Shown: one piece after another, positions 1 through 64,000 of the stretch
How the letters are laid out: each line of letters begins with the position of its first letter
How positions within the stretch are numbered: position 1 is the first letter of the stretch
Assembly (NCBI GenBank): GCA_963660615.1
Contig: CAVKYE010000006.1
Span: 5,145-69,144, forward strand
Origin: Vescimonas coprocola
GTDB lineage: Bacteria; Bacillota_I; Bacilli_A; RF39; UBA660
Direction of reading: 5' to 3'
Length of the DNA stretch: 64,000 bases
Made by a program: the position numbers and the translations under genes
Notes under the pieces: model-generated
What the model saw: the letters and a program-made list of their open reading frames with translations, nothing else
What the model was told of the DNA's origin: nothing
The model's database searches: none

Positions 1-214
1 ATATCCTAGGTCTTTCAAGTTCATTCTTCCTTTTCAAAATATCCATAATATAATTATTATCACTATCAAAAATAACCTCATCCCCAACAACAGGAGACAT
101 AGAAAGTTTCCTAAACTTCCCCCTAGCCTTACAAATAACATCTTTTCCTTCTTTAGTTCTAACCGTATAATCATTACTTATTTGCTTAACAATTTTTCCA
201 AAAGACCTATTCAC
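1..214 (-). CDS. rsgA: RsgA (ribosome small-subunit-dependent GTPase A), N-terminal part only; the gene continues past the left edge
   Basis: Not in the ORF track. Hand translation of the minus strand from GTG at 214 gives VNRSFGKIVKQISNDYTVRTKEGKDVICKARGKFRKLSMSPVVGDEVIFDSDNNYIMDILKRKNELERP, an RsgA OB-fold N-terminus pattern. The GTG overlaps the prkC stop (GGTGAATAG). Classic prpC-prkC-rsgA synteny. Confidence 0.7.
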   Translation of the reverse strand, partial: MNRSFGKIVKQISNDYTVRTKEGKDVICKARGKFRKLSMSPVVGDEVIFDSDNNYIMDILKRKNELERPRI

Positions 215-1916
215 CCTCATTATCTCCATCAGAAGACTTTGAAGAATTATTAACAACTGTTATTTTTAAACTATCGCCACTATTAACCTTAGTACCAACA
301 GCCATATTTTGATAAATAATAGTTCCATCTTCCTTACTACTAAAAGCCTGCTCACTTACCTCTAAAGATAAACCATTCTTACTAGCGAAATTTTTAACAT
401 CCAAAAGACTATAACCAGAAGAAACAAAATCAGGATAAACAGTATACAATTTTGGAATAACCAAAGTAATCTCATCACCCTTAGAAAGTTTCTCACCTGC
501 TTTAACATCTTGACTTAAAACAACATTTTCCTTAGTATCACCATTATCAGCAACATCTTGATTCTCAGTAGACACCTTAATGCCAAAAGCCTCTAACTTA
601 CCCTTAACTTCATAATAATTCTGACCAGTATAATCCTCAATCTTCATCTTTTTAGAACCTTTAGAAACAATCAAAGTAATCTTCGTTCCAACCTTAATAG
701 TTCTTCCAGCTTCAGGATCCGTTTCAATTACCTTACCACTTTTAACCTCATCACTAACTTGTTTCTTAGTCTTCAAAGCAACCTCAAAACCTTCATCCTC
801 TAAAGCTTTCTCCGCCTTAGAAACACTCATACCAGAAACATCAGGAACAAGTGCTGATTTCTTAGAAGTTATACTAGGAAAAATAAGAAAAACAAACAAA
901 AGAGCAGCCACTAAAAATATCGCAATAAAAGCAAAAATCTTTACCCATTTATTAAGTTTCTTATCCTTTTTAGTATCCTCTGCCTCCTTAGTACGCAAAG
1001 CCCTACTACCTTTAACCATATCGTCATCATCATTATCAGAAAAATTAGTTTCAGAATACTCATAAACCACCTTGGGTTCAGAAATCCTTTTCTTATCCAA
1101 AACCGTTTCTAAATCCTCATGCATCGCCTGTGCAGACTCATACCTATTCTTAGGATTTTTAGCGCAAGCCCTCAAAATAACATTAGAAACACTTTGTGGA
1201 ATATCAGGATTATACTCACTCAAATCACTAATCGGATCTTTCATCTGTTTAATAGCCACCTCAACCGGACTATCACCCTTAAAAGGAACCTTCCCCGTAA
1301 CAAGTTCATACATAAGTATACCAAGCGAATAAATATCACTTCGAGTCGTCACAGCAAGACCGTTAGCCTGTTCAGGTGGAAGATAATAAACCGTCCCCAT
1401 CACACTATTAGTCTGCGTAAGCTCATTATTATTAAGTTGAGCTGCAATCCCAAAATCCATCACCTTAACACGGCCATCTTCCAAAATAATAACATTTTGT
1501 GGTTTAATATCCCTATGAATAATATAACTTTCATGAGCCTTCATGATAGCCGAAGTAAGCTGAAGCATAATATCCACAACCTCAGGAAGCGTAAGCGCCC
1601 CACGCTTTTTAATAAGTTGTTTCAAAGTCCTACCTTCAACATACTCCATAACAATAAAATACTTGCCATTATCCTCGCCAACATCATAAACCTCAACAAT
1701 ATTAGGATGAGTAAGTGAACTTGCCGAAACCGCCTCCCTTTGAAATCTCCTTACAAACTTCTCATCAGAAGCCAAATCGCCCCTAAGTATCTTAACTGCC
1801 ACGTTACGATCTAAACAAGGATCATAAGCCAAATAAACATTAGCCATACCTCCTTCACCAATCGAACGAATTATCTCATACCTATTATCTATTTTGTCCC
1901 CTTTACTAATCATCAT
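207..1916 (-). CDS. prkC: Ser/Thr protein kinase with PASTA repeats (PrkC type)
   Basis: Hanks kinase motifs are present (GEGGMANVY, VAVKIL, HRDIKPQN, DFGIA). There is one TM segment (IFAFIAIFLVAALLFVFLIF), followed by three PASTA-like repeats. Confidence 0.92.
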   Translation of the reverse strand: MMISKGDKIDNRYEIIRSIGEGGMANVYLAYDPCLDRNVAVKILRGDLASDEKFVRRFQREAVSASSLTHPNIVEVYDVGEDNGKYFIVMEYVEGRTLKQLIKKRGALTLPEVVDIMLQLTSAIMKAHESYIIHRDIKPQNVIILEDGRVKVMDFGIAAQLNNNELTQTNSVMGTVYYLPPEQANGLAVTTRSDIYSLGILMYELVTGKVPFKGDSPVEVAIKQMKDPISDLSEYNPDIPQSVSNVILRACAKNPKNRYESAQAMHEDLETVLDKKRISEPKVVYEYSETNFSDNDDDDMVKGSRALRTKEAEDTKKDKKLNKWVKIFAFIAIFLVAALLFVFLIFPSITSKKSALVPDVSGMSVSKAEKALEDEGFEVALKTKKQVSDEVKSGKVIETDPEAGRTIKVGTKITLIVSKGSKKMKIEDYTGQNYYEVKGKLEAFGIKVSTENQDVADNGDTKENVVLSQDVKAGEKLSKGDEITLVIPKLYTVYPDFVSSGYSLLDVKNFASKNGLSLEVSEQAFSSKEDGTIIYQNMAVGTKVNSGDSLKITVVNNSSKSSDGDNEGE

Positions 1917-2647
1917 TTTACCTCCTTATTCAAATAAGCAACCGAAATATTATCAGTACCACCACGATTATTAGCCTTAAGTATAAGCTTTTGCAGTTTC
2001 TCATGAGTATCTAAATTACTATCCAAAACCCTTTCAATTTGATCAAAAGAAAGCATATTAGTAAGCCCATCACTACATAAAAATATTCCATCAACAACAG
2101 TTTCAATATCAAAAATATCCATCTCCACCGTCATATTAGCACCAAGCGCTCTCATAAGCACATTCTTACGTGGATGATCCTTAGCCTCCTCAGCCGTAAG
2201 TTCCCCAGACTTAACAAGCAAATTAACCAAAGTATGATCACTAGTTACCTTATATAATTTTTTATCTTTAATAACAAAACCAGAAGAATCACCAATATTA
2301 CCAAAAAGCAAGAAATCCTTAGTCAAAAGAGCCATAACAATAGTCGTTCCCATTCCATTGCTCTCAGGATTTTCCTTAGTATACTTATAAAGAGAAACAT
2401 TAGCTTCACTAACAATTTCCTTCAAAAACGAAATAGCATCTTCCTTATTACCAACCGTACTTGCATTCATAAACCTTGTTCCGACACTACTTATCGCAAT
2501 AGAAGAAGCAATCTCACCACCTTTGTGACCTCCCATACCATCACAAACAACCATCAAAACCTCGCCAGAAGCATTCTTAACAATCGTCACACTATCCTCA
2601 TTATGATCCCTTATCTTTCCTGGATCCGTTAAATATGAATATTCCAT
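1913..2647 (-). CDS. prpC: PP2C-family Ser/Thr phosphatase (PrpC/Stp)
   Basis: Motifs DGMGGH, CSDGL and GGTDNISV. The 4-nt overlap with prkC fits the conserved operon. Confidence 0.9.
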   Translation of the reverse strand: MEYSYLTDPGKIRDHNEDSVTIVKNASGEVLMVVCDGMGGHKGGEIASSIAISSVGTRFMNASTVGNKEDAISFLKEIVSEANVSLYKYTKENPESNGMGTTIVMALLTKDFLLFGNIGDSSGFVIKDKKLYKVTSDHTLVNLLVKSGELTAEEAKDHPRKNVLMRALGANMTVEMDIFDIETVVDGIFLCSDGLTNMLSFDQIERVLDSNLDTHEKLQKLILKANNRGGTDNISVAYLNKEVK

Positions 2648-2650
2648 AAT

Positions 2651-3670
2651 CTATTCCTCCTCATAATCACTTCTAAGTTGCCCGCAGGCACCACTAATTT
2701 CCGTTCCAAATTCTCTTCTAATCGTAACATTTATCTTATTTTTTTTCAAAACATCATAAAAATCCAAAACCGTATCTGAAAGAGCTCTCTTAAACTCAAA
2801 ATGACTAGTTTCATTATAAGGAATCAAATTAACATAAGCATTCATTCCTTTTAATAAACAAGCAAGTTCTAAAGCACATTTTTTACTATCATTTATATCT
2901 TTAAGCATAATATACTCAAAAGTAACCCTTCTATTAGTTAAAGAAATATACTCCCGTATAGCATCCATAACCTCATCTAACTTATAAACCTTATTTATCT
3001 TCATAAGTTTAGATCTTAATTCATCATTAGGTGCATGCAGAGAAACAGCCAAATTAACCTGAAGATTTTCACGGGCAAACTCTTTTATCTTTGGCACAAT
3101 ACCACAAGTCGAAACCGTAATATGTCTAGCCCCAATATCAATCCCTTTGCCAGAATTAATAATTCTAATAAACTTCATAACATTATCATAATTATCAAAA
3201 GGCTCACCAATTCCCATCAAAACAACATGAGATATCCTAATACCTAAATCCTTTTCAACCACTAAAAGCTGACTAACCATCTCCGAAGCAAGTAAATTTC
3301 TTTTCTTCTTTCTTCTACCGCTTTCACAAAAAGCACACCCCATATTACAACCAACCTGTGAAGAAACGCACAAACTATTACCATAATCATGAACCATTAA
3401 AACAGCCTCAACCCTAGAAGAATCAGAAAGTTCAAACAAATACTTATAAACCCCCTTACCTTCCTCTTTTCTAACAATCAAAGGCAAATCAAAAATAAAA
3501 TCTTCCTTAAGTTTTAAAATAACATCCTTCTTCACATTACTCATCAAATCAAAACTATCAACTCTTTTTTTATAAAGCCAATCATAAACCTGAATAGCCT
3601 TAAACTTCTTTTCATTAATACCTTCAAAATAAGATTCTAAATCTTCAATCGTTTGTCCATAAATTTCCAT
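2651..3670 (-). CDS. rlmN: 23S rRNA/tRNA A2503 methyltransferase RlmN (radical SAM)
   Basis: Radical SAM motif CNMGCAFCESG plus C-terminal GACGQL. Located upstream of prpC-prkC. Confidence 0.9.
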   Translation of the reverse strand: MEIYGQTIEDLESYFEGINEKKFKAIQVYDWLYKKRVDSFDLMSNVKKDVILKLKEDFIFDLPLIVRKEEGKGVYKYLFELSDSSRVEAVLMVHDYGNSLCVSSQVGCNMGCAFCESGRRKKKRNLLASEMVSQLLVVEKDLGIRISHVVLMGIGEPFDNYDNVMKFIRIINSGKGIDIGARHITVSTCGIVPKIKEFARENLQVNLAVSLHAPNDELRSKLMKINKVYKLDEVMDAIREYISLTNRRVTFEYIMLKDINDSKKCALELACLLKGMNAYVNLIPYNETSHFEFKRALSDTVLDFYDVLKKNKINVTIRREFGTEISGACGQLRSDYEEE

Positions 3671-3876
3671 ATTTTCACCTTTAATTAATTATACCAAAAA
3701 AATACAAAAAAAAATAGCCACAACTATTATATTTAATAATTTGTACCCATTTTAAAAAAAGAAAAAACACCTAATTCAATTATATTAACAAAGTTTTTCA
3801 ATCAGTTAAACACTTTCACACAAAAATATTCATCATAACTCATATTATCTCCATTAAGCATCTTTTATCACAAAAT

Positions 3877-4095
3877 TTATCCTAAAAATTCCATAACAAT
3901 ACAAATAATAAAGAAAACAGCACCAAGAAAAGCAGTAAAACGAGTTACAAAAAGCTCACTACCTCTTTCTTTTCTATTAGCAAACAAGTCGTCATTACCG
4001 CCCATAATACTACTACTAGCAGTAGCTGCTTTATTACTTTGTAAAATTACAATCGCAATTAATAAAACTGAAATAATAATTAATAATACTTGCAT
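3877..4095 (-). CDS. secG: Preprotein translocase subunit SecG
   Basis: 72 aa with two TM segments and a Gly/Ser-rich loop. The sequence style (LIAIVILQS...GG...LFVTRFTAFLGAVFF) is typical of SecG. Confidence 0.75.
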   Translation of the reverse strand: MQVLLIIISVLLIAIVILQSNKAATASSSIMGGNDDLFANRKERGSELFVTRFTAFLGAVFFIICIVMEFLG

Positions 4096-4149
4096 AGTAT
4101 ACCTCCCAACATATCTAATTTACCACATCTAACCTAAAAAATCAATAGA

Positions 4150-5421
4150 TTAGTTATTAGAAACAACCGTTTCCGTTTTATTAGAAAAATCAAGTTTTAA
4201 AATAAGTTCTAAACAATCATCATAATTAAGGCTAGCTAAAACATCACGCATATCATAAATAACACGTCCATACATTTGAACCTGATAATCAATAAAATTG
4301 CTAACCCCATAAACACTATCAAAATTCAAAACAAAATCCTTTAAAACATTTTTTTTAATAAGGTCAAAATCTAAAGAAGAAAAACTCTTATCATTCAAAT
4401 TTAAATCAATCTTCTTAAAAATATCATCCACATTAATAACCTCAGTATCAAAATCAACCATCAAATAATCATCAACCACAGTCACAAACCATCCCACTTT
4501 ATTCAAAACATTCTTATCCTCAAAATTTTTCTTATTAAAACTAGAAATAGAGCCAAATTTCACAGTCAAATAAAGATCCAAATAAGCAAGAATCTTATAA
4601 AGAGGCATATCTAAATCACCAATATAAACCTTATAAGCCATCTCAATAATCTTATTAGTTACATCCCTTTTAACAACTTCCCTTTTCTTAAAAACCGTGC
4701 GTTTCTCATCATACTTCTTAATCTCAGGTAAAGGTGCCTTCTTATACCCTTTCTCATCATAATACTTCTCAATAAATTCTATAGTTTTATCTGGTGAAAC
4801 ATTCCCACTTATAACCATATACATATTAGAAGGATGATAAAAAGTATTATAACAATCATATAAAATCTCTGGAGTAATTTTCTTAATACTTTCTGTATAA
4901 CCTGCAACTGGATACCTAAAAGGATTCTTCTCAAAAGTATTAAAAATTGTCGTATAATAAGCCATATTGTTAGGATTATCAAAACCCGCCTTAATTTCCT
5001 GATCAATAATGCCCTGTTCCTTTAAAACCTCTTTAACACTATAATAAGGCTCCGTAACTAAATCAAGCAAATTCTTAAGATTAGAAAAGAAATGAGTCGG
5101 AGCGGTATAATAATAAACCGTCTTAAAAGCCGACGTATAAGCATTATTAATAGCCCCATTCTTTTGAAAAATATCCATAATATCCGTCCCATCTTCCTTC
5201 GCAAACATCTTATGCTCAAGAAAATGTGCCGTTCCAAAAGGAATATTCACAAATGAAGATGAATTTGCTGGCTTAAACTCCAAAATAGAAGAACCATACT
5301 TAGTAACAATACGTGCATGTGCCTCATGACGATCCATCGGACACACATAAATCTTAAGTCCACACTTAAGCTCCTTTTCATAAATAAAAGTATCCAAATC
5401 CTTAATCTCTTTTTTAATCAC
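4150..5421 (-). CDS. M16 (pitrilysin/insulinase) family zinc peptidase, catalytic partner
   Basis: HFLEH (HxxEH) zinc motif. Probable GTG start at 5421 behind AAGGTGGTGA, overlapping the upstream stop. The ORF-track ATG at 5526 would overlap the upstream gene by 113 nt. Confidence 0.75.
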   Translation of the reverse strand: MIKKEIKDLDTFIYEKELKCGLKIYVCPMDRHEAHARIVTKYGSSILEFKPANSSSFVNIPFGTAHFLEHKMFAKEDGTDIMDIFQKNGAINNAYTSAFKTVYYYTAPTHFFSNLKNLLDLVTEPYYSVKEVLKEQGIIDQEIKAGFDNPNNMAYYTTIFNTFEKNPFRYPVAGYTESIKKITPEILYDCYNTFYHPSNMYMVISGNVSPDKTIEFIEKYYDEKGYKKAPLPEIKKYDEKRTVFKKREVVKRDVTNKIIEMAYKVYIGDLDMPLYKILAYLDLYLTVKFGSISSFNKKNFEDKNVLNKVGWFVTVVDDYLMVDFDTEVINVDDIFKKIDLNLNDKSFSSLDFDLIKKNVLKDFVLNFDSVYGVSNFIDYQVQMYGRVIYDMRDVLASLNYDDCLELILKLDFSNKTETVVSNN

Positions 5422-6676
5422 ACTTTTCACCACCTTTAAGTAAATAAATAGTATCAATATTAATCTTTGAAGCCACCTTTTTAATATCAGAAACAGTAAC
5501 ACTTTCCATCTTTTCCTTACGAACACTTATATCATCAGTTCCAATAAAAACAGAAGAAATAACATTACCCAAAATAGCATCCTGATTATCATCAATATTT
5601 GTAAGTGCATTAATATAAGTATCCTTTACCACCCTAAGTTCATCATCCGAAATATCACCACAAGCAATCTTTTCCATTTGCTTCTTTATCAAAGAAACAC
5701 ATTTTTCATAATTAGAAACATCAATACCAGAATGAATAAATGAAACACCATAAGTCATCTGCCTACTAGCATAAATGTAATAGCACAAACTATTTTCCTC
5801 TCTAACAACCTTATTAAGTTTAGAATTCCATCCACCACCTAAAATATTATTATATGCAAGTGAAACATACTTTAACTCATAATCCGTAAGATTTGTCATC
5901 TTAAGGGCTAAAACAAGTTTACTTTGGCTATTTGAAGAATCTTCCGTAACCTCTTTAACCTTACCATCAAATAAAGGATTAATAAAACGAGTTTCATATG
6001 CCTTTTTAAAATCCCCACTAACAAGGCCATCAATAATATTCAAAGTTTCCTCCATAGGAACATCACCCGCAATAAAAATATCCAAAGAACATTCCTCAAA
6101 TAAACTCTTATAATAATCATACAAATCTTTATTAGTCAAAGAAGAAGCAAAACTAATACACTCATCAGTCGTAAACTCCTTAAAAGTTTGAATACCAAGT
6201 TCCTCCCATATCCTTTGCCTACTATACCCATCAGGATTATCCTTAATCGATTTCAAACTCTGAATATACTCATGACGGCATATTTCAAAAACATCCTCAT
6301 TAAAAGCACCCTTTGAAACATAAGGATTCCACAAATGAGAAAAAATAAAATTCAAAGTCTTTTCATGCATCCCCTTTTCCGTATACTTCTCATTAGCATA
6401 ACTACTTTCTAAGAAAATAACACTTTCCATTCCACTACTACGCGTTCCAATACTAATACTAGGATCATATAACTCCATAGAAGCCCTACAAAGTTCATCA
6501 AGCCCATGATAATCATTCGTTGCATACTGCAAAACTCTCCTTAAAATAGACCTATAAACCTCATCTTCCCTATTATTTTCCCTTTTTAAATTAATAGAAA
6601 CACTAACCGTCTTAAACTTAGTTGTCTTAACAAAATATAAATTATAATTACCCATCTCATACTTCTTATAATTCAT
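5414..6676 (-). CDS. M16-family peptidase-like protein, probably the non-catalytic partner
   Basis: Length and sequence style fit the M16 family, but I see no HxxEH motif. Adjacent and translationally coupled to the HxxEH-bearing paralog. ATG at 6676 lies behind GGTGAGGTGA. Confidence 0.65.
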   Translation of the reverse strand: MNYKKYEMGNYNLYFVKTTKFKTVSVSINLKRENNREDEVYRSILRRVLQYATNDYHGLDELCRASMELYDPSISIGTRSSGMESVIFLESSYANEKYTEKGMHEKTLNFIFSHLWNPYVSKGAFNEDVFEICRHEYIQSLKSIKDNPDGYSRQRIWEELGIQTFKEFTTDECISFASSLTNKDLYDYYKSLFEECSLDIFIAGDVPMEETLNIIDGLVSGDFKKAYETRFINPLFDGKVKEVTEDSSNSQSKLVLALKMTNLTDYELKYVSLAYNNILGGGWNSKLNKVVREENSLCYYIYASRQMTYGVSFIHSGIDVSNYEKCVSLIKKQMEKIACGDISDDELRVVKDTYINALTNIDDNQDAILGNVISSVFIGTDDISVRKEKMESVTVSDIKKVASKINIDTIYLLKGGEKCD

Positions 6677-6708
6677 CAAATCACCTCACCTTTATTATGG
6701 ATTAAAAT

Positions 6709-7290
6709 CTATTTATAATAATCATATCTTTTAAATTTTTCTCTTTTAGAAAGCCTTTTCATCATAACATTTTGTAAAACCCTACTAGTTCCCGTTTTAA
6801 TATCATACTTATCACTAACAGGCTCCACCAAAATACTATAAAGACCAATTTCATTCGCTCCCTTAATATCCGTAAGCATTTGATCCCCTATCATCACCGT
6901 ATTTTCCAAAGAAGAATCAAGAGCCACCATCGCCCTTTCATAAGCACTTTTCAAAGGTTTACACGCCTTAAAAATATAACCGCACTTTAAAGCATAAGCC
7001 ACTGGGATTACTCTATCCTTACCATTATTAGAAACAACACATATATTAAAACCTTTTTTCTCTAATTTTTCAAAAAAAGAAACCAACTTAGCAGGAACAT
7101 TTATATCATTAACCACCAAAATCGTATTATCAATATCAAAAATCAAATTAGTAAGACGCCTTTTTTTTAAAAAATCATAATCAATACTATATACATCCTT
7201 CGCATACATATTAGGAACAACCAAAGAAGTTTCATCCTCATAGCCCCTCATAACCTTAAGAAAACTTTTAAACATAATCATATTCTTCAC
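6709..7290 (-). CDS. yqeG: YqeG-family HAD-IIIA phosphatase
   Basis: HAD motif I FDIDNTIL, VVSNN, and GDQMLTDI. The size fits YqeG. The exact start is uncertain. Confidence 0.7.
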   Translation of the reverse strand: MKNMIMFKSFLKVMRGYEDETSLVVPNMYAKDVYSIDYDFLKKRRLTNLIFDIDNTILVVNDINVPAKLVSFFEKLEKKGFNICVVSNNGKDRVIPVAYALKCGYIFKACKPLKSAYERAMVALDSSLENTVMIGDQMLTDIKGANEIGLYSILVEPVSDKYDIKTGTSRVLQNVMMKRLSKREKFKRYDYYK

Positions 7291-7331
7291 AAAAAGCGCC
7301 TCCTATCATCATAATAAGTATAACATATTTT

Positions 7332-8519
7332 CTAAATTTTAAGAACCCTTCTTCTAATCACAAAAATAACAAAAATAAATAAAACAAAAAATCCCCCTAA
7401 AACATAACTAAAATTATATTTTAAAAAACTCATAAGAGAAAATGAAACCTTCTTTTTTAAAACAATATCTTGATTATAAATCTTTGTTTTATCATAATAA
7501 AGTTTCAAGTGACCAAGATTAGTTCCCACACTCATATTAGGAGTAACCACCTTAACACCATCATACTGACTATTAAGCTTACTCTTATCTACATTATTAG
7601 GTAAATAATAAGCAATATCCTTATCAGGATAAAACGAAACCGAAGATTCATTAGAATACTTAGTTTTCAAACTCAAAATCGTATCCTTTTTCGAAAAAAG
7701 AACCTGCCTAGAATAATTATTTATAAAATACTCATAAATCGTCTTCGCATCCTCAATATTATGCCTACCCTTCTTATCATAAGGTGCTCCTAAAGTAACA
7801 AGCAATAAATTACTGTCACCATCCTTCGCAATAGAAGCCAAACAAAGCCCAGCACCCGAAGTCGTTCCCGTCTTACCACCAAGCAAATAATCACCAAGGG
7901 CCGCATTATGACGAACACTACTTTTAAAAGTTAAACCACCATTAGAAGTCCTATAAGAGCTTGTCGTAATAATCTTCTTAAAAACATCATTTTTTAAAGC
8001 ATACATAAAAATAAGAGACATATCATAAGCCGTCGAATAATTCGAGTCAGAATCAAGACCAATTGGATTAGAAAAATGCGTATTTTTAAGTTTTAGTTCC
8101 GCAACCTTTTCATTCATAAGCGAAATAAACTTATCATAACCAAAAACATTATGCGAAAGTGCCAAAGCCGCATCTGCCCCAGAAGGAAGCAAAAGACCAT
8201 ATAACAAATCCAAATAAGTAACCTTATCTCCCACTTTAAAACCCGCAGCCACCAAATTATTAGAAGAAATATCCTTCAAATCATCACTAGTAATAAAAAC
8301 ACTACTATTTAAATCCTTCACATTTTCTAAAGTAATAATCGCCGTCATAATCTTCGTCAAAGAAGCCACCGAAGCTTTCGAATAAGCATCTTTTTCATAC
8401 AAAATATTATTATCATCAGTATTAACAAGTATCGCATTTTTAGACTGAATATCAAGTTCAAGTCCATGTACCGAAATAAAAGAAAATAATAAAACAATAA
8501 TCAAAAATACCTTTTTCAT
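7332..8519 (-). CDS. D-alanyl-D-alanine carboxypeptidase (S11 family, low-MW PBP)
   Basis: Signal peptide MKKVFLIIVLLFSFISVHG, SxxK (SLTKIM), KTG (GGKTGTT), and a C-terminal TM anchor. Start taken at the ATG at 8519 behind AGGTGAGGA. Confidence 0.85.
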   Translation of the reverse strand: MKKVFLIIVLLFSFISVHGLELDIQSKNAILVNTDDNNILYEKDAYSKASVASLTKIMTAIITLENVKDLNSSVFITSDDLKDISSNNLVAAGFKVGDKVTYLDLLYGLLLPSGADAALALSHNVFGYDKFISLMNEKVAELKLKNTHFSNPIGLDSDSNYSTAYDMSLIFMYALKNDVFKKIITTSSYRTSNGGLTFKSSVRHNAALGDYLLGGKTGTTSGAGLCLASIAKDGDSNLLLVTLGAPYDKKGRHNIEDAKTIYEYFINNYSRQVLFSKKDTILSLKTKYSNESSVSFYPDKDIAYYLPNNVDKSKLNSQYDGVKVVTPNMSVGTNLGHLKLYYDKTKIYNQDIVLKKKVSFSLMSFLKYNFSYVLGGFFVLFIFVIFVIRRRVLKI

Positions 8520-8606
8520 ATCCTCACCTATCTTTAAGTATAACATGAATAAACAAAATAAAAGAAAAAAATAAAAAAAGAGTGTAAAGAAAAAGCAAGA
8601 ATAATC

Positions 8607-11420
8607 TCACTTTAAATAAGGTTTTAAAAACTTACCCGTATAACTATTTTCTTCTAAAACAACATCCTCAGGTGTTCCAGCACAAACAACGCATCCCCCA
8701 CCGTCACCACCTTCAGGTCCCAAATCAATAATATGATCCGCTACTTTAATAACATCGAGATTATGTTCAATAACAATAACCGTATCACCATTATCAACAA
8801 TCCTATTTAAAATAGTTAAAAGTTTTTTAATATCATCACTATGAAGACCAGTAGTCGGTTCATCCAAAATAAACAAACTTCTGCCCGTAGGTTTCTTCTG
8901 AAGTTCCTTCGCAAGCTTAACTCTAGCCGCCTCACCACCAGAAAGCGTTGGCGCGCTTTGCCCAAGTTTAATATAAGATAAACCAACATCCATCAAAACC
9001 TGAAGCTTGTTTTTAACCTTAGGAACATTCTCAAAAAACTTTAAAGCCTCATAAACCGTCATATTAAGAACATCATAAATATTCTTACCCTTATACTTTA
9101 TTTGCAAAGTCTCCGTATTATAACGCGTTCCATGACAAACCTCACAAGGCACATAAACATCAGGAAGAAAATGCATCTCAATCTTCTTAACACCATCACC
9201 CTGACAAGCCTCACATCTGCCCCCCTTAACATTAAAAGAAAACCTTCCCTTATCATATCCACGCATCTTCGCCTCACGTGTCTGCGTAAACACATCACGA
9301 ATATCATCAAAAACCGAAGTATAAGTAGCCGGATTACTACGAGGCGTCCTACCAATAGGAGACTGCGAAATATCGATAACCTTATCAATATTCTCAAGAC
9401 CCTTAATACTCTTAAAACGTCCAGGTTTCATCTTACTATGATATAAATTATTAGAAACCGTCTTATATAAAATCTCATTAACAAGCGTACTCTTACCACT
9501 ACCAGAAACGCCCGTCACACAAATAAACTTACCAAGAGGAAACTTAACATTAATATTTTTTAAATTATTCTCGCAAGCCCCCTTAATTTCCAAATACTTT
9601 TTATTACCTTTTCTTCTTTTCAAGGGAACCAAAATCTTCTCCTTACCACTTAAATACTTGCCAGTCAAACTATTAGGATTAGCCATAACCTCCAAAGGAG
9701 TACCAAAAGCCACGACCTCTCCTCCATTAACACCAGCCCTAGGACCAATATCAACCAAATAATCCGCCGAAAGCATTGTATCAGTATCATGTTCAACCAC
9801 AATAAGTGTATTACCTAAATCACGCATTTCTTTAAGTGAATCAATAAGCCTTTGATTATCCCTTTGATGAAGACCAATAGATGGCTCATCCAAAACATAC
9901 AAAACACCCGTAAGCCTAGAACCAATCTGCGTAGCTAGTCTAATCCTCTGTGCCTCACCGCCAGACAAAGTTCCAGCCTCCCTCGAAAGCGTCAAATACT
10001 CAAGCCCAACATTAATCAAAAACAAAAGTCTAGACTTAATCTCCTTAATAATAAGCTCCGCAATCTTAGCCTCCTCATTATTCAAAGACAAATTATTAAA
10101 AAACTCATTAATATCTTTAATACTCTTCTTCGTAAGTTCATAAATATTAATACCACCAACTAAAACCGATAAAACCGAAGAATTTAACCTAGCCCCCTTA
10201 CAACTAGGACACTCAAGCTCCGTCATATAATTTTCAATCCACTCACGAATCCAAGTACTCTTAGTTTCCATATATCTGCGTTCTAAATTATTAATAATAC
10301 CTTCATAAAAACCCTTACTAGTTCTTTTATTTCCACTTTTAGAAACATAATTAAAAGTAAGAACTTCAGAAGAACCATACAAAACAATATCAAGTTCTTT
10401 CTTAGATAAATCCTTAATAGGCAAGGACATATCAATACCAAAATGATTACAAGCCGTAGCTAAATTAGTAAACATAATATTACTATCATCACTACTATTA
10501 ATAACCACAATTGCCCCTTCATTAATACTCAAATCCTTATTTGGAATAACCAAATCAACATCAATCTTATATTTAATTCCAAGACCTTTACAACTAGGGC
10601 AAGCACCATAAGGTGCATTAAACGAAAACATCCTAGGCTCCAAATCAGGAAGCGAAAAATCACACTTAGGACAAGCATAAGTCTCACTAAGAAGTAACTT
10701 CTCACCACCAATAACATCAATTAAAACCTTACCACCACCAAGCTGGCAAGCAAGTTCCACCCCCTCATAAAGTCTGCTTCTAATAGAAGATTTTATAATT
10801 AACCTATCAATAACAACCTCAATCGTATGCTTCTTATTTTTTTCCAAATTAATATCACTAGATAAATCATAATCCTCACCATCAATACAAACCCTAGCAT
10901 AACCATCCTTGCGCAAATTATCCAAAGTATCCTTGTGAGTTCCCTTAGCCAAACTAACAACCGGACTTAAAATTCTTATCTTAGTTCCCAAATCAAGTGC
11001 CATAACATCATTAACCATCTCTTCAATACTTTGAGAAGAAATAGGAATATGATGACAAGGACAATAAGGAACACCAATACGTGCATACAAAAGCCTCAAA
11101 TAATCATAAATTTCCGTAACCGTACCAACCGTACTCCTTGGATTTTTATGAGTCGTCTTCTGATCAATACTAATAGCCGGGCTAAGTCCCTCAATACTAT
11201 CAACCATGGGCTTCTCAGAACCACCCAAAAACTGTCTCGCATAAGCACTTAAACTCTCAACATATCTTCTTTGACCTTCCGCATAAATAGTATCAAAAGC
11301 CAAACTACTCTTACCACTACCAGAAACCCCAGTCATCACAATAAGCTTATTTTTGGGTAACGTTATATCTACATTTTTTAAGTTGTTTTCCCTCGCACCC
11401 TTCACAATAATCTCGTCCAT
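8607..11420 (-). CDS. uvrA: Excinuclease ABC subunit A
   Basis: Two ABC modules ([12 protein letters not shown] and [11 protein letters not shown]), LSGGE signatures and CxxC zinc modules. N-terminus [16 protein letters not shown]. Confidence 0.95.
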
Positions 11421-11829
11421 AAATATCACAATCCTTCACACTAAATAATTTTCTTTCATCTAAAGTCAAATTAAAATCTCTAACAAACCTTCTTTGACGA
11501 AACTCATCCGCCAAAAGCATAAGTCCAATAACCTCTTCTCTAGGAACAACCCTAATAATCTCCATACATTCACAAGCATACATATCATAATAACCATAAT
11601 AATCATCTTCGTGTAAAACCAAATTACCAAAGCCTCTAACAAAAGTAACCAAAGACGTATCAGAATTAAAATATCTAAAACAATCTTCTAACCTCATACA
11701 CATATGAAAACCATTACCACAGTTTCCCCAAGAAATATCACCATCAACCTTATAAATCTTTCCAACCTCAAACTTATTGCCATAACGATTAGTCATATCT
11801 AAATTAAAGCATTTATACCCAAAAATCAA
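11347..11829 (-). CDS. Conserved hypothetical Cys/His-rich protein. The N-terminus resembles a domain of unknown function seen in phage and bacteria (recollection only).
   Basis: 160-aa ORF with its own TTGACA-17-TATAAT promoter at about 11.87 kb. Its 3' end runs about 74 nt into uvrA. Confidence 0.45.
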
Positions 11830-11945
11830 ATATAAATCACCTCATCTCTTTTAAATATTATATCATTAATGTCAAATATATAAAATATTATATCAAACGA
11901 ACAAAAGTTTGTCAAAGAAAAAATAGCCCAAAAGCTATTCATAAA

Positions 11946-12296
11946 CTAATCTTTCGGTTTAAAAATAAGCGACATAAAGAAAGAAAATATAATAGTCGCA
12001 CAAATACCAGCCGAAGTTAAATCAAACGCCCCAACAAAAAGTCCCATAAATCCCATATCATTAAGTCCCTGTATAGAACCATGAGTAAGCATATGCCCAA
12101 AACTAGTAATAGGCACCAAAGCCCCACCACCAGCCCATAAAACAAACCTATCATAAATATCAAAAATATCCAAAAAAGCCCCAAAGACGACAAATATACA
12201 AGTAACATGACCAGGCGTTAGCTTAGTATTATCCAAAATAAGCTGCGCTAACAAGCAAATTATACCAGCCGTTATAAAAGCATGAAAATAAATCAT
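11946..12296 (-). CDS. spoVAE: Stage V sporulation protein AE (SpoVAEb type)
   Basis: 116-aa polytopic membrane protein, last gene of a spoVAC-spoVAD-spoVAE operon with 1 to 4 nt overlaps. Confidence 0.85.
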   Translation of the reverse strand: MIYFHAFITAGIICLLAQLILDNTKLTPGHVTCIFVVFGAFLDIFDIYDRFVLWAGGGALVPITSFGHMLTHGSIQGLNDMGFMGLFVGAFDLTSAGICATIIFSFFMSLIFKPKD

Positions 12297-13282
12297 TTAA
12301 CCGCCTCCAAACTAATCGCATGCGCTATAGAAGGAATTGTAAGCTTTTGATTCGCAAGCGTCTGACTCATAAGCGCCCCAGTAGCCACTACCAAAACTTT
12401 TTTAAGCCTTCCCTTACGCATTTCATCAAAAATATATCCATAAGTAACCAAAGGCGCACAAGCAGGACCACTAGCCCCCGCATAAACAGGCTGACTATTC
12501 AAATTATAAAGCATACATCCCGTATCATCATAATTATTTAAAACAATACCATACTCTGCCTTCATATACTTCCTCAAAATTTCCTTACCATAAATTCCTA
12601 AATCACCAGTCAAAATCAAATCATAATAATTAACGTCCCTACCAGTATCCTTTAAATGATTATAAATCGTCATAGCCGCCGCAGGAGCCATCACTGCCCC
12701 CATATTAAACACATCATTAATAGTAGAATCAATAACCTTCCCCAAAGTCGCCGAATCAACCCTTATTAAAGAAGACTCCAAAGAAAGCAAAGCACAAGCA
12801 GCCCCCGTCGACGTAAAAGTTGTCGTCTTAGGTTTAGGACCCCCATACTCAACCGGATAACGAAACTGTTTTTCTGCTCCATTATTATGAGAAGAAACCC
12901 CACAAAGCACATTTTTCAAACTACCACTAGAAACCATATTAGCCCCCAAAGCAAGTCCCAAAGTACTAGTCGCACAAGCCGCATAAACACCAGCAAACCC
13001 ACAAGGCATATCACTAGCCGCATAATTAGAAGCCGTTATTTGATTAAGTAAATCACCCGAAATAAACAAATCAATCATATTTCTAGATAAAGAAACTTTA
13101 TCTAAAGCAATATTAATAGCATCCGAAATCATCTTACTTTCAGCCTGCTCCCAAGTCTTACACCCAAAATACAAATCATCATAAGACTTATCAAAATATT
13201 TACCCAAAGGACCCTTACCTTCATAAGGACCAGTCACCGTCGATACCGCATTTATATAAACACCATCATATTTAAAAGTCAT
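12293..13282 (-). CDS. spoVAD: Stage V sporulation protein AD
   Basis: 329 aa, thiolase-like SpoVAD sequence (GPYEGKGPLG, AGVYAACATS). Operon context supports the call. Confidence 0.9.
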   Translation of the reverse strand: MTFKYDGVYINAVSTVTGPYEGKGPLGKYFDKSYDDLYFGCKTWEQAESKMISDAINIALDKVSLSRNMIDLFISGDLLNQITASNYAASDMPCGFAGVYAACATSTLGLALGANMVSSGSLKNVLCGVSSHNNGAEKQFRYPVEYGGPKPKTTTFTSTGAACALLSLESSLIRVDSATLGKVIDSTINDVFNMGAVMAPAAAMTIYNHLKDTGRDVNYYDLILTGDLGIYGKEILRKYMKAEYGIVLNNYDDTGCMLYNLNSQPVYAGASGPACAPLVTYGYIFDEMRKGRLKKVLVVATGALMSQTLANQKLTIPSIAHAISLEAVK

Positions 13283-13728
13283 TATATCACCCCTAATATC
13301 ATTCTAATCAAACTAAAAGTCCAAGCACTAACAATACCAAAAATAATAACCGCCCCAGAAAGCTTAAGCATATTAGCCCCAATCCCCGTAACAAGTCCCT
13401 CTTTTCTATACTCTAAAGAAGCACTCATAGTCGCATGCGCAAAACCCGTAATTGGAATAATAAGACCACACTTCGCAAAATTAACAACCTTATCAAAAAA
13501 ACCCAAGCCAGTAAACAAACAACTAAAAAATATAAGCGTAACAAGCATACATACCGTAGCCTCCTTAGTCGGAATCGTCAAATAATAAGAATAAAATTCA
13601 ATCAAAAATTGACCAATTATCCCCATAAGTCCTCCAATAACAAAAGCCGTAAGTCCATTAATAAAAATATTCTCCTTAGGACTACTTTCATCCACAATCT
13701 CCTTATATTTATTCTTTTCCATAAACAT
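13282..13728 (-). CDS. spoVAC: Stage V sporulation protein AC
   Basis: 148-aa membrane protein whose N-terminus (KYKEIVDESSPKENIFINGLTAFVIGGLMG) is typical of SpoVAC. Confidence 0.9.
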   Translation of the reverse strand: MFMEKNKYKEIVDESSPKENIFINGLTAFVIGGLMGIIGQFLIEFYSYYLTIPTKEATVCMLVTLIFFSCLFTGLGFFDKVVNFAKCGLIIPITGFAHATMSASLEYRKEGLVTGIGANMLKLSGAVIIFGIVSAWTFSLIRMILGVI

Positions 13729-13742
13729 TTCCTCCTAAAAGT

Positions 13743-13770
13743 ATTATGAAAAAAATCAAAAAAAATATAC
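13743..13770 (-). promoter_or_regulatory. Possible forespore-type (sigma-F/G-like) promoter of the spoVA operon
   Basis: Minus strand reads GTATA, 16 nt, CATAATA, just upstream of the RBS AGGAGG. It resembles the sigma-G consensus GhATr...CATxhTA. The spoVA operon is sigma-G-dependent in Bacillus. Confidence 0.35.
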
Positions 13771-13786
13771 AAAAAAAAGGCAATTT

Positions 13787-14398
13787 TTACCTTTTTACAA
13801 TCAAATCATAAACTGAATCAGCATAATCAAAATTAGCCTTATTCCAAAAATGATTAATATAATCATCACGATCATTTTTATATTGCAAATAATAAGCATG
13901 TTCCCATAAATCAATACAGAAAAGCGGAATCAAATTATAAGAAAGTGGAGTCTCCTGATTAATCATATTTACAATAAGCAAATCACCTTTATCATTACTT
14001 ACCAAAAAAGTATAACCAGAACCGATAAGATTTCTAGCTCTCTCATTAAAATCACGACGGAAATTCTCAAAATTTCCATATTGTAAATTAATTCTATTAA
14101 GTAAATTACCCCTAGGTAAACTAGAATTTTTACCCATAGAAAGAAAATACAAATCATGATTTAAAACACCACCAACATTATACAAAATATCACCACGAAG
14201 CGGAAGTGAAAACTCCGAAATATGCCTAGGTATTTCCTCCAAAGAATACCTATAATCATAATTATCCTTTTTCAAAAAATCATTAAGCCTATTCAAATAA
14301 CCACTGTGATGTTTTGTATAATGAAAAGTAATAACCTCTTCATTAATATCCGGCTCAAGCCCATCATAAGAATACGGCAAAGTCATAAGTTCATACAT
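13787..14398 (-). CDS. sodA: Fe/Mn superoxide dismutase
   Basis: LPYSYDGLEP, FHYTKHH, DLWEHAYYLQYKN. Start taken at the ATG at 14398 behind GGAGGG. Confidence 0.9.
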   Translation of the reverse strand: MYELMTLPYSYDGLEPDINEEVITFHYTKHHSGYLNRLNDFLKKDNYDYRYSLEEIPRHISEFSLPLRGDILYNVGGVLNHDLYFLSMGKNSSLPRGNLLNRINLQYGNFENFRRDFNERARNLIGSGYTFLVSNDKGDLLIVNMINQETPLSYNLIPLFCIDLWEHAYYLQYKNDRDDYINHFWNKANFDYADSVYDLIVKR

Positions 14399-14459
14399 AT
14401 AATTTCCCTCCAATAAATACTATTAAAAAAGAAGAAAAAAATTCTTCAAGTTAAAACTA

Positions 14460-14834
14460 CTAACATCCACTTGCTCTATACTCATAAGTATATTTCTTCC
14501 CAGTATAAGTAACAAGTACACTGCCATTCATTACACTCTTATCCTTTGGGTTTATAATATCATCTTTAGATAAAAGTCCAGATTTTTTCATAGCCTCAAC
14601 CGAAACACAATAAGAATCATTTTTAATTTTGGGCAAATAAGTTGAATTATCCAAAGAAGTCATATAATTCTTCGCCGATTTAACAATCAAAGAAACTTGC
14701 TCATCATAAGCCTTATCTTTAGAATCAGAAACAATTGAATTAATCGTTGGAACAACAATCAAAGCAATAAGTCCCAAAATAGCAATAACCATAATAAGTT
14801 CAACAAGCGTAAATGCGTTTTTCATAACCTTCAC
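14460..14834 (-). CDS. Prepilin-type N-terminal cleavage/methylation domain protein (type IV pilin / pseudopilin-like)
   Basis: MKVMKNA|FTLVELIMVIAILGLIALIVVP class III signal peptide with Glu at +5. 124 aa. Confidence 0.75.
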   Translation of the reverse strand: MKVMKNAFTLVELIMVIAILGLIALIVVPTINSIVSDSKDKAYDEQVSLIVKSAKNYMTSLDNSTYLPKIKNDSYCVSVEAMKKSGLLSKDDIINPKDKSVMNGSVLVTYTGKKYTYEYRASGC

Positions 14835-14867
14835 CTACTATAATTATAAATAATATTCTAGCATATG

Positions 14868-15506
14868 TCAATTAATATTTTGTCTTAATTTACTAAGTAC
14901 CTTTTGTTCACACCTAGAAACGCGTGCCTGAGTAAGACCCAAATTAGAAGCAACCTCAGTTTGAGTCATATCTTCATAATATCTTTCAATCATAATAGAC
15001 CTCTCAGGTTCCTCCAAACTTTCAATCTCCATCTTTAAAAATAAAAGAGTATCATAATCATAAGTTTTACCAATTATCTCATGAAGCATCATATTAGTAT
15101 CACCAACATTCTCATCAATACTCTTAAAAGATAAAGAAGAAAGTGCATCCAAAACAACATCATATGGAATTTCTAAATAACTACTAATCTCCAAAATAGA
15201 AGGCTCCCTCATCAAAATTTGCTCAAGCTTTTCCTTAACCAAAAGCACCTTATTTCTAAGTGCCCTCATATCACGGCTAATTTTAATCCTACTATCATCA
15301 CGAATAACCTTCTTCATCTCACCTAAAATATAACTATACGCATACGTCGTAAACTTAGCCTTAGTCTTATCATAATTCTTATAAGCTAAAAGCATCCCAC
15401 TCACACCAGCCTGATATAAATCATCCATATCAGCCATAGGAAAATAAGAAGCAATTTTATATATTAATTTTTCATTTTCTTTAACAAGATCCGTAAACTC
15501 TTTCAT
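14868..15506 (-). CDS. sigF: Sporulation-type group 3 sigma factor (SigF/SigG-like)
   Basis: FTTYAYSYILGEMKKVIRDDSRIKISR matches the SigF/G/B signature FSTYAVPMIIGEI..IRDD..VKVSR. Region 4 HTH is TQTEVASNLGLTQARVSRCEQK. It sits behind a SpoIIAA-like gene and near spoVA, as in Bacillus. Confidence 0.7.
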   Translation of the reverse strand: MKEFTDLVKENEKLIYKIASYFPMADMDDLYQAGVSGMLLAYKNYDKTKAKFTTYAYSYILGEMKKVIRDDSRIKISRDMRALRNKVLLVKEKLEQILMREPSILEISSYLEIPYDVVLDALSSLSFKSIDENVGDTNMMLHEIIGKTYDYDTLLFLKMEIESLEEPERSIMIERYYEDMTQTEVASNLGLTQARVSRCEQKVLSKLRQNIN

Positions 15507-15514
15507 ATCCCCTC

Positions 15515-15856
15515 CTATGAATTAATAATTTTTACCGCTGAAATCTCATCATTAACAATAAAATTTTCATCAAAAAACTTTAACATCATATTTTTTATCT
15601 TTTCATTCGCATCCACACAAATAAAACTAAAACCATCATTATTAAGACAAAAATTAAAACTATTAATCAAAGCACATCTGCCCAAAAAATCCATATATCT
15701 AACATCAGAAACATTAAATACAGCATTCTTAATTCCAGTTTTCTTGATAAAATCTAGAACCTCATAGGTAAACTGCATAACATTGTGCTCATCCAAAAAT
15801 CCACTAAGCTTAACAAACAAAATACCTCTAGCTGGACTAATATCAATATCAAGCAT
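15515..15856 (-). CDS. spoIIAA: STAS-domain anti-sigma-factor antagonist (SpoIIAA-like) lacking the phosphorylatable serine
   Basis: Aligns by eye to SpoIIAA: IVLNLEDLSFMDSSGLG against AVFNVSDVRYMDFLGRC. ATG at 15856 lies behind AAGGTGG. Confidence 0.65.
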   Translation of the reverse strand: MLDIDISPARGILFVKLSGFLDEHNVMQFTYEVLDFIKKTGIKNAVFNVSDVRYMDFLGRCALINSFNFCLNNDGFSFICVDANEKIKNMMLKFFDENFIVNDEISAVKIINS

Positions 15857-15882
15857 ATTATCACCCACCTTACTTTATCACA

Positions 15883-17109
15883 TCACAATCTCTTTTTTAA
15901 CACTTTCGACAAAATTAGAATTAATAAGATAAAAAGCAAAATAAACCCAAAATAATAAAATAAATCATTAGAACTTTCATAAGAAACCTCTTCCTTTTTT
16001 AGAGGAACAGAAGGTTTTGAAGAAACAACCGACAAATTATCCTCCTTCGCACTTGCCGAAATAACCGACGAAGTAACCAAAGGGAAATCAGACTTACTTA
16101 AAGTATCATTTGTGTCTAAAGTATCCTTTGTATCTAAAACATTATCAGAAAAATCTATAGAAACATCTGAAGATACATCATCATTCTCTTTTGAATCATC
16201 AATAATACACCTAACCCTATAAGCATAAAAATCCTTAAACAATAAATCATCTTTATAAATATAATCCATATAAGCAGAAGACAAATAATCATCATAATAC
16301 ACCTTTTTCTCCTTATAAGTCTGATAAACAGTATCACGATATTTATAAACCGGACCTGCTCTTCTAAAAGCTACAATATTAGAAATTTCAAGAGGAACCG
16401 AAGAATAAAATTCTTCCATAGTTGTAACATAATTAATAAGATGAACATCCTTACTATCCCAAAGAAGACTAAAATTTTCATCAAAAGTATAAAAATTATT
16501 AGTATATATCTCATCATTATAACCAGTTCTAAACATCATCCTGTAATCATTCACACCATCACCACTAACACGCAAAACAACATCAAGCAAACTAATATCC
16601 AAATCACATGGCAAATTAATATAAATAGATTCATCATTTTCTAAACTATCAAAACTTCCCGTAGACTTATTAGAAATATCATAATCAAGTTCCTTACCAT
16701 CATAAAGCAATTTAAACTCCTCAATTTTAAACGAATTAATCCAGAAATTTTTAATTTCAATAAAATTAATATCCTTTAGCTTCGCATATTTATACCCCCA
16801 TTCCTGAACAATTTCACGACCTTCTTTCTCTTCTGGCATATCAAAACTTAATTCTGAAAAATCCGTATATTTATATGTATCATAATCTATAAAAGGATAT
16901 TCCAAACTACTAGTTTCCGAAAAAGGACCATTTTCCCTTTCTAACTTATAATACTTATATCTCCTTTCTGTTTTAACATCAACCAAATCACTAGTTTCAA
17001 TAAACTTATCATCATATTCACTAAAATCAGAATAATCAGTATATGATAATGCTGAAACATTAAAAGACACCATCATAAGTAGAATCACTACCATAATTCT
17101 TTTAAACAT
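15883..17109 (-). CDS. Hypothetical secreted/surface protein with an N-terminal signal peptide and a C-terminal TM anchor
   Basis: Signal peptide MFKRIMVVILLMMVSFNVSA. Acidic, Tyr/Asp-rich body. C-terminal FYYFGFILLFILLILILSKVLKKRL. Preceded by conserved upstream element copy A. Confidence 0.55.
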   Translation of the reverse strand: MFKRIMVVILLMMVSFNVSALSYTDYSDFSEYDDKFIETSDLVDVKTERRYKYYKLERENGPFSETSSLEYPFIDYDTYKYTDFSELSFDMPEEKEGREIVQEWGYKYAKLKDINFIEIKNFWINSFKIEEFKLLYDGKELDYDISNKSTGSFDSLENDESIYINLPCDLDISLLDVVLRVSGDGVNDYRMMFRTGYNDEIYTNNFYTFDENFSLLWDSKDVHLINYVTTMEEFYSSVPLEISNIVAFRRAGPVYKYRDTVYQTYKEKKVYYDDYLSSAYMDYIYKDDLLFKDFYAYRVRCIIDDSKENDDVSSDVSIDFSDNVLDTKDTLDTNDTLSKSDFPLVTSSVISASAKEDNLSVVSSKPSVPLKKEEVSYESSNDLFYYFGFILLFILLILILSKVLKKRL

Positions 17110-17137
17110 ACCTTTCTCCTTTCCTGCCCCTCTATAG

Positions 17138-17187
17138 TTATGATACGATAAAAATTTCTAATTTCCTTCTTTTTAAAAGCAAAAAAA
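17138..17187 (-). repeat. Conserved upstream element, copy A (about 50 nt)
   Basis: The plus-strand sequence ttatgatacgataaaaatttctaatttccttctttttaaaagcaaaaaaa is roughly 85-90% identical, by hand alignment, to 34276-34325. It lies 28 nt upstream of the start codon at 17109. Confidence 0.7.
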
Positions 17188-17328
17188 CAAAAAAGTATTT
17201 TCCCTCTAAATTCCCCCCAAAAATAACATTTTAATCAAAATCAAACCATCAAAATATTTAATTACTAACACCTAAAGACTACACTTTATTTATTTTTATT
17301 TTTAAGATATAATTAATATGGTGATTTG

Positions 17329-19515
17329 ATGAAAGAACTATTAAGCCCAGCAGGAGATATCGAAGGATTAAAAGCCGCTATATTTAATGGTGCCGATGCA
17401 GTTTATATTTCCGGCAAAAATTTTGGGGCCAGAAAATACGCAAAAAACTTTACAAAAGAAGAATTAAAAGAAGCCATCTCACTCGCACACCTATATAACG
17501 TCAAAGTATACATTACCGTAAACACCGTCATTTATGAAAATGAAATTAATGAATTCTTAAACTATATTAATTATTTATATTTAATTGGTGCAGATAGCAT
17601 AATAATTCAAGACATTGGTATGATTCACCTCATTAGAAAAAAATTACCCGACTTTGAAATTCATATCTCCACCCAAGGAAATAACTGTAATGACTACACC
17701 CTAAAATATTACAAAAATTTAGGTGTTAAAAGAGTTGTCTTAGCCCGTGAACTATCCTTAAAAGAAATAAATAACCTAAAAACAAATATTGATAAGGAAG
17801 TTTTCATTCATGGAGCCTTATGCATTTGTTATAGTGGTTGCTGCCTTTTCAGTAGTCTAAATGGTAATAGAAGTGGCAATAGAGGTATGTGTGCAGGACC
17901 TTGCCGACTTCCCTACACACTTATAAAAAATGATAAAATCGTAAAAACAAAAGGGCCATATCTTCTTAGTCCAAAAGAATTAAATACTTCAGATAACTTC
18001 AAAGAAATATTAAACAGTAACATTCAAAGTTTTAAAATAGAAGGAAGAATGAAAAGCCCATCATACGTCGCCTATGTAACCAAAATGTATAGAAATCTAA
18101 TCGACAAAAAAAATAACCCAAACAATACCCAGGACAACCTAAAAAAAATATACAATCGTAATTTCACCCTAGGTCATTTATTTAATAAAACCGAAAATGA
18201 ATTAATGAACAGTATAAGCCCTAATCACATCGGTTTAGAAATTGGTAAAGTAATTAATATAAATAATAAATATATTAAAATTAAAATAAATGACAATTTA
18301 TCTCAAAACGATGGAATAAGATTTTTAAAAACCGGCAAAGGAATGATTATAAATAAACTTTACAACGATAAAGGACTACTTATAAATAAAGCATCTAAAG
18401 GAGATATAATCCTAATTGACAACAAAATAAACTTAAAAACATTAGATAAAGTAAGCATAACTTATGATTATAACCTAATGAAAGAACTTTTAAACTTTCC
18501 ATCAAAAAAAATAAATATAAACTTCAAAGTTTACGCAAAAATCAATAAACCCCTATCCATCACAATTATAGAAAACAATCACAAAATCACATTAAATGGA
18601 AATATCATAACAAAAGCCATAAACAAGGCCACAACAAAAGAAGAAATCACAAAAAAACTATCAAAACTAGGAAACACTCCATTTTATGTAAACAACATAA
18701 ACTTTGATATAGATGACAATATATTTATCCCCATCAGTGAAATAAACAACATTAGAAGAAATTTAGTAAATAAATTAACAGAAAAAAAACTAGAAATAAA
18801 TAGAAAAATAACAAACACAAAAATAAAAAAAATAAACATAGAAAAAAAAGAAGATGTCATAAGTGCATATACAAACAAAGAAAATGTTCTAAAATATCTA
18901 CTAAATAAAATAGATATGGTATATACAGATGATTTATTTCTATATAACAAATACAAATGTAATAAACTCTACTATCGTCTAGACAGAACAAATTATAACC
19001 TTCCAGACTTTCACAACGAAAACTTAGTCATAACAGAAATAGGAAGTCTATATAAATATTCCAAAGATAACAACTGTATAGGTGATTATTCCCTAAACAT
19101 AAACAATAGTTATAGTGCTAACTATCTAGAAAAAGAAGGATTAAATTACATAACCCTATCACCAGAACTTGATTTAAACAAAATAAAAATGATTGCTAAA
19201 AACTCATGCAACATAAAAGTAATTATTTATGGCACTTTAGAACTCATGGTCATAAAACATTGCATAATAAAAACACATGATAACTGTCCATCATGCAAAA
19301 ACAACAACTACTACCTCTTAAATAAAAAAGGAGAAAAATTTAAAATCATAACCAAAAACTGCAAAAATCACATCATGCATCACGAAAAAATCAATCTACT
19401 AAAAGAAATAAAAAAACTAAAAGAATATGGCATTAATAACTTTCATTTTGAATTTATAGATGAAGAAATAGATGAAATAAAAAACATTTTAAAAACAGTA
19501 AAAAGCTCAAAATAG
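17329..19515 (+). CDS. Peptidase U32 family protein (long form)
   Basis: N-terminus ELLSPAGDIEGLKAAIFNGADAVYISGKNFGAR...YITVNT is typical of U32/PrtC-like proteins. Cys-rich segments. A TTG at 17326 is an alternative start. Confidence 0.85.
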   Translation: MKELLSPAGDIEGLKAAIFNGADAVYISGKNFGARKYAKNFTKEELKEAISLAHLYNVKVYITVNTVIYENEINEFLNYINYLYLIGADSIIIQDIGMIHLIRKKLPDFEIHISTQGNNCNDYTLKYYKNLGVKRVVLARELSLKEINNLKTNIDKEVFIHGALCICYSGCCLFSSLNGNRSGNRGMCAGPCRLPYTLIKNDKIVKTKGPYLLSPKELNTSDNFKEILNSNIQSFKIEGRMKSPSYVAYVTKMYRNLIDKKNNPNNTQDNLKKIYNRNFTLGHLFNKTENELMNSISPNHIGLEIGKVININNKYIKIKINDNLSQNDGIRFLKTGKGMIINKLYNDKGLLINKASKGDIILIDNKINLKTLDKVSITYDYNLMKELLNFPSKKININFKVYAKINKPLSITIIENNHKITLNGNIITKAINKATTKEEITKKLSKLGNTPFYVNNINFDIDDNIFIPISEINNIRRNLVNKLTEKKLEINRKITNTKIKKINIEKKEDVISAYTNKENVLKYLLNKIDMVYTDDLFLYNKYKCNKLYYRLDRTNYNLPDFHNENLVITEIGSLYKYSKDNNCIGDYSLNINNSYSANYLEKEGLNYITLSPELDLNKIKMIAKNSCNIKVIIYGTLELMVIKHCIIKTHDNCPSCKNNNYYLLNKKGEKFKIITKNCKNHIMHHEKINLLKEIKKLKEYGINNFHFEFIDEEIDEIKNILKTVKSSK

Positions 19516-19587
19516 AGCTTTTTTTTCATAAAAAATTTACAAATAATTTAATATTAATTTTAAAAAGAAAAAGAAGCCTTAAAACTC

Positions 19588-20673
19588 CTATCTTCCAAAC
19601 CTTTCAAAATCTTCATACCTTAAAACATACTTATAAGCAGTCTTATCATGGAAAATCATAAACCAACTTTCCATATCCTCACGAACTTCATTACAAATAA
19701 TTGGTGAATGTAACTCTTCTTCAATATCAACCAAATCTTTGAAAATCTTAATATTAACAACATCATATTGCTCTAACCTAGGCATATTCTCAGCTTCAGC
19801 AATAATATCTCCATACTCCTTAAGTATCTTATTAAGTTGCAATACATACTCAGATTTCCTAGTAGTCTTAATTAACTTACTTCCAAACTTTTTAAGTAAA
19901 ACTAACGATAACAATAACAACGCAGTTCCAAGAACTAATAACGAAATATTAATACTATTACTATTTTGATCCGTTTGCTCATAAACTGTTTGATTTCCAT
20001 TATTTATATAATCAGGTTTAATTTGAACAGTTTGCGTAAGTAGTGGAATTTGTAAAGTCATAGTATTAGTTTCTTGTAAAGTATTTTCTTCACCATTAAG
20101 TCCACCATTTATAGTCACCTTAAAAGCAACATCCACTCTAGAATCAACAGAAAGACCAAACTGATTTCTAAAGTCCGTCATTATTTGATTATACTTATTA
20201 TAATCAAGTGACACAGTCTTATCAATTTTTATATTATTTCCAGTTCCCGTTTTAGTCTCATTAGGAAGAATTTGATAAGCCTTTGACCAAACTTCAACAG
20301 TTTTTGAATCAGATTCAGAATATAATCCTTTAGCAGTCGCCACTAAACTATATGAATATGTATAATCCAAATCTTTACTACTACTTAAATTGTAACTTAC
20401 ATCCACATCAATATGATCAATTAATGAGGCTATATACTGTTTATTCATCCCTAAATATTCCGATGTAAAGAAATCATTTTGTTTTAAATAAACACGATAA
20501 TTCAAATTACTATTATAATTATACGAATACAACTCCTTTTTAGAAGCACCATTTGGGTTTAAACTTTTAACAATAGCAAATATTGAAAAAGCCATTAACA
20601 CTAAAACAATGATAAGAATAAACACTTGTACCCATTGTTTTAAAATTACTTTATTTTCATTTTTTGGTTTCAT
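19588..20673 (-). CDS. Bitopic membrane protein, DUF5305-like (recollection), last gene of the SipW/TasA-like cluster
   Basis: N-terminal TM (VQVFILIIVLVLMAFSIFAIV), about 200 aa of beta-rich ectodomain, a second TM (ISLLVLGTALLLLSLVLL), then a cytoplasmic tail. Lies 22 nt downstream of the signal peptidase gene. Confidence 0.55.
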   Translation of the reverse strand: MKPKNENKVILKQWVQVFILIIVLVLMAFSIFAIVKSLNPNGASKKELYSYNYNSNLNYRVYLKQNDFFTSEYLGMNKQYIASLIDHIDVDVSYNLSSSKDLDYTYSYSLVATAKGLYSESDSKTVEVWSKAYQILPNETKTGTGNNIKIDKTVSLDYNKYNQIMTDFRNQFGLSVDSRVDVAFKVTINGGLNGEENTLQETNTMTLQIPLLTQTVQIKPDYINNGNQTVYEQTDQNSNSINISLLVLGTALLLLSLVLLKKFGSKLIKTTRKSEYVLQLNKILKEYGDIIAEAENMPRLEQYDVVNIKIFKDLVDIEEELHSPIICNEVREDMESWFMIFHDKTAYKYVLRYEDFERFGR

Positions 20674-20695
20674 TTTATCTCTCCTTTTTATTCTT

Positions 20696-21838
20696 TTATG
20701 ATACTACTCCACTAAGCCATACAGAAGGATATCCAATATATGGAATCGTGAAGGACACTTTGCCAACAACTTGTTCTGCACTAACCCTATCAAGATCAAC
20801 CGTATTATTATGATCACCCTTAGTGACATATAAAATATTTCCATATTCATCATTTTCAGTATCAACTATCCTATGAACAACAAACTTAGAGCCACTAGTA
20901 AATTGAATAATATCATTCTTTTGTAATTCTTTCTTTTCTAATCTAGTAAGTTTTCTTACAACAACAGCATCACCACGATTAAATGTCGGTGACATACTAC
21001 CCGATAATACAGCAACCGGTTGATACTTAAATACCCCAATAACAAATCCAGCCATTACAGCAATAAAAGCAAATACCGGAATATACATGGCAGGATTGTA
21101 TTTTTTTCTATCCCGTGCCGATAACCTTTCATTTTTCTTAATATGTTCAAAATTTAAATATACAAAAAGGGCAAGTGGTACAGTTACACCAACAACAGAT
21201 GTTACAAACCAATCAAAGTTTGGCATTATTGGAACAATAAATTCTGGGAGTGTCAAGAAAAGCCTATAAATTATAGATAACTTTGCTCCGCCTATTAAAA
21301 CAAAATAAGTCATAACACCACTCGTCACAAAAGTCGGAATTAAAACCTTAGCCGTATATATAAATGCTTCTTTTGCATTATCAAAATTTTCTGTGATATC
21401 CGTAAAAGATACATTAATCAAAGCTAACAAAATAGTAATAATTACAAAATTATATATTTTTTTCTTTTCAAGCTTAACCATAGCCTCACGAATTATCTCT
21501 TGGAAAAATATTATACTACCAAACGCCCATATATTCTTAAGAATACTCAAAATATCCTTAGAATAAGGCGTGTTTTGATACCCAAATAACAAACCCAACA
21601 AGAAATAAATTATAAAATAAATAATTAAACCAATTATCAAGCTTTGCGTTTTCCCAGTTTCATTCTTTATTCTAGTACTAGTATCCTTACTCAGGTATAT
21701 AGAAATTCCACATATCACAACCCAAATAAGAGGATTTACAAGTTCATTATAAAACGATAAAGATGATGGAGATAAAACAAAATTAGAAAGCAATATATAG
21801 CCTATTAATAAAGCGTATATTATCAAAAGATTCCTCAT
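20696..21838 (-). CDS. sipW: SipW/ER-type signal peptidase I fused to an N-terminal polytopic membrane domain of about 270 aa
   Basis: The C-terminal 110 aa carry the S26B motifs SGSMSPTFNRGDAVVV (catalytic Ser), FVVHRIV (His) and TKGDHN. The preceding about 270 aa have at least 7 hydrophobic segments. Confidence 0.8.
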   Translation of the reverse strand: MRNLLIIYALLIGYILLSNFVLSPSSLSFYNELVNPLIWVVICGISIYLSKDTSTRIKNETGKTQSLIIGLIIYFIIYFLLGLLFGYQNTPYSKDILSILKNIWAFGSIIFFQEIIREAMVKLEKKKIYNFVIITILLALINVSFTDITENFDNAKEAFIYTAKVLIPTFVTSGVMTYFVLIGGAKLSIIYRLFLTLPEFIVPIMPNFDWFVTSVVGVTVPLALFVYLNFEHIKKNERLSARDRKKYNPAMYIPVFAFIAVMAGFVIGVFKYQPVAVLSGSMSPTFNRGDAVVVRKLTRLEKKELQKNDIIQFTSGSKFVVHRIVDTENDEYGNILYVTKGDHNNTVDLDRVSAEQVVGKVSFTIPYIGYPSVWLSGVVS

Positions 21839-21975
21839 ACTTTTTTACCCCTTCTTAGACATTTTTTATCTAACCCCACTACTGTAAACAATTATAGCAT
21901 AAATTAAACTATTTATCAATTAATTTCCAAAACAAAAACTAAAAAACTACCTTTCGATAGTTTCTTCAAATATAC

Positions 21976-22533
21976 TTACGCTTGAGTATAAGATAAAGTT
22001 ACACCAAGTTGTGCTGTTTCTTTAGCAGTAACAGTATTTTCACCTGGATCCGTGAACTCTGCTTTAACAGTCATAGTAGCAGTTCCATTAGCAGCAATTG
22101 TAGTTGGTGTTGGAGAAGTAACTGTAAATTTAATATTTCCCTTAGTTGCAGTTAAACCAGTTACAGTACCACCATCAAGAGTTAAAACAGGAGTACCATT
22201 TTTAGCAGACAAAGTACCACTATTTTTAATAGTTAAAGTGAATAATACTGAATCACCAGGTTGAGTTAAATCAGCAGTTAAATTAGCAGTTAAATCATCA
22301 TTACTATAAGTAATTGAACCAGTTGGAGCAGTAGCACCACCTAAACCAGTAGTACTATCAATAACACCAGCACCATCTTGCTTAGAATTATCAAAACGTA
22401 CATCCCATTTAGAAGTAATGTTTGCAGTTCCATTAATATTTAATTGTGTTGCAAATGCAGCATAACCAACTGCCATAACCAATACTATTGCAAGTAATCC
22501 TCCTATTAAAACATTTTTATTTTTTTCGTTCAT
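21976..22533 (-). CDS. TasA/camelysin-like secreted protein with a SipW-dependent-type signal peptide (paralog 1)
   Basis: MNEKNKNVLIGGLLAIVLVMAVGYAAF signal peptide. LTQPGDSVLFTLTIKNSGTLSAK resembles TasA LKPGDKLTKDFQFENNGSLAIK. Thr/Gly-rich body. Has its own extended -10 promoter and a weak terminator. Confidence 0.7.
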   Translation of the reverse strand: MNEKNKNVLIGGLLAIVLVMAVGYAAFATQLNINGTANITSKWDVRFDNSKQDGAGVIDSTTGLGGATAPTGSITYSNDDLTANLTADLTQPGDSVLFTLTIKNSGTLSAKNGTPVLTLDGGTVTGLTATKGNIKFTVTSPTPTTIAANGTATMTVKAEFTDPGENTVTAKETAQLGVTLSYTQA

Positions 22534-22623
22534 CCTTTTTCTTCCTTTCTAGTATATTTGGCAAGTACACATTCCTACCATTGAAACAATTATATCACAT
22601 CAAAAAAAAAAAGCAATAAAATT

Positions 22624-22660
22624 TCTAAAAAAATAGATGATTTTTTTCATCTATTTTAAA
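22624..22660 (-). terminator. Rho-independent terminator after TasA-like paralog 2
   Basis: Minus strand: AAATAGATGA-aaaaaaa-TCATCTATTT followed by a T-run. Confidence 0.7.
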
Positions 22661-22671
22661 TTATCCTGTGA

Positions 22672-23175
22672 CTAAGCACTTTGAACATAATTCATAACCA
22701 TTGACAAATCACTCTTAGTATTTGTTGGCTGACCAGTTACAGCAGGATTATATTGAACCGTTATAGTAAAAGTCTGAGTTTTTCCTGCAGCAATTACATC
22801 ATCCTTAGCAATACCATTATAAGTATAAAGAATTGCATCATTTTCATCATGGGTAAATGTTAAATTACTTAACTTAGCAGCAAGCGTTCCATCATTTTTA
22901 ACCGTAACAGTATAAGTTAAAGAATCTCCTGGCGAAACTAATTCAGTCGTAAAATTAGCATTCAAACTACCATCTTCAACCGTAGCACTTACACTCTTAG
23001 CAGTTCCAACTGGTGTTCCCGGAGTAATACTATCAATATGTACATCCCATTTAGAAGTAACATTTGCAGTACCTTGTATATTTAAAGTCGTACTAAAAGC
23101 AGCATAACCTACAGCCATTACAAATACAATTGCAAGTAATCCGCCTATTAAAGCGTTCTTGTTTTTTGCTTCCAT
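22672..23175 (-). CDS. TasA/camelysin-like secreted protein with a SipW-dependent-type signal peptide (paralog 2)
   Basis: MEAKNKNALIGGLLAIVFVMAVGYAAF is nearly identical to the paralog 1 signal peptide. LVSPGDSLTYTVTVKNDGTLAAK. Confidence 0.7.
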   Translation of the reverse strand: MEAKNKNALIGGLLAIVFVMAVGYAAFSTTLNIQGTANVTSKWDVHIDSITPGTPVGTAKSVSATVEDGSLNANFTTELVSPGDSLTYTVTVKNDGTLAAKLSNLTFTHDENDAILYTYNGIAKDDVIAAGKTQTFTITVQYNPAVTGQPTNTKSDLSMVMNYVQSA

Positions 23176-23235
23176 ATTTTCATCCTTTCCTTACAATCTA
23201 AATATATCATAAATAGTACAATTTTTCAATATCTT

Positions 23236-24900
23236 TTACATCATTTTTGGAATAGATATTCCAAGAATTCCAAGTAAAGTTTTAATAACCTTATTATTAA
23301 AAGTCAAAACCGTTTCAAATTCTTCTTTCTTATCCCCACTTACTTCACTTAACTTATTTGCGTGATAAAAATTATTAGCAATCACACATAACTCATACAA
23401 ATAATTAGCCAAGTGATGAGGTTTTCTTTCAGCAGAAGAAATATCTATTACATTACTCACTTCAAGTAATTTAAGTCTTAAATTTCTATCAGATAATCCA
23501 TAAATTTTTGATAACTTAGTATATTTGCCTTCCAACAACTTATTTATACGTAAATAAGTATACAAAATATAAGGACCAGTCTTACCATTTACCTCACTAA
23601 ACTTTGAAACATCAAAAATATAATTTCTTTCCAAATCATTTTGCAAATCAGCAAATTTTATAATAGCATTTACAATCTTATCCAAATCTTCTTTATCCAT
23701 CATTTTATTTTCTTCTCTTAAAGAAACAAACTCATCTTGAACATTCTTTATCAAATCCTCTAATTTCAAAGCACCACCAGTACGAGTTTTAAAAGGTTTA
23801 CCATCCTTCCCATTCATAGTTCCAAAACCATAATGTTCCAAATTCCCTTCGTACATATGGCTTTTTTTAGTCGCCCTAAATATTTGCGTAAAATGCATAC
23901 TCTGCCTAGCATCAACAACATAAATAATTAAATCAGGGTTATAGTCCTTTGCCCTTTGCCAAATAGTACCAAGATCTGATGTTGCATATAAATAAGCACC
24001 ATTACTTTTTTGAATCAAACAAGGTGGAATAACAACCTTATCACCATCTTCTTTAACATCAATAACTAAAGCACCATCATCCTCTTTAAGAATATTTTTT
24101 TCATTGAAATACTCAATCATTTCATCAAACACTTTAAAAGAATCACTTTCACCATACCACAAATCAAAATGAACGTCCAAATAATCATAAATCCTTTTAA
24201 TATCCTTAACTGATATCTCACAAATTTTTTTCCATAACACACGGTAATCAGGGTCACCCTCTTGAAGTTTTTTAGTAATTAAAGCACATTTTTCCTTAAT
24301 TTCATCATTTTCTTTACATAAAGCACTCATACGCGGATAAGTTTTATTTAAATAATCCAAATCAAAATTTATATCCTCATATGAAACCCCAGGAAAATCT
24401 TCCAATATTCCATATATAACCTGTCCCATTTGAGTTCCAATATCACCCAAATGAACATCACCAATCACCTTATTACCCTTAAATTTTAAAAGATTATAAA
24501 TAGCCTGTCCAATAATAGCTGGACGCAAATGTCCTACATGAAGTGGTTTTGCTACATTAGGTCCACCATAATCAACAACAATAACCTTATTTTCCTTAGT
24601 ACTACCTAATATATCTTTATCCATAAGTTCATTTAACTTAGTATTAATATAAACATCACTAACATTTATATTAATAAAACCAGGATTTGCCAAAGTTACC
24701 TCTTTAAAATAATCACTGTAATCATTTTGATTAATCTTATCAATAAATTCCTCACCTATCATCATTGGTGATTTTGAATATACCTTAGCAAGTTTAAACA
24801 AATCATCACATTGAAAATCAAAACCCTTATTAGATTTAATTATTTTAACATTAATATCATATCCCAATTCCTTAAAAATCCCATTAAATATATTTTCCAT
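23236..24900 (-). CDS. argS: Arginine--tRNA ligase
   Basis: HIGH-type motif PLHVGHLR and an ArgRS-like C-terminal anticodon-binding region. True start is MENIFNG at 24900 behind AGGAGG. The ORF-track extension runs into the T-box leader. Confidence 0.9.
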   Translation of the reverse strand: MENIFNGIFKELGYDINVKIIKSNKGFDFQCDDLFKLAKVYSKSPMMIGEEFIDKINQNDYSDYFKEVTLANPGFININVSDVYINTKLNELMDKDILGSTKENKVIVVDYGGPNVAKPLHVGHLRPAIIGQAIYNLLKFKGNKVIGDVHLGDIGTQMGQVIYGILEDFPGVSYEDINFDLDYLNKTYPRMSALCKENDEIKEKCALITKKLQEGDPDYRVLWKKICEISVKDIKRIYDYLDVHFDLWYGESDSFKVFDEMIEYFNEKNILKEDDGALVIDVKEDGDKVVIPPCLIQKSNGAYLYATSDLGTIWQRAKDYNPDLIIYVVDARQSMHFTQIFRATKKSHMYEGNLEHYGFGTMNGKDGKPFKTRTGGALKLEDLIKNVQDEFVSLREENKMMDKEDLDKIVNAIIKFADLQNDLERNYIFDVSKFSEVNGKTGPYILYTYLRINKLLEGKYTKLSKIYGLSDRNLRLKLLEVSNVIDISSAERKPHHLANYLYELCVIANNFYHANKLSEVSGDKKEEFETVLTFNNKVIKTLLGILGISIPKMM

Positions 24901-24904
24901 ATTT

Positions 24905-25118
24905 ATCCTCCTAAATTCGAAAAAAATCCTATAAAATAAGGACGAGTTAACCCGCGGTACCACCTTACTTCATAGAATTATCTATGCCACTTAAATCTTT
25001 AATGCAGATATACAAACAGCTCCAAAGTACGTTCATAAAATATTACCAACCTAGTTTCCACTATCCTAGACTCACTTTTAATAATTTAGATTACTACTAC
25101 TCTTTTTCTTCGCCTTAA
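24905..25118 (-). promoter_or_regulatory. T-box leader (tRNA-Arg responsive) of argS
   Basis: The minus strand contains AAGGTGGTACCGCGGG (T-box core, plus 24953-24964). It also has a stem I start GGCGAAGAAAAAGAGTAGTA, a candidate specifier GAA-CGT-A (CGU = Arg, plus 25029-25031) and a T7 run before the RBS. A TTGACT-17-TATAAT promoter lies at 25124-25152. Confidence 0.8.
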
Positions 25119-25192
25119 GTAAAATTATAGTTAATAGTTTCACAAAAGTCAACAAAATTGTCACAAAAAATAAAAAAATAGATATAATGTAA

Positions 25193-25221
25193 TTGACAAC
25201 ATTCAAAATTTATATTACAAT
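25193..25221 (+). promoter_or_regulatory. Sigma-A-type promoter of tRNA-Cys
   Basis: TTGACA, 17 nt, TACAAT, ending 18 nt before the tRNA 5' end. Confidence 0.55.
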
Positions 25222-25239
25222 TAATATGCACTTATAAAT

Positions 25240-25313
25240 GGGTCTATAGCCAAGTGGTAAGGCGTGGGACTGCAACTCCCTGATCGTTGGTTCAAATCCG
25301 ACTAGGCCCTCCA
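25240..25313 (+). tRNA. tRNA-Cys (GCA)
   Basis: 74 nt. Acceptor stem GGGTCTA/TAGGCCC, anticodon loop CTGCAAC, T-arm GTTGG-TTCAAAT-CCGAC, encoded CCA. Confidence 0.9.
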
Positions 25314-25327
25314 ATTATGATATATAG

Positions 25328-25354
25328 CTTATAAACAAAAGTTTATAAGTTTTT
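25328..25354. terminator. Bidirectional terminator between tRNA-Cys and msrAB
   Basis: CTTATAAAC-aaaa-GTTTATAAG followed by TTTTT. Confidence 0.65.
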
Positions 25355-26255
25355 ATTTTACATATTTTAAATAATCCCCATAACCTTTTTCCACCATTTT
25401 TTCCTTAGGAATAAATTTCAAAGCCGCACTATTCACACAATATCTTTTACCGCCCTTATCCTTAGGACCATCATTAAAAACATACCCCAAATAATTCCCG
25501 CTCCTTCTTGCAACAAGAAGTGCCCTAAACATCAAATGACGCAAATCAAGCTTTTTAACAATCTCATTTTCATCTATAACCCTAGTAAAACTTGGATAAC
25601 CAGACTGTGAATCATACTTATCACTCGATGAAAAAAGCGGTATTTTTGTTTTTATATCAACATATATCCCCTCATCAAACAAATTATAATATTTATTTTT
25701 AAAAGCCCGTTCCCTTTTATACCCCTTAATAACATCATAATCATCTTTAGAAAGTTTATAAGACTCCATTTCAACTTTCCTAAAAGCCTCCTTAGGTATC
25801 TGGCAATAACCAAAAGGATTTTTTTTCAAAAAATTTTGATGATATTCTTCAGCTCTTTTAAAATTATGAACAGCCTCAATCTCAATTACAATAGAATCTA
25901 AATAAATACTTTGAAGTCGTTCCAAAGAATTTACAATTATCTCTACATCCTCTTTATCAACATAATAAACTCCAGTTCTATATTGAACCCCAACATCATT
26001 TCCTTGTTTGTGATAAGCAGTTGGATTAATAACATCATAATAATACTCCAAAAGTTTTTCCAACGAAATTATTTTTGGATTATATACAATATGAACAGCC
26101 TCTGCATGGCCACTATCTTTACATACATCACGATACTTTGGATTTTTAGTAAAACCATTTATATACCCGACCTCCGTTTTACAAACACCATCAATAAAAT
26201 TAAAATAATGCTCAAGTGCCCAAAAACAGCCACCAGCCAAATAAATTTCCTTCAT
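25353..26255 (-). CDS. msrAB: Bifunctional methionine sulfoxide reductase MsrA-MsrB fusion
   Basis: N-terminal GGCFWALE (MsrA active-site region) and C-terminal RYCVNSAALKF (MsrB). Start is MKEIYLAGG at 26255 behind AAGGTGA. Confidence 0.88.
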   Translation of the reverse strand: MKEIYLAGGCFWALEHYFNFIDGVCKTEVGYINGFTKNPKYRDVCKDSGHAEAVHIVYNPKIISLEKLLEYYYDVINPTAYHKQGNDVGVQYRTGVYYVDKEDVEIIVNSLERLQSIYLDSIVIEIEAVHNFKRAEEYHQNFLKKNPFGYCQIPKEAFRKVEMESYKLSKDDYDVIKGYKRERAFKNKYYNLFDEGIYVDIKTKIPLFSSSDKYDSQSGYPSFTRVIDENEIVKKLDLRHLMFRALLVARRSGNYLGYVFNDGPKDKGGKRYCVNSAALKFIPKEKMVEKGYGDYLKYVK

Positions 26256-26334
26256 ATTATCACCTTTTTTATTATGTACTTGATTAATTATTATATCAAA
26301 GAATTTACATTTTGCAAGCAAAAAACACCTATTT

Positions 26335-27507
26335 CTAGATGTTTTGCTTTATAACAACAATATCATAATCATAAATTGGATCCATTAATATAATAGATTC
26401 ATTTTTATCAACCATATCCTTCTCACGAGGTAATATTCTAATAATATGTGGATGACGAACAACATCATCATTTTTCATTTCTTCTCTCACATCTTTTATC
26501 ATTTGATACACATCATTGTCCAAACATAAAATTGGAGTATAGCCCTCACTCTTTATAACATCTAAAATCTGAAGACTTGTATCAAAAATGTTTATAACCT
26601 TTTCCTTATCATCCGCATTATACTTAATTTCATCATTATTTAATTCATAGACCACAGGAAAAGTAATCTTATAATTTTTTAAAAGTTTAATAATTTTTTT
26701 AGTTTCATGAATCCCTTCATCTTGAGTCACAGCCTTGCCACTTATAAAAGCACCAATCGGAATATTTTCCTTCTGACAAAGATCAGCATTTTTTATAAAA
26801 ACACTTTCCCCTTTACCAAAAGACGTACAAGTCACCAAAACATATGGAACCTTATTTTCTTTAAAATAATCACAATCATCCTTAGTCAAAACATCATCAT
26901 CAGAAACCTTTTGACCAACAAAATACGAAGTATTAATACTCTTCTTCTTTTCCTTCTTCTCCTTTAGTGGAAGCCTTTCAGTCTTAACTCTCTCTTCTTC
27001 ATCATTCCCTTTAACATGCAAAGACGGTTTATCAATTTGAACAGTTGAATGAACTATCTTTATTTCTCGTTCCTTAGTTTGTTTATTTTCTTCATTCTCT
27101 GCTTCCTTCGCAATCTCATAAGTATTAACAATAGTCTCCAAAGCATTTATATAAGTAATATCATTACGATTATCACCAAGCGTTAATACCTTATCACCAA
27201 CCTTTATCTTACTAGAAGAAACACAAGTAACCAAAGGATCATTTATATAAAGATATCTTACCTTTTCCTCCAAAGCTTCTAAACAAAGAGTATAAACCCT
27301 AACCCAAGCAGCAGTCCAATTTTTCTCGTTATTTTGCTTAGAAGGTATCTCCACCACCTTCTCACCATTCAAAAAATTTATTATAACCCTTCTATCTTGA
27401 CTATTACACCTTATTAAATTGTTCTTCTGTTTTAAATGACGTTGAACCCATGACTTCACAAGATTAAAATCAATATTTGTTTCTTTTTCAATTTGTTTTA
27501 ACATCAT
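26335..27507 (-). CDS. Hypothetical protein
   Basis: 390-aa ORF with a TTGACA-18-TATAAT promoter upstream and a Lys/Glu-rich linker. I cannot support a family assignment. Confidence 0.5.
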   Translation of the reverse strand: MMLKQIEKETNIDFNLVKSWVQRHLKQKNNLIRCNSQDRRVIINFLNGEKVVEIPSKQNNEKNWTAAWVRVYTLCLEALEEKVRYLYINDPLVTCVSSSKIKVGDKVLTLGDNRNDITYINALETIVNTYEIAKEAENEENKQTKEREIKIVHSTVQIDKPSLHVKGNDEEERVKTERLPLKEKKEKKKSINTSYFVGQKVSDDDVLTKDDCDYFKENKVPYVLVTCTSFGKGESVFIKNADLCQKENIPIGAFISGKAVTQDEGIHETKKIIKLLKNYKITFPVVYELNNDEIKYNADDKEKVINIFDTSLQILDVIKSEGYTPILCLDNDVYQMIKDVREEMKNDDVVRHPHIIRILPREKDMVDKNESIILMDPIYDYDIVVIKQNI

Positions 27508-27671
27508 ATCACCTATATCTATCTTGTAACCATTATAACGCCTATAAGGCTATCATGTCAATGAAAAGTAAAGAAATTTAACAGGAAAAAATTGCTTATT
27601 TAAAACAAATAAAATCACAATCACCATCAAACCTCAATACAATTTTAAAATATAGTTATAAACGAAAAAGG

Positions 27672-28565
27672 CTATTTGCCTTTTTCATCTTTAAACATTT
27701 CATTTATAGTAGTACCCAAAGTAGCTAAATTTTGCAAATCTGATGGAACAATTATCTTAGTAGCATTACCATCAGCCACCTTAGTTAAAGCATCAAAACT
27801 TCTTAAAGTTAAAACTGTTTTATCAGCCCCAGCTTCTTTTATCATCCTAATACTTTCAGCCTCAGCCGTATTAATCTTCAAAATAGCCTCAGCTTCACCC
27901 TCAGCCTTTCTTATTTGTGATTCCTTATCAGCCTCAGCCCTAAGAATAGCACTTTGTTTTTCACCTTCAGCAATCAAAATACTTGATTTCTTTTCACCTT
28001 CAGCTCTCAATATAGCTTCACGACGTTCACGCTCAGCCCTCATTTGTTTTTCCATAGCTTCTTGAATATCTCTTGGAGGTAAAATATTTTTAACCTCTAC
28101 CCTATTTATTTTTATTCCCCATGGATCCGTTGCCTCATCTAAAATAGAACGCATCTTAGTATTTATAACATCCCTTGATGTCAAAGTTTGATCAAGTTCC
28201 AACTCACCAATTATATTTCTCAAAGTAGTTGCCGTTAAATTCTCAATCGCATTTATTGGATTATCTACTCCATAAGTATATAACTTCGGATCAGTTATTT
28301 GAAAATATACAACAGTATCTATTTGCATAGTTACATTATCCTTAGTAATTACTGGTTGTGGAGCAAAATCCTTTACCATTTCTTTCAAACTAACAACAGC
28401 CGCAATCCTATCCACAAATGGAATTTTAAAATGCAAACCATTATTCCACGTCATATAATATGATCCCAAACGTTCAATAACATAACATTGTGATTGTGGA
28501 ACAATCTTTACATTTGGAATTATTATAACTATAGCTAAAATTAAAATTACTAAAAAAACACTCAT
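27672..28565 (-). CDS. SPFH/band-7 (stomatin-like) membrane protein
   Basis: N-terminal TM, then IVPQSQCYVIERLGSY...ITKDNVTMQIDTVVYFQITDP, and a C-terminal AEGE-repeat coiled coil. Confidence 0.85.
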   Translation of the reverse strand: MSVFLVILILAIVIIIPNVKIVPQSQCYVIERLGSYYMTWNNGLHFKIPFVDRIAAVVSLKEMVKDFAPQPVITKDNVTMQIDTVVYFQITDPKLYTYGVDNPINAIENLTATTLRNIIGELELDQTLTSRDVINTKMRSILDEATDPWGIKINRVEVKNILPPRDIQEAMEKQMRAERERREAILRAEGEKKSSILIAEGEKQSAILRAEADKESQIRKAEGEAEAILKINTAEAESIRMIKEAGADKTVLTLRSFDALTKVADGNATKIIVPSDLQNLATLGTTINEMFKDEKGK

Positions 28566-28566
28566 T

Positions 28567-28989
28567 TTATTTACCCTCTTTCTCTACTTTAATCTTCACG
28601 CCGTTAATTTCCAAAACAACGACGCCATCACCTTTTTTTAAAGAATCATCGGAATAAGCAGTCCATTTTTTACCATCGACCTTTACTTCACCAGTATTCT
28701 CGATAATATCCTCAGTTACAACACCTTTCATGCCAATTATTCTGTCAGCATTTGTTGGTTGTTTTTTCTGTTTCAACAGATTTACCACAAGCGGTCTTGT
28801 TGTCACAAGCAAAATTACTCCCAATATAACAAACACACCAAATTGTATAACATAATTATCCGTTATAAAAGAAATAAATAAAGCAACAATACCACTCGCA
28901 ACAAACCAAATTGTCGTCAGCCCAAAACTCATAGTTTCCAAAACCGCTAAAATAACAATTACAGCAAGCCAAACACACCACTGCTCCAT
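28567..28989 (-). CDS. NfeD-family membrane protein (partner of the SPFH protein)
   Basis: Three TM segments plus a C-terminal OB-like tail (GEVKVDGKKWTAYSD...GDGVVVLEINGVKIKV). True start is MEQWCVW at 28989 behind GAGGAGG. The longer ORF-track form would overlap the upstream gene. Confidence 0.8.
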   Translation of the reverse strand: MEQWCVWLAVIVILAVLETMSFGLTTIWFVASGIVALFISFITDNYVIQFGVFVILGVILLVTTRPLVVNLLKQKKQPTNADRIIGMKGVVTEDIIENTGEVKVDGKKWTAYSDDSLKKGDGVVVLEINGVKIKVEKEGK

Positions 28990-29050
28990 ACTATACCTCC
29001 TCAAAATTATTATACTATAATAAATACAAAAAAAGCAACAAAAATGTTGC

Positions 29051-30793
29051 TTAATTTGAGTTAACTTCTTTAACAATACCAAATACAGTATTAAGTTTTT
29101 CCTCAAACATTCTAATTTGCTCTGCTTGTTCAGCATTTAACATCTCAAGTTCAGAAATTTTATTATTTTGATTATCAATTACCCTTTGTAAATCATTATT
29201 TTTATTTATCAACTCTGAAATTTCAGATTCACGTTCCCTAATAGTTTGAGTTAAATTATCATTCAACCTTGACGTTTGAATTTTTTCTACCCTATCAACC
29301 TCAGCCTGTTTGAAAGAAGCATCGTAAACCTTATTTAATTCTTTAACATTCCTATCATACTCTGCAGATATCTCATTAAGTTTTTTAGTAAAATCCTTTC
29401 CAAGAGTAACTACCTTTTTCTTTAACTTATCACTCTCATTTGCAATCTTATTATATTGAGTTGCCCTCTTAGAATAGAAAGATCTTTCAGTAGGAAATGC
29501 CTTCATTTTCTTAAGAGATTCAAGTTCAAAAGGAGTTAATGCTTCGCGTTTAAAATGTTTTTGTCCAAAAGCAAACGTATAATCAGCATAATCCTTAAAT
29601 AAAGTTAAATTTTTCAAATCCCTGTCAGTTTCATCAATTTCTTCATCAGGAATAATATCATTAGTTTCATAAACATCATTTTTAACATTTTCAGATATGA
29701 AAGGACTAATAGCCTCATAACTTGGTAAAGAATTCACCATATCATTATGAACTCTAGTTTCAATTTCTTCTTTAGACTCTTCAATCTCAGGAATTTCACT
29801 CAACTCAACATTTTGTAAACCTTCCCAGATAGCATCAGCATCTTCCTCAGAAATTGGCTCTTCTATATTTTCAAATTCCTTTTCATCATTATCGTCTTCC
29901 TCTTCAAATGACGTAATTACCGGAGTTTCTATCTCAATAGGTGTAACCTCGTCAGCATCACTCAAAGTAGCCATTTCATTTTCCATATCACCATCGACAA
30001 CTGGATTAACATCATTATCATCAGAAATCTCTTCAAAATTATTTTCATCAAAAGTATTAGGAGCAGCATTTATAGTTTCCTCTGAATCACTAAAATCACC
30101 ATCTAATTCGGCAGATAAATCCGCACCTTCCGAAACAGCATTTCCTTTATCATCTTCATTTACAGTAGTTTCAAATTCATCATTGAACTCATTTATCATT
30201 TCAGATGAATCATCAACAGTTTCAACTGGATTAATTTCTGCAGTTTCAACTGGATTAATTTCAGTAGTTTCAATCGGATTAATTTTAGTAGTTTCAACCG
30301 GATTAATTTCAGTAGTTTCAGAATTAATCACATCGGTATTTGCTAAATCATCTTCATTCGAAAAATCATCAGAATTAACCTCTTCAGTAGTATTATCACT
30401 TTCAAATTCATCTACCAAACTATTAGAATTCATTTCTTCAACGCTTTTAATAATTATTCCTTCACTTAACGGTTTATTTTGTTTATTAGTCATTTCATCA
30501 ATTTTTGATTGAGTATTTTCTATATCTTTATTTATTTTATCAATTTCTTTTTGTAAAGGTTTCACTTGTTTAGAAGCTTCCTTAACTTCCCTTTTGTCTT
30601 CAGAAGCCATCTTTGTTTCTAATTCAGACATTTCTTTAGTCTTATCTTCTAACAAAATTTTATTTGAATTTACCTCTTGAACTAAAGTCTTAATTTCTTT
30701 ACCTCTATTATTATAATCATTTAATTCCTTGCGCATTTGTTCAGTAATTTTTACTGCTTTACTTCCGCCATATGTTATAACTAGTCCGTCCAT
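29051..30793 (-). CDS. Acidic coiled-coil protein with an internal 8-aa tandem repeat (hypothetical)
   Basis: 580 aa. Coiled-coil N- and C-terminal thirds, a very acidic centre, and repeats ETTEINPV/ETTKINPI. A terminator AAGCAACA-ttttt-GTTGCTT-T7 follows. Confidence 0.55.
   Translation of the reverse strand: MDGLVITYGGSKAVKITEQMRKELNDYNNRGKEIKTLVQEVNSNKILLEDKTKEMSELETKMASEDKREVKEASKQVKPLQKEIDKINKDIENTQSKIDEMTNKQNKPLSEGIIIKSVEEMNSNSLVDEFESDNTTEEVNSDDFSNEDDLANTDVINSETTEINPVETTKINPIETTEINPVETAEINPVETVDDSSEMINEFNDEFETTVNEDDKGNAVSEGADLSAELDGDFSDSEETINAAPNTFDENNFEEISDDNDVNPVVDGDMENEMATLSDADEVTPIEIETPVITSFEEEDDNDEKEFENIEEPISEEDADAIWEGLQNVELSEIPEIEESKEEIETRVHNDMVNSLPSYEAISPFISENVKNDVYETNDIIPDEEIDETDRDLKNLTLFKDYADYTFAFGQKHFKREALTPFELESLKKMKAFPTERSFYSKRATQYNKIANESDKLKKKVVTLGKDFTKKLNEISAEYDRNVKELNKVYDASFKQAEVDRVEKIQTSRLNDNLTQTIRERESEISELINKNNDLQRVIDNQNNKISELEMLNAEQAEQIRMFEEKLNTVFGIVKEVNSN
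30217..30325 (-). repeat. In-frame 24-bp tandem repeat, about 4.5 copies
   Basis: cagtttcaactggattaatttctg / ...ttcag / tagtttcaatcggattaattttag / tagtttcaaccggattaatttcag / partial copy. Encodes (E-T-T/A-E/K-I-N-P-V/I)n. Confidence 0.85.
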
Positions 30794-30796
30794 TTT

Positions 30797-31063
30797 TTAT
30801 TCCTCTTCATTCCTTATAATTTCTCTCATTATTTCCTTTACAATATCCCAATCATCGGTAGGCATAGTTTCCAATTTATATCCATCCTCTGTTTTATTTA
30901 AAATTGATGCATGAATTGTTTCCATTTTTTGACTATCTTTTTCATCAAATGTATAAAGTATATAATCATTTTTAGTTTTGTCTAAACTAAAATATAACAA
31001 TACTTCAGCATCTAACTGCTCACCATTTTCGTTTAAAACCTTAATTTTATTTGTTTCATTCAT
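30797..31063 (-). CDS. DUF1292-family small protein (recollection)
   Basis: 88 aa. ENGEQLDAEVLLYFSL....DYILYT pattern with an acidic C-terminus. TTGTCA-17-TGcTATAAT promoter upstream. Confidence 0.6.
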   Translation of the reverse strand: MNETNKIKVLNENGEQLDAEVLLYFSLDKTKNDYILYTFDEKDSQKMETIHASILNKTEDGYKLETMPTDDWDIVKEIMREIIRNEEE

Positions 31064-31172
31064 TCTATAGCCCCTCCTATTCTGAAAACAATTATAGCAT
31101 AATTGTAAAGTTGTGACAACTATTTTTCAAAAATTTACACAAAAAAAACAGTTATTTTATTCTAACTATTTT

Positions 31173-31610
31173 TTAATTAAGTCTTGCTTTTATAAGCTTA
31201 CTTATTTCCCCCATATCATACTTTCCTTTAACCTTAGGACTTATTTCCTTCATTAATTTTCCCATATCTTTTATGCTCTCTGGATTTATAGTATCAAACG
31301 CAGAATCAATTATCTTATCAACCTCTTCCTTACTTAATGGTTCTGGAAGGTATTTCTTTAATATCTCTATTTCATCTTGAGTCTTTGTAATCAAATCCTC
31401 CCTAGCAGCCTTCTCAAACTCAGCTATAGATTCTTTCCTTGTTTTAATCTGTTTAGAAATTATTGCAATAACCTCATCATCACTAAGTTCATGTTTTACA
31501 TTTAACTCCTCCATCTGAATAGCCGCCTTAACCATTCTAATAACTGATAAAGTCTCTTTATCCCTAGATTTCATAGCCGCTTTTAAATCTTCTAATATTT
31601 GTTCTCTCAT
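31173..31610 (-). CDS. yqeY: GatB/YqeY domain protein
   Basis: LKAAMKSRDKETLSVIRMVKAAI... is typical of YqeY. Sits directly after rpsU, as in Bacillus. Confidence 0.85.
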   Translation of the reverse strand: MREQILEDLKAAMKSRDKETLSVIRMVKAAIQMEELNVKHELSDDEVIAIISKQIKTRKESIAEFEKAAREDLITKTQDEIEILKKYLPEPLSKEEVDKIIDSAFDTINPESIKDMGKLMKEISPKVKGKYDMGEISKLIKARLN

Positions 31611-31645
31611 ACATTTTCCTCCTTTAGAAAAAAGCCCAAACAGGC

Positions 31646-31846
31646 TTAATATCTTTCTCTTCTAGCATTTCTTTCTCGTCTTTGAGCATTCTTACGTCCT
31701 TGCTCTTTAGCAAGTCTATTTTTTACGCCTTTTTTTAAATATCCTTGTTGACGTTCTTTTAGTTTACGACGGGAGCCATCTTTATCTACTTTTAAACTTC
31801 TAAGTGCACCTTCAACATTGCCATTACGTACTACTACTTTTGTCAT
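31646..31846 (-). CDS. rpsU: 30S ribosomal protein S21
   Basis: 66-aa basic protein, MTKVVVRNGNVEGALRSLK... with an Arg/Lys-rich tail. TTGAAA-17-TGcTATAAT promoter upstream. Confidence 0.85.
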   Translation of the reverse strand: MTKVVVRNGNVEGALRSLKVDKDGSRRKLKERQQGYLKKGVKNRLAKEQGRKNAQRRERNARRERY

Positions 31847-31916
31847 AAAAATCCCTCCCTTCTTGAACTATGCTTATTATAGCACCCTTTTTTTTATTTT
31901 TCAACCGAAAATACAG

Positions 31917-31944
31917 AAAAAAAACGAGATTTCCTCGCTTTTTT
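31917..31944 (-). terminator. Rho-independent terminator closing the exporter/peptide operon
   Basis: Minus strand: AAAAAGCGAG-gaaat-CTCGTTTTTTTT, right after the double stop TAATAA of peptide 2. Confidence 0.65.
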
Positions 31945-31945
31945 A

Positions 31946-32107
31946 TTAAAGTGGACATAATTTACCAGATGTAATTCGGCGAATAGCACTACCAATAGCC
32001 TTACCAAAATCAAGAAAAGTATCAATGCTTCTTGAAATAGCATTAACCATAGTTGTAGTAAGCCCTCCACCTCTTATTTTCAATAGTTCCTCTTTACTTA
32101 ACAGCAT
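31946..32107 (-). CDS. Double-glycine-leader peptide 2 (53 aa), bacteriocin-like. Not in the ORF track.
   Basis: Hand translation: MLLSKEELLKIRGG|GLTTTMVNAISRSIDTFLDFGKAIGSAIRRITSGKLCPL. Leader matches LSxxELxxIxGG, with a GxxxG motif (GKAIG). The ATG lies 11 nt before the stop of peptide 1. Confidence 0.6.
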   Translation of the reverse strand: MLLSKEELLKIRGGGLTTTMVNAISRSIDTFLDFGKAIGSAIRRITSGKLCPL

Positions 32108-32240
32108 TACTACACTTAATCGGATTTACATATCCATCAATTATGCCCGCAATAAAAGTTACAATAGCACCAATACCAGCTACCAAACTTATATTTATTC
32201 CCCCACCTTTTATTTCTAACAACTCTTCTTTACTTAACAT
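32094..32240 (-). CDS. Double-glycine-leader peptide 1 (48 aa), bacteriocin-like. Not in the ORF track.
   Basis: Hand translation: MLSKEELLEIKGG|GINISLVAGIGAIVTFIAGIIDGYVNPIKCSNAVK. Strong RBS AGGAGG. The ATG overlaps the exporter stop (ATGTTAA). GxxxG motif (GIIDG). Confidence 0.65.
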   Translation of the reverse strand: MLSKEELLEIKGGGINISLVAGIGAIVTFIAGIIDGYVNPIKCSNAVK

Positions 32241-34258
32241 ATTTCCTCCTTTTTAACAATTCTTCCATTATCAAACACTATATGACTATCAAACAAATCT
32301 TTATTTTCTAATCTATGAGATATGAATATCACAGTTTTGTTTTCACAATATTTCAAAAGACTTTTTAAAATACCCCTTTCAGACGCTATATCCAAAGCAC
32401 TCAAAGCCTCATCAATTATTAAAATATCAAAATCCTGTAAAGCCCTAGCCAAAGCAATCTTTTGCCTTTGACCATATGATAAGTTTAAACCATTTTCCTC
32501 AATTAAAGCATTATAGTTCAAAACACCCTCATCAATCCATGAAGTTTGACATATTTTTTTTACTTGTTTTAAATTTTTGTTTCCCTTTATTTTTAAATTA
32601 TAATTGACAGTTCCAGTGAATAAACTCTCATTTAAAGAAACATAATTTATCCTTAAATTCATACCCCTAATATCAACATTATCTACATATATTCCTCCTT
32701 TATAACCATCATAATATCCTTTTAACAACTTCATCAAAGTACTTTTTCCGCTACCACTTTTTCCCGTTATAAACACCTTTTCATTTTGCTTTATCTCTAA
32801 ATTTACATTGTCCAAAACATTTTTAACATCATCAAAACTATAACTTACATTTTTAAAAACAATATCACCATGTTTATATCCTCCCTTCTTTTTACTAAAA
32901 GAAACACTTATCAATTCCAAAACTTTTCTTATTGTAATAGAACTTTCCTTTAAAGTAGCATCCAAATCAATTATATTTCTTAAAGGATTCAAATATAATG
33001 ATATCAACAATATATATGTTATTAACGCCTCTACAGAAATAAAACCATAACGTACCAACATAACACCAACCATAAATATCAAAATATTTCCAATCATACT
33101 TATAAAATTCTTAAAAAAAGTTTGTCCATTTATCTTTTTGACCAAAATTAAAGCGTTCTTCATATACTGATTATTTGCCTCTATAATTTGATTAATCATC
33201 TTATCTTCAATATTTAAACCCTTTATAGTCTCAAACCCTCTAATACTTTCTTCAAGCTTAGAGGCAAGCAAAATCTTTGACTCCAAAGAAGCATCAAGAC
33301 ACCTTTTCAAAGGCTTATTATAAACCAAAATGATTATCACATAAAATATTACAATAACCTGAACAATAAGAAAAAGCGTTTTATTCAAAAGAAATAAAAT
33401 AATTCCCGTTATCAAAGATAAAGGAAAATCTATAAGTACAGTTAAAAGGACCTTACTAACCATTTCTTTAACAATCTTCAAATCGTCAACCTTACTTAAA
33501 ATTTCACCGGAAGTATGGTTATGGTAGTAATTGTAAGGAAGTAAAATTATCTTTTTAACACTATCCAAAGTAATACTAGCTTCTATCTTAAAAGAAAGAA
33601 AAAGCGCCATTTTACCTCTTATATAATCAAAAATAATACTTATAAAATAACTAAACGCGAAAATAAAACACAAAAATATCTCTTTATACTTATTAGTTTT
33701 TAAATTTTCCAAAAGACTCTGGAAGAAAAAAGAACTAAAAATCGTCGACAAAGTTATAACACACGATAAAACAAATAATTTTAATATAATTTTTTTATGG
33801 GGTTTTATTATATTTTTTAAAACTTTTAGGGAGACCTTTTCATACCTTGGAATCTGTTTTACCGGATGCATAACAATCTTTATATTTGTCCATATTTTCA
33901 AAAACTCCTGCCTATCTTGCTTTTTAATTCCACAAGCTGGATCAGCCACTAAGACATACCTTTCAGTAACTTCATAAACAACTAGAAAATGATTGTAGGA
34001 GTTTATTTGAACGTTTGCTATAAAAGGCACACGTGTATTTTCTAATTGCTTTACTCTAAAACCCTTAGCCTCAAATCCAATCTGTTTTAAAGCCTCTATA
34101 ATATGATAAGCCGTAGTTCCATTTTTAGTTGTTTTAAGCATCTCACTTATTTTTTCCAAAGGAATATAGCCCTTATAATACTTTATTATCATACTCAAAG
34201 AAGCCGCACCACAGTCTTTTAAATTTTCTTGTCTCGTAAAAGGATAACGTTTAAGCAT
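32234..34258 (-). CDS. Peptidase C39 domain-containing ABC transporter (double-glycine peptide exporter/maturation protease)
   Basis: The N-terminal C39 catalytic set is present: QENLKDCGAASL (Gln/Cys), NHFLVV (His), ADP (Asp). Six-TM domain. Walker A GKSGSGKST, signature LSYGQRQ, Walker B LIIDEALS. Confidence 0.9.
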   Translation of the reverse strand: MLKRYPFTRQENLKDCGAASLSMIIKYYKGYIPLEKISEMLKTTKNGTTAYHIIEALKQIGFEAKGFRVKQLENTRVPFIANVQINSYNHFLVVYEVTERYVLVADPACGIKKQDRQEFLKIWTNIKIVMHPVKQIPRYEKVSLKVLKNIIKPHKKIILKLFVLSCVITLSTIFSSFFFQSLLENLKTNKYKEIFLCFIFAFSYFISIIFDYIRGKMALFLSFKIEASITLDSVKKIILLPYNYYHNHTSGEILSKVDDLKIVKEMVSKVLLTVLIDFPLSLITGIILFLLNKTLFLIVQVIVIFYVIIILVYNKPLKRCLDASLESKILLASKLEESIRGFETIKGLNIEDKMINQIIEANNQYMKNALILVKKINGQTFFKNFISMIGNILIFMVGVMLVRYGFISVEALITYILLISLYLNPLRNIIDLDATLKESSITIRKVLELISVSFSKKKGGYKHGDIVFKNVSYSFDDVKNVLDNVNLEIKQNEKVFITGKSGSGKSTLMKLLKGYYDGYKGGIYVDNVDIRGMNLRINYVSLNESLFTGTVNYNLKIKGNKNLKQVKKICQTSWIDEGVLNYNALIEENGLNLSYGQRQKIALARALQDFDILIIDEALSALDIASERGILKSLLKYCENKTVIFISHRLENKDLFDSHIVFDNGRIVKKEEIC

Positions 34259-34275
34259 ATCTTACCTCCTCATTA

Positions 34276-34325
34276 TTATGGTACGATAAAACTTTTAAAT
34301 TTCCTTTTTTTAAAGCAAAAAAAAA
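34276..34325 (-). repeat. Conserved upstream element, copy B (about 50 nt)
   Basis: The plus-strand sequence ttatggtacgataaaacttttaaatttcctttttttaaagcaaaaaaaaa fills the whole rsmD-exporter intergenic gap and lies 17 nt from the exporter ATG. It contains the near-palindrome TTATgGTACgATAA. Confidence 0.7.
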
Positions 34326-34847
34326 TCATTTTTTAAAGATTTTTATAAATTTATTTCCATAACGTTTCTCTTTTACAAGTTCATAAATAGTCTCAGGCTC
34401 CTCACCTTCATATTCACAAACAATTATACCACCATCATTTAAAATATCAATCTCCTCAATTTTTTTAATCGCCTTATTAAGCACCTTCGCCTTATAAGGC
34501 GGATCCAAAAAAATTATATCAAACCTAGAAACAGTTTCCTTCAAATACCTTTTATAATCCATATTAATAATCGTAATATTCTCTTTAACATTTTCCACAT
34601 TTCTATTTAAAACTCTTATTACCTTTGGATTATTATCTACAAAAGTACACGCCTTAGCCCCCATAGATAAAGCCTCAAGCCCTAAAGAACCACTACCAGC
34701 AAATAAATCCAAACACTCACTTCCTTCTATCCTATTTTGAATAATTGCAAAAACAGATTCCCTAACCCTATCCATAGTTGGCCTCGTCCCGTCAATATCA
34801 AATCCCTCTAATTTCTTTCCTTTATATTTTCCGCTTATAATCCTCAT
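34326..34847 (-). CDS. rsmD: 16S rRNA (guanine966-N2)-methyltransferase RsmD
   Basis: MRIISGKYKGKKL...RPTMDRVRESVF...LDLFAGSGSLGLEALS...DPPY. Start taken at 34847. Confidence 0.85.
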   Translation of the reverse strand: MRIISGKYKGKKLEGFDIDGTRPTMDRVRESVFAIIQNRIEGSECLDLFAGSGSLGLEALSMGAKACTFVDNNPKVIRVLNRNVENVKENITIINMDYKRYLKETVSRFDIIFLDPPYKAKVLNKAIKKIEEIDILNDGGIIVCEYEGEEPETIYELVKEKRYGNKFIKIFKK

Positions 34848-34888
34848 ACATTTACCTCTTTCCACCACTAGTATAACATCTAAAAGAA

Positions 34889-35110
34889 TTATTTCAAAGT
34901 ATTTATAATCTTTTCCGCCATTTCAATAGCATTCAAAGCTTTCTCTAATTTATCTATGCCCCTAAGATTATAATCCTCCTTAGCTTTTTTAATAAAAGAA
35001 TTTAAATTATTTGGATTACGATTTAAATACTTATACCAATACGAATTTTCCCTTAAATACCTTAGATAGTCTTCATTTTCCTTTATCTTAAATTGTAACT
35101 CAATACTCAT
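34889..35110 (-). CDS. ylbE: YlbE-like small protein
   Basis: 73 aa. LRYLRENSYWYKYLNRNP resembles B. subtilis YlbE (LKQFLREQPIWYRKLSRNP, from memory). ylbD-ylbE-...-rsmD synteny. Confidence 0.55.
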   Translation of the reverse strand: MSIELQFKIKENEDYLRYLRENSYWYKYLNRNPNNLNSFIKKAKEDYNLRGIDKLEKALNAIEMAEKIINTLK

Positions 35111-35454
35111 TAATCATCAAAATGCTTATATAAAGGCCTTGGCCTTTTTAAAGAAGATACTTCTGGCTTAATAGACATATCCTGAAGAAGTCCCAAAACC
35201 CGTTGAAGACTATTTACACCTTCCTGAATACTATCTAAGTCTAACCCCTTTAAAAAACTCACAAAATCAAAAGAAGAACCAGCATCCACCTTAACAGAAT
35301 CCGCTTTCAAATAATCCTTCCACGCCGTATCATCATCACCATATAAATCATATATTTCAAAAAACTGTTGCCATGTTCCTTTCCCTTCCTTAACCCTTTT
35401 CAAAAGAATAGGATTTTTTCTCACAAAATCTTTAAAATTTTCCTTCGTATTCAT
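35110..35454 (-). CDS. ylbD: YlbD-like protein
   Basis: FKDFVRKNPILLKRVKEGKGTWQQFFEIYDLYGDDD resembles YlbD (FKEFVKKHPKMIKEVRNGNKTWQELYEDWYLLGEED, from memory). Confidence 0.55.
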   Translation of the reverse strand: MNTKENFKDFVRKNPILLKRVKEGKGTWQQFFEIYDLYGDDDTAWKDYLKADSVKVDAGSSFDFVSFLKGLDLDSIQEGVNSLQRVLGLLQDMSIKPEVSSLKRPRPLYKHFDD

Positions 35455-35513
35455 GAAATCACCTATTTTAATATATTCATTTTCTAAAAAAAATAGACTA
35501 AAAAAGATAGAAA

Positions 35514-37991
35514 CTAATCTATCTTTAAATCATCCAAAAAATCATCAATAGTCATCATTCTCTCATCAACAGAATCAAGAGAAACATCAATTTCCTCTTC
35601 CTTATTAAGCAAAGCCTTAATAAAAGTATTCTTTATCAATTCCCTAGTAATATTTGAACCCGTTTGATATCTATCACAAATCGGTATCTCAGTTATCTTC
35701 ATATAATTAACCTCATCCGTAATTACACCAAGCTCTACCTTATTTTTAATAACAAAAGCATTTACAATCTTATAAGGATTCGTCTTAACCTCTCTTACCA
35801 AAGAAACACCTTTTCTCGCTCTAGATGACAAATCAAATTCATCTAATTTAATTCTTTTAGCCGTATTCTTATCCGTAATAACAGTCACATAATGAGCATC
35901 ATCAAACGAACTCGCACAAACAACTTCATCATCTTTCAAATTTATTGCCTTAACACCACTACCACGAAGACCAGTTATCGGAATCTCTTCAGTCAAATAT
36001 CTTAATCCATAACCATTTCTCGTAGTTATAAATACCTCTTTTTTAGAAATAACAGTACTTACAACCTCATCATCACCTTTTAACTTAATTAAAGTAATTG
36101 GTTTTGAATATCTTTGAACCCTAAAATCCTCCAAACTAGTTTGCTTAACCATACCATTTTTAGTAAATGATAAAATATTAACTTTACTATTAAAATTATT
36201 TACCAAATATGAAGCAACAATTTCCTCACCTTCACTTATCTTAATAACATTACTAATATGCTTACCTAAATCCTTCCATTTTTGTTCAGGAAGTTCATAA
36301 ACAGGAACATATAGAAAATTACCCAAATTAGTAAATAAAAGTAAAATATCCATAGTATTTGCCTCATAAATAGCCGTAACAAAATCATTTTCCTTAAGAC
36401 CAGTTTCATCATCACTTGACTTATAACTTCTTAAAGTAACTCTTTTAACATAACCTTCATTCGTTACTAAAGCAATACAATCTTCCTTCGGAATCAATGA
36501 TGTTGCATCTATTTTAATCTCCGTAACCTCATCTTTTATCTCCGTTTTTCGTGCAGTTGCATATTCCTTTTTAATAAGTTTTAATTCCGTTTTCATAACA
36601 TGTTTCAAAGCCTCTTCATTTTCTAAAATTTGCGTATAAATCTCAATTTGTTTTTGCAAAGATTCCATCTCATTTTCAAGTTCAGTCACATCAGTATTAG
36701 TAAGCTTATATAACTGCAAATTCACAATAGCTTCTGCTTGCTTCTGCGTAAAATCATATTCACTTTGTAAATTACAAATAGCGTTTGCTTTATTTTTAGA
36801 AGCCCTTATAGTTTTTATAACCTCATCTAAAATTGATAAAGCCTTTATCAAACCTTCCACAATATGCATCCTAGCTCTAGCATGATCTAAGTCAAACTGC
36901 GTTCTTCTTGTAATAACATCCCTTTGATGATCAATATAAGCATCCAAAATCTCTAATATTCCCAAAGTCATTGGTCTATGATTCTTAATTGCTACCATAT
37001 TATAATTATAAGAAATCATCATATCAGTATTTTTAAGCAAATAATTTATTATTAATTCCTCATTAGCATCCTTCTTCAAATCAATAGTTATTTGAAGACC
37101 ATTTCTATCAGTTTCATCCCTTACCTCAGCAATACCTTCAATTTTTTTATCAATTCTAATCTCATCAATTTTCTTAACAAGCATCGCCTTATTTACCTCA
37201 TAAGGAATCTCCGTTATAATTATTTGTCTTTTATTTTTAACGCCTTCAAGCCTATATTTACATCTTACATTAACCTTACCTCTACCAGTAGTAAAAGCCT
37301 CCCTTATACCTTTTATACCTTCAGCCACACCACCAGTTGGAAAATCAGGTCCCTTTACAATATCCAAAATAGTTTCCAATTTACAATTTGGGCTATCTAT
37401 CCTCTTTATTGTTGCATCAATTACCTCACCTAAATTATGTGGAGGAATATTAGTTGCATAACCAGCAGATATACCAGTTGACCCATTCACCAAAAGATTT
37501 GGATACTTAGCCGGAAGAACCGTAGGTTCAAGTAAAGTGTCATCATAATTCAAACTCATCAAAACAGTATCTTTATTTATATCCTTTAAAAGTTCCGAAG
37601 CCACCTTAGTAAGCCTAGCTTCCGTATAACGCATAGCCGCAGCTCCATCACCATCCATCGAACCATTATTTCCCTGCATCTCAACATAACATAAATTATT
37701 CTTCCACCATTGACTCATCCTAACCAAAGCATCATAAATACTAGAATCCCCATGAGGGTGGTAAAATCCCATAATATTACCAACCGCTTTAGCAGATTTC
37801 TTAGTAGCCTTATCATATGTATTACCATCTTTATACATCGCATATAATATTCTTCTTTGTACTGGCTTAAGCCCATCTCTTACATCTGGAAGAGCCCTAT
37901 CTTGAATAATTGTTTTCGCATATTTTGAAAAATTATCTCCCATAATATCTTCAAGAGAATAATCATATATTTTTTTAATCACATCTTCCAT
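35514..37991 (-). CDS. parC: DNA topoisomerase IV subunit A
   Basis: DGLKPVQRRILYAM has the Gln of ParC rather than the His of GyrA. YHPHGDSSIYDALVRMSQWWK. No GyrA-box seen. Follows parE. Confidence 0.82.
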   Translation of the reverse strand: MEDVIKKIYDYSLEDIMGDNFSKYAKTIIQDRALPDVRDGLKPVQRRILYAMYKDGNTYDKATKKSAKAVGNIMGFYHPHGDSSIYDALVRMSQWWKNNLCYVEMQGNNGSMDGDGAAAMRYTEARLTKVASELLKDINKDTVLMSLNYDDTLLEPTVLPAKYPNLLVNGSTGISAGYATNIPPHNLGEVIDATIKRIDSPNCKLETILDIVKGPDFPTGGVAEGIKGIREAFTTGRGKVNVRCKYRLEGVKNKRQIIITEIPYEVNKAMLVKKIDEIRIDKKIEGIAEVRDETDRNGLQITIDLKKDANEELIINYLLKNTDMMISYNYNMVAIKNHRPMTLGILEILDAYIDHQRDVITRRTQFDLDHARARMHIVEGLIKALSILDEVIKTIRASKNKANAICNLQSEYDFTQKQAEAIVNLQLYKLTNTDVTELENEMESLQKQIEIYTQILENEEALKHVMKTELKLIKKEYATARKTEIKDEVTEIKIDATSLIPKEDCIALVTNEGYVKRVTLRSYKSSDDETGLKENDFVTAIYEANTMDILLLFTNLGNFLYVPVYELPEQKWKDLGKHISNVIKISEGEEIVASYLVNNFNSKVNILSFTKNGMVKQTSLEDFRVQRYSKPITLIKLKGDDEVVSTVISKKEVFITTRNGYGLRYLTEEIPITGLRGSGVKAINLKDDEVVCASSFDDAHYVTVITDKNTAKRIKLDEFDLSSRARKGVSLVREVKTNPYKIVNAFVIKNKVELGVITDEVNYMKITEIPICDRYQTGSNITRELIKNTFIKALLNKEEEIDVSLDSVDERMMTIDDFLDDLKID

Positions 37992-38000
37992 TTTCTCACC

Positions 38001-39908
38001 TTACTTTACATAATTATCTTCTAACGTGAATTTTACATTTTCCTCTATCCATTCTTTCCTTGGTGCAACATTATCACCCATAAGAACACTTACCCTTTTC
38101 TCAGCTAACGATGCATCACTTAAATTTACCTTAATCAAACTCCTGCCATCAGGATTCATAGTAGTTTCCCATAACTGCTCAGCATTCATCTCACCAAGAC
38201 CTTTATATCTTTGTTTTTCTAACTTTACTTTATGATTTTTTCTTATCTCCTCAGCTTCTTTATCATCCCAAGCATAACCATATATCTTATTACCATTTTT
38301 CAAAGCATATAAAGGAGGCATAGCAATATAAAGATGTCCATGCTCAATAAGTGGTTTCATATACCTATAAAAGAAAGTTAAAAGTAATATCGCAATATGC
38401 GCTCCATCATCATCCGCATCAGTCATAATTATTACTTTATCATAATTACAATCTTTTATATTAAAATCACTACCAATACCAGCACCTATAGCCTGAATCA
38501 TAGTATTTATCTCATTATTAGCAAGCACATCCTGTAAAGACGCTTTTTCAGTATTTATAACCTTACCCCTCAAAGGTAAAATAGCCTGAAACTTTCTATC
38601 TCTACCCTGTTTGGCCGAACCACCAGCCGAATCACCCTCGACCAAAAACAATTCATTAATCTTAGAATTTTTACTTTGAGCTGGAGTAAACTTATCACTA
38701 ATAGACTTTTCCTTTTTACCCTTACCTTTTCCATTTCTAGCTTCATCCCTAGCTTTTCTCGCAGCTTCCCTTACCTGCTTTGACTTAACCATCTTTTCTA
38801 ATATCTTAGTAGCAGACTCCTTATTTTCCTCCAAAAAGAAAGTTAATTTTTCTGAAGCTATACTATCAACCACAGCCCTAGCCGAAGGAGTACCCAACTT
38901 ACCCTTAGTTTGGCCTTCAAACTGTAATAACTTTTCCGGTATTTGAAGACTTATAATTGCCGTAAGTCCTTCCCTCGTATCAGTACCTTCCAAATTCTTA
39001 TCCTTAGCCTTTAAAAAGCCATTATTTCTAGCATAATCATTAAATACCCTCGTAAAAGCCGTCTTCAAACCAACCTCATGAGTTCCTCCATCACCAGTTT
39101 TAACATTATTTACAAAAGATATTATATTTTCAGAATAAGTTTCCGTATATTGAAAAGCCACCTCAACATTTATTCCATCCTTCATAGAAGAAAACGAAAC
39201 AGGTGCATGAAGCACTTTCTTATCCTCATTTAAATATGATACAAAAGAATTAAGTCCATCTTCATAATGATATACCTCATGCTTATCATCAGCCTCATCA
39301 TGTACCTCAATAGTTAAATTTTTTAAAAGAAAAGCACTTTCCTGCATCCTTTCACAAATATTAGTAAAAGAAAACGTTGTCGTAGAAAAAATCGTATCAT
39401 CTGGCATAAAATGAACCCTAGTACCAGTTCTATTAGTCTTTCCAATATTCTCAAGAGGAATTACCGTATGTCCCCCATTTTCAAACCTAATATAATATTC
39501 ATATCCATCTCTTTTAATATTTACTTCCATCCATTTTGATAAAGCATTTACAACACTACCACCAACACCATGAAGGCCACCAGAAACCTTATAACCAGAA
39601 GTTTCAAACTTACCACCAGCATGAAGAACCGTGTATATTACCTCTGGAGTCGATTTACCACTAGCATGCATCCCAACTGGAACACCTCTACCAAAATCCT
39701 CAACACTTACACTTCCATCTTTATGGATAATTACTTTTATCTTATCACCATATCCATTTATAACCTCATCAATACTATTATCAACGATTTCCCAAACCAA
39801 ATGGTGAAGACCTCTCTTATCAGTTGATCCTATATACATTCCAGGCCTTTTTCTTACAGCTTCTAACCCTTCTAATATTTTTATTGAACTTTCATCATAT
39901 TTTACCAC
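38001..39908 (-). CDS. parE: DNA topoisomerase IV subunit B
   Basis: GHKL ATPase and TOPRIM motifs (LEGLEAVRKRPGMYIGS, LVEGDSAGG, IMTDADDDGAHI). Close by eye to Bacillus ParE. Confidence 0.82.
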   Translation of the reverse strand: MVKYDESSIKILEGLEAVRKRPGMYIGSTDKRGLHHLVWEIVDNSIDEVINGYGDKIKVIIHKDGSVSVEDFGRGVPVGMHASGKSTPEVIYTVLHAGGKFETSGYKVSGGLHGVGGSVVNALSKWMEVNIKRDGYEYYIRFENGGHTVIPLENIGKTNRTGTRVHFMPDDTIFSTTTFSFTNICERMQESAFLLKNLTIEVHDEADDKHEVYHYEDGLNSFVSYLNEDKKVLHAPVSFSSMKDGINVEVAFQYTETYSENIISFVNNVKTGDGGTHEVGLKTAFTRVFNDYARNNGFLKAKDKNLEGTDTREGLTAIISLQIPEKLLQFEGQTKGKLGTPSARAVVDSIASEKLTFFLEENKESATKILEKMVKSKQVREAARKARDEARNGKGKGKKEKSISDKFTPAQSKNSKINELFLVEGDSAGGSAKQGRDRKFQAILPLRGKVINTEKASLQDVLANNEINTMIQAIGAGIGSDFNIKDCNYDKVIIMTDADDDGAHIAILLLTFFYRYMKPLIEHGHLYIAMPPLYALKNGNKIYGYAWDDKEAEEIRKNHKVKLEKQRYKGLGEMNAEQLWETTMNPDGRSLIKVNLSDASLAEKRVSVLMGDNVAPRKEWIEENVKFTLEDNYVK

Positions 39909-39989
39909 TATTCATCACCATAATTGATTTTATCAAAATTTGAGGATTTAAGCAAATAAAAAAGCATAAAACTAACATTTTTACTAGTT

Positions 39990-40817
39990 TTAAGCCTTTT
40001 TATAACTTGATAAGTAAAATGATGAAGACTTATCCTTTTTAAAAGTATATTCATATTTTTGATATTTATCCTTTTTATAATTATTTTCATAATCAATTAT
40101 CAATTTAGAATAATCAATACTTCCATCCTCTTTTTTATAAGATTGTATATCAGAAATACCTTGCTTACCTTCCACATCAGCAGTAATATTTGCACTAACA
40201 TTTTCATCAATATATACCTCATTAGTAGTTAATATATATGAACCATTTTTTTTCTTCAAACTTAAAGGTTTTATATAAACCGGTTCACTGACATTTATCA
40301 TAGAACCATGATCATGACTACCAACAAAATTATAAGTTTGATTAGAATCATCATACTGATATATATACGTATTATCAATAGAACACGGGATGTTTGGATA
40401 ACTAGTATTAACTATTCCATAAAGTTTCAAATAATTATTTATCTCACTTAAACTTATAGAAGAAGGACTATTTTTAATATAAATAGCTGCATACATCATA
40501 CTCACATTTGCCGTTTGCTTTTCAAAGTCTATACTAGCATTTCCTCCTAAAGCACTTATAAAAGTCCTAACCTTATTTTGTTCCAAAAACTTAACCAAAG
40601 CAGTCTTTTCTATATCCTCACTCTTATCAGTAGAAACATCCTTCTTAACCTGTTTTAATTTTTCTACCTCTTTTTTATACTCCTTACTTTCCTTCTTAAC
40701 ATCTTCAACCTCTAAATAAGATATACATAACAAAGCCATTATAATTACCACAAGTATAACTATAACAATCGTTTTTCCCTTTGATTTTTTTTTAGTATAT
40801 ATATTCAAACTTCCCAT
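39990..40817 (-). CDS. Hypothetical N-terminally anchored membrane protein
   Basis: One TM (IVIVILVVIIMALLCISYL), a Lys/Glu linker, then an extracytoplasmic domain. Confidence 0.5.
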   Translation of the reverse strand: MGSLNIYTKKKSKGKTIVIVILVVIIMALLCISYLEVEDVKKESKEYKKEVEKLKQVKKDVSTDKSEDIEKTALVKFLEQNKVRTFISALGGNASIDFEKQTANVSMMYAAIYIKNSPSSISLSEINNYLKLYGIVNTSYPNIPCSIDNTYIYQYDDSNQTYNFVGSHDHGSMINVSEPVYIKPLSLKKKNGSYILTTNEVYIDENVSANITADVEGKQGISDIQSYKKEDGSIDYSKLIIDYENNYKKDKYQKYEYTFKKDKSSSFYLSSYKKA

Positions 40818-41004
40818 TTTGTTCCTTCTTTCTTTAAATATTTTATCACACTTTTCTAAAATTTAATATAAGTATTTTTATTATGTGTAAATCAGATGTG
40901 AAATAACATCACATATTACTCAAAAACAAAACAAGAAAAAACACTTAATTACTTACGTAAATCAGTGCTTAACTACTCTTTATTTAAATATTCATAATAT
41001 TACA

Positions 41005-41490
41005 TCACTTAATATCATCTATATTCACATTCCCTAAAGCCAAATAAGAATTACGATACCTTTTATCCTTCGTTACCTCAATACCTAACCAATCCGGTTT
41101 TTTAAAGTTTATTTCTTCTTCAAATTCAATTTCGGCAATCACTAAACCATCCAAATCTTCTTTAAAAACATCTAATTCCACCGTAAAATCATTTTCTATT
41201 GGAATTAAATATCTTGTTTTTATTATCATCTTACCATCTATTTTTTCCTTCAAATGATGAAAAGCATCTTTAGTAATCGGTAATTCATATTCCGTACATA
41301 CATTACATGCACTTTTTTTATCATCATCTTCAGTATATTTATACGTTAAAAAATAATCATCATTATATTTTCTAATCCTCAAAGTAGGCTCACTAGATAC
41401 ATTTAAATACCCTTGTGATATCTCTATTTTTTCACATAAACTTAAATCGGGTAAATTTTTTACTTTGTATTTCTTCTCTATCTCTTTCAT
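41005..41490 (-). CDS. CYTH-domain protein (triphosphate tunnel metalloenzyme)
   Basis: MKEIEKKYKV is the CYTH signature start (EIE+K). Further acidic strands (EIEFEEE). ATGA start/stop overlap with the upstream gene. Confidence 0.72.
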   Translation of the reverse strand: MKEIEKKYKVKNLPDLSLCEKIEISQGYLNVSSEPTLRIRKYNDDYFLTYKYTEDDDKKSACNVCTEYELPITKDAFHHLKEKIDGKMIIKTRYLIPIENDFTVELDVFKEDLDGLVIAEIEFEEEINFKKPDWLGIEVTKDKRYRNSYLALGNVNIDDIK

Positions 41491-42188
41491 GACGTTATCA
41501 AACTTATTTGTGATACCTTCCATTTTTTATTTTCTTTTACCATTTTAAAATCATATGGATCACTATCTTTTACCTTAGTACATGTAATACTAGGAACCGT
41601 CTGTCCTTCTTGAACACAAGATGTATCATAGTTCGTATTTACAACCTTAAAATGTAATTCAGTCTCACTGGAACTTATTAAAGATAAAGTAGCCTCTTTA
41701 AAGAAATAATTATCAATCTTATCCTTTAATATATAATAAACATCATCAATACTTGATATAAACCCACTTGGAAGAAGAATATTATTATTTATAAAATCAT
41801 CCGTAAAATTGTTTGAAATAGCCTCACCATAATTACTAATCACACTTATTTGAGAATTTGGTGTATAAGTTTTTACATTAAATTCATTTAATTTATCAAT
41901 TAACGACTGATCCGTTAATATAATATCTTTAGTTTTTGTCATATTATAAAGTTTATCTATATCAGACTTTGTATTCGTAATCGTAGCCACCGCAATATAA
42001 TATTTTTCCTTGCCAAGCTTAATAGCATCATCCTCACTTAAAGTATCATCTTTAGTTTTAGAAGTAATTTCCTTTTCAGTCTTACCGGGCTCCACAATTA
42101 AATATTTATCAATTAACACATAAGCGAATATAGCCACCAATAATAATACAAATGTCACCATCATCGATAAATTACTTTCTTTTTCCAT
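41487..42188 (-). CDS. Hypothetical N-terminally anchored membrane protein
   Basis: One TM (MMVTFVLLLVAIFAYVLI). Coupled to ftsK by a TAATG overlap. Confidence 0.5.
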   Translation of the reverse strand: MEKESNLSMMVTFVLLLVAIFAYVLIDKYLIVEPGKTEKEITSKTKDDTLSEDDAIKLGKEKYYIAVATITNTKSDIDKLYNMTKTKDIILTDQSLIDKLNEFNVKTYTPNSQISVISNYGEAISNNFTDDFINNNILLPSGFISSIDDVYYILKDKIDNYFFKEATLSLISSSETELHFKVVNTNYDTSCVQEGQTVPSITCTKVKDSDPYDFKMVKENKKWKVSQISLITS

Positions 42189-44386
42189 TATTCATCATCC
42201 TTTTTTTCCATTTTCACTAGGACTTCTCTTGGCTTAGAACCATTATGAGGACCAACAATTCCTCTTTCCTCCAAAAGATCTAAACATCTAGCAGCTCTAT
42301 TATACCCTAAACGAAACCTTCTTTGCAAAAGTGAAGCACTAGCCTTGCCTTGCGTAATTACAAACTCCACAATTTCATTATATAATGGTTCTTCATAATC
42401 ATCCTCAACCATCGTAGTCGCACCCTTATCCTCTTCAGATATCGTCAAAGTTGTATCATACTGAGCCTTTTGCTGAGTAATCGTATAATCAGCAACCGCC
42501 TTTATCTCATCATCACTTATAAAATTTCCTTGAACCCTTAAAGGAATATTCTCCCCTTGAGGTTTTAATAACATGTCACCTTTACCAAGTAACTTTTCAG
42601 CTCCAGACATATCAAGAATCGTTCTCGAATCAATACTACTTGAAACAGCAAATGATATTCTAGACGGAATATTAGCCTTTACAACACCAGTTATAACATC
42701 CGTACTAGGTCTTTGAGTCGCCACAATCAAATGAATTCCAGCTGCCCTTGCCATCTGAGTTATTCTCATAATAGAATCCTCTACCTCTTTTGCCGCAACT
42801 AACATCAAATCAGCAAGTTCGTCAATTATAACAACAATATATGGTAATGGTTTTATCTTTTCACCCTCATCAAGTTCCTCATTCTTTTTATTTACATAAG
42901 CGTTATAACCAGCAATATTCTTAGTTTTACTAGCCTCAAACATATCATATCTATCTTCCATCATCTTAACAATCTTTTGCAAAACAATATTAGCCTTTTT
43001 AGGATCCGTTACAACTGGCGTAAGCAAATGCGGAACTCCATTATACATAGAAAGTTCAACCTTTTTAGGATCCACCAAAACAAGCTTTACCTCATTAGGT
43101 TTACTACGCATTAAAAGTGATACAATCATGCTATTAATACATACCGATTTACCAGAACCAGTAGAACCTGCAACTAACAAATGAGGAGTCTTATCAATCT
43201 CACACCAAATAGGATTACCCATTATACTTCGGCCTAAAGCCACCAAAAGCTTACTATTATCCTTTGACTTTGGAACCTCTTCTAATATTTCCCTTATTGA
43301 TACAGGACTTATCACCTTATTAGGTAGTTCCACCCCAACAGTCTTTTTACCAGGAATTGGAGCTTGAATTCTTACATCCTTAGCCCCAAGTTCCAAAGCA
43401 ATCTCCTTATTAATACCAGTTACCTTTGACACCTTAGTTCCCGATTTAATCTCAAGTTCATATTGCGTTACCGCAGGACCTATATTAGCCGCAACAACCT
43501 TTCCCTCAATACCAAAATCCTTCAAAACCTTCTCTAACTCAACAACACACTTTTTAACGCCTTCTTGATTTTCCTTTGCATTTACCTTCTTAGATTTTTT
43601 TAATAAATTTATAGATGGCTTAGTATACCCACTATCATCATATCTTACCTCAGGTTTTACAGCAACATTTTCTTCTTTTTTAACATCCTCAGGTCTAACT
43701 TTTTCTAAATCATCAATCGAAGAAATAACAACCTTACTATCTTTCTCCTCTTCATATTTTTCCTCAGCCTCTTTCGCCGCTTCCTCAGCCTTCAAATTAG
43801 CCCGTCTCTCTTTAGCTTCCTTACTCTTTTCCTTAATAAAAGTTACCACATCATATATAGATATACCAGTAAACATGATAGTCCCACAAATAATAAGCGC
43901 AAAACAGACAACTTCCGTTCCATGAATAGTTAAAAGGTTTACAAATAAAACCCCAAGTAAAGCTCCAATAATACCGCCACCTTGAAGAACAGTATTTCCT
44001 TTAATAAATCCCATTAAATTATTAATAGTTTCCTTAATAACATCAAAATTTTCTATTCCATGTTTACTAAGCGACTCAATATAACCAATATGAGATAATA
44101 TTAGTATTCCCAAAATAAGTATATATAAACCTATAAGTCTTGATGTCAAAAAATCAGGCATCTCTCTTTTTACAATCATATATCCACCAATAACACCAAT
44201 AACTATTAAAAGGGGAACATACCACACCCCAACTATAAAGGCCGCAAAACCTTTTATAATATCAGCAACCACCCCAAAAGGACAGCACCCTATTATCGCA
44301 ATTAATATTAATCCTATTCCCTTTAACTCCACACTATAAGATGGCTTTTGCTTAGCAGCAGTCTTTCTCGTCTTCTTTTTAGCCAT
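42188..44386 (-). CDS. ftsK: DNA translocase FtsK/SpoIIIE
   Basis: N-terminal TM bundle, Lys/Glu linker, motor domain with Walker A GSTGSGKS and Walker B VVIIDELADL, and a C-terminal winged-helix gamma domain (LLQRRFRLGYNRAARCLD). Confidence 0.92.
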   Translation of the reverse strand: MAKKKTRKTAAKQKPSYSVELKGIGLILIAIIGCCPFGVVADIIKGFAAFIVGVWYVPLLIVIGVIGGYMIVKREMPDFLTSRLIGLYILILGILILSHIGYIESLSKHGIENFDVIKETINNLMGFIKGNTVLQGGGIIGALLGVLFVNLLTIHGTEVVCFALIICGTIMFTGISIYDVVTFIKEKSKEAKERRANLKAEEAAKEAEEKYEEEKDSKVVISSIDDLEKVRPEDVKKEENVAVKPEVRYDDSGYTKPSINLLKKSKKVNAKENQEGVKKCVVELEKVLKDFGIEGKVVAANIGPAVTQYELEIKSGTKVSKVTGINKEIALELGAKDVRIQAPIPGKKTVGVELPNKVISPVSIREILEEVPKSKDNSKLLVALGRSIMGNPIWCEIDKTPHLLVAGSTGSGKSVCINSMIVSLLMRSKPNEVKLVLVDPKKVELSMYNGVPHLLTPVVTDPKKANIVLQKIVKMMEDRYDMFEASKTKNIAGYNAYVNKKNEELDEGEKIKPLPYIVVIIDELADLMLVAAKEVEDSIMRITQMARAAGIHLIVATQRPSTDVITGVVKANIPSRISFAVSSSIDSRTILDMSGAEKLLGKGDMLLKPQGENIPLRVQGNFISDDEIKAVADYTITQQKAQYDTTLTISEEDKGATTMVEDDYEEPLYNEIVEFVITQGKASASLLQRRFRLGYNRAARCLDLLEERGIVGPHNGSKPREVLVKMEKKDDE

Positions 44387-44586
44387 GTTTACCTCCTTTA
44401 TCTTCTATAAAATTATACCATAGTTTCATTATCTTTTCCAAAGAAAAAAACTAAATTATTTATAATTTAAACCTTGTTTACACTCATTTTTTGCCATTAT
44501 AAATGTATAACACATAGACATACACTATTTCAGTCAAACAAACAACACCAAAAAAACAAGAAATCAATAAAAATCTCTTGTTAAAC

Positions 44587-44704
44587 AAAAAAAGCATCTA
44601 ACTCATCACAAAAGTGACTTGTTAGATACCCCCACCATATACGACACATTTGACCCACCACAATCAAATGCATCCACCCTATGCAAGCAAGTAAACTTGC
44701 CTGC
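44587..44704 (-). ncRNA. Candidate small structured RNA or leader of about 120 nt, with its own promoter and terminator
   Basis: Minus strand: TTGAAA-18-TGcTATAAT (44711-44740). Hairpin GCAGGCAAG-ttta-CTTGCTTGC, hairpin CATTTGA-N10-TCAAATG, three single-stranded GGTGG(G) runs, then terminator ATCTAAC...GTTAGAT-T7. A second terminator follows about 10 nt later. Confidence 0.35.
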
Positions 44705-44750
44705 AAATTAATTATAGCACATTAAGAAAACTTTTTTCAAACATTCACTT

Positions 44751-46934
44751 CTAGTTATCACTAATTTCATCATACTTCTCAGAAAGTTTAATTTTAACAG
44801 TTGCCCCAGATACATCACTACCAGCAGAAACGCTCTGTTCACTAACATATCCATAGCCTTCAAGTTCATACTTATATCCCAAAGCCTTCATAAGATATAT
44901 AACCTCAGACCTAGAATATCCCTTCAAATCAGGCATTTTATTCTCACCACCATTAGTAATTAAAAATACTTTATCATACGAAAGAACCGTTTCACCTTTC
45001 TCTGGATACTGACTAATGACCTTATCACCATCACCTATAATAACCGGAACAACACCATTTGAAGTAAGCTCATCACGCACACTAGCAATATCCTTATTAA
45101 CATACGAAGAAAGTTTAAGCGATTTAATATTACTACTATTACTAGTCGTTGTAAACATGTTCTTATACTTAGCAATATTCTTCATCAAACTATTAACCGC
45201 ATCACTAACAACAACCGTAGCGCCAACATTAGGCTTTTTAACTGCTGCATAAATAATTATCTCTGGATCATCCTTAGGATACATACCCGCAAAAGAATAA
45301 ACATATGCATTATCGCCTTTCAAATAGCCACCCTTAGAAGAAGCAATTTGAGCCGTACCAGTTTTACCAATAACATCAAAGCCCTCAATCATATATCTTT
45401 TACCAGTAGCCGAAGGATCATCACTATTAACAACATTATACATAAGTTCTTTTATTTTATTTACCGTATTTTGACTAACAATCCTCTCACTACTTTCAAC
45501 TTTTCTTTTATAAGTAGTCTTACCAGTATTTGGATTAACAATCTTCTTAACAATATGTGGCGTAAGCGCTTTACCATTATTAGAAATAATTGTAAGAGCC
45601 TTAAGATGCTGAATAACCGTCGTATTTATACCTTGACCAAACGCCGCATTAGCCACCTCAACAGGATACTTAAAACCTAAAGTACCACTAGTCTCTCTAG
45701 CTAAATCAACGCCCGTAGTCTTACCAAAACCATACTTATTATAACAATCCTTCAAATCATTCTTATCAATAAATTTGCCAATCATACTACTAACACCAAC
45801 ATTGCTAGAATACTCAAAACCTTTATCAAAAGTAATTGTACCCCATCCAGTATTATTCCAATCCTTAATAGTTGCATCCGCAATTACAATATTACCAGAT
45901 TTAAAAGTATCACTGCCATTATAAGTGCCCTTTTCCATCGCACACATATAAGTAAATATTTTCATCGTACTACCAGGCTCAAACGCATTAGAAACAAGCA
46001 AATTCTCATAATTCTTAATATCTCTTGTGTTAGGATTAAAAGAAGGCGTAGAAGCCGACGCTAAAATATCACCAGTCTTCGCATCCATAACCGATATTAT
46101 AGCCCACTCAGGATCATACTTTTCACTAATACCCTTAACCTCAGTTTCCGTAAACCTTTGAATACTAGAGTCTAACGTCAAATAAATATCCTTACCATCA
46201 ATCGCATCAATCTTAGTCTCCGCCGTATCAGGAATCTTATACCCAAGCCTATCTTGTTGATACTGCTGATACCCATCAGTACCTTTAAGCAAATCATCAA
46301 ATTTAGCCTCAATACCAAGTTCACCATCAATCGATGTAGTTACCTTACCATCAGAAGAAACCTTTTCATTAGTCTTCGCATATCCCAAAATATAAGAAGC
46401 AAAATCACCATTAGGATAATATCTTTTATAATTTTCCGTAAAATCAATACCAGGTAAATCAAGATTTTCAATCTCCGACTTTTTAAGTTCCGTAATATTC
46501 TTACCAGCCGTTCCAAGTTCAACTTGATATTTAGACTCTTCCCTTCCTTTAGTAAGCCTAGATTTAATATCCGCTTCATCCGCACCTAAAACATTCGCAA
46601 GTTTCTTAGCCGTATCATCAATATCCTTAACATAATCTATCTTACTACCAGTTTTACGACTCTTATCCAAATAAGCCACCAAAGTATAAGATGTAACATT
46701 ATGAGCCAAAACATCACCAACACTATCATAAATAGTTCCCCTTTTAGCCGTCAAAACCCTAGAAACCGTATTACGATTAGAAGCAAACTTTTGAATATCG
46801 TGTCCATTTACAGATGGTGACAAAGCCAAATAACAATACCTGCCAAACAAAATAAGAATACAAAGAAAAAAAGCAAAAAAAACCTTTCGCGGAAATTTCC
46901 AACCACTATTTTTCTGCCCTTTTCCTTTCATCAT
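44751..46934 (-). CDS. Class B penicillin-binding protein with C-terminal PASTA domains (PBP2B/SpoVD type)
   Basis: Transpeptidase motifs STMK-like (GSTMKIF), SSN, and KTG (GKTGTA). Two PASTA repeats at the C-terminus. dcw position after ftsL. The start codon is one of the ATGs at 46931-46934. Confidence 0.9.
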   Translation of the reverse strand: MMKGKGQKNSGWKFPRKVFFAFFLCILILFGRYCYLALSPSVNGHDIQKFASNRNTVSRVLTAKRGTIYDSVGDVLAHNVTSYTLVAYLDKSRKTGSKIDYVKDIDDTAKKLANVLGADEADIKSRLTKGREESKYQVELGTAGKNITELKKSEIENLDLPGIDFTENYKRYYPNGDFASYILGYAKTNEKVSSDGKVTTSIDGELGIEAKFDDLLKGTDGYQQYQQDRLGYKIPDTAETKIDAIDGKDIYLTLDSSIQRFTETEVKGISEKYDPEWAIISVMDAKTGDILASASTPSFNPNTRDIKNYENLLVSNAFEPGSTMKIFTYMCAMEKGTYNGSDTFKSGNIVIADATIKDWNNTGWGTITFDKGFEYSSNVGVSSMIGKFIDKNDLKDCYNKYGFGKTTGVDLARETSGTLGFKYPVEVANAAFGQGINTTVIQHLKALTIISNNGKALTPHIVKKIVNPNTGKTTYKRKVESSERIVSQNTVNKIKELMYNVVNSDDPSATGKRYMIEGFDVIGKTGTAQIASSKGGYLKGDNAYVYSFAGMYPKDDPEIIIYAAVKKPNVGATVVVSDAVNSLMKNIAKYKNMFTTTSNSSNIKSLKLSSYVNKDIASVRDELTSNGVVPVIIGDGDKVISQYPEKGETVLSYDKVFLITNGGENKMPDLKGYSRSEVIYLMKALGYKYELEGYGYVSEQSVSAGSDVSGATVKIKLSEKYDEISDN

Positions 46935-46941
46935 AAACACC

Positions 46942-47238
46942 TCATTCATCAACAACTATAATATTATCATTATTATAAGCAAGACCCATCTCACCAACAA
47001 CACTCTTAACATTCTCAAAAGAAGTAAGTTCACTAACCTTCATTGACAAACTCTCATTAGTCTTCTTTTGCTCTTCAATTTTTCCCTTAGTCTCCTCAAT
47101 ACTCATCTTCATCTCACTAATAGAAGCCCCACAAAAAGTCTTAATGCCTAAAGAAAACACAAAAGCAAACACAATCATCATATAAAGAATTCGCTCACCT
47201 CTAGTAATTCCACCCTTTTTTACTCTTTTTTTCGCCAT
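46942..47238 (-). CDS. ftsL: Cell division protein FtsL
   Basis: About 98 aa, a basic N-terminus, one TM, then a coiled coil. Lies between rsmH and the PBP gene. Confidence 0.7.
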   Translation of the reverse strand: MAKKRVKKGGITRGERILYMMIVFAFVFSLGIKTFCGASISEMKMSIEETKGKIEEQKKTNESLSMKVSELTSFENVKSVVGEMGLAYNNDNIIVVDE

Positions 47239-47240
47239 AA

Positions 47241-48155
47241 TCAAAGCCTCTTTTCTATAACTCTAAGCCTCGCACTACGAGACCTTGGATTAATCTCAAT
47301 TTCCGTAGAAGAAGGAGAAACATTCGCCAAAACATTAAACCTAGGCTGATATTCCAAAGGAATAACTGGAAGGTCCTTAAGTTCAGAAGGAACCATACTT
47401 ACCTTATTAAAAACCTGCTTACAAATTCTATCCTCTAAAGAATGAAAAGTAATCACACAAATTCTTCCACCCGGTTTAAGTATCTCTAAAGCATCATTCA
47501 AAGCCTTTTCAAAAACCTCTAACTCCTTATTAACACAAATCCTAATCGCCTGAAAACATTTTCTCGCTGGATGTCCAGCCCTTCTATATTTTTCAGGAAC
47601 ATTTTCCTTAATAATTTCCGCAAGTTCAAGCGTCGTCTCAATATTCTTATTCTCACGATACTTAACAATCCCCTTCGCAATCATTTTCGCATACTTTTCC
47701 TCGCCATATTTGTAGAAAATACTGACAAGTGAAGAATAATCATAATTATTAACCACCTCATAAGCCGTAAACGAGTCATCTCTATTCATACGCATATCAA
47801 GAGGTGCATCCTTATGAAAACTAAAGCCACGCTCCGCATTATCAAGTTGAGGAGAAGAAACCCCTAAATCAAACAAAATACAGTCCGGCTGAACACCTCT
47901 TTTCAAAAGTTCCTCCTTCATATTAACAAAATTAGTATTAATAATTTCAAAATCAGAAGAAACTATAGAAAGTCTTTTAGAAGCAGACTCTATAGCCTCC
48001 TTATCCTGATCAAATGCATACAAAAATCCATTAGGTATTTTTTTTAAAATATTACTGCTGTGACCACCATACCCTAAAGTACAGTCAACAACCACACTAT
48101 CATCCTTCAAATTAAGCCAAAATATAGACTCATTAAGCAAAACACTAATATGCAT
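47241..48155 (-). CDS. rsmH: 16S rRNA (cytosine1402-N4)-methyltransferase RsmH (MraW)
   Basis: HISVLLNE...DCTLGYGGHS...FDLGVSSPQLD...SLEDR. Confidence 0.95.
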   Translation of the reverse strand: MHISVLLNESIFWLNLKDDSVVVDCTLGYGGHSSNILKKIPNGFLYAFDQDKEAIESASKRLSIVSSDFEIINTNFVNMKEELLKRGVQPDCILFDLGVSSPQLDNAERGFSFHKDAPLDMRMNRDDSFTAYEVVNNYDYSSLVSIFYKYGEEKYAKMIAKGIVKYRENKNIETTLELAEIIKENVPEKYRRAGHPARKCFQAIRICVNKELEVFEKALNDALEILKPGGRICVITFHSLEDRICKQVFNKVSMVPSELKDLPVIPLEYQPRFNVLANVSPSSTEIEINPRSRSARLRVIEKRL

Positions 48156-48163
48156 AAAACCTC

Positions 48164-48589
48164 CTAGATATTTGAAAACAAATTATCAGCCATCAAAGAC
48201 AAATTAGACTCATTCTCACTCATAAATAAATTCCATTTATCCTTATCCCAAATCTCAAGTCTATCCCCAACACCAATAATCACACAGTCTTTTTTTAATC
48301 CAGCATAATTAATCAAAGGTGCCGAAATATTAATCCTTCCTTGCTTATCAAAATCGCCATTAATAGCCCCAGATAAGAAAAAGCGCATAAAATTACGAGC
48401 ATCACGAACATTAGGTAATTCCTGATATTTCTTCACAATATCATTCCACACATCATTAGGATAAACAACCAAACAACCATCAAGCCCTCGAGTGACAATA
48501 AAGCCAGCACCAAGTTCTTCTCTAATCTTAGCTGGAATAGTAAGTCTACCTTTATCATCAATTGCATGATGATACTCTCCTAAAAACAT
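48164..48589 (-). CDS. mraZ: Transcriptional regulator MraZ
   Basis: MFLGEYHHAIDDKGRLTIPAKIRE, and a second SpoVT/AbrB-like half with DKQGRINI. Start at 48589. The longer ORF-track start reads through the operator repeats. Confidence 0.93.
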   Translation of the reverse strand: MFLGEYHHAIDDKGRLTIPAKIREELGAGFIVTRGLDGCLVVYPNDVWNDIVKKYQELPNVRDARNFMRFFLSGAINGDFDKQGRINISAPLINYAGLKKDCVIIGVGDRLEIWDKDKWNLFMSENESNLSLMADNLFSNI

Positions 48590-48591
48590 GA

Positions 48592-48631
48592 AATCACCCA
48601 CTTTCACCCACATTCTTACACTCTACACCAC
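48592..48631 (-). promoter_or_regulatory. Array of four 10-nt-periodic GTG(G/T) direct repeats (MraZ-box-like operator)
   Basis: Minus strand: GTGGTGTAGA|GTGTAAGAAT|GTGGGTGAAA|GTGGGTGATT, then TC-ATG. The last repeat doubles as the RBS. Confidence 0.55.
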
Positions 48632-48892
48632 AATTTTACTATTAAAAAATTATTTTGTAAAGTATTTAAAAAACATTTCTAAAAAGTTTACGTAAAAAAA
48701 GGCCTAAGCCTTAAATATTTTTAATAAATTTATTTTTGCGAATAATCGTATAATAATAAACATATCACCCTCAGTCTTAAAACCACTAACAATATTCACA
48801 CTACCTCCTAAAAAATCACCTCTATCAAAAACAAACCATATTGACACCCCCCATTTCCAAATGTATAATAATCTTAAGTAAAGGATGATAAA

Positions 48893-49747
48893 ATGGACAA
48901 AATACTAATTGAAATAACAAATAAAGAAATACTCTTCTCATATTGTAATAAAGACATAACCGATATAACCAAACTAGAAGATGCAAACTCACTAGTTCTA
49001 ACCGAAAACATAATCAAAGAAAACCATAAACAAATAAGCAAATACCTAAGTGAAAAAAACATAAACACCATCGCCGTAACCCACATATCCCTAATAAAAA
49101 TTGCCATCCTTTTAACCTACCACTACCCCATATACGAAAACCTAATAATAAAAGAAAATGCTCCTTTAACCAAAGACATTGCCATAACCCTCATGCATCC
49201 AAGCATGAAATACAAAATAATAAAATGCCATAGTCTTCCAAAAGAAGCCAAAAACCTCCTTGAACAAAAAGGACTTACAATCATAACTACAAATGCCCTT
49301 CCCTTCGAAAGCACCCTAATGCTTAAAAATAGTTTTAAAGCCTATAATGATATCGAAAAAAAAGAAATCCTAATCATCGACTTCCCCCTAAACAAATATG
49401 ACTTAGAAGACTTTAGCGAATTTCTACAAACAAACAAAAATCTAAAAACCATCGAATTAAAAAGTTACAATTATAATTCATTAGTAAAACTAATAAAAAT
49501 CCTAAACCAAAATAACAAACAAAAAATCACCATAAACATCTACGAAAAAGACGAAAATGTCTTCTTAGACCTAACAAATCTCAAACACTTAAAAAAGAAA
49601 TACAAAATAAAACTAAAAATAATATATTCAAAAGAATACATCCAAAAAAACAGAAAAAAACAAATCATCAAAAACATAATAATCATATCATTAATAATCA
49701 CAATAGCAATAATCACATATTTCCTATTATTTCCCTATCAAAAATAA
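48893..49747 (+). CDS. Hypothetical tail-anchored protein
   Basis: 284 aa with a C-terminal TM (IIIISLIITIAIITYFLLF). TTGACA-17-TATAAT promoter at 48841-48869. No family recognised. Confidence 0.5.
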   Translation: MDKILIEITNKEILFSYCNKDITDITKLEDANSLVLTENIIKENHKQISKYLSEKNINTIAVTHISLIKIAILLTYHYPIYENLIIKENAPLTKDIAITLMHPSMKYKIIKCHSLPKEAKNLLEQKGLTIITTNALPFESTLMLKNSFKAYNDIEKKEILIIDFPLNKYDLEDFSEFLQTNKNLKTIELKSYNYNSLVKLIKILNQNNKQKITINIYEKDENVFLDLTNLKHLKKKYKIKLKIIYSKEYIQKNRKKQIIKNIIIISLIITIAIITYFLLFPYQK

Positions 49748-49797
49748 AAAACTATCAATATTTTCCAAAACAAAAAGAAGTCCATGGACCTCTTTTT

Positions 49798-49914
49798 CTA
49801 ATAAATGTAAGAGCCTAATAAAATAGCTAACAAAATATATAAAACTAATATAATTAAATAACTAGAACTAGACTTTCCGCATGTATTACCACATACATTT
49901 TCATTGCATGCCAT
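49798..49914 (-). CDS. YjcZ-like small sporulation membrane peptide (38 aa). Not in the ORF track.
   Basis: Hand translation: MACNENVCGNTCGKSSSSYLIILVLYILLAILLGSYIY. RBS AAGGGGG. Followed by the GTCCATGGAC hairpin. Confidence 0.55.
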   Translation of the reverse strand: MACNENVCGNTCGKSSSSYLIILVLYILLAILLGSYIY

Positions 49915-49937
49915 ATTTTACCCCCTTATCTAATGAC

Positions 49938-50021
49938 TTAAATATAAGCCCCAAGTATGATTATTAAAAGAATAAATAATACTAAAACGATAGCAGCGCC
50001 ACTTACTCCTGAGTTACACAT
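49938..50021 (-). CDS. YjcZ-like small sporulation membrane peptide (27 aa). Not in the ORF track.
   Basis: Hand translation: MCNSGVSGAAIVLVLFILLIIILGAYI. The core LVLFILLII matches the YjcZ-family pattern (recollection). RBS AAGGAGG. Confidence 0.6.
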   Translation of the reverse strand: MCNSGVSGAAIVLVLFILLIIILGAYI

Positions 50022-50182
50022 ATAAATCATCCTCCTTTTTGTCTTTTCACATTATTTTATGGAAAAATCAAATTTATGTGATTACTAATATGAAAAATAA
50101 TTAAAAATTATTGTTTTTTATAGGAAAATTTGCTATTATTAATATGTATGAAAAAAATCACATACATGAAAGGAAGCATAAA

Positions 50183-51190
50183 ATGAAAAACAAAATATTA
50201 CTAACTTTAGGAATAAGTGTACTAACATTAACCCTAACAGGATGTGGACAAACTCCAACCCTAAAAAATGGTGAAAAAGTTATCGCAAAAGTTGATGGTA
50301 AAAAAATTAGTGTCGAGGATTTATATGACAAACTAAAAACACAATATGGTGAAGCTACATTAGTAAATCTAATTGATGAATACATCGTAAACAAAGAAGT
50401 AGAAACTGATGAAGATGCCAAAACATACGCTGAGTCACAAATAGAATCATACAAGTCTTCATACAAAAGTTATGGCAAAGATTTTAACGAAGCACTAACA
50501 AGTGCTGGTTATAAAGACGAAGACGCCTTCAAAGAGGCATTAATTCTTGAATACAAGAAAAAAACAATAACTGAAGATTATGTAAAAGGTCAATTAAAAG
50601 ACTCAGAAATCGAAAAATACTATGAAGAAAACATTTATGGTGACATTGAAGCAAAACATATTTTAATCTCTCCTGACACAAATGACAACATGTCAGATGA
50701 CGAAAAAACAAAAGCAGAAGAAAAAGCTAAAAAAGAAGCCGAAAAAATCATCAAAAAACTAAACAAAGGTGAAAGCTTTAGCAAATTAGCAAAAGAATAT
50801 TCAGATGACTCAGGAACAGCTTCAAAAGGCGGAAAACTAACAATCACCTATGGTGAAGTCGTTGACGAAGTATGGAATGCCGCAAACAAACTAGAAAACA
50901 AAAAATATACAACAGAACCAGTTAAATCAGAATATGGTTACCACATCATCTACAAAATAAAACAAAAAGATAAACCAAAACTAAATGAAGTAAGAGACGA
51001 CATCATCGACAAATTAGTAGAAGAAAAAATGGATGAAGACTCAACACTACAAACCGAAGCAATGGTAGAACTAAGAAAAAAATACAACTTAAAAATAAAT
51101 GATAACGACATCAAAGAAACTTATAATAAATCAATAAAAGAAGCCCTATCAGCCGATAGTACTTCAGATTCAGAAAACAGCTCTAACTAA
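50183..51190 (+). CDS. prsA: Foldase lipoprotein PrsA (PpiC-type peptidyl-prolyl isomerase)
   Basis: Lipobox LTLTGC after MKNKILLTLGISVLT. Parvulin core (HILISPD...EYSDDSGTASKGGKL...GYHIIY). Start at 50183. Confidence 0.85.
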   Translation: MKNKILLTLGISVLTLTLTGCGQTPTLKNGEKVIAKVDGKKISVEDLYDKLKTQYGEATLVNLIDEYIVNKEVETDEDAKTYAESQIESYKSSYKSYGKDFNEALTSAGYKDEDAFKEALILEYKKKTITEDYVKGQLKDSEIEKYYEENIYGDIEAKHILISPDTNDNMSDDEKTKAEEKAKKEAEKIIKKLNKGESFSKLAKEYSDDSGTASKGGKLTITYGEVVDEVWNAANKLENKKYTTEPVKSEYGYHIIYKIKQKDKPKLNEVRDDIIDKLVEEKMDEDSTLQTEAMVELRKKYNLKINDNDIKETYNKSIKEALSADSTSDSENSSN

Positions 51191-51981
51191 GCTGTTTTTT
51201 TACTTACAAAATCATTAATATCATCCGCACTATACCCTTTACTATAAAGTTTACCTTTAAGCATATACAAAAGCTTATCACCACTATATTTCTTCAAAAG
51301 TTTATTATAAACCTTCTCCATCGAATCAAAATTGGTAGGAATAACAGTAGAAGCCAAACACTCTAAAACATCATCCCTATCATATCCCAAATTCACCAAA
51401 TAAACAAGCGTCTTTTGCTTAAAACTAAAAGAAGAACCTTTAAAACCACATTTCCTTTTATTAATTACTTTATTAATCCTCTCAAAAATAAAATCTTTAT
51501 CAAAACAAATAACCTGAGAAATAATTTCCGAAGAAACATTAAATTCCATTAACTTATTTTTAATTTTGAAAGGTCCATCCAAACTCAAATTAATCCTATC
51601 ATTAGTATAAGCCTTAGCAAAAGCCAAATCATTTATAAAACCAAGATTCTTCAAAGATAAAATAATCCTATCACTATCTTCCACCTTAATACCAGACTCA
51701 TTTAAATATTTTCTTACTTCCCACTCACTCCTAAGCCTTCTACTAATCATATTAATAGTCTTATAATAACATTCATAATAAGAAGTATCATTTATAATCT
51801 TATCAAATAAATCCTTACTAATATTTTTATCAAAAAGTAAATCATTTTTCAAAATAACATCATCATAAGTTGTAATAACATCACCATTATTAAAAATAAT
51901 TTTATATCTTCCATTGCTTTTTTTAATCTTCTCTATTTTCACCTTATCCACTCTATCAAACCTCCAAAACAATATTAACAT
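51187..51981 (-). CDS. recX: Recombination regulator RecX
   Basis: Repeated three-helix modules (SEWEVRKYL...LKNLGFINDLAFAKAY...). Length fits the Firmicute long RecX. The start codon is uncertain. Confidence 0.75.
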   Translation of the reverse strand: MLILFWRFDRVDKVKIEKIKKSNGRYKIIFNNGDVITTYDDVILKNDLLFDKNISKDLFDKIINDTSYYECYYKTINMISRRLRSEWEVRKYLNESGIKVEDSDRIILSLKNLGFINDLAFAKAYTNDRINLSLDGPFKIKNKLMEFNVSSEIISQVICFDKDFIFERINKVINKRKCGFKGSSFSFKQKTLVYLVNLGYDRDDVLECLASTVIPTNFDSMEKVYNKLLKKYSGDKLLYMLKGKLYSKGYSADDINDFVSKKTA

Positions 51982-52023
51982 ACATATGTACGTATGTCAA
52001 CGCTAAAAAAAATAATTATAAAA

Positions 52024-52224
52024 TTATTTTTCTTCAATATGTATTAATCCCTTTGATACTTCCTCAAGAGCTTTTCCTAAATTTTTAGAAGATTTATACT
52101 CATTTTCTTTTAATTGATAATGACTGTTTTCATCCATCTCCTTAGCTCTTTTCGCAACAACATTAACAAGTAAATATTTAGAACCAACTTGATTCAATAA
52201 TTTATCTATTGAAGGATATAACAT
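52024..52224 (-). CDS. rpoZ: DNA-directed RNA polymerase subunit omega
   Basis: MLYPSIDKLLNQVGSKYLLVNVVAKRAKEM. Confidence 0.85.
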   Translation of the reverse strand: MLYPSIDKLLNQVGSKYLLVNVVAKRAKEMDENSHYQLKENEYKSSKNLGKALEEVSKGLIHIEEK

Positions 52225-52315
52225 CTTATCACACTCCCAATATCAATAATATAACAAATTAAATAAAATTACAACAATTAAACCGAAATTTGACATTTTT
52301 TAACATTTAAAAACC

Positions 52316-53581
52316 TCATTTTATAATTTCATAAATAAGTTTAGGGGCAGACACTTGTTCTAAAGAAATCTCAAAACAAGAAAGAACCGCATTTTCAGGT
52401 ATCATTTTTTCATTATAATATATGCAAGCAAGCACATCACCAACCTCTACATAATCAGAAACCTTGCGAGAAAGAACAATACCAACACCATAATCAATAA
52501 CATCGTCTTTAGTATGCCTACCTGCCCCAAGACTGCGAGCAAGTTCACCAATTTTAAGCGCATCAATACGCGAAATATAACCAGATGATTTAGCCTTTAT
52601 TTCTATTTTATTAGATGCCACACAAACATCATCAACATTACCACCTTGATACTCACACATTTCCTTAAACTTCTCATATCCATTACCACTAGCAAGCGCA
52701 TTCTCAACATATTCAATAGCCTCTTCCATAGGTATGTTCTTATCTAAAGAAAGCATAAGAGAACCCAAATTAATTACAAGCTCATTTAAATCCTTAGGTC
52801 CAGCTCCCTTAAGAGACTTAATAGCCTCAAGAACCTCAAGGCCATTACCAATAGCAAACCCCAAAGGCTCATCCATATTAGTAAGCACACACAAAGTCTC
52901 CTTACCATTAAGAGTTCCAATCTTACACATAATCCTAGCAAGTTCCTTAGCCTCATCCAAAGTTTTAACCAAAGCCCCATTGCCAACTTTCAAATCAATA
53001 ACAATCTTACTAGCCCCAGAAGCAAGCTTCTTACTCATAATACTAGAAGCAATAAGTGGAATAGAATCAGTAGTACCAGTAACATCACGTAAAGCATAAA
53101 GTTTTTTATCAGCAGGACACAAATTTCCCATTTGACTTACAATAGCCACCCCAATATCAGAAACCTGCTTTTTAACCATATCCAAAGGAATATCCGCCTT
53201 AAATCCATTAATAGCCTCTAACTTATCAATCGTTCCACCAGTATGTCCAAGTCCTCTACCACTCATCTTAGCCACATTAACCCCTAAAGAAGCCATCAAA
53301 GGAGCCAAAACAAGAGTTGTCTTATCACCAACACCACCAGTAGAATGCTTATCCACACTATCAAAACCAAGGTCAATAACATCACCACTATTAAGCATAA
53401 CCAAAGTTAAATCAATAATCTCCTTATCACTCATTCCATTAATCCTAATAGCCGTAAGCAAAGCACTTATCTGATAATCAGGGATTTCACCATTCACATA
53501 CCCCATAACCGCATAAGAAATCTCCGCATTATTAAGTTCTTCATTGTTAATCTTTTTTGAAATAATTTGTAAAATATCCAC
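52316..53581 (-). CDS. pdp: Pyrimidine-nucleoside (thymidine) phosphorylase
   Basis: DKHSTGGVGDKTTL, MSGRGLGHTGGTIDKLE. 421 aa. Confidence 0.9.
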   Translation of the reverse strand: MDILQIISKKINNEELNNAEISYAVMGYVNGEIPDYQISALLTAIRINGMSDKEIIDLTLVMLNSGDVIDLGFDSVDKHSTGGVGDKTTLVLAPLMASLGVNVAKMSGRGLGHTGGTIDKLEAINGFKADIPLDMVKKQVSDIGVAIVSQMGNLCPADKKLYALRDVTGTTDSIPLIASSIMSKKLASGASKIVIDLKVGNGALVKTLDEAKELARIMCKIGTLNGKETLCVLTNMDEPLGFAIGNGLEVLEAIKSLKGAGPKDLNELVINLGSLMLSLDKNIPMEEAIEYVENALASGNGYEKFKEMCEYQGGNVDDVCVASNKIEIKAKSSGYISRIDALKIGELARSLGAGRHTKDDVIDYGVGIVLSRKVSDYVEVGDVLACIYYNEKMIPENAVLSCFEISLEQVSAPKLIYEIIK

Positions 53582-53647
53582 GCTATCATCCTTTCACAAT
53601 AATAAAATTATACCATAAAACAAAAAGAAAAAAAAGACAGTACACAA

Positions 53648-54007
53648 CTATCTCATTCTTTTGTCAATAAGTTTACAAGCTCTCGCAGGATCCCTATAAA
53701 GAGCCTTATAAATCTTAGGATACTTTTCAAGTTCCTCTAAAATAACAAGCTTTTGTTTAGGAATCATAACAGAATAATCCTCATTATCACTACTAACAAC
53801 TCTAACTTCCCTTCCAGCAAGAGCATTTAAACTAACATCCAAAATTTCTGAAAGTCTAATAAAATTATCAAAAGTAGGCGTTCTATCACCATTTTCATAC
53901 CAACAAACAGCCACCTTAGAAACACCCATCTTTTCAGCCAAATCAGCCTGAGACATTCCAAGTTCTTTTCTTCTTTGTTTAACTAATAAACCATCAATTT
54001 TGTTCAT
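53648..54007 (-). CDS. XRE-family HTH transcriptional regulator (CI-like position)
   Basis: RRKELGMSQADLAEKMGVSKVAVCWYENGDRTP. Divergent from a second XRE gene. Confidence 0.75.
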   Translation of the reverse strand: MNKIDGLLVKQRRKELGMSQADLAEKMGVSKVAVCWYENGDRTPTFDNFIRLSEILDVSLNALAGREVRVVSSDNEDYSVMIPKQKLVILEELEKYPKIYKALYRDPARACKLIDKRMR

Positions 54008-54191
54008 AAAATCACCGTTATCCCCTCGTTAATAACATTATATCAATAAAGTTAACAAATAGCGCATTAATTCACTTAAGGTTATCAAACAAACATACAT
54101 TTCAATTATACCATGTATACAAAAAGTTGTAAATCATAAGAAATGATTATATTAAAACCATAAATAATTTTAACTTGCAATAAAACGCCTC

Positions 54192-54248
54192 TTTTTTAAC
54201 AAAAAGTTAAAAAAATACCTTGATTATAACACAAAGTTAATATATAAT
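54192..54248 (+). promoter_or_regulatory. Promoter with a palindromic operator, belonging to the plus-strand XRE gene
   Basis: TTTTTTAAC-aaaaa-GTTAAAAAA (54192-54214), TTGATT (54220-54225), a 17-nt spacer containing CAAAGTTAAT, then TATAAT (54243-54248). More AAGTTAA(C) copies lie further upstream. Confidence 0.55.
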
Positions 54249-54267
54249 TATTATAGGAGGTAGAGAA

Positions 54268-54471
54268 ATGACAAAACTAAAAAAAATCAGAATAGCAAAA
54301 CAAATGAGTTGCAAAGACATGTCAAACATACTAAATATAAGCAAATCATTTTATTGGCAAATCGAAAGCATGCAAAGAAGATTAGCATACGATATGGCCA
54401 TAAAAATAGCTCAAATCTTTAATATGACTCCTGACGAATTATTCCTAGAAGACTACTTAAAACAAGGCTAA
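54268..54471 (+). CDS. XRE-family HTH protein (Cro-like position)
   Basis: 67 aa. IRIAKQMSCKDMSNILNISKSFYWQIES. Confidence 0.72.
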   Translation: MTKLKKIRIAKQMSCKDMSNILNISKSFYWQIESMQRRLAYDMAIKIAQIFNMTPDELFLEDYLKQG

Positions 54472-54480
54472 GCCTTGTTT
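54460..54480. terminator. Perfect 9-bp inverted repeat spanning both convergent stop codons
   Basis: AAACAAGGC-TAA-GCCTTGTTT. The TAA of the plus gene and the TAG of ssb both lie in or at the loop. T/A runs on both sides. Confidence 0.6.
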
Positions 54481-54794
54481 TTACTAGATAAAAAAGTAAC
54501 TTTTTCAGCCACAACTTCAGTAACATATTTATGACCATCAGAAGATTCATAATCACTAGTTTGAATACGTCCCTTAACTCCAACCAAATCACCTTTTTTA
54601 CAATACTCAGTTGTACTTTCAGCAACACCTTGCCATAATTTACACCCTATAAAATCAGTTTCATATTCACCGTCCATATTCTTATAAGAACGGGGAACTG
54701 CTAAAGTAATACGAGAAACCTTCTTCCCAGTTTCCGTTTCAAAAAGTTCTGGATCATTAGCAATTCTTCCAACTAAAATAGTATGATTAAGCAT
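54468..54794 (-). CDS. ssb: Single-stranded DNA-binding protein without the acidic C-terminal tail (SsbB-like)
   Basis: MLNHTILVGRIANDPELFETETGKKVSRITLAV OB-fold, ending ...FLSSKNKA with no DDDLPF-type tip. Start at 54794 behind AAGGAGGAA. Confidence 0.82.
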   Translation of the reverse strand: MLNHTILVGRIANDPELFETETGKKVSRITLAVPRSYKNMDGEYETDFIGCKLWQGVAESTTEYCKKGDLVGVKGRIQTSDYESSDGHKYVTEVVAEKVTFLSSKNKA

Positions 54795-54959
54795 ATGTAT
54801 TCCTCCTTTCCAAGTACAATATAATCCCAAAAAGAAAAAAACACAAATAGCAAAAATGAGCAAATTACCAATCAAAACAATCACAAAAAAACATTTTGTC
54901 TAAAGAAAAATTAAAATATTAATCAAAAAAAATAATCACAAAAATAAAAACTATAAGAA

Positions 54960-55316
54960 CTAAAATTTCTTACAGTTAAGTTTAACATCACCAAAAGTAA
55001 CCTTTAAAGTACTATAATCAATATTAATAGTTGCATAAGTATCATCATCACACTTTTTAAAAGCACTAAGATCATACTCTTCACCCTCTTTTTTATTAGC
55101 ATCCTTTAAATCCTTCAAAGTCACCTTATAAATAGCAGCCCCAGTATTAGAACTCATATACTTATCAAAATAGTCCAAAGCAGGTTTTTTCATAGCTTCT
55201 TTCATTTTTTCCGTATTATCTTTATCCCATAAATATAATCCAAAAACAAAAATAACTAAAACTATAACAACAATTAAACAAAAAATCATTTTACCTTTTC
55301 CCTTTTTCTTCTCCAT
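54960..55316 (-). CDS. Hypothetical N-terminally anchored small protein
   Basis: 118 aa, one TM (MIFCLIVVIVLVIFVFGLYLW). Lies 12 nt downstream of sufB. Confidence 0.5.
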   Translation of the reverse strand: MEKKKGKGKMIFCLIVVIVLVIFVFGLYLWDKDNTEKMKEAMKKPALDYFDKYMSSNTGAAIYKVTLKDLKDANKKEGEEYDLSAFKKCDDDTYATINIDYSTLKVTFGDVKLNCKKF

Positions 55317-55328
55317 ATCATTTCCTCC

Positions 55329-56639
55329 TTAAAAATATTTTTTCAATAAAGCATTAAGCTCAACCGCATATTCCATTGGTAAATTTTCCCTAAATTCATC
55401 AATAAATCCCATAATCATAAGTTCCTTAGCCTTTTCCTCATCAAGGCCCCTACTCATCAAATAAAATAACTTGTCCTTATCAAGTTTAGACACTGTAGCC
55501 TCATGTTCCAAATAAGAAGAATTATTAGCCACAACATTCTTAGGAATCGTATCGCTCTTAGAAACATCATCCAAAATAATCGTATCACACTTAACATTAG
55601 CCTTAGAATTATTAGCCTTTTTATCAATATAAACCGTCCCACGGTAACTCGCATTACCCCCAGAAGAAGCAATCGATTTACTAATAATATTACTAACCGT
55701 ATTAGGAGCTAAATGAATCATCTTAGCTCCCGCATCTTGAACTTGATTAGAAGAAGCTACCGCAATAGAAATACAATTACCTCTAGCGCCTTCCCCTTCC
55801 AAAATACAAGCAGGATATTTCATATTAATTTTAGACCCAATATTACCATCAATCCACTCCATAAGACCATCATCCAAAACCAAAGCCCTTTTAGTAACCA
55901 AATTATAAATATTATCAGCCCAATTTTGAATAGTCGTATAACGGCAACTAGCCCCCTTCTCAACAAAAATTTCTACCACAGCCGCATGAAGTGAATCAGC
56001 CAAATGATAAGTAGCTGTACACCCCTCCATATAATGAACATGACTACCCTCACCAACAATAATCAAAGTCCTTTCAAATTGCCCCATATTCTTAGTATCA
56101 ATCCTAAAATAACTTTGAAGAGGCCTATCAATAGTCGTATGAGGCGGAATATAAATAAAAGTACCCCCACTCCATACCGCACCATTTAAAGCCGTATACT
56201 TATTCTCATCATATTTAACAAGCTTATTAAAATACTTCTTAAAAATATCAGGATGATTCTTAAGTGCATCATCAGTACTACAAAAAATAACATTCTTATC
56301 CTCAAGTTCCTTTATCATACTATGATAAACAACTTCACTTTCATACTGTGCTCCAATACCATCTAAATATTTCTTCTCCGCATCAATAAGACCAACTTTA
56401 TCAAATGTATTTCTAATATTACAAGAAACATTATCCCAATTATCAGCAACCTTAGGAGAAACCCTTTTATAATAATTTATCTTATCAAAGTCAATCTTAA
56501 GTTCAGGTCCAAAATTAGGATTAGGCATCGAAACAAATGTCCTATAAGCCTCAAGCCTAAAATCAGTCATCCACTTTGGCTCACCTTTCGTTTTAGAAAT
56601 AGAAATAATTTTCTCTTCACTAAGACCAAGTTCTTTCAT
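55329..56639 (-). CDS. sufB: Fe-S cluster assembly scaffold SufB
   Basis: HVHYMEGCTA is the SufB signature. Beta-helix repeats. 436 aa. Confidence 0.85.
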   Translation of the reverse strand: MKELGLSEEKIISISKTKGEPKWMTDFRLEAYRTFVSMPNPNFGPELKIDFDKINYYKRVSPKVADNWDNVSCNIRNTFDKVGLIDAEKKYLDGIGAQYESEVVYHSMIKELEDKNVIFCSTDDALKNHPDIFKKYFNKLVKYDENKYTALNGAVWSGGTFIYIPPHTTIDRPLQSYFRIDTKNMGQFERTLIIVGEGSHVHYMEGCTATYHLADSLHAAVVEIFVEKGASCRYTTIQNWADNIYNLVTKRALVLDDGLMEWIDGNIGSKINMKYPACILEGEGARGNCISIAVASSNQVQDAGAKMIHLAPNTVSNIISKSIASSGGNASYRGTVYIDKKANNSKANVKCDTIILDDVSKSDTIPKNVVANNSSYLEHEATVSKLDKDKLFYLMSRGLDEEKAKELMIMGFIDEFRENLPMEYAVELNALLKKYF

Positions 56640-57067
56640 TTCTCTAACTCCTTTAAAATTTTTTCAACACCCCACCAAGGAAGTAAAACACACTTTTTAC
56701 GATTAGGCTGTTTATAAATATCATCATAAACAATAGCTTCCTCTAAAACATCCTTATCATACTCTTTTTCCGTAATCATATTAAGAAAATTATTCAAAAT
56801 AACAGTAGCCTCATCCTTAGTCTTACCAATCAAAATATCCGTCATAATAGAAGAAGAACTTATACACATAGCACAAGCCTCCCCATCAAAACGAATATCC
56901 GAAATAACACCAGAAGAAAACTTAATCTCCAAATTAACCTCATCTATACAACTCTCATTATTCATATTAATCTTCAAATAATCATCTTTATTTAATAAGC
57001 CTCTATTCCTAGGATTTTGATAATGATCTAAAATAATATCTCTTTTAATATTTGCATCCATCTTCAT
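56636..57067 (-). CDS. sufU: SufU/IscU-type Fe-S assembly sulfur-transfer protein
   Basis: ILDHYQNPRNRG, with ligands NESCID, GEACAMC and KKCVLLPW. Confidence 0.82.
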   Translation of the reverse strand: MKMDANIKRDIILDHYQNPRNRGLLNKDDYLKINMNNESCIDEVNLEIKFSSGVISDIRFDGEACAMCISSSSIMTDILIGKTKDEATVILNNFLNMITEKEYDKDVLEEAIVYDDIYKQPNRKKCVLLPWWGVEKILKELEK

Positions 57068-57135
57068 CCCTCCATACTTACAATATTATACATCCTATTT
57101 CAAAGAAAAACAAGAAAAAAAGCACTAATTTGTGC

Positions 57136-57396
57136 CTATCTTGATTCAACAATTAACTTAATAGCCGTACGCTCTTCTCCATCAATTACAATATCCGTAA
57201 ATGCTGGAATACATATTAAATTTTTCCCAGAAGGCGCAACAAACCCACGAGCAATCGCTACCGCTTTAATAGCTTGATTTAAAGCTCCAGCCCCTATTGC
57301 TTGAATTTCCACAGAGCCCTTTTCCCTAAATACATTCGCAAGCGCACCTGCAACAGAATTAGGATTAGACTTAGCTCTTACCTTTAATGTTTCCAT
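57136..57396 (-). CDS. spoVS: Stage V sporulation protein S
   Basis: METLKVRAKSNPNSVAGALA...IQAIGAGALNQAIKAVAIARGF. 86 aa. Confidence 0.92.
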   Translation of the reverse strand: METLKVRAKSNPNSVAGALANVFREKGSVEIQAIGAGALNQAIKAVAIARGFVAPSGKNLICIPAFTDIVIDGEERTAIKLIVESR

Positions 57397-57487
57397 AAAT
57401 ATTTCCTCCTTTGCTTTTACACTAAATTATATGAACAAATTTGATTATTATACTAATTAATTGTATAATTTACTAAAGGAGAAAAAC

Positions 57488-57856
57488 ATGAATAACATAA
57501 ACAATATTTTAACAAAACTAGAAAAATCAAAATTTAGAAATAGTTTCACCTTAAAAGAAAAAGAATTAAAATACATAAACGAAAAAGGAATAGAAACAAT
57601 AAAACAACATGCCAGAGACTTCATCACCAAAAGACTAGCCCCCAAAAACCCCAAAAACGACGGAAAACAAACACCTATGAAAAATCACCCCGTCTTTATA
57701 GCCCAACACGCTACCGCAACCTGCTGTAGAAGCTGCCTTTATAAATGGCACAAAATACCAAAAAACAAAGAATTAAACCAAGAAGAAATAAACTACATCG
57801 TATCAGTAATAATGGCTTACATAAAAAAACAAATAAATATTGCAAACCAAAAATAA
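57488..57856 (+). CDS. DUF4186-family protein (recollection)
   Basis: NDGKQTPMKNHPVFIAQHATATCCRSCLYKWH. Start at 57488 behind AAAGGAG. Confidence 0.65.
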   Translation: MNNINNILTKLEKSKFRNSFTLKEKELKYINEKGIETIKQHARDFITKRLAPKNPKNDGKQTPMKNHPVFIAQHATATCCRSCLYKWHKIPKNKELNQEEINYIVSVIMAYIKKQINIANQK

Positions 57857-57936
57857 AAAAACTTTAACTATTAAGAAAATACCCAATCCCGCGTATATCC
57901 CACCCGCAAGTTTTTAAAAAAAATTCAGAAAAATCA

Positions 57937-57965
57937 TTGACATTAATAAAACATTTGCGTATAAT
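57937..57965 (+). promoter_or_regulatory. Sigma-A promoter of tRNA-Gly
   Basis: TTGACA, 17 nt, TATAAT, ending 18 nt before the tRNA. Confidence 0.6.
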
Positions 57966-57983
57966 TATAAGTGCCTATTAATT

Positions 57984-58057
<74 letters not shown>

Positions 58058-58096
58058 TTGAGGAATCTGTTCGGAAAATCCGAACTTACATATATG

Positions 58097-58121
58097 AATC
58101 ATTCGAAAGAATGATTTTTTT
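58097..58121 (+). terminator. Terminator after tRNA-Gly
   Basis: AATCATTC-gaaa-GAATGATT followed by a T-run. Confidence 0.6.
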
Positions 58122-58166
58122 GTGTTTATAAATCATCCATCCAAAAAAGAAAGGATGGTGAAAATA

Positions 58167-58436
58167 ATGAAACAATTTAATATTTACAAGTCAACAATGA
58201 AATATTTAACAGATAAAAACTTATCTTTAAATGCTAAAGGTTTCTTAACTATTATTTTATTTAATGATGGAATTATTGGATTAGATATTCAAAAATATTG
58301 TACTGATAATAAAGAAACAATAAAAGATGCTTTACTGGAACTAAGAATCAACAAGTATATTAAGTACGATTCAGAATCTAAAAAATTAATAGCAGCTCCT
58401 GTTCCATATACTGAATGGGATGAAGATTTAAGATAA
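58167..58436 (+). CDS. Hypothetical small protein, possibly a winged-helix DNA-binding protein
   Basis: 89-aa ORF behind AAAGGATGGTGA. No family recognised with confidence. Confidence 0.4.
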   Translation: MKQFNIYKSTMKYLTDKNLSLNAKGFLTIILFNDGIIGLDIQKYCTDNKETIKDALLELRINKYIKYDSESKKLIAAPVPYTEWDEDLR

Positions 58437-58451
58437 GAAAGGAGTTTATTT

Positions 58452-58724
58452 ATGTTAAATATTATTACAAAAGAAGTTCCAATTGATGAAGAACTTCAAT
58501 CAAAGATTCAATTTATTTGTGATTTTTGTAATGTTAAACCAATTTTTATTAACGGTTCTATTCGTAAAATTGAAAAAACAAATATTAATTATATTGAGCC
58601 AAATAAAATAATAATTAGAAGTACTACATTTCTTGCATTTAATCATAACAAAGATGTATATGTAGAAAACTTACAAAAACGCATTAATATTAGTGACTTA
58701 CAAGAATATATTAAAAGTTTGTAA
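58452..58724 (+). CDS. Hypothetical protein
   Basis: 90-aa ORF behind GAAAGGAG. Confidence 0.4.
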   Translation: MLNIITKEVPIDEELQSKIQFICDFCNVKPIFINGSIRKIEKTNINYIEPNKIIIRSTTFLAFNHNKDVYVENLQKRINISDLQEYIKSL

Positions 58725-58728
58725 GCTA

Positions 58729-60839
<2,111 letters not shown>

Positions 60840-60962
60840 AATACGTGGCACGTTTTGTTGAACTTGTTCAATGAAAGTGGCGATAGTATTTTATATCAAT
60901 TCTTTATGTAGTTTTATTTCATTACAAAGTTTTGAAATATTACGAAATAAAGCAAACGGATT

Positions 60963-61014
60963 CTAAGGTGTTAAACCTTAGCCCACTGGTATCTTGTTAG
61001 TATGACAAGATACC
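60963..61014 (+). promoter_or_regulatory. Candidate oriT: two hairpins just upstream of the relaxase gene
   Basis: CTAAGG-tgttaaa-CCTTAG (60963-60981) and a perfect 10-bp inverted repeat GGTATCTTGT-tagtatg-ACAAGATACC (60988-61014). Confidence 0.4.
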
Positions 61015-61070
61015 TAGGGGGTTATATATTATGTCAAAACAAAATATACCTAAAAAAGGATGGTGATAAA

Positions 61071-62426
61071 ATGGAAGAACTTTCTTACTCTTTCCATATT
61101 GGAAGTGATAAAAACAAGAAAAATAGTGTAAGGTTAACATCAAAAAATAATGTTAGTGGAACTAATTCTATGAGTAATAATGCTATTCAGAATGCTAAAC
61201 AATTATCAACAGCTGATAAACATAATTATAGAAAATATGATAATAGACAAGATGAAATTGTAGTTATTAAAGGAACTACTTCACTATATAACGATGTACA
61301 GCACTTTTATAAAAATGAATTTGAAGAAGCAAGATTAGAATATAACAATAAGCAAACAAGAGATGACAGAAAAATAGATGATTATTTCAAAAAAATTAGT
61401 AATAATTCAAAAAGTGATTTAGCAGTACAAATAATAATTGAACTTGGAAATAAAAAATTCTGGGATACTAAATCAATGACATATAAGCATAAAATGACCA
61501 ATGTTTTTATAAAACAAGTTGATGATTTAGAACTATTACTTCCAAATTTTAAAATCTGTAGTGCTATTATTCATTATGATGAAACTTCTCCACACCTTCA
61601 TATAGTTGGTGTACCTATAAAATATAATTGTAAAACTGGTATGTCTATTCAAGTTGGTAAAACTGACGTTTTTACGAGAAATTCACTAAAAGAGCTGCAA
61701 GATAAAATGAGAATTTTATGTATTGAAGAATATAATAAAGAGTACGATTTAGATGCTACTCTAAAGAAAAAATTAAAAGGTAGAAATAAAGATATTCATG
61801 TATCTGATATGATTAATTATCAAGACACTAAAGATTTGATTGAAAAAAATCAAAAGAATCTTGAAATCATTAATAACAATTCTATTGAACTTGATAAAGA
61901 CACAATCAATATAAAAGATAAAATATTAAATCTAAAAAAAGCTTCTTTAAAAAAAGATACTTACCTCCTATCAAACGAAGATAAAAAAATATTAGAAAAT
62001 TATATTGATAAAATTGATAAAACTAATAACGAATATAAAAAAATAAATGGTCTTTCTTCTTCACTTAATAGTTTAAATCAAACCATAAAAGAAGATAAAA
62101 AAGCAATTAAGGTACTTACCGAAAATAATAAAGCACTAGAATTACGGGTTAAGAATCTCACTTTTAAAACAGAAAATCAGGAAGAATTAATTAGTAATTT
62201 AAAGCAAGATAATTTTAATCTTAAATACAGATTACAACAATTAGAAGAATTCTTTAAGAAGTTAGTAAATTTATTTAAGAGAATGATTAAAAAAGATAGC
62301 AAAAAAGAATCTTATTTAGACGTATTAGAAGATATGCACAACAATAGAATTATCAGTGATAATACCATAGACGACATTTTAAACAATAAAAATAATATAA
62401 AAGAAAAAGACGATTTCGAATTATGA
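61071..62426 (+). CDS. mob: MobV-family (Pre/Mob) relaxase
   Basis: DKHNYRKY matches MobM FKHNER (motif I). HYDETSPHLHIVGVP matches HLDESTPHMHMGVVP (motif III). Long C-terminal coiled coil. Start is MEELSYSF at 61071 behind GGATGGTGA. Confidence 0.8.
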   Translation: MEELSYSFHIGSDKNKKNSVRLTSKNNVSGTNSMSNNAIQNAKQLSTADKHNYRKYDNRQDEIVVIKGTTSLYNDVQHFYKNEFEEARLEYNNKQTRDDRKIDDYFKKISNNSKSDLAVQIIIELGNKKFWDTKSMTYKHKMTNVFIKQVDDLELLLPNFKICSAIIHYDETSPHLHIVGVPIKYNCKTGMSIQVGKTDVFTRNSLKELQDKMRILCIEEYNKEYDLDATLKKKLKGRNKDIHVSDMINYQDTKDLIEKNQKNLEIINNNSIELDKDTINIKDKILNLKKASLKKDTYLLSNEDKKILENYIDKIDKTNNEYKKINGLSSSLNSLNQTIKEDKKAIKVLTENNKALELRVKNLTFKTENQEELISNLKQDNFNLKYRLQQLEEFFKKLVNLFKRMIKKDSKKESYLDVLEDMHNNRIISDNTIDDILNNKNNIKEKDDFEL

Positions 62427-62453
62427 TAATCATCTTTTTTTAAACTATACCAA

Positions 62454-63836
62454 TTATATGTATTCATTAAATATCTTTCTTATATAATTGTTATTAATCC
62501 AGAAACAATGCTTAGTATACTCAGTTGCACCTGTTAATCTATCAGCAACAGGTAATTTACAGACATCACTAGCATTTCTACCATGTGGTCTAACATGGCA
62601 AACATTATTTTCACTCATCCCAACAAAATTAGTTTTTCTAATTCCATTTTCAATTGATTTTACTATATTACCAGTTTTAATAGTATTATATGTTTTTTTC
62701 CACATTTCCATCACTGACGTTTCAATATCAATTTCTGGCATATTCCATAATTTTATACCTTTAAATATATACTCACCGTCTTCCATTTTAAATATGAAAA
62801 ACATATATTTAGTAGTTTCAAGTTCTTCTCTCAAATCACTATTTTCCCAATCTTGATTAACTATTTCAGTATACTTAAAGTATGGAAAAGAAATTGATTC
62901 TTTTATTCTACCATTTTCTTCAATTCTAATAGTTTTAGGAATAATTTTTGCCTTTTGAAATTCTTCTGTCTCAGATAATTTACTTTTTACATTAAACATT
63001 CTACTTATCAACATGCTATTAACATTTTTAGCTTTTGTATCAATATTAAACTCCTTCATTAGTTCATTTTGGGATTTTCCTTTATATTTAGTAATAATAT
63101 TAAGTACAAATTCATTAAATGTATCGTTTGTTCCTTTTAATATTTTTTCAACATTAGAATAATCTCCAATATATTTTCTAACAAGTTGAGTCATATATGA
63201 ATTTTTAAAGCAAAATGCCCTTTGCATTGCTGGAATATCACTAAACGGTTGTTCTCTTGTAGATAATGCATTAGCACCCTTAGAACATGCACCCAAATAC
63301 ATTGTATCTGCTTCAGAAATTTCATGTGCCTTTCCTTCACGAATTTTATTGATAATAAAGTTCCAGTCTTCTTCAATCTGTTTTAAATCTTCATTTTTTT
63401 CTAACTCTAATAATTTTTCATGAGTTATAATTAAATCTTTTTTATCTTTATTAGCTTCCCATAAATACCATAATAATTGAATTTTATTATTTTTATACCA
63501 AAAATGACTACTTCTAAATGTATTTTTATATTCTGTCATATAGTCAATAATATTTAGGACTAATCTTTCTTTAGCAGATAATTTACCTCCTTTAATCTTT
63601 TTATAAGGAGTTACTTTCAATTCTATACCTGCTGGCATAAAATCAGGTTCAGAATCACTATTGTTATCCATACCAAATAAATATTTTTCAATTAATTGAC
63701 CTAAGCCACCTTTATTTGCTTCCTTATCTTCTATAGTTATAACTTCAGTATTTAAAATGTCATTTACAGATTTTCCTATTGCAGATTTAGAAATAAGTTC
63801 TATCTCTTGTCTATTATACAATCTTCCTTTTTTCAT
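62454..63836 (-). CDS. Sau3AI-family type II restriction endonuclease (MutH-like; predicted GATC specificity)
   Basis: SEPDFMPAGIELKVTP (D...E.K nuclease motif), AKERLVLNIIDY, EGKAHEISEA, CSKGANALSTREQPFSDIPAMQRAFCFKNSYMTQLVRKY and FWINNNYIRK. All closely parallel my recollection of Sau3AI. Confidence 0.8.
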   Translation of the reverse strand: MKKGRLYNRQEIELISKSAIGKSVNDILNTEVITIEDKEANKGGLGQLIEKYLFGMDNNSDSEPDFMPAGIELKVTPYKKIKGGKLSAKERLVLNIIDYMTEYKNTFRSSHFWYKNNKIQLLWYLWEANKDKKDLIITHEKLLELEKNEDLKQIEEDWNFIINKIREGKAHEISEADTMYLGACSKGANALSTREQPFSDIPAMQRAFCFKNSYMTQLVRKYIGDYSNVEKILKGTNDTFNEFVLNIITKYKGKSQNELMKEFNIDTKAKNVNSMLISRMFNVKSKLSETEEFQKAKIIPKTIRIEENGRIKESISFPYFKYTEIVNQDWENSDLREELETTKYMFFIFKMEDGEYIFKGIKLWNMPEIDIETSVMEMWKKTYNTIKTGNIVKSIENGIRKTNFVGMSENNVCHVRPHGRNASDVCKLPVADRLTGATEYTKHCFWINNNYIRKIFNEYI

Positions 63837-63897
63837 AAAATTCTCCTTTCGATCTTGTTTTAATTAAAAAAATAAGATAAAATGTTATATAGAAATG

Positions 63898-63969
63898 TTG
63901 ATCTTTACGAGAAAATTTAGTATAATATTTTCTTGTAAGGTTGATCTTTTCAATTAACTATATTATAAT
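63898..63969 (+). promoter_or_regulatory. Two tandem plus-strand promoters whose -35 hexamers are TTGATC, driving a gene that starts just beyond 64000
   Basis: TTGATC-17-TATAAT at 63898-63926 and again at 63941-63969. RBS GAGGAGG at 63994-64000. Confidence 0.5.
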
Positions 63970-64000
63970 ATAATTATTGATATTAAACAACATGAGGAGG

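Follow-up and report, generated by a model that had tools for sequence, protein, structure and literature searches.

Whether two very short, overlapping reading frames behind an ABC exporter gene are real genes, and what their exported products would do, is the question raised by this locus. It lies in the window, the whole stretch of 64,000 nucleotides that was analysed. An earlier note had described overlapping double-glycine-leader (GG-leader) genes for 48 and 53 aa on the minus strand, and all the sequence details of that description hold. Its word "unannotated" is correct for the reader's own track of reading frames of at least 60 aa and incorrect for public data, where the gene callers of public assemblies already call both pepA and pepB and where some pepA homologues carry the name "class IIb bacteriocin, lactobin A/cerein 7B family" (NCBI, JGI). 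Neither gene is new to public data or lacks annotation there. Among the matches listed, all peptide B homologues with a source name are "hypothetical protein". In some assemblies (L001 and L064) pepB is missed by the gene caller.

The operon comprises the following features.

34423 to 34450, minus strand: candidate operon promoter, TTGATA-16-TATAAT with an extended TG, within the 3' part of rsmD, from a consensus scan
32234 to 34258, minus strand: PCAT exporter gene, 674 aa, with C39 peptidase, six-helix ABC membrane domain and ATPase domain
32245 to 32250, minus strand: pepA Shine-Dalgarno AGGAGG, read from the sequence, inside the exporter 3' end and 4 nt before the ATG
32094 to 32240, minus strand: pepA, open reading frame, precursor of 48 aa
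32240 to 32202, minus strand: peptide A leader MLSKEELLEIKGG, 13 aa, by GG-leader consensus
32201 to 32097, minus strand: predicted mature peptide A GINISLVAGIGAIVTFIAGIIDGYVNPIKCSNAVK, 35 aa, hydrophobic
31946 to 32107, minus strand: pepB, open reading frame, precursor of 53 aa
32107 to 32066, minus strand: peptide B leader MLLSKEELLKIRGG, 14 aa, by GG-leader consensus
32065 to 31949, minus strand: predicted mature peptide B GLTTTMVNAISRSIDTFLDFGKAIGSAIRRITSGKLCPL, 39 aa, cationic and amphipathic
31918 to 31944, minus strand: intrinsic terminator and operon end, 12-pair stem and T-run, beginning 2 nt past the pepB stop

Exporter and operon layout

The exporter contains the three Pfam domains Peptidase_C39 (PF03412, 1.2e-32, 112.9 bits for a cutoff of 22), ABC_membrane (PF00664, 5e-30, 105.6 bits) and ABC_tran (PF00005, 5e-21, 76.1 bits). 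In the C39 domain Q10, C16, H90 and D106 are present and align with the catalytic residues of PCAT1, confirming the complete Gln/Cys/His/Asp set described earlier; these residues are invariant in 26 of 26 orthologues. The ATPase motifs are intact: Walker A at 499-507, LSYGQ at 593, D616-E617 (Walker B) and H648 (H-loop). Full-length matches were identified in the PDB to PCAT1 (4ry2, E=5.6e-101) and ComA (8hf7, 1e-89). The score against NCBIfam TIGR01193 (peptide cleavage/export ABC transporter) is 403.1 bits, under the curated cutoff of 523.85; despite this shortfall the protein is, by its domain architecture and PDB match, assigned as a divergent member of the PCAT class. The model NF045998 (Mbov_0121-family PCAT) is matched at 1.4e-77 and 261.6 bits, with a curated cutoff of 500.

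The order on the minus strand is exporter, pepA, pepB and terminator, flanked by rsmD upstream and by rpsU downstream, the latter some 100 nt past pepB. The starts are nested as had been claimed: the pepA ATG, in ATGTTAA, shares the exporter end TGT-TAA (7-nt overlap, 32234-32240), and the pepB ATG lies 11 nt ahead of the pepA TAA (14-nt overlap) with no recognisable Shine-Dalgarno in its upstream sequence. Both small genes share one terminator, which follows pepB directly (31944 to 31918, 12-bp stem) as previously noticed, and their A-then-B order is kept in relatives. Four terminator-like sites were identified in the region against 0.8 expected. A promoter-like site for rpsU itself, with 11 of 12 positions matching, is located beyond the operon terminator (31904 to 31876). 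The candidate operon promoter is a weak assignment because the scan gave 17 promoter-like sites for a shuffle expectation of 16.8. From rsmD to the exporter the region scan gave no terminator-like site, so transcription by read-through from the ylbD-ylbE-rsmD genes is equally possible.

The two small genes and their leaders

The A and B pair was identified behind orthologous exporters (29-47% identical) in about 30 species-level reference MAGs, with both frames intact. The frames are also intact in about 39 loci picked via the flanking YqeY gene only, and in more than 60 loci altogether; the conservation of reading frames in relatives, proposed earlier as a check, is observed. For mature A plus B, the comparison of the window with L064 gives pS 0.60, pN 0.035 and omega of about 0.03, and over the comparisons made omega for A/B is about 0.03-0.15. 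Against L063, the closest relative, pN/pS is 0.12 for peptide A and 0.15 for peptide B. The peptide A family comprises at least 1,534 sequence clusters and the peptide B family at least 1,805 clusters at 90% identity and 439 at 50%.

The plus-strand reading frame at 32025-32219, called noise in the earlier note, is indeed noise, because in L063 its ATG is lost and an in-frame stop is gained. The length of the stop-free run was discarded as a test of this frame, since in AT-rich coding DNA antisense frames remain open and the measure says nothing. Proteins of about 101 aa that look like fusions of A and B were rejected as artefacts because they each carry W exactly at the peptide A stop, as when TGA is read as Trp (code 4). 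In the window itself TGA is a stop.

By these comparative data, both small reading frames are genuine genes under selection. The opposite reading, that they are chance open frames or decaying remnants without a product, could appeal to their shortness and to pepB, which lacks a Shine-Dalgarno and was skipped by the caller in L001 and L064, but its probability is negligible: it is already refuted by the comparative data, with intact frames at over 60 loci, over 1,500 clusters per family, the omega of 0.03-0.15, the invariant mature residues and the GG-leader motif matched by only these two frames in 64 kb. That motif result comes from a strict scan of both strands of the whole window, which returned only pepA and pepB.

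Both leaders contain L-12, E-8, L-7, I-4, G-2 and G-1, in agreement with the LSxxELxxIxGG type assigned to them before, and the GG leader is conserved in 29-30 orthologues (29 of A, 30 of B). The GG-leader consensus and the roles of L-7 and L-12 have been described (PMC6959990), as have positions -4, -7 and -12 (PMC7018657). Such leaders are usually quoted as 15-30 aa (PMC2850506), those of A (13 aa) and B (14 aa) being slightly below this length. The leader is the sole part shared by the A and B profiles (hhalign 95.7%), and in L034 a change from GG to AG occurs in both substrates together. Cleavage of both precursors would take place at GG|G. Bacteriocin_IIc (PF10439) scores 14.8 and 12.7 bits on the two peptides, under the gathering score of 27.1, and weak sub-threshold leader matches to the ComC and EntF induction-factor models were identified in a few orthologues.

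The invariant residues of peptide A are F29, G32xxxG36, D35 and C43 (29 orthologues aligned) and those of peptide B are G35xxxG39, R43, R44 and C51 (30 orthologues aligned). The GxxxG motif reported for each mature peptide is invariant across 119 sequences of A and 113 of B, and the single C-terminal Cys, C43 or C51, was also correctly described; exactly one Cys is present in 109 of 120 A and 106 of 120 B precursors. Conservation is higher in the mature part than in the leader, with 0.69 and 0.52 in A and 0.61 and 0.53 in B. AF2 predicts a helix at 17-38 in A and at 16-46 in B. Mature A has a GRAVY of 1.15, a pI of 8.2 and a predicted mass of 3502.1 Da; mature B has a muH of 1.16, a pI of 10.05, a net charge of +3 and a predicted mass of 4125.8 Da.

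The bacteriocin models proposed as a check gave a divided answer. Peptide A scores 25.3 bits on NCBIfam TIGR03949 (class IIb, lactobin A/cerein 7B family), above the cutoff of 21.5, much of the match being over the leader and the Gly-rich N-terminus, and 21 of 29 A orthologues match at E<=0.01. Peptide B matches no Pfam or NCBIfam family above cutoff, bacteriocin families included, and 4 of its 30 orthologues match class IIb family models, through the leader only. The profiles of A and B retrieved no meaningful relatives from PDB sequences.

Inheritance and accessory genes of relatives

The operon keeps its place between rsmD and rpsU even where ParC, YqeY and RsmD share only 47-70% identity between genomes. 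It is present in all 12 loci that keep rsmD upstream, and a clean empty site was not seen. Exporter, A and B are co-inherited; they form a module that has been passed on vertically throughout a deep lineage, within a housekeeping neighbourhood, and are no bacteriocin island of a single strain. About 13 YqeY-anchored loci without the operon upstream of S21 were considered as presence/absence polymorphism, and this was rejected because their upstream neighbourhood is completely different and because one of them, L075, proved to be the contig of L020, on which the operon is located 15-20 kb away. A mobile-element origin has no support from plasmid or viral data: tblastn of A and B against 72,556 plasmids gave no match, nor did profiles scanned over viral contigs.

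The window operon is a reduced form, lacking the MAG1140-like membrane protein and the pepC of many relatives. The first is a single-TM gap protein of 126-166 aa encoded between exporter and pepA; it matches NF045999 (MAG1140 family) over the full length but below threshold in 10 of 21 members (best 1.7e-4). Its HMM found nothing credible in the six-frame window, the best hit (E=0.007) being a non-coding-looking piece. The second, pepC, follows the pepB position in many relatives and encodes a leaderless, membrane-anchored small TM paralogue of B, homologous to its C-terminal half (hhalign 93%, E=3e-7) and sharing with it the G...G..IR......C tail on a membrane anchor. It is a candidate immunity gene of those relatives; it is missing from the window and from many other lineages, where A/B are still under strong purifying selection. 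Neither the gap protein nor pepC matches a Pfam or NCBIfam family above cutoff, the sub-threshold MAG1140 match being the only lead. A PDB profile match to AvtR (5e-5) from these searches is probably compositional and was set aside.

No immunity gene (small multi-TM or Abi) was found in the operon or in the window ORFs scanned, nor any accessory gene in those ORFs; histidine kinases and response regulators were absent from them and from the surroundings of the operon in relatives. The earlier observation that immunity, accessory and two-component genes are not nearby therefore stands. Class IIb operons are described as always including their immunity gene (PMC2850506). A wall-less mollicute host was rejected: the window encodes PBP2B, DacA, PASTA kinase and SpoVAD, and by these genes the host is a walled spore-former with PrkC/PASTA signalling.

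Role of the pair and comparison with known systems

There is about an even chance that the three-gene operon produces and secretes a class IIb-like two-peptide membrane agent, aimed likely at competitors. The anatomy read from sequence and structure prediction is that of such a pair: adjacent, coupled genes for helical, cationic peptides of 35 and 39 aa with a GxxxG each, and helix-helix pairing through GxxxG is the accepted class IIb model (PMC2850506). Exporter, A and B would be co-transcribed and their translation coupled by the start/stop overlaps, from which roughly equal amounts of A and B are expected. The leaders (13-14 aa, with L-12, E-8, L-7 and I-4) would dock on the C39 domain, Cys16 and His90 would cleave after Gly-Gly and the ABC core would expel the cargo; in Gram-positives a PCAT can function with no accessory protein (PMC7018657). 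Once exported, mature A, a very hydrophobic single helix, and mature B, a cationic amphipathic helix, would pair via the invariant GxxxG motifs into a membrane-inserted helix-helix heterodimer, probably tethered or locked by the single C-terminal cysteines. This heterodimer would perturb the membrane or a membrane protein of the target cell, most likely a related competitor. We infer the A-B pairing, the disulfide, the membrane activity and antagonism as the purpose.

Several observations go against a bacteriocin. Bacteriocin loci are usually accessory and fast-evolving, whereas here the slot between rsmD and rpsU is fixed across genomes with ParC, YqeY and RsmD 47-70% identical, 12 of 12 rsmD-keeping loci are occupied with no clean empty site, the leaders are less conserved than the mature peptides, and no homologue was found on the plasmids or viral contigs searched. 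The operon and the scanned window ORFs lack an immunity gene; pepC is dispensable, yet purifying selection on A/B is strong; and peptide B belongs to no bacteriocin family above cutoff. We infer the label "bacteriocin" for the pair and do not go beyond this, because the module is vertically inherited in a housekeeping neighbourhood and is present in reduced form.

Whether A and B act together is a separate matter. Several unrelated GG peptides are commonly exported by one PCAT (PMC7018657), A and B share the leader only and A alone resembles the TIGR03949 family, all of which would fit two independent one-peptide bacteriocins (class IId-like) merely sharing an exporter. This is unlikely: A and B co-occur in the same order, adjacent or overlapping, in nearly every locus examined (L030, possibly without A, is the sole exception), and their families are of similar size (at least 1,534 and at least 1,805 clusters). 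The invariant GxxxG and the single invariant Cys in each sequence suggest a complementary pair.

The signalling alternative raised in the earlier note did not find support. In that case A, B or both would serve in quorum sensing as ComC/BlpC-type pheromones detected by a two-component system; PCATs do export such pheromones (PMC7018657), and the few sub-threshold leader matches to ComC and EntF would agree with it. However, no kinase or response regulator accompanies the operon in the scanned ORFs of the window or in relatives, and the mature regions are 35-39 aa, hydrophobic and more conserved than the leaders. The mature regions of pheromones usually diversify into pherotypes. A and B are thus very unlikely to be pheromones of this kind.

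A self-directed physiological role is the other possibility, less probable than a class IIb-like agent and more probable than the two preceding ones. PCAT+A+B would then be a housekeeping-like module of the whole lineage. The exported pair would re-insert in the membrane of the producer or its kin, perhaps as a disulfide-linked heterodimer, to form a small complex or a ligand for a conserved envelope protein, and could serve envelope homeostasis, sporulation/germination or kin signalling, with pepC as a permanently anchored B. This agrees with the deep vertical inheritance in a fixed housekeeping slot without empty sites; the mature parts more conserved than the leaders, with omega of 0.03-0.1; the absent immunity gene and dispensable pepC, whose product resembles the C-terminal half of B with the same tail on an anchor; the one Cys in 109/120 A and 106/120 B precursors; and the walled, spore-forming host with PrkC/PASTA signalling. 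The gap protein found in relatives is similar to the mollicute MAG1140 family, whose model accession directly follows that of the Mbov_0121-family PCAT, also matched by the exporter. On the other side, every anatomical feature is equally seen in class IIb bacteriocins, peptide A scores above the cutoff of a bacteriocin family model, the operon has no linked gene for a partner receptor, and about 13 YqeY-anchored loci have a different neighbourhood, the operon being located only for L075/L020. To our knowledge, a housekeeping role of this sort has not been described in Bacillota for any GG-leader/PCAT cargo. In its fullest form, a near-core PCAT+A+B module of uncultured walled Bacilli making a Cys-Cys heterodimer that acts on the own envelope or on kin, with pepC as the anchored B paralogue and a MAG1140-like link to the mollicute PCAT system, this proposal is doubtful.

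The A/B family is very large and unstudied, with more than 1,500 clusters each from gut, digester and sediment metagenomes, and its bearers are low-GC Bacillota that have not been cultured. As a bacteriocin, the pair would be unusually conserved and a candidate narrow-spectrum agent shaping gut communities; peptide B would found a family of its own, the one invariant Cys in each peptide could point to a class IIb variant with a covalent link, and the minimal system of exporter, A and B would make heterologous expression possible. If it is not, PCAT-exported peptides would have a conserved physiological role, possibly shared with mollicutes. The fullest form of that proposal, if true, would put the GG-leader/PCAT pathway to a new physiological use and give the first two-peptide product of this kind to be joined by a disulfide. 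Either way, the comparisons offer precise targets for testing in the GxxxG and RR motifs, the Cys residues and the predicted masses (3502.1 and 4125.8 Da).

Three known systems can be compared with this operon; in the literature on RF39/Tenericutes bacteriocins, double-glycine peptides and disulfide-linked two-peptide bacteriocins no description of the A/B family was found. The mollicute Mbov_0121 PCAT (NF045998) and MAG1140 (NF045999) families are matched by the exporter and by the relatives' gap protein, all below cutoffs, and the MAG1140-like gene is absent from the window. No published function was found for either family in the literature; from the consecutive accession numbers, our guess is that both models describe one system. 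PCAT1/CtA of Clostridium thermocellum and ComA/ComC of streptococci are PCAT-substrate pairs of known structure; the exporter aligns with PCAT1 and ComA from end to end, keeping Cys/His/Asp and the oxyanion Gln, and A/B keep L-12/E-8/L-7/GG, whereas the cargoes are unrelated to ComC or CtA and neither a ComB-like accessory protein nor a ComDE-like regulator is present here. The class IIb bacteriocins lactococcin G and plantaricin EF/JK have, as A/B, two small peptides from adjacent genes of one operon, GG leaders with a dedicated C39 ABC exporter (processing of A/B being predicted from sequence) and cationic helical peptides with GxxxG, the helices of A/B being predicted. The differences are the operon without an immunity gene, the leaders of only 13-14 aa, peptide B outside the described bacteriocin families and the single invariant C-terminal Cys of each peptide; in contrast to class IIb, the A/B locus is chromosomal, syntenic and vertically inherited, with the mature peptides more conserved than their leaders.

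The exporter-peptide operon

The minus strand carries the operon, followed by the ribosomal protein S21 gene with its own promoter match:

34258..32234, minus: exporter ORF, 674 aa
32240..32094, minus: peptide A ORF, 48 aa
32107..31946, minus: peptide B ORF, 53 aa
31944..31918, minus: stem-loop followed by a T-run
31904..31876, minus: good promoter match ahead of the S21 gene
31846..31646, minus: ribosomal protein S21 gene

Re-reading the sequence reproduced all coordinates, translations and overlaps of the earlier note. The ATG of peptide A lies within ATGTTAA, overlapping the last codon and stop of the exporter, with AGGAGG upstream; that of peptide B lies 11 nt ahead of the peptide A stop and has no SD. 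The G+C content of the window is 30.6%. TGA serves as a stop codon in it, which indicates the standard bacterial code. A strict leader pattern (M-initiated leader of at most 25 aa ending in [ED][LIVM]..[LIVMF].G[GAS]) was matched, on both strands of the whole 64-kb window, only by the ORFs of peptides A and B.

The exporter contains Peptidase_C39, ABC_membrane and ABC_tran domains and can be aligned over its full length with PCAT1, a peptidase-containing ABC transporter (PCAT) of solved structure (E=5.6e-101), and with ComA (1e-89). The full Gln/Cys/His/Asp catalytic set attributed to it is present as Q10, C16, H90 and D106, invariant in 26 of 26 orthologues, together with Walker A, LSYGQ, Walker B and the H-loop. 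Scoring 403 bits against a TIGR01193 cutoff of 524, it is a divergent member of the peptide-exporter family. Each leader would dock on the C39 domain, the peptidase would cleave after the double glycine (GG) and the peptides would be transported at the expense of ATP. Homology gives good support to this route as far as export (PMC6959990, PMC7018657), and Gram-positive PCATs can work without an accessory protein (PMC7018657).

An identical exporter is encoded on a MAG contig of 47.7 kb (GCA_963652445.1) and on contigs from Logan. Public gene calls there include the 48-aa ORF; the 53-aa ORF is called on two of the three contigs shown. Scanning one genome per species yielded ~35 orthologous exporters of 29-47% identity, from MAGs of uncultured 'Bacilli', 'Tenericutes' and 'Mollicutes'. 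Downstream of nearly every one stand two GG-leader ORFs, an A-type ORF followed by a B-type one. The invariant residues of the mature parts are F29, G32, D35, G36 and C43 in peptide A (confirmed in 119 database sequences) and G35, G39, R43, R44 and C51 in peptide B (113 sequences). Profile searches recovered at least 1,534 clusters at 90% identity for peptide A and at least 1,805 for peptide B, the latter forming 439 clusters at 50% identity.

Selection was assessed against the closest relative (L063) and a second close one (L064), both with the same three-gene layout. The peptides show much synonymous and little non-synonymous change (mature parts of A and B together, against L064: pS 0.60, pN 0.035, omega ~0.03), the leaders evolving faster than the mature parts (pN 0.17). 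Given this low pN and the intact frames, relatives clearly lack the frameshifts or stops that the earlier note had named as evidence against the genes. The plus-strand ORF 32025-32219, dismissed there as antisense noise, is indeed noise, having lost its start codon and gained a stop in L063. Peptides A and B are real genes, and a non-gene reading of the ORFs can be practically discounted.

Slot, relatives and additional genes

Most relatives keep the gene order ParE-ParC-YlbD-YlbE-RsmD-[exporter, A, B]-S21-YqeY; their housekeeping proteins are only ~45-70% identical to those of the window. Eighty metagenome loci were taken through the flanking YqeY gene, the operon itself not being the selection criterion. 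In about 39 of them A and B immediately precede S21, and all 12 that retain RsmD upstream have exporter, A and B between RsmD and S21. In some 13 loci without the peptides, one of them on the same contig as a locus with the operon 15-20 kb away, the upstream neighbourhood is entirely different; this represents rearrangement, and no clean empty site was seen among the 80. Peptide homologues were not found on plasmids or viral contigs. Conservation is higher in the mature part than in the leader (0.69 vs 0.52 in A, 0.61 vs 0.53 in B). Accessory, fast-evolving bacteriocin islands and pherotype pheromones do not usually show such a pattern of slot and conservation, and a pheromone role for A and B is judged very improbable.

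Seven contigs titled 'uncultured Muribaculaceae bacterium' (L008, L010, L016, L017, L018, L024 and L030) carry the operon with the Bacilli-type ParC-YlbD-YlbE-RsmD...S21-YqeY synteny; these MAG records look taxonomically mislabelled.

Two further genes are present in many relatives:

L008:8078-8536; L006:8055-8495; L013:8063-8521; L042:8063-8521; others: gap protein gene
L008:8847-9023; L009:2825-3001; L010:8853-9032; L013:8817-8984; L042:8820-8996; others: pepC

The gap protein (126-166 aa, a single N-terminal TM helix) is encoded between exporter and A and matched no Pfam family. Ten of 21 members gave matches that are full-length but sub-threshold (best 1.7e-4) to NCBIfam NF045999 'MAG1140 family protein', the next accession after NF045998, which models the 'Mbov_0121 family' PCAT of Mycoplasma and is also matched by the window exporter. 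This hints at an uncharacterised PCAT accessory protein shared by mollicutes and these Bacilli. The second gene, pepC, is a leaderless 47-59-aa ORF overlapping the end of peptide B, with a basic N-terminus, a TM helix and the tail G..(V/I)GT.IR......C. No known family matched it; its homology is to peptide B, in the C-terminal half (hhalign 93%, E=3e-7). It takes the position of class IIb immunity genes. Its product may act in immunity or as a partner anchored in the membrane.

Both genes are present or absent independently of each other across lineages and the three-gene form of the window is common (e.g. the loci L066, L068, L087, L097 and L134), so the invariant unit is exporter, A and B. 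As the earlier note observed, no accessory gene or two-component regulator lies near the operon: no copy of the gap gene was found elsewhere in the window, and the window ORFs scanned include no two-component kinase, no response regulator and no Abi-type gene.

Host and other features of the window

207-1916: PASTA Ser/Thr kinase
12293-13282: SpoVAD
24963..23236, minus: arginyl-tRNA synthetase gene
24935-25119, minus: T-box leader (99.6 bits) upstream of it
25240-25310, strand opposite to the T-box leader: tRNA gene
35110-35454: YlbD coat-like protein
44751-46955: PASTA-containing PBP2B
57984-58054: tRNA gene ahead of the large serine recombinase
58917-60839: large serine recombinase
61002-62426: Mob_Pre relaxase
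62454-63836, minus: MutH/Sau3AI-like nuclease

The window encodes a PASTA kinase, PBP2B, DacA, SpoVAD and YlbD. They show that the host has a cell wall, unlike a mollicute, and belongs to the low-GC Bacillota; it is probably spore-forming. Even so, the closest relatives in public data bear the labels 'Tenericutes' or 'Mollicutes'. In the region 57984-63836 a mobilisable element that carries a restriction gene has probably integrated at a tRNA site. A very acidic 580-aa protein (29051-30793, minus), with tandem repeats of the TTEINPVE type in the middle and a C-terminus resembling a coiled coil, matched no Pfam family and adjoins DUF1292/YqeY in the closest relatives too (L001, L063).

Pairing and role of the peptides

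Cleavage after GG is predicted to release a mature A of 35 aa (GRAVY 1.15, pI 8.2, 3502.1 Da) and an amphipathic mature B of 39 aa (net charge +3, pI 10.05, 4125.8 Da). In AlphaFold2 predictions from deep alignments, each peptide has a short helix in the leader and a single long helix of high confidence (residues 17-38 in A, 16-46 in B). The GxxxG motif reported for each is borne out by its glycines, invariant across aligned homologues; in the class IIb model it is through this motif that helices pair in the membrane (PMC2850506). Exactly one Cys is found in 109/120 precursors of A and 106/120 of B, always five residues past the predicted helix, and a lone Cys in each of two peptides exported together hints at an intermolecular disulfide. 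Between the profiles of A and B, only the leader is related. In one genome (L034:8422-8562 and L034:8553-8726) GG is changed to AG at -2/-1 in both peptides (..IKAG/A.. and ..VKAG/S.., slash at the cleavage site), as expected if a single peptidase of shifted specificity processes both. A GxxxG-paired membrane heterodimer, which fits class IIb, is the best-supported reading of A and B; two independent bacteriocins are improbable.

In three relatives (L006:8757-9338, L021:8688-9371 and L033:8749-9822) A and B are separated by an inserted, unrelated gene of 193-357 aa, that of L021 looking methyltransferase-like by eye; both peptide genes are intact in all three. Apparent A-B fusions or extended proteins (P0003, P0010 and P0017, of ~101-104 aa, P0132 and P0146) were rejected as artefacts because they carry W exactly at the peptide A stop, most likely TGA read as Trp in code-4 gene calling of MAGs.

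The earlier observation of the locus stands, and its interpretation as two-peptide bacteriocin-like or signalling is partly supported. Antagonism as the purpose of the pair is uncertain, a class IIb-like antagonistic pair being about an even call. A physiological, exported membrane pair with a self-directed role is a less probable alternative. It fits at least as well the lack of an immunity gene, which according to the class IIb review is always found with the peptide genes (PMC2850506), the dispensability of pepC, and the deep conservation of the module in a fixed syntenic slot.

The earlier note's description of the genes as unannotated does not hold for public data: both are already called in public assemblies and the family of peptide A is already named. 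Peptide A scores 25.3 bits (cutoff 21.5) against the NCBIfam model TIGR03949, named 'class IIb bacteriocin, lactobin A/cerein 7B family' and matched at E<=0.01 by 21/29 of its orthologues, and several database homologues carry this name (NCBI or JGI). No Pfam or NCBIfam model reaches its cutoff for peptide B, and among the matches listed all homologues with a source name are 'hypothetical protein'. Solved-structure relatives of either peptide were not found, nor was a description of the family in the literature. The machinery and peptide A are of the ordinary GG-leader/PCAT class IIb type; what is new or atypical is the unnamed family of peptide B, the invariant single Cys in both peptides and their evolutionary behaviour.

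Follow-up and report, generated by a model that had tools for sequence, protein, structure and literature searches.

A repeated 50-nt intergenic element that resembles a SigH promoter precedes peptide-export, DNA-processing and sporulation-entry genes in a metagenome-only bacterium

A 50-nt intergenic element that occurs twice in a 64,000-nt stretch of DNA (the window; contig C6, positions 5145-69144) is, in our reading, a complete promoter served by an alternative sigma factor of RNA polymerase, most likely a SigH-like factor of 204 aa encoded on contig C1 next to rlmB. We put the probability of this reading at about 0.7. On sequence grounds, it is very probable that the element is a promoter of the alternative-sigma type, and probable that the sigma factor reading it is the SigH-like protein of this genome, an assignment that we infer from motif identity, synteny and regulon content. 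The element is of a known kind, with a lineage-specific variant of the -10 box and an unusual regulon. The organism is known from metagenome bins only, and its genome (1.26 Mb in 33 contigs, 30% G+C) is estimated to be 95% complete.

The two copies in the window

Both 50-mers were found where a first-pass annotation of this DNA had placed them, copy B at 34276-34325 and copy A at 17138-17187, each on the minus strand and in the same orientation as its downstream gene. The coding-strand (minus-strand) sequence is TTTTTTTTTGCTTTAAAAAAAGGAAATTTAAAAGTTTTATCGTACCATAA for copy B and TTTTTTTGCTTTTAAAAAGAAGGAAATTAGAAATTTTTATCGTATCATAA for copy A. Their identity, estimated earlier at roughly 85-90% by hand, was borne out by a global alignment with 44 identical columns out of 52 and a score of 33; intergenic 50-mers of this genome in equivalent positions, paired at random, gave a mean score of -4.9 (sd 6.0). 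The distances to the minus-strand start codons were also confirmed, namely 17 nt for copy B (ATG 34258-34256) and 28 nt for copy A (ATG 17109-17107). Copy B had been described as the whole rsmD-exporter intergenic region; this spacer in fact measures 67 nt (34259-34325), and the 50-mer makes up its upstream three quarters, between the rsmD stop codon (34326-34328) and the 5' UTR of the exporter gene.

Copy B can be read as a complete promoter module. Directly upstream of its -35 element lies a T9-GCTTT-A7 tract (34305-34325, minus strand), a T-tract followed by an A-tract, which may be read as UP-element-like by the E. coli consensus; a T/A tract is also present upstream of the -35 at the relatives' orthologous exporter site. 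No convincing -35 had been recognized in the first-pass annotation, a view that does not hold, because a -35 of the SigH type RnAGGAwww (consensus from PMC4754846) is present as AAAGGAAAT at 34299-34307. It is followed on the same strand by an 11-nt spacer, TTAAAAGTTTT (34288-34298), and by the -10 element ATCGTAC (34281-34287), which is of the form RnCGTAY as compared with RnCGAAT in Listeria and Bacillus. The predicted start region, with TAATG (34265-34275, minus strand) and G 34271 as the likeliest +1, runs directly into the Shine-Dalgarno sequence GAGGAGG, so that a very short 5' UTR of about 13-17 nt is predicted. The start region was placed by means of the ...TATAG/...AATG block, which is conserved across all copies. 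Copy A contains the same module on the minus strand, with the -35 element GAAGGAAAT (17161-17169), an 11-nt spacer (17150-17160), the -10 element ATCGTAT (17143-17149) and a predicted +1 at G 17132.

No Rfam family matches copy A or copy B, and RNA folding of the two copy regions was not better than that of shuffled sequences (z -1.35 and -1.7); a structured RNA leader at the element is therefore unlikely. Elsewhere in the window, a T-box leader was detected at 24935-25119 (minus strand; 99.6 bits), as well as two tRNA genes at 25240-25310 and 57984-58054 (both plus strand).

A motif family at gene starts

The element had been considered to resemble no other intergenic region of the window. 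This stands for the window, where a weight matrix scores no further site, but not for the genome, where a fuzzy search followed by the weight matrix recovered about 20 sites with scores of 21-61 bits, as against at most 7.8 in two shuffles of the whole genome. The genome consensus of these copies is AAAAAAGGAAAT-N11-RTCGTAY-CATAWnTATAG (the -35 being also given as AAAGGAAAT), and the -35 is either AAAGGAAAT or GAAGGAAAT in all of the approximately 20 copies. Within the species, the copies are alike beyond the -35 and -10 elements, with a spacer of AAACTTTTAT or AAAAAACAT and a downstream CATAAnTATAG, and many of them sit at contig ends.

The strict pattern AGGAWWW-N12-14-CGTAY had 24 matches in the genome, 19 of them intergenic, and all 19 were co-oriented with the next gene or pointed out of a contig end. 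Where the gene is present on the contig, the strict intergenic matches lie 18-46 nt before its start codon, the degenerate recG-type sites being the exception. Such a scan had been proposed earlier as a way of recognizing a common dispersed repeat; the sequence is indeed dispersed, yet it is strictly placed at gene starts. The Bacillus-type pattern, which ends in GAAT instead of CGTAY, had 53 matches in the genome, almost all inside genes, and these matches are noise. In upstream regions, the canonical SigA promoter TTGACA-N16-18-TATAAT was found 22 times in the forward and 8 times in the reverse direction, and TGnTATAAT 138 and 38 times, respectively. Because canonical SigA promoters are common, the element represents a minority promoter class in this genome.

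Conservation in related genomes

With one or two exceptions, the exporter promoters listed for 19 congeners have retained AGGAwwT and (C)GTAT at an unchanged distance. These promoters consist of AAAAGGAAAT, a spacer of differing sequence, (C)GTAT(G/A)(T/A)TAAT and then a ribosome-binding site. Since orthologous promoters have both blocks at the same distance but differ in the spacer, the two blocks and their spacing are, as judged from these comparisons, under selection, and the spacer sequence and the near-palindrome within the element are not. A species-specific repeat was at one point suggested by the 30-nt pattern AAGGAAA-N12-WTCGTAYNATA, which had 0 matches in 30 relatives; this idea was abandoned, because the pattern is over-specific, and both looser two-block patterns and the orthologous promoters are conserved.

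In two closed congener genomes (G009 and G012), the pattern AAGGAAW-N12-14-CGTAY had 14 and 23 matches, as compared with 3 in a reversed control, nearly all with the same 13-nt gap. The motif precedes orthologues of the UvrD-like helicase, the thioester-domain (TED) protein, the ABC ATPase and dnaG in both genomes, and those of comEA and recG in G012. In both genomes it also stands before many Rpn-like nuclease genes. The same promoter type was observed before YhcG-type PDDEXK nuclease genes, an ORF6N-domain gene and a 139-aa gene (loci L065, L068, L076 and L163 of G012 and L077 of G009), the 139-aa gene downstream of the motif being common to both closed congeners; the nuclease bias of the regulon is therefore genus-wide. 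The operon encoding a secreted protein, a STAS-domain protein and a SigF-like factor carries the motif in three congeners that share this gene order; at the STAS/SigF-like operon of G009 and G012, from which the secreted-protein gene is absent, no motif was seen.

More distant uncultured Bacilli/'Tenericutes' bins also showed a motif-type promoter, in front of the presumed comEA (the ORF 5' of comEC), in 23 of the 77 bins that had enough sequence upstream of comEC. The spacing is identical in 22 of these 23 promoters, and the -10 is GTAT in 15 and GAAT in 8 of them.

Genes downstream of the motif

The motif-bearing set comprises about 11 single-copy operons and a family of at least nine nuclease genes. 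In the first-pass annotation, the exporter operon and the STAS/sigma operon were suggested to be co-regulated by a factor that was not named. The shared cis-regulatory signal does imply co-regulation of the two, but a regulon of two members is too small, and the factor is most likely the SigH-like sigma on C1. In addition to the C39-ABC exporter operon (copy B) and the secreted-protein/STAS/SigF-like operon (copy A), the motif precedes comEA-comEC, dnaG-sigA and radC-mreC-mreD, as well as genes for a TED surface protein (with a sortase and an amidase), an ABC ATPase (with an FtsX-type permease, upstream of murG-murB-ftsA-ftsZ), an M23 peptidase, a UvrD-like helicase, an MvaI/BcnI-type restriction endonuclease and an M10 metalloprotease. 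The recG gene is preceded by a motif with a degenerate -10.

The operon downstream of copy B encodes, on the minus strand, an exporter of 674 aa with peptidase C39, ABC-membrane and ABC-ATPase domains (32234-34258), a 48-aa peptide (32094-32240) and a 53-aa peptide (31946-32107), and is closed by a terminator-like hairpin with a T-run (31918-31944). Both peptides have double-glycine leaders (MLSKEELLEIKGG and MLLSKEELLKIRGG, respectively, each followed by G at the predicted cleavage point) and weak matches to Bacteriocin_IIc (E 0.028 and 0.13, respectively). They are likely to be the substrates of the exporter, either as a two-peptide bacteriocin-like pair or as signalling peptides.

The operon downstream of copy A, also on the minus strand, begins with a 408-aa secreted protein with a signal peptide (15883-17109), for which no Pfam or NCBIfam match was obtained, and continues with a SpoIIAA-like STAS-domain anti-sigma-factor antagonist (15515-15868) and a divergent sigma factor of the SigF/SigB/SigG family (212 aa; 14868-15506) that scores below the equivalog cut-offs. 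The STAS gene lies directly 5' of the sigma gene (14868-15868, minus strand), with no gene for a SpoIIAB-type anti-sigma kinase between them; the sigma factor is short, its score is far under the SigF equivalog cut-off, and the two-gene arrangement is also present in five congeners. After the sigma gene comes a pilin-like gene (N_methyl, ComGC/GspG-like; 14460-14834) with a near-perfect SigA promoter of its own, TTGACA-N17-TATAAT (14835-14880, minus strand), and is unlikely to be expressed solely from the copy A transcript. A canonical forespore-type promoter, GTATA-N17-CATAATA, was observed before spoVAC-spoVAD-spoVAE (13729-13790, minus strand).

About 100 nt are near-identical between positions 17095-17200 of the window and the promoter of the TED gene on another contig of the same genome (G000 C5:75660-75800), and the 23-nt 5' UTR as well as the first five codons (MFKRI) are identical at copy A and at the TED gene. 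The 408-aa gene and the TED gene were considered as paralogues on account of this match, and the idea was rejected because BLASTP revealed no homology (E 0.13). A shared promoter, UTR and first codons in spite of non-homologous proteins hint that a promoter/5'-UTR/start cassette was copied, gene-converted or homogenised between unrelated genes.

At least nine contig ends that carry the motif run into one multi-copy gene family, identified by its C-terminus and by full-length copies in a closed relative as a PD-(D/E)XK 'transposase' of the PDDEXK_2 (Rpn/YhgA-like) type. Heads of these genes lie at the G000 contig ends C3_R, C6_L, C8_R, C12_R, C18_R, C27_L, C28_R, C30_R and C31_R, and tails at C3_L, C7_L, C12_L, C19_R, C22_L, C23_L, C30_L and C2_R; the copies (at least nine) break the assembly. 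Upstream of the heads there is a further conserved module, about 100 nt long, which contains the 7-bp inverted repeat GTATTTT...AAAATAC, and an attenuator-like hairpin with a T-run (AGAGGAtgagaagTCCTCTTTT) lies between the promoter and the ribosome-binding site.

DprA (PF02481) was not found in the 95%-complete genome, despite the presence of comEA-comEC, radC and three T2SSE-type ATPases, and no motif occurs within 200 nt upstream of the three gene or operon heads of these pilus-type ATPases. The regulon is therefore not a complete competence regulon. It looks like a DNA-centred stationary-phase programme, in which DNA may be taken up for a purpose other than classical transformation.

Match to SigH promoters and the sigma factors of the genome

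The SigH consensus of Listeria and Bacillus is (A/G)(A/C)AGG(A/G)WWW-N11-12-(A/G)(A/G)(A/C)GAA(A/T), the Listeria comGA, comEA and coiA promoters are of the form AAAGGAwTT-N11-GGCGAAT, and comEA and comG are SigH-dependent in Listeria (PMC4754846). SigH-dependent competence genes were also reported in L. sakei (PMC3364868), and SigH promoters of C. difficile include those of spoIIAA, spo0A and sigA2, with minC, ftsZ and mreB also listed (PMC7438776). The -35 RnAGGAwww is present in the approximately 20 copies described above and at the relatives' orthologous sites, and the 11 nt between the 9-nt -35 and the 7-nt -10 of both window copies fall within the 11-12 nt of SigH promoters. Copy B (AAAGGAAAT-N11-ATCGTAC) and copy A (GAAGGAAAT-N11-ATCGTAT) depart from the SigH consensus solely in a T that replaces the first A of GAAT, the -10 being RTCGTAY in place of RnnGAAT. 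The SpoIIAA-like/SigF-like operon, dnaG-sigA and comEA-comEC overlap with known SigH regulons (PMC7438776, PMC4754846).

Eight sigma-70-family proteins are encoded in the genome: SigA (downstream of dnaG), SigG, SigK, SigE (after SpoIIGA), the SigF-like factor of the window, an ECF factor, an orphan of 176 aa and the SigH-like factor. The SigH-like protein of 204 aa is encoded on contig C1 (G000 C1:16221-16835, minus strand); its best NCBIfam matches are SigH models, with 122 bits and hence under the 208-bit cut-off. Its gene lies immediately downstream of rlmB, which we take to be the Bacillus arrangement, and has orthologues in 18 related genomes. A comparison of SigH residues with the GTAT or GAAT form of the -10 across 19 genomes yielded no discriminating alignment column, so that the sigma assignment draws no support from covariation. 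The orphan (G000 C1:129918-130127; L006:1201-1731, minus strand) has weak SigK and SigE models as its best matches and may be an accessory or mobile-element sigma.

Alternative explanations

A different alternative sigma factor could read the element, either the SigF/B/G-family factor of the copy A operon, by positive autoregulation, or the orphan 176-aa sigma on C1, and we consider this unlikely. Operons of alternative sigma factors are often autoregulated, copy A is followed by the very operon that encodes the SigF-like sigma and a STAS antagonist, and the -10 of SigB-type promoters, GGGTAT, contains GTAT. However, the -35 AAAGGAAAT matches that of SigH exactly, and to our knowledge no SigF, SigG or SigB -35 matches it. 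The canonical forespore-type promoter stands elsewhere in the window, before spoVAC, and the upstream region of spoIIR, a hallmark SigF target, shows neither the AGGA...CGTAY motif nor a clear SigF consensus. As for the orphan, five motif-bearing congeners lack an orthologue of it. The suggestion that CATAATA at the end of copy B is a forespore sigma -10 has to be given up as well: copy A has CATAACT and others CATATAT, so that CATnnTA occurs in some copies only, and the GnATR -35 that would lie 17-18 nt from such a -10 is missing.

The promoter might instead belong to SigA, with a poor -35 compensated by an activator at AAGGAAAT (a class II site) and with TAYCAT or TATGTT as the -10, a reading to which we give a low probability. 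TACCAT, TATCAT, TATGAT, TATGTT and TATAAT, all with A2 and T6, are suitably placed and would be tolerable SigA -10 hexamers, and a promoter scan returned a weak sigma-70-like match at 34299-34272. Yet the invariant G 5' of TAT, usually CG, is a feature of the SigH type and not the extended -10 (TGn) of SigA, the GAAT seen before comEA in 8 relatives does not qualify as a SigA -10, and the fixed 11-nt spacing to AGGA is the geometry of SigH. It is very improbable that the near-palindrome TTATGGTACGATAA is the operator of a dimeric repressor or activator, as had been proposed. The near-palindrome TTATgGTACgATAA exists in copy B, in which 12 of 14 positions are palindromic, but copy A has it in a weaker form (TTATGATACGATAA) and the orthologous promoters of 19 congeners lack it; they read CGTATGTTAAT, AGTATGATAAT or AGTATATTAAT without dyad symmetry; the symmetry is limited to this species. 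The congeners keep AGGAAAT and (C)GTAT at fixed spacing, and conservation rests on these two asymmetric blocks 11 nt apart. Equally hard to credit is a dispersed repeat or miniature mobile element without a regulatory role, even though it would account for some 20 copies, their similarity past the -35 and -10 (spacer AAACTTTTAT, CATAAnTATAG), the many copies at contig ends and the identical 5' UTR and first five codons of two unrelated genes. Every intergenic copy other than the degenerate recG-type sites aims at a gene start 18-46 nt away, 19 of the 24 strict matches are both intergenic and co-oriented, the orthologous positions of other species carry both blocks with different spacers, and neither terminal inverted repeats nor target duplications were found.

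Proposed mechanism and implications

On the reading that we prefer, a promoter for the SigH-like factor, the element would be laid out on the coding strand as an UP-like T-tract/A-tract, the -35 AAAGGAAAT, an 11-nt spacer, the -10 RTCGTAY and CATAWnTATAG. Transcription would probably start at the final G or A, and the mRNA would then begin a few bases before the Shine-Dalgarno sequence. By analogy with known SigH factors, the sigma may be active at the transition to stationary phase. It would jointly switch on the C39-ABC exporter with the two double-glycine peptides and the secreted-protein/SpoIIAA-like/SigF-like operon, together with comEA-comEC, dnaG-sigA, radC-mreCD, the UvrD-like and RecG helicases, wall hydrolases, the restriction endonuclease and at least nine PD-(D/E)XK (Rpn-like) nuclease genes.

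We tentatively suggest, as a possibility that is rather less likely to be right than wrong, that in this uncultured lineage of gut Bacilli with small genomes SigH has drifted towards GTAY as its -10 and controls a compact programme of killing and DNA scavenging that is coupled to sporulation entry. Such a programme would consist of the bacteriocin-like pair and its exporter, wall hydrolases, the ComEA/ComEC channel, helicases, the restriction enzyme, the expanded family of Rpn-like PD-(D/E)XK nucleases and the first sporulation operon, apparently without DprA and without a pilus ATPase in the regulon, and the promoter cassette may have been copied between genes.

If the SigH assignment is correct, what appeared as an unexplained repeat can be read as a regulatory code of a metagenome-only bacterium, in which one motif predicts a co-expressed set spanning peptide export, DNA uptake and processing, nucleases and sporulation entry. 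The motif would also provide a 44-nt reporter for the SigH-like factor. The one-base drift in the -10 preference of a sigma factor, with GTAT and GAAT both occurring at orthologous promoters of related genomes, would make the lineage a natural system for the study of sigma/promoter co-evolution. In annotation, the motif can serve as a marker of genuine gene starts and of the heads of operons in this lineage.

Comparison with known systems

The forespore promoters of B. subtilis SigG and SigF (GnATR-N17-18-CATnnTA) are similar to the element only in that CATAATA happens to occur in copy B. In contrast to them, the element has no GnATR -35, CATnnTA is not conserved among its copies, and the true example in this DNA is the promoter before spoVAC.

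A closer parallel is the cin-box (com-box) of streptococcal ComX (SigX), TACGAATA, which is likewise the stereotyped promoter of a SigH-family factor, drives comEA/comEC and radC and shares the core CG(A/T)AT. In pneumococci, ComX reportedly also drives a two-peptide bacteriocin and murein hydrolases, with cibAB and cbpD among the late genes. Cin-box promoters have a T-rich tract and no -35, whereas the element has TATCGTAY and a strong AGGA -35. The regulon also differs from that of ComX, as the pilus ATPase gene is without the promoter, DprA was not found and sporulation genes are present.

The SigH promoters of Bacillus, Listeria and Clostridioides are the nearest relatives, with an identical -35 AAAGGAAAT and an 11-nt spacer, and the CG that precedes the -10 core is common to the element and to the Listeria GGCGAAT. 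Targets shared with known SigH regulons are the spoIIAA operon, a sigA operon, comEA, wall hydrolases and cell-division/mre genes. In contrast to the known SigH promoters, the -10 core is GTAY in this species and in most close relatives, some relatives having GAAT at comEA, and conservation continues through CATAWnTATAG to the presumed start. What sets the regulon apart from known SigH regulons is the presence of a C39 exporter with double-glycine peptides and of a large family of Rpn-like nucleases.
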